This document shows, piece after piece, positions 1 to 64,000 of a stretch of DNA of 64,000 bases (positions are counted from its first letter, which is position 1; each line of letters opens with the position of its first letter). The notes under the pieces are model-generated. The model worked only from the letters and a program-made list of their open reading frames with translations, did not search any database and was not told the origin of the DNA. The position numbers were made by a program, and so were the translations under genes. Where the stretch lies: NCBI GenBank assembly GCA_002269645.1, contig NIVC01000514.1, forward strand, positions 372,001-436,000, written 5' to 3'. The DNA comes from Macrostomum lignano. Its lineage: Eukaryota.

Positions 1-1223
1 AGTCACCCTATCTCAGCCCATCCGCCCCGCTGCCCAGTGAGTAGAGGGGGGGGGCGGCAGCCGGAGTCACCCTATCTCAGCCCATCCGCCCCGCTGCCCA
101 GTGAGAAAAGGGGGGCGGCAGCCGGAGTCACCCCATCTCAGCCCATCCGCCCCGCTGCCCAGTGAGTAGAGGGGGGGGCGGCAGCCGGAGTCACCCCATC
201 TCAGCCCATCCGCCCCGCTGCCCAGTGAGTAGAGGGGGGGGTCGGCAGCCGGAGTCACCCCATCTCAGCCCATCCGCCCCGCTGCCCAGTGAGAAAAGGG
301 GGGGGGGCGGCAGCCGGAGTCACTCCATCTCAGCCCATCCGCCTCGCTGCCCAGTGAGTAGAGGGGGGGGCGGCAGCCGGAGTCACCCCATCTCAGCCCA
401 TCCGCCCCGCTGCCCAGTGAGGAGGGGGGGGGCGGCAGCCGGAGTCACCCCATCTCAGCCCATCCACCCCGCTGCCCAGTGAGAAAAGGGGGGGGGGCGG
501 CAGCCGGAGTCACCCCATCTCAGCCCATCCGCCCCGCTGCCCAGTGAGAAAAGGGGGGCGGCAGCCAGAGTCACCCCATCTCAGCCCATCCGCCCCGCTG
601 CCCAGTGAGTAGAGGGGGGGCGGCAGCCGGAGTCACCCCATCTCAGCCCATCCGCCCCGCTGCCCAGTGAGTAGGGGGGGGGGCGGCAGCCGGAGTCACC
701 ACATCTCAGCCCATCCGCCCCGCTGCCCAGTGAGTAGAGGGGGGGCGGCAGCCGGAGTCACCCCATCTCAGCCCATCCGCCCCGCTGCCCAGTGAGTAGA
801 GAGGGGGGCGGCAGCCGGAATCACCCCATCTCAGCCCATCCGCCCCGCTGCCCAGTGAGAAAAGGGGGGCGGCAGCCGGAGTCACCCCATCTCAGCCCAT
901 CCGCCCCGCTGCCCAGTGAGGAGAGGGGGGGCGGCTGCCGGAGTCACCCCATCTCAGCCCATCCGCCCCGCTGCCCAGTGAGTAGAGGGGGGGCGGCAGC
1001 CGGAGTCACCCCATCTCAGCCCATCCGCCCCGCTGCCCAGTGAGTAGAGGGGGGGCGGCAGCCGGAGTCACCCCATCTCAGCCCATCCGCCCCGCTGCCC
1101 AGTGAGGAGGGGGGGGCGGCAGCCGGAGTCACCCCATCTCAGCCCATCCGCCCCGCTGCCCAGTGAGGAGGGGGGGGGCGGCAGCCGGAGTCACCCCATC
1201 TCAGCCCAACCGCCCCACTGCCC
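1..1223. repeat. Minisatellite, ~61-65 bp unit (AGTCACCCCATCTCAGCCCATCCGCCCCGCTGCCCAGTGAGTAGA-Gn-CGGCAGCCGG), ~20 copies, runs off window start
   Basis: Direct tandem periodicity; unit length varies with the poly-G run. Confidence 0.97.
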
Positions 1224-2207
1224 GTTCGCGCCTCCTCCAGTCTACTCAAGCTTTTTTGTCGCTGTCTGTGTATACGTGTTCCAGAAAAAGTTATTGTGAA
1301 AATTTGTTAGGAACAATATAATTTTTTTTTATTATTTTCCTCCGTTGCGTATTTCCTTGTGGCAGAGGGGGGATTTGGGTGAGACTCTCTGCATAGTTTT
1401 TCAGTTGTTGCAGAAAGAACACAGAAAAGTTTTAAAGGTCTTGAGAACTTTTTACTATAATTTTTTGTCATTTTTCAAACTGTCGAAAGATTTTTGCCGT
1501 TTGTTTATTCTGTTTGGCCTCAGCTTTTGTTGCAAAGCTCATGAGAAGGAAATTTTCATTTTTCCAGCACGAAAGCTGCCTGCATGGTGGCTGGTGCTCA
1601 AACTCATCAGGCGCAAATGGGGCAAACTGGCTCAATCACAGCTCTTGCGAGATACAAAAACTTAGTGACAGAAATGGCAATTTTTGCAAAGCCGTGAAAG
1701 TTTTCTTTTGGAGTTCTGGAGTAAAAGCTGAGCCTGATTATTAGAACTTGAAGACGGCAGTCCGCGGTGTTGGCGACCCCGGCGCACCCGGGTGCGCAGA
1801 GCCCGAGGAGACGCCTCTTGAGGGCTCTCAATGCGTTTTATTTGTAGTTGCACTTCAATACCTTTTCATTGTTTAATTTCGTGTGAACTTTTTTGAAAGG
1901 CTCGCTGAATTTTCAGCAGGTGTTTCTCGTCTAATCAGTCGCTCGTCCCCCGTTTTTGTCTTTTGAATTTTATTTGACTGAAAACTTTTCTGTCGTGAGT
2001 CCTGCAGCTCGATTCACCACGGCTGCCCGGCAACTGAGTTTTGTGTCTCTATACTCGTGCAGATTAAATAAATTTGCTTCTCAAATCCATCAGACCTGAT
2101 TCAGAGCGATTGGAGAGTCTGAAACACAACTGAAAAAAGCTTTCTGACTTCAAATTTTATTGAAAAATGCTTTACAATGGCTTATTGGGACATGGCTCTT
2201 GTGAAGA

Positions 2208-2726
2208 GAGGATCCGCCAGTCCCGAGTGAGGAATCCGCCAGTCCTGAGTGAGGAATCCGCCAGTCCTGAGTGAGGAATCCGCCAGTCCCGGGTGAGGAA
2301 TCCGCCAGTCCCGGGTGAGGAATCCGCCAGTCCCGGGTAAGGAATCCGCCAGTCCCGGGTGAGGAATCCGCCAGTCCCGGGTGAGGAATCTGCCAGTCCC
2401 GGGTGAGGAATCTGCCAGTCCCGGGTGAGGAATCCACCAGTCCCAGGTGAGGAATCCGCCAGTCCCGGGTGAGGAATCCGCCAGTCCCGGGTGAGGAATC
2501 CGCCAGTCCCGGGTGAGGAATCCGCCAGTCCCGGGTGAGGAATCTGCCAGTCCCGGGTGAGGAATCCGCCAGTCCCGGGTGAGGAATCCGCCAGTCCCAG
2601 GTGAGGAATCCGCCAGTCCCGGGTGAGGAATCCGCCAGTCCCGGGTGAGGAATCCGCCAGTCCCGGGTGAGGAATCGGCCAGTCCCGGGTGAGGAATCCG
2701 CCAGTCCCAAAGGAAGAATCCGCCAG
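2208..2726. repeat. 22-bp tandem repeat (GAGGAATCCGCCAGTCCCGGGT), ~23 copies
   Basis: Direct periodicity; explains ORFs 2150-2710 and 2172-2783. Confidence 0.97.
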
Positions 2727-3354
2727 AGAAATAAAAATTCTCTTAAAGTTCGGATACATTAGGCAGGTTAGTGGCAGGTGCAAGCGCTAACAACTCAGAG
2801 CTTTTCAGCCAAGCTGCCACCTGCACCTACTTGTAGCCGCACTTGTCTCCAGCGGATGCTGTGGTCTCTACTCAGCCTTTGGAACAATTTCGTGGGAACT
2901 GAGTCAATGCGATATCCCTCTAACATGACAGACGCGGATGATTGACAGTGTGAACTCTTGACAATCTGTCACACCGGCTGCAATCCACATGCCATTCCTG
3001 GCACTACAGAAAACATCATTTATCAGAAAACAACATCAATTATATTAGGGTAGAAACTGCTCACATTACTTTGCACGTATGCATGGTTCTAAAGTACTCA
3101 ATGTATGATTATCTTTGGCGCCCGGCGCGAGCTCAGATGAAAAATTATTTCAATTTTTCCTGTGGAAAACGACCTATGAGCGTAGAATATGTCAGCGGAT
3201 AAGCTCGAATCCCGAGTGATTGCGTAATGACTGAAACAGCGTGAATGACAAAGGCTGCATTTATTTGAGGCAATTGTGCACCAAAATTTGTCGATGGGTT
3301 GTCGTGCGGTAAACCACCATTGAGGGCCAGCCTCCCCACAAGCACAGAGAAGGT

Positions 3355-5020
3355 ACAAGCCTGACGATTAGAAAGTCACAAGCCTGACGATTAGAAAGTC
3401 ACAACCCTGACGATTAGAAAGTCACAAGCCTGACGATTAGAAATTCACAAGCCTGACGATTAGAAAGTCACAAGCCTGACGATTAGAAAGTCACAAGCCT
3501 GACGATTAGAAAGTCACAAGCCTGACAATTAGAAAGTCACAAGCCTGACGATTAGAAAGTCACAAGCCTGACGATTAGAAAGTCACAAGCCTGACGATTA
3601 GAAAGTCACAAGCCTGACAATTAGAAAGTCACAAGCCTGACGATTAGAAAGTCACAAGCCTGACGATTAGAAAGTCACAAGCCTGACGATTAGAAAGTCG
3701 CAACCCTGACGATTAGAAAGTCACAAGCCTGACGATTAGAAAGTCGCAACCCTGACGATTAGAAAGTCACAAGCCTGACGATTAGAAAGTCGCAACCCTG
3801 ACGATTAGAAAGTCACAAGCCTGACGATTAGAAAGTCGCAACCCTGACGATTAGAAAGTCACAAGCCTGACGATTAGAAAGTCGCAACCCTGACGATTAG
3901 AAAGTCACAAGCCTGACGATTAGAAAGTCGCAACCCTGACGATTAGAAAGTCACAAGCCTGACGATTAGAAAGTCACAAGACTGACAATTAGAAAGTCAC
4001 AAGCCTGACGATTAGAAAGTCACAAGCCTGACGATTAGAAAGTCGCAACCCTGACGATTAGAAAGTCACAAGCCTGACGATTAGAAAGTCACAAGCCTGA
4101 CGATTAGAAAGTCGCAACCCTGACGATTAGAAAGTCACAAGCCTGACGATTAGAAAGTCACAAGACTGACAATTAGAAAGTCACAAGCCTGACGATTAGA
4201 AAGTCACAAGCCTGACGATTAGAAAGTCGCAACCCTGACGATTAGAAAGTCACAAGCCTGACAATTAGAAAGTCACAAGCCTGACGATTAGAAATTCACA
4301 AGCCTGACGATTAGAAAGTCACAAGCCTGACGATTAGAAAGTCACAAGCCTGACGATTAGAAAGTCGCAACCCTGACGATTAGAAAGTCACAAGCCTGAC
4401 GATTAGAAAGTCGCAACCCTGACGATTAGAAAGTCACAAGCCTGACGATTAGAAAGTCGCAACCCTGAAGATTAGAAAGTCACAAGCCTGACGATTAGAA
4501 AGTCACAAGCCTGACAATTAGAAAGTCACAAGCCTGACGATTAGAAAGTCACAAGCCTGACGATTAGAAAGTCACAAGCCTGACAATTAAAAAGTCACAA
4601 GCCTGACAATTAGAAAGTCACAAGCCTGACGATTAGAAAGTCACAAGCCTGACAATTAGAAAGTCACAAGCCTGACAATTAGAAAGTCACAAGCCTGACG
4701 ATTAGAAAGTCACAAGCCTAACGATTAGAAAGTCACAAGCCTGACGATTAGAAAGTCGCAACCCTGACGATTAGAAAGTCACAAGCCTGACGATTAGAAA
4801 GTCACAAGCCTGACAATTAGAAAGTCACAAGCCTGACAATTAGAAAGTCACAAGCCTGACGATTAGAAAGTCACAAGCCTGACGATTAGAAAGTCACAAG
4901 CCTGACGATTAGAAAGTCACAAGCCTGACAATAAGAAAGTCACAAGCCTGACGATTAGAAAGTCACAAGCCTGACGATTAGAAAGTCACAAGCCTGACAA
5001 TTAGAAAGTCACAAGCCTGA
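3355..5020. repeat. 23-bp tandem repeat (CTGACGATTAGAAAGTCACAAGC), ~72 copies
   Basis: Direct periodicity with a few recurrent variants (GTCGCAACCC, GACAATT). Confidence 0.98.
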
Positions 5021-5439
5021 AGGCGTTGTGCCAGGGTGCATACAGCCCTTACTGCAAATATCTAGATATTATCATTAGTATTGATAAAAGCAAACTAACT
5101 CATGATGCATAGCACGAGCTACCTTCAGTTGATTCTCTGCTTTTGGACCCAAGATCAACTCCAAGTCACGTTCTGTACAGCAGCCCCGATTTCCCCGTCA
5201 TCAACGTACGCCCGAATCGCACAAGCCTCAGGCCAGGATTTCGCTGACCCACGAATCAACGTAGCCGCGCTCGAAAATTTGCCCACCCTGTTGCATTGCG
5301 GATGCCGCTCGTGAGGCTCTGCAGAAAGCTCTGCTCCCCTCCAACCGACCAATCGCAGAGAAGATTGTATAGCAAGAAAAAGATATATACGTGAACACCT
5401 GCTTGCATCCATCAGCGACCGTGTTATCGCAGTAAACGC

Positions 5440-6777
5440 ATGATGACCTACACAGCTTGCTTCATCCTGATGGCTGTGGCAGCCGCAGGTGCAACCAGCA
5501 GCTCCGGTACCAGCACCAAGGTTGTTTTTCAAAAAGTATCCAAATGCCCAACTGACAGCTCAAGCCTCATCCAGCTAAGACGCCTCGAAGGCCTTCGAGA
5601 CCTTCGGGCCTGCTTTGTCGAGTGCGCCTCGAACGAAAGCTGCTCCGTGCTGCACAGGGCTTTGGACCAGGACTCCGTGTGCTACTTCGGTACCGCTGAG
5701 CAGCTGGGAGCTCTGTTTGTGGAGTCTGCGGCACCTGGGTGCGTCAGCCACGTCAGGATTTCGAACTGGACTACCGGAGACCAACAAACCACAAAAGCTT
5801 CTGACGCGTCTGATGCTTCAACAGCGACAACCATTCCCACCACAACCGCTCCGACAACCGCTCCGACAACAACCGCTTCGACAACCACTCTGACAACAAC
5901 CGCTCCAACAACCGCTCCGACAAAAACCGCTTCGACAACCGCTCCGACAACAACCGCTCCGACAACCGCTCCGATAACAACAGCTCCGATAACAACAGCT
6001 CCGAAAACAACCGCTCCGACAACCGCTCCAAGTATGACCTCTCCAGACACTGTGAATACAGCAAAGTCTGCTACAACTGCGGCAGCTGCGGCTCCTGCCG
6101 TCAGTCTCAGCTCCGCCCTGCTCTCGAAGCTGCTCATCCTGTTCGACTTCCGCAAAGGATTCGAAAACGTCGTCGATCCCTCAAAGTACGTAGCGACTCC
6201 TCGAGGCTCGATCACCAGAGACGAACGAGGCGCCCACTTTCCCGGAGGCAGCTCTAACTTCATCGATGTCGACACAGACGGCGGCGCTCTCGGCACCAAC
6301 TACCTGGACCATCCGAGGAACTTCACCTTCTTCGCCAGGGTGATCAGACGCACCTACTACCAGCAGAGCTACCACTTCTTCCACGACTGCTCGGGTGTCT
6401 TCGTTGGAAGGTTCGGGGACCGTGGGGGCCGGCTGTGGGTGGAGCACCCGTTTCCCAGCCAGCCAACGTGGCCCAACTATCAGCAAACTCGCCAGTCCAG
6501 CGCGGCTCCGCTTTCAACCAGCAACGTTGCTCAGCTGGTGTCGTCCGCAGCCGTGTTCACCGGGAAGAGCCTCAGCACCTTCTACCTGAACCAGTCATTT
6601 CTGGCCGCTGACGCAGACCTGGAGTGGAGTAAGAGAAAGGCGCCTCGGTGCCTGAGACTCGGCTTTGACAGCAACTCTGAATACGTCCTCAGAGGCCGAA
6701 TGGTTTGCTACGCAACTGCGAAGGCGGCTCTTGGCCTCTCGGAGCTGCGCGAGCTGGAGAACTTTTGCGCTAATTAA
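5440..6777 (+). CDS. Intronless secreted protein: signal peptide, Cys-rich PAN/apple-like domain, Thr/Pro mucin-like linker, C-terminal LamG/ConA-like domain (445 aa)
   Basis: 445-aa ATG-to-TAA ORF with GC3-rich codons; hydrophobic N-terminus MMTYTACFILMAVAAAGA; C...C-x3-C-x5-C spacing (CFVECASNESC); TTAP repeats; LLILFDF...GAHF...NFTFFARV pattern typical of LamG-like folds. Domain names come from pattern recognition, not a search. AATAAA at 6895. Confidence 0.8.
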   Translation: MMTYTACFILMAVAAAGATSSSGTSTKVVFQKVSKCPTDSSSLIQLRRLEGLRDLRACFVECASNESCSVLHRALDQDSVCYFGTAEQLGALFVESAAPGCVSHVRISNWTTGDQQTTKASDASDASTATTIPTTTAPTTAPTTTASTTTLTTTAPTTAPTKTASTTAPTTTAPTTAPITTAPITTAPKTTAPTTAPSMTSPDTVNTAKSATTAAAAAPAVSLSSALLSKLLILFDFRKGFENVVDPSKYVATPRGSITRDERGAHFPGGSSNFIDVDTDGGALGTNYLDHPRNFTFFARVIRRTYYQQSYHFFHDCSGVFVGRFGDRGGRLWVEHPFPSQPTWPNYQQTRQSSAAPLSTSNVAQLVSSAAVFTGKSLSTFYLNQSFLAADADLEWSKRKAPRCLRLGFDSNSEYVLRGRMVCYATAKAALGLSELRELENFCAN

Positions 6778-7192
6778 AGAAATCAATGCGTAGTTTTTTA
6801 TGACAACCCGATAGGAATTTTGACTGTTGGTCTCAATCAAACCTAAAGTTTTAACAATGGGCCTCCCGCTGGCAGCACAGCTGCACGAGTCTCAAATAAA
6901 CTCGAATAAATTCTAATCGATTTCTGTTGCCACATCAACACCTTGGTGTCGCATATGCTGCAGCAGCTGCAGAAAATGGCTTTAAGGCTTTCTGATTTTT
7001 TAGCAACGTACCTAAGTTGGAAAATAAAACAGCAAGACGCTCCGTTACACTTCGTTACCTGCTGATCATGTAGCCGGCGAAACCTTTGATCGATTTTGAC
7101 CATAGACAACACAGTGTGACCACAGAATGCACGGAATGATGAAATTCTACTTCTTAGCAAAGCTTTTAATAAGACTCTTCTTGGTAGGCACA

Positions 7193-7530
7193 AAGACAAA
7201 CAGACCACTAAGACAAACAGACCACTAAGACAAACAGACCACTAAGACAAACAGACCACAAAGACAAACAGACCACTACGACAAACAGACCACTAAGACA
7301 GACAAACCACTCTAAGACAAACAGACCACTAAGACAAACAGACCGCAAAGACAAACAGACCACTAAGACAAACAGACCACTAAGACAGACAGACCACTAA
7401 GACAGACAGACCACTAAGACAAACAGACCACTAAGACAAACAGACCACTAAGACAAACAGACCACTAAGACAAACAGGCCACTAAGACAAACAGGCCACT
7501 AAGACAAACAGACCACTAAGACAAACAGAC
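7193..7530. repeat. 17-bp tandem repeat (CAGACCACTAAGACAAA), ~20 copies
   Basis: Direct periodicity. Confidence 0.95.
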
Positions 7531-8084
7531 ACAAGACACTGAGACGTACAAACACGAAGTCAGACAGTTGTAGCCACTTACAGACTTATGTACGGTAGAG
7601 GAGCAGCAGAAGTCTTCAGCCTTCAAGCCCGTGAGCAAACAGAAGCTGTAGGCGTAGAAGAACTTCGTGGAATTTCTTTCCCTCCTATCAAAGCCAGCCC
7701 CAGCCACGCACTGCAGTACATTTTACATGCATGCTACAGCACATAGCTGTTACGATTTGCATAAACTTAGTAATCCTGTCTGAATATCGCTTATTATTTG
7801 AGCTGAATCGGTAAATATATTTAAAATACATTTACCTGTCCGTAGATTATTAAGCTCTCCAATCCAATCTCTTCTTTTGAGTGAAAAAGTCCGCATACTC
7901 AGTGCACGAGTGTTTGGTCTGTTGACTCTCAAAGCCGCTCTTTTGGTGCCTCATTGATGCTTTCGAGTCGCACCTTCCTCACCTCTGAGTTTGATTGTAA
8001 GAATCCGGTAGTGTAGCTCGCTTGGCTAGTAAAAGGAAAATGAATCCGAAAATCAACATAATGTAAGTAACGACGCGTTTCGCA

Positions 8085-8808
<724 letters not shown>

Positions 8809-9444
8809 GACCCAGCAAACTCATGAATTTGCCTCTGCCTTGACTATGCGTTGCAATCAAATTTCATGGGCATATTTTACTCTAACAGTTATTGACTTCT
8901 TCGCAGGGCTTTCTAGAATTTAGACAAGTCATTTAAGTTCTTAGAAAATAGTATATCCAATCTGAATTTTTCCATTTTCCACTGTTTGTCAATTTCCGCA
9001 CTAAATTTACTTTGCGGAACCTGATCTGGATCTGCATTTGCCACCCATGCAGTCTTATAACGAATTGTAGATAAAATTGTGCAAATTCCATTAGAATTTA
9101 GAGTCAGTTTTTCCCAATCCAAACCCAGGTTAGGCTTTACTATTTGAGTAAAATTCAGATCCGGTTGGGAAACTCAAACAAGCAATCTTAATGCATAGCA
9201 GCTAACTTACTAATTGTGAGAGTTGGCCTCCGGCATCTGGCTGGTGCGACATGCAAGCACGGGCCATGGCAACTGCAAACTCTGATATTAAACACCAAAG
9301 TGGAGAATCTATCCTTAATTGAATTTAAAGTAGACTGCTAAATCTTTAACCACATTTGGCTAATCATTTTTTACTCGTCAGCCAATAAACGCTTGATATT
9401 CTGATAAGCTCTCCGATATTTCGTATATTCCTGCTCTCTGACTG

Positions 9445-12298
9445 GAAATCAACGTCTTCATTGGTTACATGGATTCTAGAAATCAACGTCTTCATTGGTT
9501 ACATGGATTCTAGAAATCAACGTCTTCATTGGTTACATGGATTCTAGAAATCAACGTCTTCATTGGTTACATGGATTCTAGAAATCAACGTCTTCATTGG
9601 TTACATGGATTCTAGAAATCAACGTCTTCATTGGTTACATGGATTCTAGAAATCAACGTCTTCATTGGTTACATGGATTCTAGAAATCAACGTCTTCATT
9701 GGTTACATGGATTCTAGAAATCAACGTCTTCATTGGTTACATGGATTCTAGAAATCAACGTCTTCATTGGTTACATGGATTCTAGAAATCAACGTCTTCA
9801 TTGGTTACATGGATTCTAGAAATCAACGTCTTCATTGGTTACATGGATTCTAGAAATCAACGTCTTCATTGGTTACATGGATTCTAGAAATCAACGTCTT
9901 CATTGGTTACATGGATTCTAGAAATCAACGTCTTCATTGGTTACATGGATTCTAGAAATCAACGTCTTCATTGGTTACATGGATTCTAGAAATCAACGTC
10001 TTCATTGGTTACATGGATTCTAGAAATCAACGTCTTCATTGGTTACATGGATTCTAGAAATCAACGTCTTCATTGGTTACATGGATTCTAGAAATCAACG
10101 TCTTCATTGGTTACATGGATTCTAGAAATCAACGTCTTCATTGGTTACATGGATTCTAGAAATCAACGTCTTCATTGGTTACATGGATTCTAGAAATCAA
10201 CGTCTTCATTGGTTACATGGATTCTAGAAATCAACGTCTTCATTGGTTACATGGATTCTAGAAATCAACGTCTTCATTGGTTACATGGATTCTAGAAATC
10301 AACGTCTTCATTGGTTACATGGATTCTAGAAATCAACGTCTTCATTGGTTACATGGATTCTAGAAATCAACGTCTTCATTGGTTACATGGATTCTAGAAA
10401 TCAACGTCTTCATTGGTTACATGGATTCTAGAAATCAACGTCTTCATTGGTTACATGGATTCTAGAAATCAACGTCTTCATTGGTTACATGGATTCTAGA
10501 AATCAACGTCTTCATTGGTTACATGGATTCTAGAAATCAACGTCTTCATTGGTTACATGGATTCTAGAAATCAACGTCTTCATTGGTTACATGGATTCTA
10601 GAAATCAACGTCTTCATTGGTTACATGGATTCTAGAAATCAACGTCTTCATTGGTTACATGGATTCTAGAAATCAACGTCTTCATTGGTTACATGGATTC
10701 TAGAAATCAACGTCTTCATTGGTTACATGGATTCTAGAAATCAACGTCTTCATTGGTTACATGGATTCTAGAAATCAACGTCTTCATTGGTTACATGGAT
10801 TCTAGAAATCAACGTCTTCATTGGTTACATGGATTCTAGAAATCAACGTCTTCATTGGTTACATGGATTCTAGAAATCAACGTCTTCATTGGTTACATGG
10901 ATTCTAGAAATCAACGTCTTCATTGGTTACATGGATTCTAGAAATCAACGTCTTCATTGGTTACATGGATTCTAGAAATCAACGTCTTCATTGGTTACAT
11001 GGATTCTAGAAATCAACGTCTTCATTGGTTACATGGATTCTAGAAATCAACGTCTTCATTGGTTACATGGATTCTAGAAATCAACGTCTTCATTGGTTAC
11101 ATGGATTCTAGAAATCAACGTCTTCATTGGTTACATGGATTCTAGAAATCAACGTCTTCATTGGTTACATGGATTCTAGAAATCAACGTCTTCATTGGTT
11201 ACATGGATTCTAGAAATCAACGTCTTCATTGGTTACATGGATTCTAGAAATCAACGTCTTCATTGGTTACATGGATTCTAGAAATCAACGTCTTCATTGG
11301 TTACATGGATTCTAGAAATCAACGTCTTCATTGGTTACATGGATTCTAGAAATCAACGTCTTCATTGGTTACATGGATTCTAGAAATCAACGTCTTCATT
11401 GGTTACATGGATTCTAGAAATCAACGTCTTCATTGGTTACATGGATTCTAGAAATCAACGTCTTCATTGGTTACATGGATTCTAGAAATCAACGTCTTCA
11501 TTGGTTACATGGATTCTAGAAATCAACGTCTTCATTGGTTACATGGATTCTAGAAATCAACGTCTTCATTGGTTACATGGATTCTAGAAATCAACGTCTT
11601 CATTGGTTACATGGATTCTAGAAATCAACGTCTTCATTGGTTACATGGATTCTAGAAATCAACGTCTTCATTGGTTACATGGATTCTAGAAATCAACGTC
11701 TTCATTGGTTACATGGATTCTAGAAATCAACGTCTTCATTGGTTACATGGATTCTAGAAATCAACGTCTTCATTGGTTACATGGATTCTAGAAATCAACG
11801 TCTTCATTGGTTACATGGATTCTAGAAATCAACGTCTTCATTGGTTACATGGATTCTAGAAATCAACGTCTTCATTGGTTACATGGATTCTAGAAATCAA
11901 CGTCTTCATTGGTTACATGGATTCTAGAAATCAACGTCTTCATTGGTTACATGGATTCTAGAAATCAACGTCTTCATTGGTTACATGGATTCTAGAAATC
12001 AACGTCTTCATTGGTTACATGGATTCTAGAAATCAACGTCTTCATTGGTTACATGGATTCTAGAAATCAACGTCTTCATTGGTTACATGGATTCTAGAAA
12101 TCAACGTCTTCATTGGTTACATGGATTCTAGAAATCAACGTCTTCATTGGTTACATGGATTCTAGAAATCAACGTCTTCATTGGTTACATGGATTCTAGA
12201 AATCAACGTCTTCATTGGTTACATGGATTCTAGAAATCAACGTCTTCATTGGTTACATGGATTCTAGAAATCAACGTCTTCATTGGTTACATGGATTC
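9445..12298. repeat. 34-bp tandem repeat (GAAATCAACGTCTTCATTGGTTACATGGATTCTA), ~84 apparently identical copies
   Basis: 2854 bp / 34; no variant unit seen; no spacers. Confidence 0.99.
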
Positions 12299-12773
12299 GT
12301 TGCCTAAACGGCACGGGGACCCTGCGAAACGCTGTGGCTCATTGGAGAGTTGCTGAGATGCCAAGGCTCCTGGGGGGGATTGCTGATAGTTCAGGGCTTA
12401 CGGAGCAATTGCTTGCGATTTCGAGACTTATGAGGGAGCTGCTGAAATGTTGAGGCTGAAGGTTCATACTGGAGTTGCTAAGATGCTAAGACTCACGCAA
12501 TAGTGTTAGGATTAGGGTTTGGGCCGGGTCAGTTTTGGGGTCAGGTTTAGGGTTCAAATCATAGAATCTACCTATACCAAACGCCTAATCTTCTGAAATA
12601 CTAAAATCCGTATACTAAATCTAAAATAATCGTCAAGAGAAAAAACTGATGCACTGGGTGAGACAGTGATTATTGCACAGGATGAGACATGGATTATTGT
12701 AATAGCTTTGCTGTGTGTTGCGTATAACATGGGTGACTTTAGCATCACTTTAATCAAATAGACTTTTGCAAAG

Positions 12774-13944
12774 ATGGCCGCGTCAGCTTCGTTCACTCGG
12801 TTTGACGTTCAGAACATCATCAAGTTTGGAGTTTTGGCTGGAAATCGGCAACTGCAATTCATGAAAAGCTTGGAGACGTTTTAAAAGAAGAAGCTCCATC
12901 AGTTCAGACAGTGCTCAAGTGGGTTCGTGATCGTGAGGTCCTGAGAGGGAGGCTGTGCATGGAAGAGAAAGAGCGCTGCGAAGGCCGAGAACAGCTACCA
13001 CCGACGCAAATGCCGAGCGTGTGAAGGATGCCGTGACAGAGAACGGCAGGCTCACTTGCGCTGTGAGCTCAAGGAACTTCCAGACATTCCCCGCAGCACG
13101 GTGCATCGCATCCTAACTGAGAACTTGGGCATGCAGAAGATCTTCGTCAAGTGGGTGCCCCACCTGCTGACAAAAAAAGCAGATGGAGGAGCGGGTGAGG
13201 CTGTCCAGAGAGCAACTTCGTCGATTTCATCGAGTAGGCAACGACTTCCTCAGCAGGATTGTGACAGGGGATGAGACTTGGATCTAAGAATGAGATCCTG
13301 AGCTGAAGCGCCAGTCAGCGCAGTGGCTTCCAAAGGGATCAGCAAGCCCGGAGAAGGTGCAGCGCAAGCAGAGTTCAACGAAGGTGATGCACATCATCTT
13401 CTTCGACGTCCATGACATTCTGATGGACTGGCCTGTGCCAGTCGTTACCAAGGTGAATGCGGAATATTACAAATGGATTCTGCAAGAGAAACTGATCAGA
13501 AAGAAGCGACCTGGCTTGCTGGAGAGAGGCGTCATCTTCCATCACGACAATGCGCCTGTGCACCGCGCCAGAAGAGTGGAAGAGCTCCTAAAGTCCTGGG
13601 ACTGGGAAGTTCTGTCTCAGCCGAGCTATTCGCCTGACTTGGCTCCGGCGGACTTCTACGTTTTCCCAATGATGAAGGAGATCGTCTTCGTGGTCAACGT
13701 TTTGCCTCGGTGGAACAAATTAATAACAGTGTGCTTCATCAGCTCTCCAGCATCTGGCCATTGGCGGTTGCAGCCCTGCCTTCGAGGCGTGGGTGCGCCG
13801 CTGGCAGAAGTGCGTTGACCTCGGCGGCAAATTTGTAGAGTAACTATGAGTTCATTTTGGCAGTTGCAAAGTTTTGTTGATTGTGGATTAACTAGTTTGT
13901 CTTTTATAGTAATAGCGAAACTTACTTTTGGGATAGCCCTCGTA
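12774..13944 (+). mobile_element. Decayed mariner (Tc1/mariner, DD34D) transposon with pseudogenised transposase (12774-13843) and 3' TIR
   Basis: Motifs WVPHLLT, IVTGDETW, HHDNAPVH and YSPDLAPADF with 34 residues between the last two Asp; in-frame stops TAA 13285 and TGA 13291 plus frameshifts; C-terminus WVRRWQKCVDLGGKFVE*; right end CTTACTTTTGGGATAGCCCTCG-TA (13921-13944). No matching left TIR found. Confidence 0.95.
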
Positions 13945-14078
13945 CTTAACTTAGTTTAAGTAGTCTCTGAGTTAAAGCTGAATTGCGATGTGTGTGGACG
14001 AAACAAGCCAAATTTTTTCATCAACCACTAAACTGCTACAGTGTATATGATCTTGGGTTATTTTACAACACAGAGAGG

Positions 14079-14370
14079 CAGTGGCGTAAGCCAGAAATTT
14101 CAATTGGGGGGGCGGGTTGGCTTGGCTGGCCATGCCTTATGCCATTGCCACTTTTGGCGCCGCAGACACTCATTTTGGCGCCGCAGGCACTCATTTTAGC
14201 GTCGCAGGCACTCACTTTGGCGCCGCAGGCACTCATTTTGGCGCCGCAGGAACTTATTTTGGCGCCGCAGACACTCATTTTGGCGCCGCAGGCACTCAAT
14301 GGCCTCATGGTTTTTGGTACCCGCCGCGCCCAATCCAACCCCCCAGGCCCCCCCCCTGGCTACGCCACTG
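14079..14370. mobile_element. hAT-type MITE (292 bp) with 8-bp TSD and internal 21-bp tandem repeat
   Basis: TIRs CAGTGGCGTAAGCCAG / CTGGCTACGCCACTG; identical flanking CAGAGAGG at 14071-14078 and 14371-14378; internal TTTTGGCGCCGCAGGCACTCA x~7. Confidence 0.9.
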
Positions 14371-15326
14371 CAGAGAGGGTGGCGCAGTTGCAGATTAGGG
14401 CAGTAAGCAAATGGGCCCAATTACGACTGAGATTCATTAAGCAAATTGGTATATAAAATATGCTTTCATGCCTTCAATGTTTGAATTTTGAATTTGAACG
14501 CCCACCATGGGGGGCTTAGTGTGCTATAAAACTTCAAACGATTAAAAATTAGATTTGGAATTGGGTCAAATATTTGAAAAACAATGTTTTTTTAACGTTT
14601 TCAATGTTTGAATTTTTAATTTGAATGGGGCTAAATGCGCTAGAGGCTCTTCATATTGCTTGTTCTAGTTCTAGAACCAGAACCAATTTGTAAAGTATAA
14701 CTTTTTGTCTCCTTAACTAGAGGGATATACTTGCTATAAACTCTCTTAATTATTGAATGAAAATCGCCAAGAAGAAAGTGAAAAATTGTGCAAAGTGAGG
14801 CTGTTAAGGCAGTCAAATATTAACAGAGTTAAATAGTTATACTGCTGTTTTTCTTGGAAGATCCGAACCGATTCTGGTTCTGGAATTGGTAATGTGAAGA
14901 CTGAAGAGGCTTCTTCTAGTATAGTCGATCGAAATCCGAGTGACCGAGTCAGATCCTATTAGCTCAATTTTTTAAACTGAAATCTTGCGATTAAAACAAA
15001 GTTTCCAATGCGTTTCTTAAAAAAAGCAAATAAAACTATAACACATTGAGTTTTAGGTTACAAAAATCTGTCTACTGAATCATTAAAACTCCTAGAGTTT
15101 AGCACGTCAGTGGATCTACTTTGTCTAAAATTGACAAGTTGCGCGAATCAAAGTCTGCGCGTTGTTGTTACTTACTTGTTATACATGGGTTTCGAAATTC
15201 CCCTTTAAATTATTGACCGACATTGACTGTTTTCAACCTTCTGAGTTGGAGACTTCGTTTTGACAAATTATCGTACAGTCAAGTCCAATGATTACTGTGT
15301 TTTATTATTGATTGCTTTTGATTTTC

Positions 15327-16329
15327 ATGAGAGCGATGGAAGTCCAGGCTCAGCCGGTTACTGCTCTCCTATCCAATGGAAACGTTCAGATGTCATCTCA
15401 ACCACTTGCCATGAGCTTACCTGAGCTTATTGCTGCTAACCCAACTGTCGCATCCCAGCTACCAGTGTCACAATCTCAAAGTCAGAATATAACTCTGACT
15501 CATGAGCAGCTAACGCAGCTTATTCAGCAAGCGATTTGCTTGCCCAAGGTGGATGGCTCAGCAGACAACCCAACTGTCACGATTACTCTCATCAATGTTG
15601 ATCCAAACCAGCTGGGCGCTGGGCCTCTCCTGCTTGCTGCACCATCGCTGCCAATGCAGCAACAACCCGAGAATCTGATTGTCACGTCATCTGCTGCTAC
15701 TCAGATTCCACAAGCAAGTTCAATCAATTCATCAGGAATTGCTCTACCAATTAACCTGCCAGATAGCAGCATGCTGGATTCTTCAACAAGCTATAGAAGT
15801 GACTCCTATGCTTTGAGTGGCAGCCACATCAGCCCTACTTATGGTAGCATTGGTGCAAACTACACTACAATAGGATCTTTGTCTTCCCTGCCAACTATTG
15901 CAACTACAACAGACAAGTTTTGTAATCCAACTATTGCTCATGCTTCAAGTGGTTATACCATTTCCCAGCAGCCTAATAATGCAAACTATGGACTTCAAGT
16001 GCAAGATATAAAGCCATTCACAAATCATAATCCCTTGTTGAATGGCTTAGAATTAAAGCAAGGAAGCTACAATGCAACTGTTAATGAATTTAATAAGTAT
16101 AACCAAGTACTTGCTCCATTGAATCTACAAGCAACATTGCCCATTGGCCAAACAATCCTGCAAACTCAAGGCCAAGGACAAACAACTTCTTTTATGCAAC
16201 CAAATTCTTTTCAACCACAGCAGCAAGTTACTCAAAGTCAAACAAGTCAGATTTTGACTAATTCCTATTTTATCCAATCTGAGTCTTCTGCATCTGAGTT
16301 GAAGCCTAGTGTAAAAACAGAGTTTATTG
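15327..16329 (+). CDS. onecut: Onecut coding exon 1 (Q/S/T-rich N-terminus); start codon uncertain. Model: join(15327..16329,22179..22559,25947..26617), 684 aa
   Basis: Long ORF ending at G|GTAAGT (phase 1, matching the 22179 acceptor); contains NYTTIGSLSSLPTIATTTDKF, which aligns with the HNF6/Onecut TP-box region TYTTLTPLQPLPPISTVSDKF. Confidence 0.8.
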
Positions 16330-16626
16330 GTAAGTTTTATATTCAATATATTTAATACTTTAATAATACCAACAAGTATTTTTTGTATAAATATATTTTT
16401 ATATATAATTTTTAGAACTTAAGACTAAGTGAACTATTGGTTGTTAATAAGCCTATTTAATGATAAAATTTAGCTTAATAGGCCCCTTATTATTGTTGTA
16501 TTGATATCAAGTTATACATTAATAATACAACAGTTATTATTTGTTTTTTTTATTAGAGGCAGGGGGTTGTGTGCACCCTGGTGCACTTTAAGCAACATTG
16601 GCACAACCAGCAAGAGGCATTACTGC

Positions 16627-16898
16627 CTATTCCGCCGACTCCCCTGAGTAGGCATACAAGCGCAGATACATACGCAGGCATACAAACACAGGAGTGTATA
16701 GCAGTCCTAACTTTAATTTATCATTAGGCATGTACACTTCATTGCACCTTGGGGGGTTGGCTCTCAAGGCCGTTAATTGCACAAGCAGAGCCAAGCCGAG
16801 ATTCCAATTCAGCCCCAAATAAATGTGACTGCACTTGGAATTGAGCCTGGGTCATTGGCACACCAGAGCCTGCGCTAGACCACTGGGCTACAGCCCCC
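16627..16898 (-). mobile_element. tRNA-derived SINE-like element
   Basis: Minus-strand head GGGGGCTGTAGCCCAGTGGTCTAGCGC (A-box-like) ... GGCTCAATTCC (B-box-like); no complete cloverleaf; 3' boundary approximate. Confidence 0.55.
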
Positions 16899-17304
16899 AT
16901 TATTATTTGTTTAGTGACTAGACAAATAAGCAAAGTGGTTATTCTTTTAGTTATCAAACAAAGTGATTACCACTATTTTTTCAATTAATACTAGAATCTA
17001 GAAAAATATACATGCCCAACACCCATCCAACATATCTGAACTAAATGATTGAAATAGCCACTAGCCAAGGCCTAGGTTGCAATGTGAAAAATGTGAAAAA
17101 TGAAAAATTGATAAAAAAAAGAAAAAGGAGAGAAAAAAGAAAGAAAAAAGAGAAGAAAGCAAAAAAGTCAAGATATATACTAGTATGACCATATATGCCC
17201 TGGGTTTTTTTTTTCGCCAGAGATAAGGTGCGAAATCGCACCTTGTGCCAAATTTCAAGGTGCGATTTTAAGGCTCAGAGTGCAATTTCTCTTGAGTCTT
17301 GTTT

Positions 17305-19790
17305 AGAATGTGAGGGTTTCACGAGAGATATTCAGACAGACATTCGAAACGATCGTCTGTAACTTTAAACAAAATTGACCCGCTTCAACCATCTTTTTGG
17401 CAAATACTTACGCAAGTGTTGGGTGTCGAATAAGCTTTAATTTATTAACTGAAGTAAAAATCCTTCTGACATACATTGATTTAAAAATTGCTTAGCAACA
17501 CTAGCTCTGATTAGAAATCGCTTTACTGTTGACTAAAATTGTTTTGATTGTAGCAGCCTAAAAGCAGATACTGGATTTAAAAATGCTTCGATTTACTCTA
17601 TACGCATGTCTCAGCTTTAAAATGACACCTCAGGCGTCGCAAAAGACAGCTTTGATGCTGAGATATTCGACACTAAACAATTGCTTTGTGCAAACTCACA
17701 TTCAGAAATTTCACTGATTTTTATCGATATTTGTGCAGCTGCCATGTCCTTGTTTTTCATCAGAAACTTGTCAAATTCTAGTCATGTCCAGTTTAAACCT
17801 GGACTTCTCTTAAACTGTCTTAAGTATTTGATTTTTAATGATTCCTGCCTTTATATTGCATAGATTGTACCTGAGTCAGTGAGTCTGTGAGTGTACATTT
17901 GTACATATGGCGACCAATCATGACTTTTTCACCGCTTTGCAATTCAAATAAATATACGAGTGTACAAGAAACATGTTCCAATTGTTATTGAGAGAAATTG
18001 ACGTCGCGTTTATTAACAGTCAGTGGCAATTAATATGAAGCAAATAGTTTATTGTTATGTTTTTACTTTTTTTGCGTGGCAATTCTGCTATCCAAATTGG
18101 AATGAGGTAAGCGGTGGGAATAAAATAAAAAGGAAAAATTTTTTCTACTGTTGTTGCAACCCAATAGCTATATGTACTTCAAACTTTTTAGATTGAACAG
18201 GCGATTTCTAATGTACTGCTAAGCTTTCCAATCCCTACGGACTACCGTAGCAGTTCTTAACTTTTTTTCTGTCTTGACTTCTAGACTCGGAATTCGGAAC
18301 AACCTAAGGAGCCGCATGAAAATATTTAATTGGATAAAGATATTTTCTAAAAACAGCTCAAGTCGTGACACATCTTCTTCTCACCTCAGTCCATCAACTG
18401 CTGCTCCTTCTGAGACCGAAGCAATCGTGAAAGTAAAACAGATCAGTTTAGATCCGATGGCCATGAATACAACCATTTCAATTGTGAACCTGCTTTGCTT
18501 ACGAGTACGAGCACTAGCCTTCCATTTGATGCCATTAGCTCACTTAACTCTGAAATAGTTCAAGGATGGTTCCAAATGTTGAGATCTGACGTAGAAGCAG
18601 TCCAATTTGCGGAAATTTATCAACTGGACTCCATGAATCACTCCAATGAAAGGCGGCAAATAGCTGCAGAATGCGTAAACAAGTTTAAGTGAGTCACAAA
18701 ACCCCCCATTTACAGTAACTACATACACTTGTACGTTAGCAAGGCTCCATGCGATGGTTAATAAATGGAGAAGTAGACAAGCATCTGAACAAATATTGAA
18801 TAAAAATCAGTGAAGTTTCCGAATGTGAGTTTGAGCAAAGCAATGTTTAGTGTCGAATATCTCAGCATCAAAGCTGTCTTTTGCAACACCTGAGGTGTCA
18901 TTTTAAAGCTGAGACATGCTTATAGACATGACTAGAATTTGACGAGATTCTGATGAAAAACAAGGACACGGCAACTGCACAAATATCGACAAAAAATCAG
19001 TGAAATTTCTGAATGTGAGTTTGCGCAAAGCAATGCATGTTTAGTGTCGAATATCTCAGCATCAAAGCTGTCTTTTGCGACGCCTGAGGTGTCATTTTAA
19101 AGCTGAGACATGCGTATAGAGTAAATCGAAGCATTTTTAAATCCAGTATCTGCTTTTAGGCTGCTACGATCAAAACAATTTTAGTCAACAGTAAAGCGAT
19201 TTCTAATCAGAGCTAGTGTTGCTAAGCAATTTTTAAATCAATGTATGTCAGAAGGATTTTTACTTCAGTTAATAAATTAAAGCTTATTTGACGCCCAACA
19301 CTTGCGTAAGTATTTGCCAAAAAGATGGTTGAAACGGGTCAATTTTGTTTGAAGTTACAGACAATCATTTTGAATGTCTGTCTGAATGGGTCTCCCTAAA
19401 ACACGCCCCGCACCGCCCTGCAGCGCTACACATTAAAACAAATTGGACTATAACTAAAGACACTTCAGAATGCGTTTTCTGTTAAGCTTCAAGTTTTTAT
19501 TAAATTTAGTTTTTTTACTTTGAAATATAAAATTTGGTGAACAATAAGTGATATTAATAATAATATTAATAATATAATAATATTATAAATTAATAATGAA
19601 AACGAGAATATAAAAAAAATAATATTTAAAAAAATAAATAAAGATGTTTATTCCATTACTATTTTAACTTTTCCTTGCAATCAAATACTGCATTGACAAA
19701 AAATGTTATAATGTGTAGCGGTTTGGGGCCCGGTGCGGGGCGTGTTTTAGGGAGCCCCTGTCTGAATATCTCTCGTGAAACCCTCATATT
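17305..19790. mobile_element. Foldback-like element with ~480-bp inverted arms (17305-17790 vs 18925-19387 + 19759-19790)
   Basis: Long reverse-complement match read directly; right arm split by a younger MITE; partial direct duplication of arm sequence at ~18805-18920; exact termini and TSD not resolved. Confidence 0.8.
19388..19758. mobile_element. MuDR/Mutator-like MITE (371 bp), 9-bp TSD
   Basis: TIRs GGGTCTCCCTAAAACACGCCCCGCACC / GGTGCGGGGCGTGTTTTAGGGAGCCCC; TGTCTGAAT duplicated at 19379-87 and 19759-67; AT-rich core. Confidence 0.85.
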
Positions 19791-20639
19791 GCTCACATTT
19801 CTGACAACTGGGAATGTATATTTTAATATCTTACATAAGGCTATAGCTATAGGCTATATCGCCTATATGACTTAATAGGATTTAAAGAGTTATTTTGTTT
19901 CATATTTTAAGGCAGTGCATAAAAAATAGCTTAAGCATGGTTAAGCCTTTAAAGAAAAATGGTTATAAGACCGCACCTAAACCGCACCTACTTTTTTAAT
20001 TTCAGGGTGCGATTTTAAAATTTAGGGTGCATACGCACACTCTGCGCACAAAAAAAAAACCCTGTATATGCGCAACAGTCGGCCAAGTTGGCCGATCTGG
20101 CCAACCAATTTGGTGGCTAACCAAGGAAGTCGCAAAAATGCCCACCCAAAAAATACCTGTGTAGTACTAAGTAGCTGATGAGGCATTTTGACTTAATAAG
20201 ACAGTCATAGTTACTCTTGCCATTTACCCAAAGTTGCGTTAATTTTGCGTTAGGGTTTTTTACATGTAAGTCCCATTTTTGGCCAAAAACTATGTCGCAT
20301 TTTTGTTAAAACTAAGTCGCATGGCCAACCGAATTTTGGAGGTTGCGCATGTATGAGTATGACAGTATAATAATCAAGTTTTGAATAAGATTAAGAATCT
20401 TTAAAGTCTTGAAAATGCATTGTAAAAATTGAAATAATTAGTGTTATCAATTTAGATAGACAAATAACAAAATGCCTGTTTCTAGTATTAACTAAATGAA
20501 TAGTAAACTATGGCTATTTATCTAGTAACCAAATGAACAACTATATCATTATTTATTCAGTCACTAGACAAATAACAACTGCCTATTATTAATACAAGAT
20601 TTATTTTATTTTTAAATATTGATTCTGCTTAGTTTTCAT

Positions 20640-20755
20640 GGTTAGAGATTTGATTCCCAATCTTACTAGAACTATTTGTGTCTTTAGGCAAAACATTTAA
20701 CTTTATATTATATTGCTTCAGTTCACCTAGCTATAAATTAGATATTATTGGTGCA
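20640..20755 (+). mobile_element. Heavily mutated copy of the SINE family also at 21869 and 36195
   Basis: Alignable core TTTGTGTC...GCAA..CA.TTAAC...ATTGCTTCAGTTCACC.AG. Confidence 0.6.
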
Positions 20756-21868
20756 TGTCTAAAGTGGCTACACACTAATGTGGCCATAGTATAGGCATAG
20801 TTCTAAATCAGCTTATGCAAAAGGAAATAAATTTTAACCTCTTTAATTTACTATTGGCTTTTCTAGCTTCTTGGGTTTAAAGAGGAGTCAAAACCATTGT
20901 GATACCTTTTAATTCTAACTATAACTTTGACTATAGGCCTAATTAACAATTATAGGCCTAATTGTCAATAATAAAGTATTGACTATTAGTTACTCAAATG
21001 CTAGGCCTATCCAAAACTAGATAGTTTGGCAAATATAATAAGAACTCACAGGTTGAGATAAGGGGAATTGATGAGAGAGAGACGAGAGCTTCTATTTCTC
21101 TATCTTAGCCTCCTCTTAGTCTTCCTTATATTGCTTCAAAGCAATAAGAAATATATTTGCCTTGTGGTCACATTGGTCTATGGCACCTTGGTCCATCACT
21201 GCTATCATTGGCTGGAATAATTGAGAGTGTATGTGGCCTCTTAGTCCTTGGATTAGATAGCTATATATAGCCTTCACAGATATGCCACATAATAAGTTAT
21301 AGCTAAGCTATCAATTGTATGTCTTGCACAATTATGGTATGTATAATCAATTATTATTACTATAAAAGTGAAATAGACTATTTTAGGTCTATTTTCCAAT
21401 ATTGGGTTATAGTGCTTAGTATAACCTGCCCCCCTCTCAAAAAATTTCTAGATCTACACCTATTGCATAGCATAGGATAGATAATATTGATAAATATAAA
21501 ACATTGTTAAATGTATTTGTAGCTATATAAATGACTTAAAAGACATACTTTTGAGCTCTTTTTATTATAGCTTATATATAATATGTCTTTTTATAAACTT
21601 AATCAATTAGTTATTAGATTCAATTATATAGTCAAATTATAGCATTGTATAGAAATATGCAGGCAAACTGTTTCAATTTAGTGTATCTCAATAAATAGCT
21701 GTATATATTGCATTAAGCAAGTGGGTATTGCAAATTGATCATTGCATTGTAGCCTCATTTAAAGCATTAAACTGTCCTTTTTGAGCTAATAAAAAGGCTT
21801 CATGTGAAAATTAAATCACTTCTACTCATTGATTGTTGAGATAATTGAATATTATAGGCCCTAGCCTA

Positions 21869-22060
21869 GAGGTTGTAGTCTAGTGGGTAGAGCTCAGACT
21901 CATAACTGAGGTTGGTTGTTCAATTCCCAGCCCCACTGTAACAATTTGTCTTGAGCAAGACACTCAACTCTGCATTTCTTCAGTTCACCCAGCTGTAAAA
22001 TGGGTGCCGGGTAATTGAGGGTGGGTATGGCGACCCCTAGTCCTTGGACTGAACAGCCTT
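21869..22060 (+). mobile_element. tRNA-derived SINE with conserved central core
   Basis: A-box GTAGTCTAGTGG, tRNA-Met-like anticodon arm CAGACTCATAACTG, B-box GTTCAATTCC, then TTGAGCAAGACACTCAACTCTGCATT.CTTCAGTTCACCCAG..GTAAAATGGGTGCC shared with 36195-36345. Confidence 0.75.
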
Positions 22061-22178
22061 GAGATATTCTGCAATAGCAGCCAATAATAGCCATTTGCGG
22101 CGAATCAATTGAGATACTTGGTTCATTAAAATCAACAAATTCACTGATCTTGAATTAAAACTTTTCCTCTGCATCCAG

Positions 22179-22559
22179 CTTCCTCAAGCGCTGCTACATC
22201 AGCCAGCAGGCAGCCGGCACCTCCGCCTGTCCTTGGCACTGCCAGCTCCCTCGTTGGTTCTGTGGATGCCCAGCAGCAGCAGCATTCGCCTTCTGCGGAT
22301 CTGCCAGCCACCTCCGACGGTGAGGAGATCAACACCAAGGAGCTGGCACACCGAATCAGCTCGGAGCTGAAGCGGTACAGCATACCGCAGGCGGTGTTCG
22401 CCCAGCGGGTTCTGTGCCGCAGCCAGGGCACTCTGTCAGACCTTTTGCGCAATCCCAAGCCCTGGAGCAAGCTCAAGTCTGGCCGGGAGACCTTCAGAAG
22501 GATGTGGAAGTGGCTTCAGGAGCCTGAGCTGCAGAGAATGTCGGCCCTGAGGCTGGCGG
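22179..22559 (+). CDS. onecut: Onecut exon 2, CUT domain
   Basis: EEINTKELAHRISSELKRYSIPQAVFAQRVLCRSQGTLSDLLRNPKPWSKLKSGRETFRRMWKWLQEPELQRMSALRLA; acceptor TCCAG|, donor G|GTGAGT at the conserved phase-1 RLA|A position. Confidence 0.97.
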
Positions 22560-22668
22560 GTGAGTTGCTTGCTGCTCTATTCGCTTTGAGGATTTGGAGT
22601 TCAAGATTGAGAGTACAGAAATTCTATATTTCAATTTGGGAGCTATTCTAAGGTGCATAATTTGTCAT

Positions 22669-24065
22669 CCCTGGTGTCATCAGTGAGGGTGCCAGAAACA
22701 CTGGTGTGCATCAGTGAGGGTGCCAGCAACCCTGGTGTCAATCAGTGAGGGTGCCAGCAACCCTGGTGTCATCAGTGAGGGTGCCAGAAACACTGGTGTA
22801 CATCAGTGAGGGTGCCAGCAACCCTGGTGTCAATCAGTGAGGGTGCCAGCAACCCTGGTGTCATCAGTGTGATGCCAGCAACCCTGGTGTACATCATTGT
22901 GGGTGCCAGCAACCCTGGTGTCAATCAGTGAGGGTGCCAGCAACCCTGGTTTCAATCAGTGAGGGTGCCAGCAACCCTGGTGTACATCAGTGTGGGTGCC
23001 AGCAACCCTGGTGTCATCAATGTGGGCACCAGCAACCCTGGTGTCATCAGTGTGGGCACCAGCTGCCCTGGTGTCATCAGTGTGGGTGCCAGCTGCCCTG
23101 GTGTCAATCAGTGAGGGTGCCAGCAACCCTGGTTTCAATCAGTGAGGGTGCCAGCAACCCTGGTGTACATCAGTGTGGGTGCCAGCAACCCTGGTGTCAT
23201 CAATGTGGGCACCAGCAACCCTGGTGTCATCAGTGTGGGCACCAGCTGCCCTGGTGTCATCAGTGTGGGTGCCAGCTGCCCTGGTGTCATCAGTGTGGGT
23301 GCCAGCAACCCTGGTGTACATCAGTGTGGGTGCCAGCAACCCTGGTGTCATCAGTGAGGGTGCCAGCAACCTTGGTGTCATCAGTGAGGGTGCCAGCAAC
23401 CCTGTTATCATCAGTGTGATGCCAGCAACCCTGGTGTCATCAGTGTGGGCACCAGCAACCCTGGTGTCATCAGTGTGATGCCAGCAACCCTGGTGTCATC
23501 AGTGTGGGCACCAGCTGCCCTGGTGTCATCAGTGTGGGTGCCAGCTGCCCTGGTGTCATCAGTGTGGGCACCAGCAACCCTGGAATCATCACTGTGGGCA
23601 CCAGCTGCCCTGGTGTCATCAGTGTGGGTGCCAGCTGCCCTGGTGTCATCAGTGTGGGTGCCAGCAACTCTGGTGTCATCAGTGTGGGCACCAGCTGCCC
23701 TGGTGTCATCAGTGTGGGCACCAGCAACCCTGGTGTCATCAGTGTGGGCACCAGCTGCCCTGGTGTCATCAGTGAGGGTGCCAGCAACCCTGGTGTCATC
23801 AGTGTGGGTGCCAGCAACCCTGGTGTACATCAGTGTGGGTGCCAGCAACCCTGGTGTGCATCAGTGTGGGCACCAGCTGCCCTGGTGTCATCAGTGTGGG
23901 CACCAGCTGCCCTGGTGTCATCAGTGTGGGCACCAGCTGCCCTGGTGTCATCAGTGTGGGTGCCAGCTGCCCTGGTGTCATCAGTGTGGGTGCCAGCAAC
24001 CCTGGTGTCATCAGTGTGGGCACCAGCTGCCCTGGTGTCATCAGTGTGGGCACCAGCTGCCCTGG
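22669..24065. repeat. ~30-bp tandem repeat (CAGCAACCCTGGTGTCATCAGTGTGGGTGC), ~46 copies, Onecut intron 2
   Basis: Direct periodicity; source of many spurious ORFs. Confidence 0.97.
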
Positions 24066-25229
24066 CACACTCACCATGAGTTCATTATTCAAAGTTCTGA
24101 ACAAACCCTGCAGTAAATGAATGCAAGGCAACGCTCCTTCCAGGGGCAGACTTGAGACTATAAACTGGCTAAGCGCAGACGCAGCTAAGTGAATTGGCCG
24201 GGCCATTACTGTGAAGCCAGTGCAGCAGCAAAGTGCTGACGGCGGTCCCGGCACTCCGTGTCACCGGGGCCCAATTAGCACAGGCAGACGGGCAGGCAGC
24301 CTTGGCGACACTGGGGAGCTGCGGACTGCTGCTGAGGGAGGCGCAACTTTCTTCTGAGGCCCCGCCCGCCCGCCCTCCCCTGCTGCCCAGGCCGTTGTCG
24401 GCCCCGACTTGGCCGGCCTTCCTGTCCGGGCGGGAGGCCGTCAGCACTGCTGAGGGAGGAGGGGGAGGCGGCGGGTTGCGGCTTTTTGGCCCGCTGTGTT
24501 TGGAGAGGGGGGGGCTGCAAGCGGGAAGAAATGGGGATTTGGAGGTAGAGAGGGATAGACAGAGAAATGGCTTGGATTTTTTGGGAGCGAGCGCCTGCTG
24601 CCGCTGCTCCCCTGGCCTTGTTGGTGCGCAGCAAAGCTGCAGCAGTCTTCTGCAACAAGGCCGCGCATTGCCCCCCAGCCACCCCAGGCTGTCTCTCCTC
24701 TCCCAGATCTTAGTTTCGCAGAGTGCTGCACAGCGAGGGAAAACTGGCTGGCAGAATGCAGCCGGATATGCTAATACTAAAGTATATGCGGCCAAGTCTG
24801 TTCGGCCTTCATTGTTGTTGCACTGCCGAGGCCCTCAGTGCTTAGCCACAGCCTTGGGAGCGAGCCACGCCCTCTGCTTGATGCTTTATGAAGCGTAACT
24901 TTTTTGTCCGTGTCCGGCTTTTGACTGTTGAGACTGCTGGCTCATTCCTTGCCTGTCTGTCCATGTCTGCTTGGTCGCCCCATCATTCCTTTGTTTGTGC
25001 GGCCCCCTTTGAAGCATTGCGTTGTTGGGCCCCGCCCCGACTCGAATATTCATGTTATCCTCCAAGCTTGGCTTGCGGGTTGCGAGCCAGTAGCTGATGT
25101 TGTTGATAAAGGAGTTTGCCACTGGTTTTCTCGTCCTGAGCTCATCAAGTAGAATTATCAATTTTAGCCTGTATGAGTGGTACAAGAGACCATTGGTGTG
25201 CAGAGCTCAGACTCGGGAGAATCTTATGC

Positions 25230-25765
25230 CAGTCAGATAAGAGATCTCAAACCCAGTCAGATGTGAGATTTAACACTCAATCAGATCTGAGATCTCAAGC
25301 CCAGTCAGATGTGAGATTTCACTCTCAATCAGATCTGAGATCTCAAGCCCAGTCAGATGTGAGATTTCACACTCAATCAGATCTGAGATCTCAAGCCCAG
25401 TCAGATGTGAGATTTCACACTCAATCAGATCTGAGATCTCAAACCCAGTCAGATGTGAGATTTCACACTCAATCAGATCTGAGATCTCAAGCCCAGTCAG
25501 AGGTGAGATTTCACACTCAATCAGATCTGAGATCTCAAGCCCAGTCAGATGTGAGATTTCACACTCAATCAGATCTGAGATCTCAAGCCCAGTCAGAGGT
25601 GAGATCTCACACTCAATCAGATCTGAGATCTCAAGCCCAGTCAGAGGTGAGATTTCACACTCAATCAGATCTGAGATCTCAAGCCCAGTCAGAGATGAGA
25701 TCTTACATTAAATCAGATCTGAGATCTCAAGCCCAGTCAGAGGTGAGATCTTACACTAAATCACA
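25230..25765. repeat. 48-bp dimeric repeat of two 24-bp subunits (TCAGATGTGAGATTTCACACTCAA + TCAGATCTGAGATCTCAAGCCCAG), Onecut intron 2
   Basis: Direct periodicity, ~11 copies. Confidence 0.95.
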
Positions 25766-25946
25766 CTCAAATCTCAAACTCCACTCTGATTTCAGAGGCC
25801 TTCCACTCAAAAGAGGACTCCGTGGCGTCGGACAAAATCTCCCCTGCCAGAGCGGCAGGAGTCGGTGAGTTTAGCCTGAGCTGCTGCTACCCGAGGGCAG
25901 GGGGGCACCCCAAGCCTTGATGACTCGAACCCGCCCTGCATTGCAG

Positions 25947-26617
25947 CCTGCAAGCGCAAGGAGGAGCCGGACGGGCTCTCCGACCTGTCCCTGTCCTCCA
26001 CCAGCGTCGCGGACTCGGCAGCCGTTTCTGGGACCACGGCGGCCGCGGCGGCTTCTTCGCTGCTGCTGACCGCCGACTGCGCCGGCCGATCGCCGCCAAA
26101 AAAGCCGCGCCTGGTGTTCACCGACATTCAGCGGCGGACGCTGCACGCCATCTTCAAGGAGACGAAGCGGCCCAGCAAGGAGATGCAGGCAACCATTGCC
26201 CAGCAGCTTTGTCTGGAGGTGTCCACTGTCGCCAACTTCTTCATGAATGCGCGCCGGCGCTCGCTGGAGAAGTGGCAGGAGGACGACAAAATCAACGTCG
26301 GCTGTCGCCCGTCCGGTGTCGATGTCGACGAGGACTCGGTAGGCGCCGGCGCGGCCTGCGACGTCAGCGGCGTAGACGGCTGCCTACTGCCGCCCGGCTC
26401 CGACTCGCTGTTCGATGATCGCCAGTCGGAGGTGGCCTCCAACGACCCGCTGGCTGAGAACGACGACAACAGCGCCAACTCTGCCGTCGGCCTCGACGCC
26501 GCCGCCGCTGCCGTAGGCGGCTCGCCAGAGTCCGGCTCCAGCCTGCTGACCGCCGGCCACCTGCTGCAGGCCTCCATGCTCATGCAGCCCGCGCACTCCA
26601 CCCTGCCCGGCCTCTGA
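25947..26617 (+). CDS. onecut: Onecut exon 3, linker + Onecut-class homeodomain, stop TGA
   Basis: TTGCAG| acceptor; ACKRKEE...PKKPRLVFTDIQRRTLHAIFKETKRPSKEMQATIAQQLCLEVSTVANFFMNARRR with the diagnostic F48/M50. Confidence 0.97.
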
Positions 26618-26626
26618 GCTGCCAGA

Positions 26627-26790
26627 GACTGGCTGAGGATTAGCGGGATTAGCTCAGGCTGACTAGGGATTGGTGGGATTAGCGGGATTAGCTCCGGCTG
26701 ACTAGGAATCGGTGGGATTAGCGGGATTAGCTCCGGCTGACTAGGAATTAGCACAGGTTGCAGGGGTTGGTTGGGGATTAGCGGGATTAG
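26627..26790. repeat. Short degenerate GGGATTAGC-containing repeat just after the Onecut stop codon
   Basis: Three near-copies of GGGATTAGCGGGATTAGCTCCGGCTGACTAGG. Confidence 0.75.
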
Positions 26791-27493
26791 GATTAGGGAG
26801 TGGAGTTTAGCACAGACCGCAGGCAGAGATAGGTTTGCAGCAGCCTGTAGGCAGGTGGGTGTCAAGTCACAGAGCAGAGTAACAAAAACACCAATTAAAG
26901 AAATCGCTACTCCATGCGCGCTTGTGCACTGAGTTGCCGGATCTGATCATTAACTTCAAGTTGAATCTGCAGCTATAAATACCCATTAGAATCGTGTTCA
27001 GCTTATTGGCGGAGATTTCACCTGTTTGCTCGCCAACAGTTGGCTATCAATCAAGCCCCTTCATATTAGCAGTGCCCCAGCGTGTCTCCGCTTGCGTGAC
27101 TCCTGGGGACTGCGGTGTTACCACAGTGCAGCTGTACATACACGCACTCCGCCATGACCCAGCTTTATTGTTAACTACTTAGCTGTTTATTTTTTACGTT
27201 TGAAAATCTCTCGTTACCCCAACTTTATGCAGTCGGGTTGGCTGTATTTTGCTGTTTTTTCCTGTTCCCCGCTTGCTGTTGCAGCCTCCCGTTTGAAGTC
27301 TCTAGTCAGCTCGGCAAGAACTTTACTTTGCCAGTTTTATTGTCATTACTGCTGAGCTCCGCGTGCGCGTTCTAACTGCGGCTGCGGGTTCGCGCTCTCC
27401 TGGTGCGCATTTCTTGCTGAAGTCACGGGCTGCCACTTGGTGGCTGCGCTGCTGCGGCTCAAAGCTGTGCGAGGATATTTGACTGAGCCTTGG

Positions 27494-28165
27494 GAATCGC
27501 CCTTAATCCCCTACGAGTCTCCCCTAATCCCTATGAGAATCGCCCTTAATCCCCTACGAGTCTCCCCTAATCCCTATGAGAATCGCCCTTAATCCCCTAC
27601 AAGTCTCCCCTAATCCCTATGAGAATCGCCCTTAATCCCCTACGAGTCTCCCCTAATCCCTATAAGAATCGCCCTTAATCCCCTATGAGTCTCCCCTAAT
27701 CCCTATGAGAATCGCCCTTAATCCCCTACAAGTCTCCCCTAATCCCTATGAGAATCGCCCTTAATCCCCTACAAGTCTCCCCTAATCCCTATGAGAATCG
27801 CCCTTAATCCCCTACGAGTCTCCCCTAATCCCTATAAGAATCGCCCTTAATCCCCTATGAGTCTTCCCTAATCCCAATGAGAATCGCCCCTTTTCCATAA
27901 TGAGAATCGCCCCTAATCCCTATGAGAATCGCCCTTAATCCCCTATGAGTCTCCCCTAATCCCTATGAGAATCGCCCCTAATCCCCTAAGAGTCTTCCCT
28001 AATCCCTATGAGAATCGCCCCTAATCGCCTATGAGAATCGCCCCTAATCGCCTATGAGAATCGCCCCTAATCCCAATAGGAATCGCCCCTAATCCCAATA
28101 GGAATCGCCCCTTTTCCCCAATGAGAATCGCCCCTATTCCCCAATAAGAATCGCCCCTAATTCCC
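27494..28165. repeat. 43-bp (22+21) tandem repeat GAGAATCGCCCTTAATCCCCTACGAGTCTCCCCTAATCCCTAT, degrading to ~21-bp monomers
   Basis: AATCGC recurs at 27495, 27538, 27581 and onward. Confidence 0.95.
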
Positions 28166-30270
28166 TGTGCAAGTTTTCCCTAGCCCCAATGACACTCATC
28201 CCTAATCCTCTTTAAGAATTGCCACTAATCCCCTAGCGAAGCACCCCAGTCGTCTCTATGATAATCCGTCGCGTGAGCCGCTGCATTTGCGTTGAGCTGC
28301 AGCTCTGGTCTGACCAAAGTGCTTCGGCCGGCATCTGGATCGCGGCAATCCTGCATGCACAATAGCTGTTTGAGTGTTCAGCCTCTGGCTTGAGAGCCGG
28401 GGCATCGCGTTGCCATTGTATTGAGTCTATTCATATGATGTACCTCAGTGAGCTCAGCTGCACAATCAATAGATGAGTTGCATTGCGAGCTGGTTCGACC
28501 AGCCGCTCAGTTGAAATCTAGTCAGAATCTTTTGCCTTCCATGTCCGATAAGCCTGCTGCTGGTCTCTGTCCCAGGTTGTTGCACCGTTCTGCGTTATGT
28601 AAATTTCAATATTTAACATAATCTGTTTTCAATTCTGTTTTCCAAATTGGTCTTGAACCGCGTTTCTCGCATTATCGAACAAAGACTTCGTTGTTCAGTT
28701 CGCCTACCAAGACTGAGCCGCGCAGCCTGCCCACAGCCATGCTAGTTTGTCTTACTTAGTTCTGTCATTTCAGAGCGCGTCAGAATACATCAATTTTGCA
28801 TTCATATAAGCTAATATTAATATATATTACTAATATATTATTGAGCCAATGCTATTATCATGAAGTTTAACTGTTGCATGTTACGCCAGCGTTTTTTCTT
28901 CATTTTGCCACCAAGCGAGCTCCCACCATGCTTGCTTCATCCGCAGCGCGGAGGTCCAGAAGGCTAAGAAAGTATCTCCATTTTTGTGTGGCAAAAACTG
29001 CAAAATGCAATCCAGCCAATGCATTTTGCTGGGGAATTTGCGCAGCGCCCTGCTTCTGCCTTGTGAACAAAAATTTAGTAGAAACACGCTGCCAGCAAAG
29101 GTGGGAAGCATTCGCTGCCCGCCTGTCCCTGTCGGCTGAAAAAGTTGCCATCATCAATGATGCACTCTGTAGCGAAACCGGCCTTCAATTCTGCTAACAT
29201 TTCCAAGGGACGGGGGGACTCTTGAAGTCCTTGAAAAAGTTTCCGATCCGAGGCCTCCTTGCTTCCACGTCCTGGTACGACACCCGCGCAGATCAGCACT
29301 GGGGATTGAGTGGGCTTAAAAAGGTTTAATTGGAAATGTCCCCTAGAAGAAAATGGCCGTTTCTCTCTTGTCCGCGACCTGGCCGGGGATCCGTGGGGGC
29401 TTGTGGGCGGAATTCCCAGAAACTTGAAACCCGGGCGAGTCGTAGAAGAGCCTTCTTTGCAGGAAAGGGCTTTGAGGCGCTGCAGTGAGCGAGACTGGCG
29501 GCCGAGAGCTGCTCCACTGTATCAAATATTTATGCCAGGACGGAGAAGTCGGTCCCTTTTAGCTCGCTTGCATTTCTGCTGCGAGACTTGAGAATTTTTT
29601 ATGCCTGCAAGCTGCAAATTAATCCAGCATCTTGCCGCGCTAAGCGCCACCTTGGTCTTGTTTAGAGAAGCCATATTTGCGTGCTGCTAATCTTGGGAAA
29701 TTGAAAATGAGATGGAACTCGTGTCCTCAATTTCGCGAGCAGATAGGTGGTGGGAATAGTGGAATTTATTTCTACTTTTATACTACTGCTATAAGTATTT
29801 ATAGCGGTTCCGAATGACGACGCGAGTTAAAATGTTCGCATATCAGTAGGTAGTGAGTAGTAAAGTAGACACTAAACAGTCAACTTCTGCGATAGCGCGA
29901 TAATATGAGTAATCGATAGAGACTGGTCAATAAACTGGGAATTCCTCATTCCTGCAGCTGTGGCAGGCCGGCAAGCTTGCAGTGGAGGGCAGAGGCGAGT
30001 CACTCTCGTCTCGTACATTGCTTTCTGAACAGTTTTTGTTCGTACACGTCTAGGCAAAACAGATATTTTGCATCTCTTATCTTGGTAGTGCGCTGTCTAA
30101 TTTCGACGCTGTAAAATTTCAACGCCATTCAGAATTCAAGGATTCCCTTTTAAGCAGCGTCTCTTGTGAAGCACGGCTCAAAAACTACTTAACAAGATAT
30201 ACTCGTAGTTTGAGTCTGCAATGAGTCATAATAATACTCGTGGATTATCGGCAATTCTGACAGTTTAAAA

Positions 30271-30595
30271 TTAATGCCATGCACTCAATTCAAATCGCGC
30301 TCCTAACAGTAACCCGCACATTCTGGTCGTCGAGCAGCCTCGCGAGCATCTGGTTGAGCTCCAAAGGGCTGAGCAGGTCAAGTAGTTGATAATCTTCTTC
30401 TTGTTCATGGAGTTCAGCATGCGCCACAGCTGCAGATTCTGCTCCACCGTCTGCTGGATGGCCCTGCTGCTCTCCGTGGCCTCCACCTGCGCGTAGACCT
30501 GGATCAGCGGCAGCACGAAAATTGTGATGAAGTTCACTTGCACTTGTGGCACCTGGGTGTCGCGCTTGAGGCTGGCTGGAATGCAAAATTGGTTC
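30271..30595 (-). CDS. Phosphodiesterase last exon (invariant-Gln region QVQVNFI); C-terminus may be frameshifted
   Basis: CTGCAG| acceptor at 30596; RDTQVPQVQVNFITIFVLPL corresponds to the PDE SQIGFI.YIV.PL region. Confidence 0.75.
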
Positions 30596-30628
30596 CTGCA
30601 GGCACAATTTCTGCTTAATCAAAACTCG

Positions 30629-31205
30629 TATCTAACAGCTGCTGTCTATATCTAACAGCTGCCGCTCGTATCTAACAGCTGCCACTCATATCTAACAGCT
30701 GCCGCTCATATCTAACAGCTGCCGCTCATATCTAACAGCTGCTGCTCATATCTAACAGCTGCTGCTCGTATCTAACAGCTGCCGCTCATATCTAACAGCT
30801 GCCGCTCATATCTAACAGCTGCCGCTCATATCTAACAGCTGCTGCTCATAACAGCTGCTGCTCGTATCTAACAGCAGCCGCTCATATCTAACAGCTGCCG
30901 CTCGTATCTAACAGCTGCCGCTCATATCTAACAGCTGCCGCTCATATCTAACAGCAGCCGCTCATATCTAACAGCAGCCGCTCATATCTAACAGCTGCTG
31001 CTCATAACAGCTGCTGCTCGTATCTAACAGCAGCCGCTCATATCTAACAGCTGCTGCTCATAACAGCTGCTGCTCGTATCTAACAGCAGCCGCTCATATC
31101 TAACAGCTGCCGCTCATATCTAACAGCAGCCGCTCATATCTAACAGCTGCCGCTCATGTCTAACAGCTGCCGCTCATATCTAACAGGTTGACGCTCATAT
31201 CTAAC
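30629..31205. repeat. 20-bp tandem repeat (TATCTAACAGCTGCCGCTCA), PDE intron
   Basis: Direct periodicity, ~28 copies. Confidence 0.95.
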
Positions 31206-31369
31206 CGGGACATGCTAATTCTATCCAACCAAATCTAATAGGTGATCATATCTAACAGCTGTACAACAGGTGCAATTCTGTCCTAGCTGACAACCTCAGT
31301 TGTTCTGCTGTCCCAAACGAACCTGTGAAAACGCCCTGCACTTTCAGCAAGTCCTCCGAGCTCATAAAC

Positions 31370-31596
31370 CGCTGCCGGCAGACGTTCTCCAGGTCGCCCT
31401 GTCGGTAGAACTCCTGGCAGACCAGCTCCGCCCAGGCGCTGCAGATCGGCCACTCGCGGAACGGATTCCCGATGTCCGCGCACTTGATGATCAGCTCCAG
31501 CAGGTCCATCTTCACCGTGCCCTTGTGGCCGCGGTTTGGCTCGCTGTTGCTGCCGCTGTCCGCCTGCCTGGCCTCCTCAGCCCGCAGCAGGTCCGC
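31370..31596 (-). CDS. Phosphodiesterase exon (LIIKCADIGNP...EFYRQGD); 3' donor uncertain
   Basis: Conserved KCADI.NP and EF..QGD motifs; GGCAG| acceptor is phase 0; the phase-compatible donor at 31369 (GTTTAT) is weak and alternatives exist near 31322. Confidence 0.85.
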
Positions 31597-31649
31597 CTGC
31601 CGAGTCGGCCAGGTGAAAATTTTCTTAACCTTGCAGTCCTGCTGCTTAT

Positions 31650-33337
31650 AATGCATTTCTAGACCTCCGCTTGCTGATTGGCTGGTTGCTGCTGCCTACT
31701 CCAACATGCATTTCTAGCCCTCGGCTCGCTGATTGGCTGGTTGCTGCTGCCTACTCCAACATGCATTTCTAGACCTCCGCTTGCTGATTGGCTGGTTGCT
31801 GCTGCCTACTCCAACATGCATTTCTAGCCCTCCGCTCGCTGATTGGCTAGTTGCTGCTGCCTACTCCAACATGCATTTCTAGACCTCCGCTTGCTGATTG
31901 GCTGGTTGCTGCTGCCTACTCCAACATACATTTCTAGCCCTCGGCTCGCTGATTGGCTAGTTGCTGCTGCCTACTCCAACATGCATTTCTAGCCCTCGGC
32001 TCGCTGATTGGCTGGTTGCTGCTGCCTACTCCAACATGCATTTCTAGCCCTCGGCTCGCGGATTGGCTGGTTGCTGCTGCCTACTCCAACATGCATTTCT
32101 AGCCCTCGGCTCGCGGATTGGCTGGTTGCTGCTGCCTACTCCAACATACATTTCTAGCCCTCGGCTCGCTGATTGGCTGGTTGCTGCTGCCTACTCCAAC
32201 ATGCATTTCTAGACCTCCGCTTGCTGATTGGCTGGTTGCTGCTGCCTACTCCAACATGCATTTCTAGCCCTCGGCTCGCGGATTGGCTGGTTGCTGCTGC
32301 CTACTCCAACATGCATTTCTAGCCCTCGGCTCGCTGATTGGCTGGTTGCTGCTGCCTACTCCAACATACATTTCTAGCCCTCGGCTCGCTGATTGGCTGG
32401 TTGCTGCTGCCTACTCCAACATGCATTTCTAGCCCTCGGCTCGCGGATTGGCTGGTTGCTGCTGCCTACTCCAACATACATTTCTAGCCCTCGGCTCGCT
32501 GATTGGCTGGTTGCTGCTGCCTACTCCAACATGCATTTCTAGACCTCCGCTTGCTGATTGGCTGGTTGCTGCTGCCTACTCCAACATGCATTTCTAGCCC
32601 TCGGCTCGCGGATTGGCTGGTTGCTGCTGCCTACTCCAACATGCATTTCTAGCCCTCGGCTCGCTGATTGGCTGGTTGCTGCTGCCTACTCCAACATACA
32701 TTTCTAGCCCTCGGCTCGCGGATTGGCTGGTTGCTGCTGCCTACTCCAACATACATTTCTAGCCCTCGGCTCGCTGATTGGCTGGTTGCTGCTGCCTACT
32801 CCAACATACATTTCTAGCCCTCGGCTCGCGGATTGGCTGGTTGCTGCTGCCTACTCCAACATGCATTTCTAGACCTCCGCTCGCTGATTGGCTGGTTGCT
32901 GCTGCCTACTCCAACATGCATTTCTAGCCCTCGGCTCGCTGATTGGCTGGTTGCTGCTGCCTACTCCAACATACATTTCTAGCCCTCGGCTCGCTGATTG
33001 GCTGGTTGCTGCTGCCTACTCCAACATGCATTTCTAGCCCTCGGCTCGCTGATTGGCTGGTTGATGCTGCCTACTCCAACATACATTTCTAGCCCTCGGC
33101 TCGCTGATTGGCTGGTTGCTGCTGCCTACTCCAACATGCATTTCTAGACCTCCGCTTGCTGATTGGCTGGTTGCTGCTGCCTACTCCAACATGCATTTCT
33201 AGCCCTCGGCTCGCGGATTGGCTGGTTGCTGCTGCCTACTCCAACATGCATTTCTAGCCCTCGGCTCGCTGATTGGCTGGTTGCTGCTGCATACTCCAAC
33301 ATGCATTTCTAGCCCTCGGCTCGCGGATTAGCTGGTT
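31650..33337. repeat. 55-bp tandem repeat (CATGCATTTCTAGCCCTCGGCTCGCTGATTGGCTGGTTGCTGCTGCCTACTCCAA), ~30 copies, fills a PDE intron
   Basis: Direct periodicity; occupies ~1690 of 1804 intron bases. Confidence 0.98.
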
Positions 33338-33400
33338 CCCTGAACAGTTTTAGAAATTTATCTATTCAATATCAAAATCAAAATAAATTCTCAGACCCAC

Positions 33401-33597
33401 CTGGAACTTCTCCACCAGACTCTTATGCCTGTCCATGTCCGTGGCGTTTATGAGGTCGGACATGAGCTGGACGGTTGCCATGCGCTGCTGTTCGGTGAGC
33501 TTAAGCGTCTCCATCAGGCCGGACTGGAGGAGCAGCGAGCAGCCCATGCGGGTGTGGTGGTTCTCCAGAGTGAACTGGGTGTCACCTTTGGAATCGT
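33401..33597 (-). CDS. Phosphodiesterase exon (TLENHH ... LINATDM)
   Basis: CCCAG| acceptor phase 1, CAG|GTGGGT donor phase 0; conserved ENHH and ATD motifs. Confidence 0.92.
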
Positions 33598-33939
33598 CTG
33601 GGAGGCGCAGAGGCGCGGGACAGCCAGGTGAGAGCCAGTGCACGCACACGCAATTTCATAAAAATTCACAATATGACATAAATGCTGGCTTCGCAGATTG
33701 ACACCAAGTTTCAAGAAGTCAGCAGCAAGCGGCACCGGAGCTCTGAAGATTTCTATTGTAGTATTACAGAGCACAGCACTGCCGCTCTTCGACCCAAACC
33801 AGAGCCTTGCTGAGCCAGACCAAGCCGGGGCTACTTTACTAAGCTCAAATTTTTACATCGTGGGAAACGATGTAATGTAATGTAATAGTACACCTGACCT
33901 GCTGCTGCTAGCCGCCACAAATCAAATGCAGCCTCCTAC

Positions 33940-34602
33940 CTTTCCTCAGCTCGCGGAAGCGGTCGTTATACGCCTTGAAGAAGTGGTCGTGATTGAACAG
34001 GCACAGGTACTTTGTAGTGCAGCCCGGGTGGCCCACATCGTGGCACAGCGCGGCCAGCAGGGTGGTGAACACCTCCAGCTTGTTGAGGTGGAACTTGTGC
34101 TGAATGCCCGGCTGCTGCAGCATCACGTAGAAGGCCTGGGTGACGTCGATGGCGTGCAGCTGGTTGTGGTAGGGGTTGCGGTACTGGTACAGCCCCGCCG
34201 TGCGCTGCAGCAGCCAGGCGCAGATCACGGGGTCCATGCACAGGCTGCCGGCCTGGAAGAAGCCGCAGCGGTCGAACAGGAACATGCCGAACTGGTGCAT
34301 CGGCTGCTCCACCAAGCGGTCCAGGGCGAACACGTCGAAGCGGCATGGCGAGTCGATCTGGCGCCGCAGCAGCAGCTCGGCCGAGCCGAAGTACGAGGCA
34401 TCCAGCACGCCCAGCTGGTCCACGGGGCGGCGGTAGCCGTCCTCCTGCAGGCGGACCTCCACCTGCACGTTCATGGAGCGCGGGTTCACGTGGAAGGTCT
34501 GGTGAGAGCGCGGCTTCAGCAGGCGGCAGCGGCTGCTGGAGCGGGCCTGGCTGCAGTCGGCGCCAAGCGGCATCGCGAAGAGAAATCGGCAGATACTCGC
34601 GG
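33940..34602 (-). CDS. Class I cyclic nucleotide phosphodiesterase catalytic exon, PDE7-like. Model: ~35139..35004, 34602..33940, 33597..33401, 31596..31370, 30595..30271
   Basis: FDVFALDRL, NPYHNQLHAIDVTQA and HDVGHPG metal-binding motifs; donor AAG|GTAGGA. The PDE7 resemblance is from remembered alignment (LLQSGL, NPFREW, QQP) and is tentative; 5' acceptor at 34603 inferred from phase. Confidence 0.93.
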
Positions 34603-35003
34603 CTTCGAATGGTTAAAATACTCGAGTGAATTATTTGGTACTTTTATTGCTTAACAAAATCTGGGGCGCAGAGGCCGTCGGCTTTACAAGCAAAAGATTG
34701 ACTCTGGGCCATAGATGCAGCGCTTCAGACTCCAGCTTCAGATTTATCCCCCACTTTTTTATTTTCATTCATTTATTTAACCGGGCCAGATAAATGACGC
34801 AACTTTTGACATAGACATGTATTTTGAGTTACAAATGAACGAGCAGCAAACGATGGAACGAGCAATGTTTTGAACAAAAACGGATATTCAGTCTAATTAG
34901 ATGTCATTGAAATGTATATAAACGCTTATTGTTGTTAATAGAAGTTAATTAAATTAATTAATTAATGATCAATCAAAGTGGATGCTGATTCTGTTAGTCT
35001 CAC

Positions 35004-35139
35004 CGCATATTTCTAGTCGCTTCTTCTTTTTGGGGGTCGCAGTGTCAACGGCAGACGTTGAGACGGCATCAGGAGGAGCTGTAGGCGCAGGTGTTGTTGT
35101 CGCTACTCCAGACGTTATCCTGAGCGGCTCGCTGATCAT
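35004..35139 (-). CDS. Putative upstream PDE exon (may extend to ~35184)
   Basis: Open frame MISEPLR...KKKKRLEIC ending in a strong G|GTGAGA donor, phase 1, compatible with the acceptor at 34603. Confidence 0.5.
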
Positions 35140-35886
35140 TCTCTGTTGGTTTACGGACACTCCAATGTACTTCTCCACGGGGTGCTGCTATGCCCCGTTA
35201 CACGGCATATATCGGCGCGCTGCATGCCGGATTCGTGCAGCCGGGTGGCGCATGTCTTTCTCAAGCTTTGGTTGGTGTATCGAGCCGTGTCATTAGGAGC
35301 TCTTATCGTCTCTCCTCTTGCATCTTTGCCGTCTCCCTTCTCTTTTTTCTCTTTCCTTCTCGTTTTTTACCATAGACTACAGACTTTGGCGCCGTCAGCC
35401 AAGCGAGGGATAAATAGAGTATTACCCCATGGATTCATTTAATTTGGGCCTCAAGAGTGACCTCGGGCTGCATTTCTATGGCCTCGGCTTCGCCTCGGCC
35501 AATAAATGCAGCCTCGGTCACTCTATCAGCCAAATAAATAAATCCATAGGGGTAATACCATTTACTTGGCTAAGGCTAAGGCGAAGAACTGCTGCCCTGG
35601 AACTGGTTATTCGGATCTCTAATTAAGCCGCCCGTAGAAATAGGGAGCCGAACCGCGGCCACAAGGACACGGTGAAGATGCCCGGTGGTGCTGCCCACAG
35701 CCGGCTGACGCTGCCGACACCCTACCAGCCAGGACAGGCGAAGTCTTTCCTCTGCCCTGCGTGTTTTGCTGTTCTACCTGACTTCCAACTTTCATTCTCA
35801 TCGCGGACTCCTCATTTTCGTTTTGCAAACGTCCGTCGGCAGGATATGCGTGGAAGCCGCTTGACTCGGCCTCGTGGTCCAAGACA

Positions 35887-35901
35887 GAGAGAGAGGGAGA
35901 G

Positions 35902-35933
<32 letters not shown>
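35887..35933. repeat. (GA)n microsatellite
   Basis: Direct. Confidence 0.9.
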
Positions 35934-35935
<2 letters not shown>

Positions 35936-36194
35936 TTCAATTCTGTGTAGCACAATAGTACCTGGGCTCGAATCCGCGTACAGCCGCGTTTATTTAGGAC
36001 TCAAGTTTTAAGTTGTGGCCCATGAGCTCTTTAGTCACAGCGTGGACGATGAGATGAATAAAGTCAGGGCCGCTGTACACCCCGTATGATTTTTGCCTGC
36101 GTACGCATCTGTGTGAGCTTGCATGCGCAGGGCCGAGTAACAATAGCAATTGATCAACCACCTTATGGACAGCTCCGCATCTGAAGGCTCCGTA

Positions 36195-36345
36195 CGGCTG
36201 TTCAGTCCGAGGACTGGGAGGGGGGCAATTGCCCCAGTTAATGCTGGCACCCATTTTACATCCACTGGGTGAACTGAAGCAATGCAGAGTTAAGTGCCTT
36301 GCTCAACGACACAAATTGTTCCGAGAAAGATCAAGAATCGAACCC
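36195..36345 (-). mobile_element. SINE copy (same family as 21869)
   Basis: GGTTCGATTC B-box, then TTGAGCAAGGCACTTAACTCTGCATTGCTTCAGTTCACCCAG...GTAAAATGGGTGCC and AGTCCTCGGACTGAACAGCC tail. Confidence 0.75.
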
Positions 36346-39202
36346 CCGCCCTTTCATCCCACTGCAGAGGTGGCAGGCGTGGGTGAGATGGGAATGGCTT
36401 CGAGACTAACTAAAAAATGCATATAACATAAACCGACTGGCCTACTAAAAGTAGAACTCCTTGCCGTGTAAATTTTTGATCAATTGAAAGACAAGAAAAG
36501 CCTTGCCCAGGGATCCCCAGCCTCTTTTCTGCAGGCGGCCCGGCCTCATCAAGCCGCCGGCCGGCACGCGGCGAGCTTTCAACACAAAGGCCGTCTCGTC
36601 GCTCAGAGCGTCGATTCGGGCGGCATTTCCCCGGCGCAAGAGCTGATGAAGCCACTTTGCCAAGCCGCTGCCGCCGGCCGCGGGCCGCTCCGCCCTCTCT
36701 GTCATCGGCCGGGGCTCTTCATGGGACAGGGAGGGCCGACCGTTGACAGAGAGGCGGCGCAGTGGCTCGCGGCCGGGTCGATTTTCTCGCTCGATAAGTG
36801 CCGCCGGGGCTCGAGTCTTTGGGCCAGGCTGAGCTTCTCCCGTTTTTGCTGAGTAAATTAGTCCAATTTCCACTGTTGCTCATCCACCTTTTTGCTTTCT
36901 GTTTGAGGCCTCCCATTGCCGCTCGTGGCAGATGGCTGAGCATCTGAGGCTGCTGCTTCATCTTTTTTGCTCAATCTTACAATCCACAACTAGAATAGCT
37001 GAAGGTTCTGACAGGCTGGTCCAGGTCGCTTCCGGCCAAGTGGGAGCCAATCTGGCCCAGCGATCAGCAGCGGCCCCTCGCCTCTTCATCAACTGCGGTC
37101 TCAGGTTTCCAGCCTCCCTCCTGGTGTCCGATTCTCAGCTGCCTCATCCCACTCTGCTTGTCGGAGTCCGAAACAATAACTCGCTGTCATTGCGTTGGCA
37201 TAGCAACTGGGGGAAGCTTTGACATTAATCGAGCATTAACTAGAAAATACTCTCAGGCCGTATCGGGCATTAAGTTGCCTTTTCCCCGTTCCAGTCAACC
37301 CCACGGCCCCTCCTTTTAGGAGAAGAAAGCCGGCAGCTCCCACACGGCCGGTTTATGGCAGGCGGTGGATCTGCCGCCGCCCCCCAGCCCCCGATGAAAA
37401 AGATGCCGATGGCTTTCGAATCCGCCATTTACACGCCTTAGAATAACAAACGAATTATCGGTGACACGGCCCGCCCCCGCGGGGAGGTCGCGCGGGGCGG
37501 CGCCGGCGCCGGGATTCCTGGGAGTGGGGGGAGGGGGGTGAAAATGTGGCATGGAGACCGCGGCACCGGGATCCGGACTGGCCGGGTTTCTGCGCTGCCT
37601 TTAACTGAAGCTGTCACGGCCAAGTTTGCTCTCAGTAGTCTGAACGCGTTTTTAAACACGAAACAGTGGCTACATGGAGGCTGGGAAGTGTTCTTTTATT
37701 TTTTGAGCTAGATGGATTTTCTGACGGACTTTCTGATCCATTTATTGCAATAGTTCAAGGATCTAGCATGTGGGGGCTCGGGGACAAGAAGATATTGCTA
37801 ATTGCCAAGCTTATGGTGCCATGTTGGAGATTTTTCTCAGGTTCCCTCAGTGCAGTTGAGCAAAAATCTCAAATCCCCCCCGGTGTCGTGGAGCTGTCAC
37901 TCCAGACTGCAGCCCGGGTCTCCTTGACCCCCCCCCAGCAGGCTGGCGGTTAATTGCCCAGGCGACAACTTGACTGGCCGGGCTGAGGGCGGCCCGCTGG
38001 AAACACATTCCAGGCAGCGCCGCTGCCGCCGCCCCAAGCAGCCACCATATACCGGATTTCAGATACCTTTCGGTCGCCTGGTTTTTGACAACCTCCTTCC
38101 CCCCCCCCCTCATGCAGTCTGAAATCCCCCCTCCTTCATCCGCAGCTTCCCCGGGGATAAACAACTGGCCTGGCCGGAGTTGCGCTTCTTTGCGAACACG
38201 AGAAATTCTTTGGCGGCTTTTGAAGACTCTGGCGCCATCGAATGACAAATATTTTGGAGGGACCGGCAAGTCGGCGGCTGCGTGGCGGGATTTCGGAGCT
38301 GATTGAACACCCCGTCTGATGGCCGGTGCTGGCCGGGACTGGCTGGAGCTGATGAGGAGAACCGGAAGAAGAGGAGTGACAGAGGAGTGACAGAGGGGTG
38401 ACAGAGGCGTGACATAAGAGGGTGACAAACAGGGAGGGTGACAGAGTGACTGAAGCAGAGTGAGCAGTGAACAATATCTTCCATTAAAAAATGGCAGCTT
38501 TGCAGGCAGATTTAGGGAAGACGCGGCAGTGAGTGGAACTGACCGGATCTGAGAGCCCCGCGAGCTGACGGTCAGCGGCCTGTCGCGCCGGCAGTTTTTC
38601 ATGCTGCAAATCCTCTGGGTGAATGCTGGGGACCTGCAGGCCGTCAGTTCCCTGGAAATCCCTGTCAGCGGGAGCTCCGGCTGCATCAGGGTGGAGGGAT
38701 TTCACTATATTTTTAATCCTGCTGAGCTCTTTATAACCTCTGGCAGCTGGTGATGAGGCACTCATTTAGATAACTGAGCGCTCGGCTCGCATTTCCCGCT
38801 GCTTTCTCGCCAATCCCCATCGCCAGCTTCTCCTGCATCACGCCGGTCGCCCGAAATGCTTTATCATCTGCGCCCTGGCAGCCCCGGAGACCCCGGAGAC
38901 CCCGGAGACCTCGGAGAGTTGTAAATTCTGGCGCCGGCGGCTGCGCGCGAGAATTTTATGGCGACGCGGAGGGCGAGGAAAAACCGCTGAGCAGTGGATG
39001 AGCGCGCCGGGCCTCCGGGGACTCGGCCGGGGGATCAGTGGCGGGGCGGGGAGGCGATGAGATGATGGAGGGGAGATTAGCGCTATGGGGAGGACGTGCG
39101 GGTTGTAAATGAAATGCAGAACAACTTCGAGCAACAGGGGAACTTGAAGCATGCTGAGTGTGCTCTCCGCATTTGGCTCGTATGTCCGCCTTAATGTCTT
39201 AA

Positions 39203-40135
39203 GTGTCCGTATTCCTGTCTCAGTGTCCGCCTTTCTGATTCCTTGTGTCCGTATTCCTGTCTCAGTGTCCGCCTTTCTGATTCCTTGTGTCCATATTCGT
39301 GTCTCAGTGTCCGCCTTTCTGATTCCTTGTGTCCATATTCGTGTCTCAGTGTCCGCCTTTCTGATTCCTTGTGTCCGTATTCCTGTCCCGGTGTCCGCCT
39401 TTCTGATTCCTTGTGTCCGTATTCCTGTCCCGGTGTCCGCCTTTCTGATTCCTTGTGTCCGTATTCCTGTCTCAGTGTCCGCCTTTCTGATTCCTTGTGT
39501 CCGTATTCCTGTCTCAGTGTCCGCCTTTCTGATTCCTTGTGTCCATATTCGTGTCTCAGTGTCCGCCTTTCTGATTCCTTGTGTCCGTATTCCTGTCCCG
39601 GTGTCCGCCTTTCTGATTCCTTGTGTCCGTATTCCTGTCCCGGTGTCCGCCTTTCTGATTCCTTGTGTCCGTATTCCTGTCTCAGTGTCCGCCTTTCTGA
39701 TTCCTTGTGTCCGTATTCCTGTCTCAGTGTCCGCCTTTCTGATTCCTTGTGTCCGTATTCCTGTCTCAGTGTCCGTCTTTCTGATTCCTTGTGTCCGTAT
39801 TCCTGTCCCGGTGTCCGCCTTTCTGATTCCTTGTGTCCGTATTCCTGTCCCGGTGTCCGCCTTTCTGATTCCTTGTGTCCGTATTCCTGTCTCAGTGTCC
39901 GCCTTTCTGATTCCTTGTGTCCGTATTCCTGTCTCAGTGTCCGCCTTTCTGATTCCTTGTGTCCGTATTCCTGTCTCAGTGTCCGCCTTTCTGATTCCTT
40001 GTGTCCGTATTCCTGTCTCAGTGTCCGCCTTTCTGATTCCTTGTGTCCGTATTCCTGTCTCAGTGTCCGCCTTTCTGATTCCTTGTGTCCGTATTCCTGT
40101 CTCAGTGTCCGCCTTTCTGATTCCTTGTGTCCGTA
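39203..40135. repeat. 42-bp tandem repeat (GTGTCCGTATTCCTGTCTCAGTGTCCGCCTTTCTGATTCCTT), ~22 copies
   Basis: Direct periodicity. Confidence 0.98.
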
Positions 40136-40843
40136 TTCCTGTCTCAGTGCCCATATTCCTGTCCAAGTGCCCATATTCCTGTCTCAGTGCCCATATTCCT
40201 GTCTCAGTGCCCATATTCCTGTCTCAGTGTCTATATTCCTGTCTCAGTGCCCATATTCCTGTCCAAGTGCCCATATTCCTGTCTCAGTGTCTATATTCAT
40301 GTCTCAGTGTTTATATTCCTGTCTCAGTGCCTATATTCCTGTCTCAGTGCCCATATTCCTGTCCAAGTGCCCATATTCCTGTCCAAGTGCCTATATTCCT
40401 GTCTCAGTGCCTATATTGCTGTCTCAGTGCCCATATTCCTGTCTCAGTGCCCATATTCCTGTCTCAGTGCCCATATTCCTGTCCAAGTGCCCATATTCCT
40501 GTCCAAGTGCCCATATTCCTGTCTCAGTGCCCATATTCCTGTCTCAGTGCCCATATTCCTGTCTCAGTACCCATATTCCTGTCTCAGTGCCCATATTCCT
40601 GTCCAAGTGCCCATATTCCTGTCCAAGTGCCTATATTCCTGTCTCAGTGCCTATATTCCTGTCTCAGTGCCTATATTCCTGTCTCAGTGCTTATATTCCT
40701 GTCTCAGTGCCCATATTCCTGTCTCAGTGCCCATATTCCTGTCTCAGTGCCCAAATTCCTGTCTCAGTGTCTATATTCCTGTCCAAGTGCCCATATTCCT
40801 GTCTCAGTGCCCATATTCCTGTCTCAGTGCCCATATTCCTGTC
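40136..40843. repeat. 20-bp tandem repeat (GTCTCAGTGCCCATATTCCT), ~35 copies, contiguous with the 42-bp array
   Basis: Direct periodicity. Confidence 0.97.
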
Positions 40844-42812
40844 TGAGTCCCCGCCTTGCTCTCCAAAAGCCGGTGCTGATCAAAGGGACATGCCGGTGCA
40901 AGGGAGGCACGCGATCAGCACAGGGACTGCAGGGAGACCCGCCCAGCTACGGAGAGCCGAGACCGCTAAGGGTGAGATATCGCGCATAAAAGCGCGGCTG
41001 ACAAAGAGCCGAGGAGAGGCGGTGCTCGCCAGCGAAATTGAATATCAAATAAACTGCAGGGCGCGGCCCTAAGAGGCCTGGCAAACACGAGAGGGGATGT
41101 TTGGAGGTAAAGAGGGATAATGTTGAGATGTTGAGCAGCGTGTTAACCGGTTTGGCGTGACTCTGTGGAGGGGGGGCGGCCACGCTTCACTGAGCAGCTG
41201 AGCAGCTGAGCTGAGCAGGCCTGCCTTGGGAATCACTGGCCAGCTGTTGATTCCCGGCCGGGCAGAGCTCGAATCCCCGATCGGTCTCCCCCCGCCCTCC
41301 GGCCAGCCGCGGCTGCTGGGCAGTCAACAGGGGCAACAGGAGCTGGCCGGGCGGCCATCGCTGAGCTGCAGATGCGGTTTTAAGAGTTTCATCGCCGCGG
41401 GCTCGAGAGAGGGGGTTGAAGGCTGAGCAAACACCGACTGCTCAGCCGCGGGAAGTGGGGATGCGGGGGAGAATTGATGGCGCCGGCGGCGGCTGCGGCG
41501 GAGGCGGCGGTGGCAGCGGCGGCTGCGGCTGAGGCGGCTGAGGCGCCACCTGCCACTGAAGGAGTTCTCGCGACACGATTTAAAGAGTTTTCCACTCGGG
41601 CATTCAATCAATTTTGCTTTTTTTCCAAAAACAAGGGGCCACTGGCTCAGAAAAATTCTAAGACACCTAACAGTGTGCCTCTTTTGTAGAAGGCTTCAAA
41701 ATGCATGCTTTGTAATTGAGTTTTACTTCGTAGTTCGAAATTCGATAAATGGTTTCATGTCTGGTCCACAAAGATCGACAAAAAGGCAAATTGATGTCTA
41801 TAGTAAGCTATCATATTATAGCTAATAGTAATATAACAAACAATATAGTAGCGCACACACACGCAGGCTGTTTATTTATTATCAAGCTTTCAAGCAAAGG
41901 CAGTGGGAGAATTGCTGATAAATCTGCGCAAAGCTCAGGTGGAATGGGGCACCCTGCCAGACAAGCTTTTCTCGTTGCTGAGGATATGAAAAAATTGAGT
42001 TTCGGGATTTCTATTCTGGTAAAATAGCAAGTGAAGACCGAGTGGTGCAGTCAGTAAAGTATATATGATGCGTATATAATATAATTTATCATACACTATC
42101 GCTCAGCTTTCAGTGCAGTTATAAGGCGCGTGCGAAATGCAGGCTTTGCGAGACTTGCTGGGGTGGAGGGGCAGAGCAGGTAGACGGGTGAGCACATATT
42201 CAAGTGACTAGCAAAATGAGATTTGACCAATAGTTGGTCACCAATATTCAAGTCTTGGGGTGGGTACGCATCGTTGCAATCAAAAGTACATTTCTTGACG
42301 CGGAGTGAGAAGGAATAGAGCAAAAGTTTTTAACATAAACAAGTATGACTGTTGAATGTACAGTTCGCGTGTACATACTGAGTGAGAGTGATCGCTTACT
42401 CATCCAGGCTAAAAATGGAATAATGTACATAGAGGCAGAGGTGGGAGGGTTCCGAATGTACGCAACGCCGGCCCAGTGGGGTCAGCATGGACGCAAGAAC
42501 GGACGGCCCATGGCACTGCCACGGCACGGCCTGCGCCTACGGACAGCCATTTTAACGCTGGGCCTTCTGTGTCAAACCGTGAGTGCCTTTGGGGAAATCA
42601 CAGTCAGTTAGCATTTAGTCAGGGTGTCTTGAACAACAAAGTAGACGGGCATTGAGACTCAAATAAGAGCACAAAATTTGGGCAGCAACGATCCTGAAAA
42701 GTCAAACAAGCTACGGCAGTCTCAAGCAACTGTCATACAGTCACTGTATGTACAGTCACTCCGGGAACTGTGCACGAGACACGCAAGGAAGAGGAGCCAT
42801 GGCCTCGGAGGG

Positions 42813-43546
42813 CTACGCTGACGAGCGGGAGTCCTCGTCCAGGGCCGCCTCGGCGGCGCCGCTCACCGCTGCGGTCTCGACCGGCGCGGGAGAAGCCGCG
42901 TTTGGCGGTTCCGCTGGCGCCGGCTCGCTGGAGGGGCCGATCAGCGTGTGGATCTTGGAGAAGTCGCCCTTGGACGGACTGGCCGACACTGAGGCCGCCG
43001 AGAGGGGCACTGCCGAACTCGAGGTTGCGGCTGCTGACGCGAGAGAGGCGGCGGCGACAGCGGCGGCTCTACCAGGCGAGGGCGACTTCCTGGCGCCTCC
43101 GTAGGGCGAGAATCTGTGCAGTCCGTGATGGAGCTTGGCCGGGCCGCTGCCAGACCCGTGGCCCAGCGGGGACGCGAATCCCTGGTGCGGCGGCGGCGGA
43201 GGCGGCGGGTAGCTCCCGCTAGCAGGGAATCCTCCCGGAAAACCCGCGGGAAAGCCGGCAGAGCCCGGAAATCCAGGCGGGAAGCCGCCAGGCGGAGGTG
43301 GAAAGCCGAAGAAGGGCGGTTTGAAGGCTGCGGCTGCGGCTGCGGCTGCGGCGGCTGCTGCGGCGGACCGGAGCTGATGCTGCTGCTGCTGGTCTCCTTT
43401 GGACGATGCGGAGTGAAGCCAGGGCTGATGAAGGAAGCTGTGCGAGTTCAGCACCGTCACGTTTGGTGGCGGGCCGCCGCTGCCGCTCTTTGATGGCGAC
43501 TTGCCGCTAGCGGTGCCGTCTTTGCTGTGCCGAGCGGGCCCGGGCG
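42813..43546 (-). CDS. Tbx2/3: Tbx2/3 exon 6 (poly-Ala, RFSPY motif, C-terminal FSKIHTLIG), stop TAG
   Basis: Strong acceptor CCTTCCCTGCCTTCCAG| phase 1, matching the previous donor; HRFSPY resembles the Tbx2/3/omb R(Y/F)SPY motif. Confidence 0.85.
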
Positions 43547-43772
43547 CTGGAAGGCAGGGAAGGCCAGCTCAGAGTTGCACTTTGAAGCGGGAACCTCGGT
43601 GGCTATGAGGACACCTCGCGATCCCCCACTTCTCAATTCCCCAATTCTATGCGGACATTGGCACTTTAAATTGCCCCGTTGAAAGTGAAGATTGTGGTCA
43701 TGCCGATATCCCCCTGTTCTGGGCCTGTCAGCTTCTATCAGTGACTGCACACGATGGGCGCACTTTTCTCAC

Positions 43773-44257
43773 CTGCTCCGCTGCTCACGCCGTTCCCAGC
43801 CACGCCGTTTCTACCAGCTGCCTCCGCTGTGCCGCTGGGCGGCTCCTCCCGACGCTCTCCCGAGGAGTCTCGACGCCGGCGCCGCTCCTGCCTCTCGGCG
43901 GCCAACAACAGCTGCTGGTGCTGCAGCTGGAGCTGCTGGTGCAGCTGGAGCTGGTGCTGGTGTTGCTGCAGGAATGCGTGCTGGTGCTGCTGCAGCTGGT
44001 GATGGTGCCCGCCAAACCCAGCGGCCAGGAGGCTGGGGATGAGGTTGCCGGCGGCGAAACCGCGCCGCAGGTGTCCGGTGAGGCTGCCGACGTCACCACT
44101 GCGAATGTCGTCGTCAGTGTCGAAGCTGGCGGCGGCCGCGGCGGCCTCGTCATCGTCGTCGTCGTCGGAGTCGTCGGCTGGCCCGGCGGCGGAGAGGCCG
44201 CGCGGCCGCTGCCGCCCATCGGGGAGGTGGAGCTGCGAGCCGCCTTCCGACATCTTG
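43773..44257 (-). CDS. Tbx2/3: Tbx2/3 exon 5 (acidic, His/Gln-rich)
   Basis: ACTGCAG| phase 2 and CAG|GTGAGA phase 1; open frame with GC3-rich codons. Confidence 0.85.
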
Positions 44258-44289
44258 CTGCAGTGGGGAGTGCGGGCGAGGGGTGTTTG

Positions 44290-44567
44290 AGGTGGGGCGG
44301 ATTTAGTTCTAGGTGGGGCGGATTGGATCTAGGTGGGGGCGGATTGGATCTAGGTGGGGGCGGATTGGTTCTAGGTGGGGCGGATTGGATCTAGGTGGGG
44401 CGGATTGGATCTAGGTGGGGGCGGATTGGATCTAGGTGGGGCGGATTTGGTTCTAGGTGGGGCGGATTTGGTTCTAGGTGGGGCGGATTTGGTTCTAGGT
44501 GGGGCGGATTTGGTTCTAGGTGGGGCGGATTTGGTTCTAGGTGGGGCGGATTGGATCTAGGTGGGGG
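44290..44567. repeat. 20-21-bp tandem repeat (AGGTGGGGCGGATTGGATCT), ~13 copies, Tbx2/3 intron 4
   Basis: Direct periodicity. Confidence 0.95.
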
Positions 44568-44638
44568 CCTCGTTTTGAGATGTGGGATCGGCAGGTGTAT
44601 GATGGGATTTGAGAGGTTTCGGAAGTTCCCAGGCTTAC

Positions 44639-44865
44639 ATTTTCTTGGAGCTGCGACCGCCGCCGGTGTCCCGGAAGCCCTTGGCGAACGGGTTGTGGTC
44701 GATCTTCAGCTGCGTGATTTTCTCGTTCTGGTAGGCCGTCACGGCGATGAAAGCGGTCTCGTTGAACACGAAGGTGCGGAAGGTGGAGAAGGGCAGCTTC
44801 ATGATGTCGGCCGCGCGCACCAGGTGGAAGCGAGGCTGGTACTTGTGCATGGAGTTCAGGATGGT
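44639..44865 (-). CDS. Tbx2/3: Tbx2/3 exon 4, T-box C-terminal part
   Basis: [68 protein letters not shown]; CGCAG| acceptor, AT|GTAAGC donor. Confidence 0.98.
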
Positions 44866-45434
44866 CTGCGGAGTTCGGAATGACGGGTTTCATTTTCATA
44901 AATGTGGATCAAAGTTTCGAATGATGGGATCTGAGATAGGGATCTGGGATTCTGGGATTTAGTGACACCACAAACTGGGTGTCACGATCCGCAGTTTTTG
45001 CTTGAGTTCGCTACTCAAGAAGCATGAATAATTAATGCTTAATTACATAATTGCCCACCTGGCTACAAGAATATCTAATTCTAAGACATCAGAGCGGTGG
45101 TTTTCCACCAGAGCGGCTGGTGAGACACGCATCTCCCCGGCCATTGTCGGCTCTGTGATCGCCGGACTGTGCGGTAATGAATGGCCCGACCAGCCATGTA
45201 GGCGAGCTCGAGCTCGAGCCCGGCACCCCGCTGAGAAGGCGGGGCTTTTAGAAAGTTTTGTTTGATAGGAGAGAGTGGCATCAAGGTAAGGCTGTGAGAT
45301 GTGAATCAATGCGTGAGATTATTTGGGAAACCCATGCCCTTTGTGATCAAGTGAGCGAAATTTACGGCAAGGTGGTGCAATATTTATTGCTCTCTGATGA
45401 GACATGAGATTTACGTGTAAAATTGTGAGATATG

Positions 45435-45740
45435 TGAGTAGAGGTGTGAGAATTGAGTAAAGGTGTGAGATTTATGAGTAAAGGTGTGAGATTTATGAGT
45501 AAAGGTGTGAGAATTATGAGTAAAGGTGTGAGATTTATGAGTAAAGGTGTGAGATTCATGACTAAAGGTGTGAGATTCATGACTAAAGGTGTGAGATTCA
45601 TGACTAAAGGTGTGAGATTCATGAGTAAAGGTGTGAGATTCATGACTAAAGGTGTGAGATTCATGAGTAAAGGTGTGAGATTCATGACTAAAGGTGTGAG
45701 ATTCATGAGTAAAGGTGTGAGATTCATGACTAAAGGTGAG
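45435..45740. repeat. 21-bp tandem repeat (GA[G/C]TAAAGGTGTGAGATTCAT), 14 copies, Tbx2/3 intron 3
   Basis: AGGTGTGA at 45442, 45461, 45482 and then every 21 bp to 45713. Confidence 0.97.
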
Positions 45741-46489
45741 GTCTGGGATAAAGGTGTTTTCGAGAAATGGTTCAGCTTCAAGAAAACAATTGCTAATTGG
45801 CTCGCTGATCTGCAAGCAAAAGTGCGGCAGTGCCTGTGAATTACAGTTTGAGCAGCCGCAGCCCTGACAGACTGTCTGAGGCGATTTTCAAATGCCGGCA
45901 TGCAGCGAAAGCGGAGAGAAGAAGCTGGCGAGACTCGGGATTCCGGGGTGGGAGCACGCAGGTGAGCGAGAGAGGGGGGCCCTCCCTGCGTGCCCCGCCC
46001 AGCCCCCGTACCTTCTCACGCTGCGGCTTCTCATTAAGCAGAGCTCAGCGCCGGCTCATTCTGTAATCAGCGGGCGCGGCCGCCCGACCAGGAGTGGCAG
46101 CGGCTGGCGGCTCAATTTTTGCGTCAAAAAATACGGGGGGGATGGGGAGGGGCGGCGGCGAGGCGACAGCGGAGGCGGACGCCAGGTGGGGAAAAGGGAA
46201 AGCGAAGCCCCGGGGTGCAAAAATGAGGATCTCTGCAGGCGCCCGGGATTTCATGACTTGTCACGGAATATCGGGGGAGCTGCGCGACTGAGGAGAAAAC
46301 CTGCGAGTCTGCGTGTGAGAATCCGAGCGAGTGGAAGCCGTCCGCGGGAATTAATATCCCCAGCCGGAGTTCTCCCCGCTGCCGGGTCTGAGCCGCCCGC
46401 AGAACCTGCGGTTGAGCATTCGCTAACAGACAATCTTTTATCCCCTCCTTGAATTGCGCTTTCTGATGGCAAAACAGGCCGTTGGAATG

Positions 46490-47660
46490 TGGGATTGGGG
46501 AGTTGTGATTCGGGATTTTGGATTCGGGATTTGTGATTCGGGATTTGGGATTCGGGATTTGGGATTCGGGATTCTGGAGTTATGATTCACGATTCTAGAT
46601 TTGTGATTCGGGATTTGTGATTCAGGATTTGGGATTCGGGATTTGGGATTCGGGATTTGGGATTCGGGATTTGGGATTCTGGATTTTGGATTCGGGATTC
46701 TGGTTTTATGATTCACGATTCTAGATTTGTGATTCGGGATTTGTGATTCGGGATTTGGGATTCAGGATTTGGGATTCGGGATTTGGGATTCTGGATTTTG
46801 GATTCGGGATTCTGGTTTTATGATTCACGATTCTAGATTTGTGATTCGGGATTTGTGATTCGGGATTTGGGATTCTGGATTTTGGATTCGGGATTCTGGT
46901 TTTATGATTCACGATTCTAGATTTGTGATTCGGGATTTGTGATTCGGGATTTGGGATTCAGGATTTGGGATTCGGGATTTGGGATTCTGGATTTTGGATT
47001 CGGGATTCTGGTTTTATGATTCACGATTCTAGATTTGTGATTCGGGATTTGTGATTCGGGATTTGGGATTCGGGATTTGGGATTCGGGATTCTGGAGTTA
47101 TGATTCACGATTCTAGATTTGTGATTCGGGATTTGTGATTCAGGATTTGGGATTCGGGATTTGGGATTCGGGATTTGGGATTCTGGATTTTGGATTCGGG
47201 ATTCTGGTTTTATGATTCACGATTCTAGATTTGTGATTCGGGATTTGTGATTCGGGATTTGGGATTCGGGATTTGGGATTCGGGATTCTGGAGTTATGAT
47301 TCACGATTCTAGATTTGTGATTCGGGATTTGTGATTCAGGATTTGGGATTCGGGATTTGGGATTCGGGATTTGGGATTCTGGATTTTGGATTCGGGATTC
47401 TGGTTTTATGATTCACGATTCTAGATTTGTGATTCGGGATTTGTGATTCGGGATTTGGGATTCGGGATTTGGGATTCGGGATTCGGGATTCGAGATTCGG
47501 GATTCTGGAGTTATGATTCACGATTCTAGATTTGTGATTTGGGATTCGGGATTCGGAAGTTGGGATTTTTCAGTCAGAATTTTGGATTCGGGATTTGGGA
47601 TTTGGGATTAGGGGTTCTGGAGTTGGGATTCGGAATTTTAGAATTTGTAACTTGGGATTT
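46490..47660. repeat. Heptamer-based (GGGATTT/GGGATTC) higher-order repeat, Tbx2/3 intron 3
   Basis: Marker CACGATTCTAG recurs at spacings that are all multiples of 7. Confidence 0.95.
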
Positions 47661-47916
47661 GGAATTAGAGATTAAGAACTTCAATATCAATAGCATTTGG
47701 CATTATGGTTGTTCCAATCAGGCAGCTATCAGAGCCTCGATCAGGATTGGCGGGCATTCGCACATGAAGGCTGACTGAAACTCCCGCACCTAATTTTCCA
47801 CAGTCGCAGAATTCCCCAGGTCTGCAGCGGTTCATCATTGAAAACTTTTAAATAAAACTGGCTGTCGGATTTCAAGCCCGGGGCATGCGGGCCGGTGGCA
47901 TTTGTGTCGGGCTGGT

Positions 47917-47983
47917 ATATCAGTGCCCGATATCAGTGCCCGATATCAGTGCCCGATATCAGTGCCCGATATCAGTGCCCGAT
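47917..47983. repeat. 13-bp repeat (GATATCAGTGCCC) x5
   Basis: Direct. Confidence 0.9.
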
Positions 47984-48768
47984 CTCGCCGGCGCAATGGC
48001 CAAGGCGCCAAATTGACACCGGACTGAATGGCGAGCCGTGCAAAAGTCACACGGAGCAGATAAGGCATCTGCCGCTTGTGCAACCCGCTCAGGGAGCCGT
48101 GTTGCAGAAACCTGCCGGACAAAGCTGCTGCTTGAAGCCGCTGCCTCATCCTGTCCGAGCTGATTAGGCGGCGCGCGATGACGGGAGGCGGTCAATTTCT
48201 GCGCCATTAACAACCGCTCTGGTGGCATTTCTGGGGGGGGGAGTCCAGAGGAAGTGGGGCCCGGGCAGGGCGAGTCGCCGGTCCCTTTGATCGGCCGCTC
48301 GCCCAGCCGCTTGTAATTTGCGAGCCGAAGCCCCGCCAGCTTTAGCCGGCAATTTCGGGCTCTGTGACAAATTCTCACGTGTCTGACAAACTCCAGCGAT
48401 GCCTTCCCTCTGCATCTTCTTGTCGTGACTGCGCACAAGCAGGGAAGCTGCAGAAAGTGACGCATCCTTTGGCTTTGGCCTTCCCTCCTCATCATCTCAC
48501 CGGCCCCTTTTTCTCCGCCTCCTTTCCAGCCTCCTCTTTCCGCTTTTGCCGCGGCCCGATTGCCGCCTGAGAAATTGCTGCGGGCGCGGCGGGGCCTCCG
48601 CTTTGAGGCGCTTTGATTGCGCCGGGCAAAGGGGGGGGGCGCCGGCCCTGAGCCTGGCTTGCTTCATCATCTGCTGCTCTGCCTTTGGTCTGAGCTTTCC
48701 CGAAATTGAACCCGAAAAATTTGAGCGGCCGAGAGGTGAGAAATGTGACGGTGAAAGTGTTAGGGAGA

Positions 48769-49045
48769 TGAGGTAGAGTGTGGGAGTTAAAGCAGAGTTC
48801 TGCAGGTGAGGTAGAGTGCTGCAGGTGAGGTAGAGTGCTGCAGGTGAGGTAGAGTGCTGCAGGTGAGGTAGAGTGCTGCAGGTGAGGTAGAGTGCTGCAG
48901 GTGAGGTAGAGTGCTGCAGGTGAGGTAGAGTGCTGCAGGTGAGGTAGAGTGCTGCAGGTGAGGTAGAGTGCTGCAGGTGAGGTAGAGTGCTGCAGGTGAG
49001 GTAGAGTGCTGCAGGTGAGGCAGAGTGCTGTAGGTGAGGCAGAGT
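48769..49045. repeat. 19-bp tandem repeat (GTGAGGTAGAGTGCTGCAG), ~14 copies, Tbx2/3 intron 3
   Basis: Direct periodicity. Confidence 0.96.
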
Positions 49046-49867
49046 CCGGGAGGCAGTACAGAGCTGTCTGCAGATTAACTTTGACTGTCCCAGAACACGG
49101 GGCAAAGCCATTGGCTGATTCTTGACTTGTGCAGCGCAAGAAGTAGAAGAAGCAACGAAATTCTGGGTGAATCGATGGACTGCAGGCCCCCACCCGCCTT
49201 CTGAAATCCTTCTGTCTATAAGCTCAAGTCGCTATTTGCCCTGGATTTTGCTCGCATCCTGCAGCGATGGGCCCGACAAGATGGTGCTAAGGCGGGCGGC
49301 GGATGCAGCGGCAGCTGAGAACTTTGAGCTCTTGGAGCGGCGCTGCTCACCAAGGCGCGAGTCAGAGAGCGAGTGCGCAGTGAGCAGTGAGTGAGAATCG
49401 GCAGTGAAATCTGAGATTGAGCAAACAGGGGGCGCCGTGTGTCGGCTTGGGTGGCGGCTGGGCGGCCCCAAGCCGAGGCTTGACAGGAATTTAAACAAAA
49501 AACGAGAAAAAAACAGACATGCTTTTTGCAATGTTAAAAACCGAGGGCGTGTTTAACATTGCTGGGGCCGCCCGTTGCCGGCAGCTCTGCCCCCCCCCCC
49601 CCCAGATCTGCGACTGAAGACTTTGAGGCGCCTGACCGCCTGTTTGCAGACAGCAGTTCAGGTGTATTGAGGTGGGAGACAAGCGGCGACTCCGCTGCTG
49701 CCGCCGCTGTTTGCCCTCTGGCTGCCGCCCCCGGCCTGTCTGTGAGCTCAAATATTCCTGATCATGTCGCCGCTTAATGACCTGCGGCCTCGGAGCAATT
49801 AAAACTGACTGATGGCCCGCGTGATTCCGCACAGGTAAGTAGATTGACTGACAGACAGGTGACTCAC

Positions 49868-50039
49868 AAAGCCGTGCTTATCCGAGATGTTGTTGGTGAG
49901 CTTGAGCTTGTGGAAGCTGACAATCTTCTGCATCCACTGCTCGCCTGTGCTCGGACTGTCGGGGTGAATGTAGATCCGCTTCGGCATCTCCGGGTCCGCC
50001 TTGCCCGCGACGATCCAGCGGGAGTTGTGGAACTTGTAC
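49868..50039 (-). CDS. Tbx2/3: Tbx2/3 exon 3, T-box
   Basis: [57 protein letters not shown] is diagnostic of Tbx2/3; CGCAG| acceptor, TTT|GTGAGT donor. Confidence 0.98.
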
Positions 50040-50069
50040 CTGCGGGGCAGCGGCATGAGCTGATGTGGC

Positions 50070-50340
50070 CTCTGACCCACTTCGCTCTGACCCACTTCGC
50101 TCTGACCCACTTCCCTCTGACCCACTTCCCTCTGACCCACTTCTCTCTGACCCACTTCCCTCTGACCCACTTCCCTCTGACCCACTTCCCTCTGACCCAC
50201 TCCCCTCTGACCCACTTCCCTCTGACCCACTTCCCTCTGACCCACTTCCCTCTGACCCACTTCCCTCTGACCCACTTCCTTCTGACTCACTTCCCTCTGA
50301 CCCATTTCCCTCTAACCTGTTTTTCTCTGACCCATTTCCC
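50070..50340. repeat. 15-bp tandem repeat (TCTGACCCACTTCCC), ~18 copies, fills Tbx2/3 intron 2
   Basis: Direct periodicity within a 320-bp intron. Confidence 0.96.
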
Positions 50341-50359
50341 GGACCTCCGCCAGCCTCAC

Positions 50360-50455
50360 CTGCAGTCGTCAACGGGCACGATGTCCATCAGCATGATGTA
50401 CTTGGCCCGCTTGTCCAGGCCGGCCACCTTCACTTTGAAAGGCGGAAACATCCGG
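50360..50455 (-). CDS. Tbx2/3: Tbx2/3 exon 2, T-box
   Basis: [32 protein letters not shown]; TTTCAG| acceptor, AG|GTGAGG donor. Confidence 0.97.
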
Positions 50456-52861
50456 CTGAAATGAAACGAGGAATAAATGCATAATTAGGCATGCATAATG
50501 CAGGCATAATTCAAAAGCCATGGGTCATAATTCATAGTCCATAGGCCATAGGCCAAAAGACAATTCATAGGCTCTCTCGCGGAACTGCATGAAAGCAAAA
50601 ATGCCATTCCAAGCTTCCCGGCTAACACAGGGCGGCATGCGTGGCACCTTCGTGGCGGCACCGAATGATGGATGGCTTGAGGGGTGGGCAGAGACGAACA
50701 GCCTGAGTTCAGTTGGTTAAACAAAGCCGGGCTGAAGTTGATTTTACACAAACACCGCCCCGCCAGATGCCAAAGTTTTGAGCAGCGGAGAGGGTGGGGC
50801 GGCTTGCAATGAGAATGAAATGGAGAGATCACAGCAAGAGTTGACAGCTCCAGCTTGTAGTGCCAGGTGCCTTTTTCAGTACTTGACTCTCAGAGACTTT
50901 GTTTAACCTGCCTGAGCTCTCTCTCAACTCATTTCCCAGCCCAGTGCCCCGGCCGTTGCCATGCTCTCTAGCCGGCAACTCAAGACAGGCTCGGGGCCCA
51001 GCTGAACCCGTGCATGCGGATTGCGTCAGCGGGCCTTCTTTGCCCTGCTTGACCCGGGCCAGCCACCCAGTACTGACAGATGAGCCGTTGACACTCGACC
51101 GGCCTGTTTGATGTGCGGCCCGGGCGGTGTCTTCCTCTGGTCCGGGCCTCTTAATTTGATGAGGCCGGCATTGCCGGGACGAGCCGGATGCGGCCTCTCC
51201 TGCCGGCATTCACCGCGAATTCGTGACCGGAGCCGCGGGCCCGGGGGCCACTCACGGCCAGATCAATTTCACTTAATGCACCTGGGCAAAATTGCGCAGC
51301 GAAGTGGGCGGGACCGACCGGCTGAATGGGGGGGGGGGCGGCTGAGAGCCGCGCAGATTCCTGAAACGCGGGCGGGCATCGATGGCGGCGGCGCTGGCGG
51401 ATCGATGCTAGCGTGCCGCTCAGCCGCCCGCTGCTCAAATGGCCGCTTTTGTGCCCGCGCCGCCGAGAGCAGGAGGAGCAGCTGAGAGCGGAGGGGGAGC
51501 CGCTTTGTCCGGCCCCGCGGCCTCATCCGCAGCTTCCACCTTTCAGCCGCGCGCATCCGCCAGGTGGGGAAGCCGGGCAGAGCAGAGCAAATGTTTTCGT
51601 GATCGCTCAGGGCTGCGGCCGCCAGTTTCTCCTCCTCTGCTTTCACTTCGCGGGCCCGCGGGCGGCCCTTGCAGGGGGCCACCTGACCTCATTCTCAGGA
51701 TGGAGAGCCACGGGAGACTGGGTGACTAAATATCCGGCTATGGGCCAATCTGCATCTGCAGCTTCACTTCATTTATAAATTTAAAAGGCAAAAAAGGCAA
51801 CGAGAGAAACAGGGGGGGGGGCACAAAAGGAGCGGGAGGCCGCTGGCGAAGATGGACGAGCTGCTGCCGGGCTGCCGAGCCGTTGAATGGCCGCGGTGGC
51901 GGCGCCGCCACGCCGACAGCTCCGGGAATGACAGCTGCTGACTGCGGGACCAGCGGGGACCCCCGCTTTACCTGTCCGCCTCGCCTCCCCCCCCGCGTTG
52001 AGAGAGACAGAAAGAGAAACAGGGGCAAAAGAAGAAGACATACAACTGGAGAGGCGAACGCAAACAGACGCGCTGCTGGGAGCGATGGAGACATGCGGGA
52101 GGCTGGCTGTGCCGAGTGAATTGGCGGGTGGCCATCAATTTCCCCCCTCCGCTCCCACTGCAGCCGCCGCCGTCCCGCACCGAGGGGGGACGCCACTTAT
52201 CAGGTTCGATTAGCGCTTTAGCTTGACAACTCGGCGCTCCTGTGACCGCGAGGCGCTTCAAGATGACAATCTGTTTGCGTTGGCCTCCCCTCCTCCCGCA
52301 GATAGCGGCCTCCCCCTGTCTCCCTTGCATCCCCTCCCTCTGGCTGCCTTGCCGCAATGCAGCTTCACTCCGTGGCACTTGCAGTGTCGGCGGCGGCGCC
52401 CCAGCAGCCTCTCAGCCGCCTGTCTTCTTCACGGCAGCGGCGGGGGCAGCAATTTAAAAAGTCTCCCGCCAGACTGGAGCCGCCCGGCCGCAAGCAAAAC
52501 ACGGGCCGCTCGGATTCGCAAATTCCTGCATGACCACCGCGGTGGGGTGAAAATCGAGGGGCTATCGGGCCGCATTAATCCCCCCGCCCATTGTGCCAGC
52601 TGGGATCGCAGCGAACTGCAGACTCCCCGCAGCACCATCGACCCCCCATCAGCCCGGCAGATCGCAATCTCAGGCGAGTCCGGCACCTGATCGATACCGG
52701 GCCGAGCAGGGGGGGAGCAGGTGTGGCTCTCGGCACATCCCGCACAACCCGAGAAGTGATTAAAAACTGCCTGCATACCCACTCGGGTCCGATGATCCTC
52801 TCTGGAGGAAGGAAGGGGGGACATTGGCAAACACGAGCCCGCAGTGATATCGCTGTCCAGA

Positions 52862-54211
52862 TCAAGCGCTGCTCAATCGGGACTCAAAGGCGCCATTGGG
52901 ATGACATTTAGCTGTGGCGCTGCGGTGCTGTTTGCCCAGCCACTTGACTGGGGCGCCTGAGGAGGCCTCCCGCGAGCTCAAAATATCTCGAGACACTTGA
53001 AATTTTCTCAGAGTGCCTGAACTCCGCTCGTCTGTCTGGGGTGAAAAAAGCCAAGAGAGTTGACAGAACCTGAGAACAATAAATAAACACAGGCGGCCGG
53101 GGCTCGCGTGCCCAACTGTGCGGGGCGGAGTCTGCGGGGCCGACATCTCTGCAGATGAGGCCATAAGGCTCTGATATGTGAGGACTCAAGGCCAGCTCAA
53201 GAGTTTTAATCACTTCACCAAATGCATTAAAGACCCAGCACTGTCTGTTTGCACTGGGGTGCCCGGCATGTCGGGGCTGCCAAACTCCGGCACTTGCCAC
53301 AAACAGTTCGCGGGTCGCGCTATTCACTCTCACCGCTGTCAGATCTTTGATGCTTTTTTGATGGAGTTTGTCATCCGCACGGCGGAGCCACGCCAGCCTC
53401 TCCTTCAGGCGGGTGACGCCCCGGCCCGGCCCTCTAAGCTCCGACGGCCCCACGGAGCCCCGGCTGCAAACAAAACCCGCAGCTCCAGGAGGCTGGCAGC
53501 CGGGGCGGCGCCAGCCGGGAGGGGGTGGCGCTGGTGGCCGTCCATCTCTTTAGTCTGGGCGCAGAACTTACGCTGGGATAAACTTCCCTGGCCAGCCTCC
53601 CTTCGGCACCAACTGAAAACTCCCCCGGGGTTTCAGGACAGCAGCATCAACAGACGGCTGTTTGTCCTGCCCGAATTCTGCAGCGCTCGCTTGTTGGACA
53701 AACAGGCAACTCGCCTGGCCGCCCCGCTGCTGGCATCAAGTGCCCCAGAGTGAGCTCTTGAGCAGCGCTGTGTTGTCTGACAAGTGGAGCGCAGCTATTG
53801 GACACTCTCGAACACGCTCACACAGGCTTGTCAAGAAGCACAAAAGCTGCGCCACCCGCGGCGCCGGGGCCTCCCTGCCCTCTGCAACATCTCTGCTCTC
53901 TCTCTTCACAGCCTGCATATAAAAGAAGCCAGAGCTGCAGCTCTAAAGCAGCAAGCGGAGCATCGCAGATTGCGCCGGGGTGACGCCGTCTGGACTGGCG
54001 ACTTGACAGAATGAGGTGGCGGTGGCAGTGGCGGCGGGGATGAAGGAAGCGGTGGCTGTGAGCTGCCAGAAGGCGCCCCGGCCCCCCCCCTGTCTGCCCC
54101 GGCGTCAAGTTCTAACAATTTAAGCGATAATATCAACGGATTTGGCGACAATCCGACACGGGGCCCGGGCAGATTTAGTGGCCAGATAAGGCCCGGCTGT
54201 AGGGGTCCCAT
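52862..54211 (-). pseudogene. Candidate NHL/beta-propeller (possibly TRIM-NHL-like) gene or pseudogene inside Tbx2/3 intron 1
   Basis: ORF 52908-53453 contains AVRVNSATRELFVAS, CWVFNAFGEVIKTL and SEPYGL (NHL-blade-like); phase-compatible 108-bp GTAAGT..TTTGCAG intron at 53571-53464; upstream Cys-rich segment with a frameshift and a stop. Not confirmed by any search. Confidence 0.35.
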
Positions 54212-55011
54212 TGTGACCCCATTGTGCCCATGGGCTCACTCGGGCAAGAGAGAAGCAGATAAATGTCACCGAGCCGGCTTGCTCTGCTCATTGCTCAAGC
54301 TCCACAGCATATAAAAGGCTGTATATTTCTCAAACTTGAAAACTTGCCCAACCCCCACTGATGCCAAGCAGAGATAGGGGGGGGGGGGCGATTCCCGAGT
54401 CCTCTAGCGAGAGAACAAGGCGGAGAGAATCGGGTGAGCAAGGCCGAGGGTGTCTGACAAACTTCTAAAAAGTTTTCGAGGTCGTCGGTTTTTAATGGCG
54501 GCGCCTCGGAGGCTGCCGGTGAAAGCAAGTGCCGGGCCTTCCGGAGCGGCAGGGGTGAGTGAGACTGCGAGAGAACAAGACGCCAATCTTCTGAAGCAAC
54601 TTGTTCTGCGCAGTGAAACTGCACCCGCGGTTTCGCTATTCCAGTGTTTGCTTCGAGCTGTTTATGGAGTTAGCAGGGCTTGGGAAGGCAATAAAATCCC
54701 CCCGCCTGAGCTGCTTGGCGGTTGGCGCCAGCGGCCGCTGAATTGATGCGGCAGATTGCCGCTCTCTAATCCGCTTGAAGACGGGGGGAACCTGCATGCA
54801 CCCACCAGATCTCCGGGATCAGGGGGGCGGGACTCTGACTGCTGAGACGATTTCGAATTGCCTGCCATTGGATTTCTATGGCAGTCTGTATTAATAAAAC
54901 TGCCCGTGTTGATGAGAGTTTATGAGGCTTCGAACACTGCTTATGTTATACAGTAGCTTGATGCTCATCTTAGCAATCTTAGCTGAGCCCAATTACCTCC
55001 TGATGTCCTTC

Positions 55012-55590
55012 AGTTGGCGCTACCCCTACAGTTGGCGCTACCCCCTATATTTGGCGCTACCCCTACAGTTGGCGCTACCCCCTATAGTTGGCGCTACCTC
55101 TATAGTTGGGGCTACCCCCTATTGTTGGCGCTACCCCCTATAGTTGGCGCTACCCCCTATAGTTGGCGCTACCCCCTATAGTTGGCGCTACCCCCTATAG
55201 TTGGCGCTACCCCCTATAGTTGGCGCTACCCCCTATAGTTGGCGCTACCCCCTATAGTTGGCGCTACCCCTATAGTTGGCGCTACCCCTATAGTTGGCGG
55301 GTTGACGCTACCCATTGAAAATGGCGCTATCGAGATCTTTGGCGCTACCTATTGAAAATAGCGCTATCCAGATCTTTGGCGCTACCCCTACAGTTGGCGG
55401 GTTGGCGCTACCCATTGAAAATGGCGCTATCCAGATCTTTGGCGCTACCCCTACAGTTGGCGGGTTGGCGCTACCCATTGAAAGTGGCGCTATCCAGATC
55501 TTTGGCGCTACCCCTACAACCGTGCTACCCCTTGAAATTGGCGCTACCTTTACCGTTAGCGTTACCCCCAGTTGGCTCTACCCTCTCAAA
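55012..55590. repeat. 19-bp tandem repeat (GTTGGCGCTACCCCCTATA) grading into diverged ~57-bp units, Tbx2/3 intron 1
   Basis: Direct periodicity. Confidence 0.93.
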
Positions 55591-55720
55591 TAATGATTAT
55601 TAATACCAAGCCTTGAATGTCTGCCGGGACGGCAACTGAGACTCGTCACTCTGGGTCTGGGTTTTATGAGGAAAAATTCAATTCTAGAAAAAACCGGCAG
55701 TGCAGCGGCCCGAGACTCAC

Positions 55721-56217
55721 CGGCCACTCTTGGTGATGACCATCTCGGTGCCGAAGCCGTGGAACTGATCCCACAACTCCTTCTCCACCAGCTCCACCTT
55801 CGGGTCGTCGGTCACCTCCGCCTGCTGCTGCTGCTGCTCCTCCGCGGTCGGCGGCTCGAAGTTCCTCAGCAGGCCGGCGGCGGCGGCATGTGCGGGCGAG
55901 AACAGCTCCGACGGCATCAGCGGCGGCGGCCCAGAGAAGCCGCCGATCGTCTTGCTGGCCGTCGAGCCTGCCGTGGACGAAGTTCCTCCGCCGCTGGCCC
56001 CGCCGCCGCCTCCGCCAGAAGAAGCGGCAGAGCTGGCAGCGGCGGCTGCGGCGGCTGCAGCGGCAGCGGCGGCGGCAGCGGCCATGAAGCCGGGGTGCGG
56101 GTGGTGGGCGGCAGCGGCGCCGGTCGGGTGGTGCGGCGGGAAGCCAAAGTAGCCGGGCAGCAGCGGCAGCTCGGCGGCCGAGCTGGGGAAGCCGCCGACG
56201 AAGGGGTTGAAGGACAT
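55721..56217 (-). CDS. Tbx2/3: Tbx2/3 (omb-like) exon 1. Model: 56217..55721, 50455..50360, 50039..49868, 44865..44639, 44257..43773, 43546..42813 (736 aa; an in-frame upstream ATG at 56334 would give 775 aa)
   Basis: MSFNPF resembles the Tbx2/3 MAYHPF motif; poly-Ala; [30 protein letters not shown]; CG|GTGAGT donor. Confidence 0.95.
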
Positions 56218-56338
56218 CGCCAGCGGGAACTGCAGCTGCTCGGAGATGAAGTGGCTTGGCTGGGCAGGTTGGGGTTCCCAGAGGAGCTCCGGCACAAATT
56301 GTTGAGTTTTTGCTGAGAATCCCGCGGCCTCCATTTCC

Positions 56339-56440
56339 TATTTAATAGCCGGCTTTGCAGAGCACTGCAGAGGCTGCCCCCCCCCCTACGCGCGGCCCGG
56401 ATTGGCTGGCGGGAGGGCCAGACGCCCCGTGAAGCCCAAT
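56339..56440 (-). promoter_or_regulatory. Putative Tbx2/3 core promoter: TATA-like TATTAAATA (56347-56339), CCAAT boxes at ~56400 and ~56436
   Basis: Motif spacing is typical; the TATA lies only a few bases from the 56334 ATG, which favours the 56217 start. Confidence 0.45.
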
Positions 56441-57777
56441 GGCCTGCAGGCGTCAAGATTCGGCAGAGTGGCGCCAGGCCGCTGCTGCCCCCACCCGCAC
56501 CTTGGCGCTAAATTGTATCGCTTGCCGCCTGCCCACCCACCCCTCCAGGCTCTTTCCTTGCTTTTTGCGTGCAACAAAAAAGGCTAAAAGCAGAGCCCAA
56601 GCAATAGATGGGAAACAGAGATAACAGGAGAAATCATAATAATTCCCACTGCGCTTTCCTGGGCGCCACTGCGGCAGTGGTTGGGAATAATTTATTGGCG
56701 TGTCCTGTCGAGTTCACTGTTCGCTGTTGTTTCTGTTGTTGTTGTTGTGCGGGTTGGGCTGACTTCCCTGTTTTATCTGCTTTTTATAAAGACTTGTTTT
56801 GAGGGGAGTTATAAAAATTCAGGTTAATAACAATGCTGACTGTCCCCTGCTCTGCGCATGGATAATTAAAATGTTGTCGCAAGCAGGCGCTGCTTGCTCA
56901 GGCATTCACGGCCGGCACGCAGGCTGCAGCGCCAGACGGCAAGCTGTGGAATTTAGCAGAGAAACCTGCCGACTCAATCACCGCCTGTGCCAGGTGAACT
57001 GACCCGTGAGCCGCTAATGCCGGGGCTGCCGGGGCTGCCTGGGCCCGCGCGTCAAGTCAAATTAAGCCCTGCAATTGTCTATGGCCCGGCCCTCCATCAA
57101 GCCCGGCCCATTCCGTGACCCAAGGGCGCAGATCGGCATCGCGTTGCGCCCCCCCCCCCTGTTCTGTAATGGCCGCCCGACATGTTACAACAGCAATACA
57201 ACAATGATTAACAATTATTGTTTCCTCAGGCCAGTCGGGTAGATTGGGGGCCATAATTAACCCCGGATGATGTGAGTGGCTGCCCGTCCTGCGCCACCTC
57301 GCGTTACAAATACTTTTGTCATCCAGCGGCTGCCGCACTTAAGCAAACAGCTCCTTCTTCACTCCCGGACTGAGAAGCGCCGAAGCCTTGCGCGACTTTT
57401 ACGGCGCCTCGAGCCTCGATGGGGAGACACTCGACAGGCGAAGCCTTGCAGGCGATCGCGGCGGGTCAGGATATCCCGCACTGCCGGATTGTAGCTGAGA
57501 CAAAGACAGGCACACTGCCTGCCTGGGACTTGCGGATTCTGTAGGCGATTTTCATAATGTTGTATCTTCATCCGTAGGGCCGGCTCCCTTTGTAACGCAT
57601 CTGCAGTTGGCTTGGCGGTTTTGCCAAGGATAATCGAATTTTAGATCTCATCATTCACTAATCTGCGCTGCTGCTCCCACCGTCTCTGTCTGCCCCAGGT
57701 ATCCCTGCACGTTTTAATTTTTTCATATTAGTTCAAAATTTACTTCTACTTCAGTAACTCCGACTGTTCAGCTCCCG

Positions 57778-57975
57778 CTTCTCTTCACTCCTCATCTTTT
57801 TTCTCTCCTCTCTTCTCTCTCTTCTCTACTCTCTCCTTTCTTCTCTCTCTTCTCTACTCTCCTCTCTCTTTTCTTTTGTCTATTCTCTACTCTATACTCT
57901 CTTATCTCTCTTCTCTTCTCTCTACTCTCTCGACTCCCCCCTCTGCTCTCTCCTCTCTTTTCTCCTCTCCCCTTC
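57778..57975. repeat. Pyrimidine-rich (CT) low-complexity tract
   Basis: Direct. Confidence 0.85.
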
Positions 57976-58940
57976 CCTCAAATTCCCTGCAAGATTTTCC
58001 TGTCTGCTAGCAGTCTGTCCTGTCCTCCCCTCGGAATAATTATCCCAACTTCAACGCCGGGGAAATTCTTTAAGCCGCGAACGTCTCATACAGCGCGATC
58101 AAATTAATGACTCGAGTCTTTGTCTGGGGTGGGGACTGGCGGCGCGATTGTTTTGCAACAAAGACCCGGGCTAGAAAGGCAAAGCAAGCCGACACCGATC
58201 CGCCTGTCTGTGCCAATGGCAATCTCATGTTCTCCCTGCTCACATGGTGAAAGTTGCGGCAAAAAGGCCCGGCTACGCCCGTAATGGAGCCCTGTAATTA
58301 CTGGGGCCGGCTCGTGCCCCCCCCCCTGCTCAGCCTCAATCGGTCACACCGGGCCCGCTCAGGCGTGCCGCATTTAAGGTGGCGGCCTTCGCGGATGCTT
58401 AAACCCCCCCCCCAGCCCCCCAAACCCGGATCAAATTTGGGGATCTCAATTCTTGTTCGATCTCAATTCCCAACTTTTAAACATGACTGTTTTGTGTTCC
58501 CTTCTCCCCCTCCCAGTGCCTACCCGAGGCCCCCCGCCAGGCCGCTTCGCTTTCACGATCCATTCCGAATAGGCCGGGGTCACGAATATTCTGCCCGAGC
58601 CGCTGCCAGGCTCCGCCCAGTCTCCAGCGCCTGTAATTGAGCCCCTCTTCATCTCATTCTGCTCGAACTCCCTCCACCTAACTGGCAACTGCTATTCTAT
58701 CAAGTCTTTGTTGCCAATGTCTCCGCACCCTTGGCTTGCCACTTCAGCGTCTTGTTCCACTTCTCCGAGCAGGTGGAGGAGCTGCAAGTCTTGCCGATCT
58801 TGCCGGTGATCAACTCAGAGCTGCACGGAGATCGCATCGGCTCTGAGCAGCTGCCTGCCTGCCGGGCTGCAAACAGTGCCAGCCGCACCCGAGCCTGAGC
58901 TGCGTGCAGCCGCTTGCCCTCTCGTCCTTTGCAATATCCC

Positions 58941-59345
58941 GCTCTCCCACTCTCACCACTCTCTCTTTCTCCAGCTTTCTGCTACTCTCACCACTCTCTC
59001 TTTCTCCAGCTTTCTGCTACTCTCACCACTCTCTCCTGCTCTCTCCTACTCTCTCCTGCTCTCTCCTAGTCTCTCCTACTCTCTCCTACTCTCTCCTGCT
59101 CTCTCCTGCTCTCTCCTACTCTCTCCTGCTCTCTCCTACTCTCTCCTGCTCTCTCCTACTCTCTCCTGCTCTCTCCTACTCTCTCCTGCTCTCTCCTACT
59201 CTCTCCTGCTCTCTCCTACTCTCTCCTGCTCTCTCCTACTCTCTCCTGCTCTCTCCTACTCTCTCATACTCTCTCCTACTCTCTCCTACTCTCTCCTACT
59301 CTCTCCTACTCTCTCCTACTCTCTCGCATTATCTCTCTCTCTCTC
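58941..59345. repeat. 10-bp repeat CTCTCTCCT(A/G)
   Basis: Direct periodicity. Confidence 0.95.
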
Positions 59346-60086
59346 TGTAATCAGAAGGAACTAAAAGAAGATCCACATTTCCTGCTAATGAAATTCTCAC
59401 TTCATTACTCAATTGTTGCTGCATATATTTGGGTTCAATTGTCTCCCTTCTCGCCTCTCCCTCAGTTGGGCGTCTCCTGCTGTTCCCCCCCCCCCTCCAG
59501 TCCAAAGGCAGGCCGCCGCCATCCGCATCAAAGTTTACTTTTGTAATTCCTCTCCGCGTCCAGCACTTCGATTCTGCCAGTCACTTTTGAACCCCCTCCC
59601 TGGCTGGGGAAAGCAAAACACTGGGGGTGCGGAGGCCCTGACTGACAGGCAGTCAATTGAACTTAAATAAAATCATATTCAATAATTCTCCCGCAATGTG
59701 TTTTCTGCGCGCTGTCGCCCGATTGAAAAAGTTATCATAACAGCGCCGCGCTCTGGCCGATGGGGGGTTCGGGCGGGGGGAAGGCGAGGCGGCTTCAGCC
59801 TGCGTTCTGTCAGCTGCCCTCCCAGCATCACCGAATATGAAGCTGAGAGGCTGGGGCTCGCTATCAGCAGCTCAAATCAGCAGCTGCTGTTTAGCCAGCA
59901 GTCTGGCGGCGATGACCATAAAGCTCCGCGCATCAGACATCCATCATGCTCTGCGCTGTAGGATTGACAGACTCCTTCCGGCAGCTTCATCAGCAGGTGC
60001 CACCTTTTGCTGGCTGACCGACTCGAATCTGCGGCTCCGATCTGCGGAGCTGCGAGCTTTCTCTTGGCGGCTTCGAGCGGCTCGGC

Positions 60087-61775
60087 GTGATAGTGTCAGG
60101 GCTGAGTGTGATAGTGTCAGAGCTGAGTGTGATAGTGTCAGAGCTGAGTGTGATAGTGTCAGAGCTGAGTGTGATTGTGTCAGAGCTGGTCAGGGCTGAG
60201 TGTGATAGTGTCAGAGCTGAGTCTGATAGTTTCAGGGCTGAGTGTGATAGTGTCAGAGCTGAGTGTGATAGTGTCAGGGCTGAGTGTCAGAATCTTGATG
60301 TGTCTGATAGTGTCAGAGCTGAGTGTGATAGTGTCAGGGCTGAGTGTGATAGTGTCAGAGCTGAGTGTGATAGTGTCAGAGCTGAGTGTGATTGTGTCAG
60401 AGCTGGTCAGGGCTGAGTGTGATAGTGTCAGAGCTGAGTCTGATAGTTTCAGGGCTGAGTGTGATAGTGTCAGAGCTGAGTGTGATAGTGTCAGAGCTGG
60501 TCAGGGCTGAGTGTGATAGTGTCAGAGCTGAGTCTGATAGTTTCAGGGCTGAGTGTGATAGTGTCAGAGCTGAGTGTGATAGTGTCAGGGCTGAGTGTCA
60601 GAATCTTGATGTGTCTGATAGTGTCAGAGCTGAGTGTGATAGTGTCAGGGCTGAGTGTGATAGTGTCAGAGCTGATTGTGATAGTGTCAGGGCTGAGTGT
60701 GATAGTGTCAGAGCTGGTCAGGGCTGAGTGTGATAGTGTCAGAGCTGAGTGTGATAGTGTCAGAGCTGAGTGTGATAGTGTCAGAGCTGATTGTGATAGT
60801 GTCAGAGCTGAGTGTGATTGTGTCAGAGCTGAGTGTGATTGTGTCAGAGCTGATTGTGATAGTGTCAGGGCTGAGTGTGATAGTGTCAGAGCTGGTCAGG
60901 GCTGAGTGTGATAGTGTCAGAGCTGGTCAGGGCTGAGTGTGATAGTGTCAGAGCTGAGTGTGATAGTGTCAGAGCTGAGTGTGATAGTGTCAGAGCTGAG
61001 TGTGATTGTGTCAGAGCTGCACAAGTGTGATAGTGTCAGAGCTGAGTGTGATAGTGTCAGAGCTGAGTGTGATAGTGTCAGGGCTGAGTGTGATAGTGTC
61101 AGAGCTGAGTCTGATAGTTTCAGGGCTGAGTGTGATAGTGTCAGAGCTGAGTGTGATAGTGTCAGAGCTGATTGTGATAGTGTCAGAGCTGAGTGTGATT
61201 GTGTCAGAGCTGAGTGTGATAGTGTCAGGGCTGAGTGTGATTGTGTCAGAGCTGAGTGTGATTGTGTCAGAGCTGAGTGTGATAGTGTCAGAGCTGAGTG
61301 TGATAGTGTCAGAGCTGAGTGTGATTGTGTCAGAGCTGATTGTGATAGTGTCAGAGCTGAGTGTGATAGTGTCAGAGCTGATTGTGATAGTGTCAGGGCT
61401 GAGTGTGATAGTATCAGGGCTGAGTCTGATAGTGTCAGGGCTGAGTGTGATAGTGTCAGAGCTGAGTCTGATAGTTTCAGGGCTGAGTGTGATAGTGTCA
61501 GAGCTGAGTGTGATAGTGTCAGGGCTGAGTGTCAGAATCTTGATGTGTCTGATAGTGTCAGAGCTGATTGTGATAGTGTCAGAGCTGATTGTGATAGTTT
61601 CAGGGCTGAGTGTGATTGTGTCAGGGCTGAGTGTGATTGTGTCAGAGCTGATTGTGATTGTGTCAGGGCTGAGTGTGATTGTGTCAGAGCTGATTGTGAT
61701 AGTGTCAGGGCTGAGTGTGATTGTGTCAGAGCTAAGTGTGATAGTGTCAGAGCTGAGTGAGCTGAGCTGAGCTGA
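60087..61775. repeat. 21-bp tandem repeat (GTGATAGTGTCAGAGCTGAGT), ~75-80 copies with internal block duplications
   Basis: Direct periodicity; the block 60087-60303 recurs at 60304 onward. Confidence 0.97.
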
Positions 61776-61844
61776 GCTAGTTTACATGGACAAATCTTGC
61801 TGACTGAATCAGATCTGTTAGCAACAGAACTCAAAGTGTCAGAT

Positions 61845-62358
61845 TCTACTGACAGTGTCAAATGTTACTGACAGTGTCGAATGTTACTAACAGTGTCAGA
61901 TGCTACTGACAGTGTAGAATGTTACTGACAGTGTCAAATGTTACTGACAGTGTCAAATGTTACTGACAGTGTCGAATGTTACTAACAGTGTCAGATGCTA
62001 CTGACAGTGTAGAATGTTACTGACAGTGTCAAATGTTACTGACAGTGTCGAATGTTACTGACAGTGTCGAATGTTACTAACAGTGTCAGATGCTACTGAC
62101 AGTGTAGAATGTTACTGACAGTGTCAAATGTTACTGACAGTGTCAAATGTTACTGACAGTGTCGAATGTTACTAACAGTGTCAGATGCTACTGACAGTGT
62201 AGAATGTTACTGACAGTGTCAAATGTTACTGACAGTGTCGAATGTTACTGACAGTGTCGAATGTTACTAACAGTGTCAGATGCTACTGACAGTGTAGAAT
62301 GTTACTGACAGTGTCAAATGTTACTGACAGTGTAGAATGTTACTGACAGTGTCAGATG
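61845..62358. repeat. 19-bp tandem repeat (ATGTTACTGACAGTGTCAA) with higher-order variant cycling, ~27 copies
   Basis: Direct periodicity. Confidence 0.96.
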
Positions 62359-63494
62359 CAGGCGGCCTGAGCCATGCCAGATCTGAGTGTGTCGGGCATC
62401 GCGGCGGTTCCAAAGCTTCAAAGCAACCGGATGCCAGGGGCGGAGACGGCTGACGCACCGGGGGCTGGGGCTCATTCAGCTCAATAATTCCGCCATCACA
62501 ATGCCAATTGAGCTCGCACAATTCACCAGCGACATCAATAACAACAGCAGCGGCAGCGGCTTGAATTGGCGAGGCTGACCGGAAGCGACGCGGCCCGCGC
62601 TGTCCGCTGCGCTGCAGCCGCCGCCTTCGAGCTCAGGAAGCCGCCCGCCTGTGAGGCGGCCCGGCGCAGCGGAGAAGCTGGAAAAGGGGGGGGAGAGGAA
62701 GGGAGAAATCAAGATTCATGACTTGATGAAGCTGCTTCTCAAAGTAATGGAGGAATCTGGTCTCCGGGCCTTCTTCCTCTTCACTCTGCGGCCTGCGTGT
62801 CAGCGCGAATGGCATTAAAAATGCTGACGGGCCCGGCGGGAGGAGGCGCTGGGGAGAGAAGCGAAGCCGAGGCGCCTCCGCCAACTTCTTTGGCCCGAAG
62901 GCTTCGGATTCAGAGGGAAAATTTCTGCTTTCGCTTCGGAGCTCGGAGCTGATCGAGTCCCCCCCCCCCAATCACGCTTGACACTCCGGGCGGATTGGGA
63001 GAATTGGGAGAGGGGATTTGTCAAAAAAACGACAACATGCCGAGAGTCGAGGCTTGCCGCGCTCTCCGCAGTCTCCTAGTAGCAGAGTTGAGCAGCAGAG
63101 TTGAGCAAATATTTGCTAACGGGCCGAGCTGTTGGGAGCGCGGATGCGGGGGATCGGAGTCATTAACTGATAAGGTGAAAAGCTCAGCGGCGGCCTTCAC
63201 AGGTTCCGAAATCCCTCCGCTGCAAGCAATGACCCTTATCAGCTGATCCGGTGATTAGCCGCAGTGCAAAAGCTGACTGCAGTTTCTGTGTTAGCAAAAC
63301 TGCGACACCGAGCACTGCGAGGGCTGCGGCTCTCCTGCCGCCGACAAGCCAATCTGCCTGTGCGAGTTAATTAATCCGCCTGAGCCGCTGCTGTGTTTGC
63401 TTGACCCCCGCTGTGTGACATTGCACCAGGGCTGTTGCCGGGCTGGGGCAATCGGGGAATTCTTAGGGGTGCGATTTCAAGAATCTGGGGGAAT

Positions 63495-63882
63495 TCTGGG
63501 AATTCGGTAGGCTTTTTGGGGAATTCGGTAGGGTTTTGGGGAATTCGGTAGGCTTTTTGGGGAATTCGGTAGGGTTTTGGGGTAATTCGGTAGAGTTTTG
63601 TGGGAATTCGGTCGGGTTTTGTGGGAATTCGGTAGGCTTTTGTGGGAATTCGGTAGGCTTTTGTGGGAATTCGGTAGGCTTTTGTGGGAATTCGGTCGGG
63701 TTTTGTGGGAATTCGGTAGGGTTTTTTGGGAATTCGGTAGAGTTTTGTGGGAATTCGGTTGGGTTTTGTGGGAATTCGGTAGGCTTTTGTGGGAATTCGG
63801 TTGGGTTTTGTGGGAATTCGGTAGGGTTTTGTGGGAATTCGGTAGGGTTTTGTGGGAATTCGGTAGGGTTTTGTGGGAATTG
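63495..63882. repeat. 21-bp tandem repeat (GGGAATTCGGTAGGGTTTTGT), ~18 copies
   Basis: Direct periodicity. Confidence 0.96.
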
Positions 63883-64000
63883 GGTCGTGTCTGACAGAAT
63901 TCAGCAGGATTTTGGGGATTCGGTTGGTTTTAAGGGACTCGAGTGGGATGAGAAGAGATGCCTGGCTTCACAGTCAACCAGATGTGGGAAAATTGCAGCA

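Follow-up and report, generated by a model that had tools for sequence, protein, structure and literature searches.

Fourteen T-box half-sites in an intron of a Tbx2/3-type gene: most likely a neutral minisatellite carrying the motif by chance

When a gene encoding a transcription factor carries, inside one of its own introns, a regular array of perfect sites for that factor, does the array regulate the gene or is it a tandem repeat whose unit merely happens to contain the motif? The question is raised by the window (the whole stretch of 64 kb of DNA that was analysed here), in which the T-box half-site AGGTGTGA is found 14 times by exact search, only on the + strand and only between positions 45442 and 45720, in an intron of a T-box gene read from the opposite strand. 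The original prediction saw in this array a homotypic auto-regulatory element or a protein sink. Our analysis favours another answer: the array is likely to be an ordinary young intronic minisatellite (VNTR), neutral, with the T half-site present in its unit by chance.

The sites themselves are where they had been predicted to be. They start at 45442, 45461, 45482 and thence in 21-bp steps up to 45713, the first spacing being 19 bp and all the later ones 21 bp; on the minus strand, which is the sense strand of the gene, the array of AGGTGTGA reads as TCACACCT. The array and its internal variants, as obtained by TRF, exact search and unit-by-unit dissection, are as follows.

45405–45738, no strand assigned: minisatellite array with a 21-bp unit (TRF: 16.0 copies, 92% matches, 1% indels)
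45442–45720, + strand: 14 T-box half-sites AGGTGTGA, head-to-tail (exact search)
45400–45441, + strand: two decayed in-register copies, AGACATGAGATTTACGTGTAA and AATTGTGAGATATGTGAGTAG, at 45400 and 45421
45461–45544, + strand: left block of four units, three of type ...GATTTATGAGTAA and one of type ...GAATTATGAGTAA (unit dissection)
45545–45733, + strand: right block of nine units of type ...GATTCATGA[C/G]TAA (unit dissection)
45734–45772, + strand: decayed right-edge copies, AGGTGAGG... and AGGTGTTT..., which contain no T-site (sequence, unit dissection)

The TRF consensus of the array is AGGTGTGAGATTCATGAGTAA, and when the array is cut at each AGGTG the full unit takes the form AGGTGTGAGA-T/A-T-T/C-ATGA-G/C-TAA. 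Every full unit also contains TGAGTAA or TGACTAA, so the AP-1-like element that had been noticed is indeed present in each of them; this heptamer agrees with TGA(C/G)TCA at six of seven positions, which is a weak resemblance. In the right block the units follow one another in the order C C C G C G C G C (GACTAA or GAGTAA), a 42-bp higher-order alternation that is typical of recent slippage or unequal exchange. With a head-to-tail unit in the 10–100 bp range, and with variants and decayed edges that fit slippage, the array is a minisatellite; its copies are those of one haplotype.

The host gene was modelled by six-frame translation for the T-box exons, the splice junctions then being read from the sequence, which gave the following predicted structure.

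42813–56334, − strand: predicted Tbx2/3 coding region of six exons and 775 aa, with GT-AG introns and a frame open to a TAG stop
55721–56334, − strand: exon 1
50360–50455, − strand: exon 2
49868–50039, − strand: exon 3 (YKFHNSRW...ISDKHGF)
44866–49867, − strand: intron 3, 5,002 bp, which hosts the T-site array
44639–44865, − strand: exon 4, the C-terminal part of the T-box
43773–44257, − strand: exon 5
42813–43546, − strand: exon 6

The encoded domain, at residues 174–370 or thereabouts, matches the Pfam T-box family with E=5e-83, and its best match among solved structures is human TBX3 (1h6f; 381 bits, 84% identity over the whole domain), TBX5 (260 bits) and Brachyury (197 bits) being weaker. 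One segment of 12 residues is identical to that of TBX3, and one segment of 11 residues differs only by a preceding His in the place of Asn. Both of these segments we take, from T-box–DNA structures, to be in contact with DNA. Judged by its predicted protein the host is a Tbx2/3-type T-box gene, and the placement of the array in a Tbx2/3 intron is borne out, the intron being intron 3 of the gene model and the distance from the array to the exon-4 acceptor 540 bp. Database searches for related proteins, with the T-box domain and the whole predicted sequence as queries, returned no close relative, the best match having 88% identity over a part of the T-box only, and there were no matches over the C-terminal half of the 775-aa protein. 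Between the array and exon 4, at a distance of 330 bp from the former and about 150–200 bp upstream of the exon-4 acceptor, lies an AT-rich unique block (45020–45075) with dense homeodomain-type cores (AATTAATGCTTAATTACATAATTG); this block bears a closer resemblance to a classical developmental enhancer than the repeat array does.

The case for a functional array is easily stated. Tbx2/3 or another T-box factor would occupy up to 14 independent monomer sites in intron 3 and recruit co-repressors, producing a negative feedback scaled by copy number, a reading that we hold to be unlikely. It is favoured by the quality of the sites, of which 14 of 14 are perfect, and by their flanks, which agree at 10 of 11 positions with the extended preference (AAGGTGTGAgA against the consensus AAGGTGTGAAA), as well as by the close similarity of the encoded T-box to TBX3. 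That AGGTGTGA is a T-box half-site, as the original prediction had it, agrees with the literature, where it is the accepted T-element for T-box factors, TBX2 among them (PMC8653791, PMC4478547, PMC4010391). There is also precedent for autoregulation within the subfamily, since C. elegans TBX-2 acts through three T-sites as a direct repressor of its own promoter and Ciona Tbx2/3 is named among other autoregulated T-box genes (PMC4478547), and six-fold multimerised T-sites give strong activity in T-box-dependent reporters, the T-site mutant in that study being a change of AGGTGTGA to AATTTTGA (PMC4010391). Given sites that match the consensus in full and an encoded T-box with 84% identity to that of human TBX3, naked DNA of the array would probably bind T-box domains in vitro, and the intron of a gene under active transcription, in cells that express Tbx2/3, is a plausible place for such binding. 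The sites that TBX2 occupies in vivo, however, number only from hundreds to a few thousand, which is a minor part of all consensus matches (PMC8653791).

The likeness to the worm gene has its bounds. C. elegans tbx-2, like the gene described here, encodes a repressor of the Tbx2 subfamily and has T-box sites within its locus (PMC4478547), in line with the logic of the original prediction, but the worm sites are three dispersed, imperfect promoter sites (for example, AGGTGGCA at −259) that have been validated by mutation and in vivo binding, whereas the array consists of 14 identical, perfect intronic sites derived from repeat amplification, candidates read from the sequence. Moreover, the exact search found no copy of AGGTGTGA outside the array in the rest of the 64 kb, exon 1 and the promoter region included. 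Variants of AGGTGTGA with up to one mismatch number 55 in the window, the 14 exact ones among them, against 45.7 expected, which corresponds to background outside the array. A homotypic cluster is recognised by independent sites in excess of chance; what we found in the window was a single amplified unit and no sites beyond it.

The repeat content of the window puts the array in perspective. Tandem repeats make up 21,271 bp, or 33%, of the 64 kb (TRF rows merged into 43 clusters), and 23 of the 43 clusters are minisatellites (at least 100 bp long, period of at least 9, at least 5 copies), six of them within the T-box transcription unit. Four tandem arrays (45405–45738, 46490–47638, 47917–47983 and 48769–49045) are found in intron 3 alone, where they occupy about 36% of the length. 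The periods of the 23 minisatellites are 10, 14, 15, 15, 17, 19, 19, 19, 20, 20, 21, 21, 21, 21, 22, 22, 23, 30, 34, 42, 48, 55 and 62 bp, with a striking mode near two helical turns across unrelated units. The geometry of the array, with its sites on the same face of the helix, had been pointed out; the 21-bp spacing is correct, but 11 of the 23 arrays have periods of 19–23 bp, so this phasing is the commonest period in the window and no special property of the T-site array. Tbx2/3 proteins bind the T-site as monomers, as in the TBX3–DNA structure 1h6f. The tandem T-site preferred by TBX1 and the synthetic six-fold reporters (PMC4010391) share with the array the direct head-to-tail arrangement of AGGTGTGA, but the TBX1 element is composed of two abutting half-sites with an 8-bp pitch and is cooperative, whereas sites with the 21-bp pitch of the array would be bound independently as monomers.

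Several other repeats of the window deserve mention in their own right. An array at 9445–12298 (2.85 kb) consists of 84 copies of the 34-bp unit GAAATCAACGTCTTCATTGGTTACATGGATTCTA at 100% identity, and it is either extremely young or an artefact of assembly collapse or expansion. Intron 4 of the T-box gene contains an array (44290–44566) of a 21-bp unit, AGGTGGGGCGGATTGGTTCT, that has a GC-box and a CCAAT box in each copy; this unit begins with AGGTG and resembles the T-site unit at first sight, but at p=0.56 the two are not detectably related. A Onecut-type gene on the + strand, with a CUT domain (Pfam E=2e-35) and homeodomain exons at 22154–22648 and 25880–26614, has two large minisatellites in its introns (22669–24065 and 25233–25777), and between it and the Tbx2/3 gene lie two exons (33365–33655 and 33911–34612, − strand) of a 3'5'-cyclic nucleotide phosphodiesterase (PDEase_I).

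In such a window, textbook cores of transcription factor sites are found in repeat units with ease. Eleven of the 23 consensus units carry one (CAGCTG, CCAAT, GGGGCGG, TAATCC, TGACG, CAGAC and others), which amounts to a look-elsewhere effect. The same effect is illustrated by the first of the Onecut intron arrays (22669–24065; 30-bp unit, 46 copies), which carries GGTGTCA about 46 times, a match to the relaxed core of the T half-site, GGTGT[C/G]A, in a gene that is not a T-box gene. The Onecut core itself (ATCGAT or ATCAAT) is present in none of the 23 arrays of the window, those of the Onecut gene included.

How surprising, then, is the motif in this gene? Shuffling of the window yielded on average 1.7 and at most 6 occurrences of AGGTGTGA against the 14 observed, a comparison that treats the copied sites as independent. 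The 14 sites go back to one event, the amplification of a single unit, and what has to be asked is how often a unit would contain the 8-mer by chance. For a circular 21-bp unit, either strand being considered, this chance is 6.4e-4 at equal base frequencies, in accordance with the earlier estimate of about 6e-4, and 2.9e-3 at the G/T/A-rich composition of the unit. For the six genic arrays, the probability of AGGTGTGA being present in one or more of them is 0.003 (random sequence of window composition) to 0.011 (shuffled units); for any of the 23 arrays it is 0.018–0.028, and the chance of finding the relaxed core GGTGTSA in the arrays is 0.03–0.19. More broadly, of the 32,896 canonical 8-mers, 531 (1.6%) reach 14 or more occurrences in the window.

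The coincidence of motif and host gene is thus real and non-trivial (p ~0.003–0.01), and it is what speaks against neutrality: a perfect 8-mer is arrayed inside the very gene whose product recognises this 8-mer. Yet it is no evidence of function. With a chance of 0.3–1% per transcription factor gene, and with hundreds to a thousand such genes, a few minisatellites carrying the motif of their own host gene would be expected in each genome of this kind.

If the T-site had been under selection in the array, it might be expected to survive better than the spacer, and of this there is no sign. Among the 13 full site-bearing units of 21 bp only columns 11, 13 and 18 are variable, and all three lie outside the 8-mer; the chance of this is C(13,3)/C(21,3) = 286/1330 = 0.22, and the invariance of the 8-mer among the units is therefore uninformative. 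In the decayed copies at 45400 and 45421 the T-site retains 5/8 and 6/8 of its positions and the spacer 11/13 and 10/13, so that 5 of 16 T-site positions are changed in the two copies against 5 of 26 spacer positions; the substitutions are very few, and the trend is against preservation. By these counts, decay in the older copies spares the T-site no more than it spares the other positions of the unit. That the array is maintained by selection for a role in negative feedback appears to us improbable at best.

Conservation was assessed in 86 T-box loci (561 kb in total), comprising five annotated Tbx2/3 loci (Tubulanus, Paralvinella, Pinctada, Scyliorhinus TBX3a and Oedothorax), 80 metagenomic loci obtained by a metagenome scan with exon 4, none of them close, and one Logan contig. 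In the equivalent intron (between ...KHGF and TILNSMHKY...) none of the five annotated Tbx2/3 loci, all of distant animals, contains AGGTGTGA, and the idea that orthologous introns keep T-sites finds no backing there. Over all the 86 loci AGGTGTGA occurs 11 times against 17 expected, and no two occurrences lie within 500 bp of each other in any of these distant T-box loci; a counterpart of the array is present in none. An ancient conserved cluster of intronic T-sites is ruled out by this comparison of sequences, while such distant comparators say nothing about a lineage-specific function. It is also conceivable, if improbable in our view, that a feedback element arose in this lineage only: the birth of the minisatellite would have supplied 14 in-phase T-sites, the repressor encoded by the gene would bind them, and the length of the VNTR would set the strength of autoregulation.

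The same loci are informative on the structure of the gene. The closest partial relative is the Logan contig (L086; P0033, Logan SRR6399988; 11.7 kb, GC 54%), with 88% identity over the T-box; it has no T-sites and almost no repeats. In this contig the entire T-box after KSGR is contained in one exon behind a 6.3-kb intron, and it represents another Tbx2/3 gene, with heavy intron loss. The GC-rich metagenomic loci L009–L015 are omb-type genes (RQMFPHLKF, ADDYRYKFH) with introns of 50–90 bp. In the gene described here an intron of 320 bp (50040–50359, − strand) interrupts the T-box between DDCR and YKFH; it is found neither in the five annotated Tbx2/3 loci nor in any metagenome or Logan locus spanning that point. 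About 85% of it is a 15-bp minisatellite (50069–50340), and the intron possibly grew, or originated, through repeat expansion. The intron between YQNEK and ITQLKID, which all five annotated bilaterian comparators possess, is in turn missing from this gene, and the pattern of gain and loss suggests a lineage with intron turnover.

Could the array be one copy of a dispersed, possibly transposon-borne family of minisatellites, its presence in Tbx2/3 being incidental? Such an origin is compatible with neutrality, and the extreme richness of the window in minisatellites would accord with it, as would the remnant of a mariner/Tc1-type transposase (DDE_3, Transposase_1) at 13294–13815 (+ strand). When the T-site unit was compared with the 22 other arrays, the best match was the 48-bp unit of the second Onecut array (25233–25777), 20 kb away, which has AGATGTGAGATTTCA in common with it (p=0.01 before correction); this likeness, however, does not withstand correction for 22 comparisons, and no other array of the window is convincingly related to the unit. 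No second copy of the 21-bp unit was found elsewhere in the 64-kb window, no flanking or terminal inverted repeats of the kind that mark a transposon were found around the array, and the dimer of the unit, AGGTGTGAGATTYATGASTAAAGGTGTGAGATT, had no exact match in the collection of metagenome contigs. The decayed copies standing in register with the array suggest a local birth, and we consider membership in a dispersed family to be a quite doubtful explanation.

A role at the RNA level is the least probable of the readings considered, and we give it very little credence. The sense RNA of the intron would contain 16 copies of UUACUCAUGAAUCUCACACCU, located 540–870 nt upstream of the exon-4 acceptor, and these could modulate splicing via CA-rich or branch-point-like elements; what speaks for it is only the position, the strand and the fact that each unit contains CACAC and CUCAU. 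Against it, a scan of the window with Rfam gave no matches, the array is not conserved, intron 3 contains three other, unrelated arrays, and there is no evidence of alternative exons. A tRNA scan of the window was likewise empty.

Repeats are known to influence the genes in or near which they lie. The INS VNTR and the SLC6A4 intron-2 VNTR are the classic single-gene examples, and EWS-FLI1 on GGAA microsatellites and CTCF on the macrosatellite DXZ4 demonstrate that binding arrays may be encoded by repeats. The array resembles the latter two in that the repeat unit is a transcription factor site, with occupancy dependent on copy number, but for the GGAA and DXZ4 arrays there are direct occupancy and functional data, whereas the T-site array is a candidate read from the DNA. 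Human eVNTRs (PMC8024321) are also similar to it, having head-to-tail units of 10–60 bp in or near a gene with transcription factor motifs in each unit, and in both cases any effect would scale with copy number; among 10,264 tested human VNTRs, the length of 163 affects the expression of a nearby gene, a minority. The array differs from the human VNTRs in that its motif matches the product of its own host gene, for which we found no described precedent, and a full-text search of the literature combining "T-box" with "minisatellite" retrieved no description of a T-site minisatellite.

Taken together, these observations leave the auto-regulatory part of the original prediction unsupported: the sites stem from one amplified event in a window that is one-third repeat, their phasing is generic, there is no sign that the T-site is preferentially preserved and no clusters are found in the 86 loci. 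The sink version fares worse on quantitative grounds and is implausible, because random sequence provides a perfect site about every 33 kb and 14 sites are well under 1% of the sites of any animal genome, a negligible share. The neutral origin of the array that we prefer is most likely, and regulation of the Tbx2/3 host gene is most likely not what maintains the array. Under this scenario a local seed rich in GTGAGAT would have been expanded by replication slippage or unequal exchange into the 21-bp array; the unit would have happened to include AGGTGTGA, and its amplification would have copied this single chance match 14 times.

Should the feedback reading nevertheless prove true, the array would represent a regulatory element that arose in one step via repeat expansion, with its dosage given by the copy number, and would bear on the speed at which feedback loops evolve and on the effects of VNTRs on developmental genes. 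As it stands, the case is a cautionary one. In a window of which one-third is tandem repeat, some 1.6% of all 8-mers reach 14 or more copies, and phased arrays of perfect motifs in matching genes are to be expected a few times per genome by chance; in view of this expectation, such arrays should be termed regulatory only on the strength of occupancy or population data.
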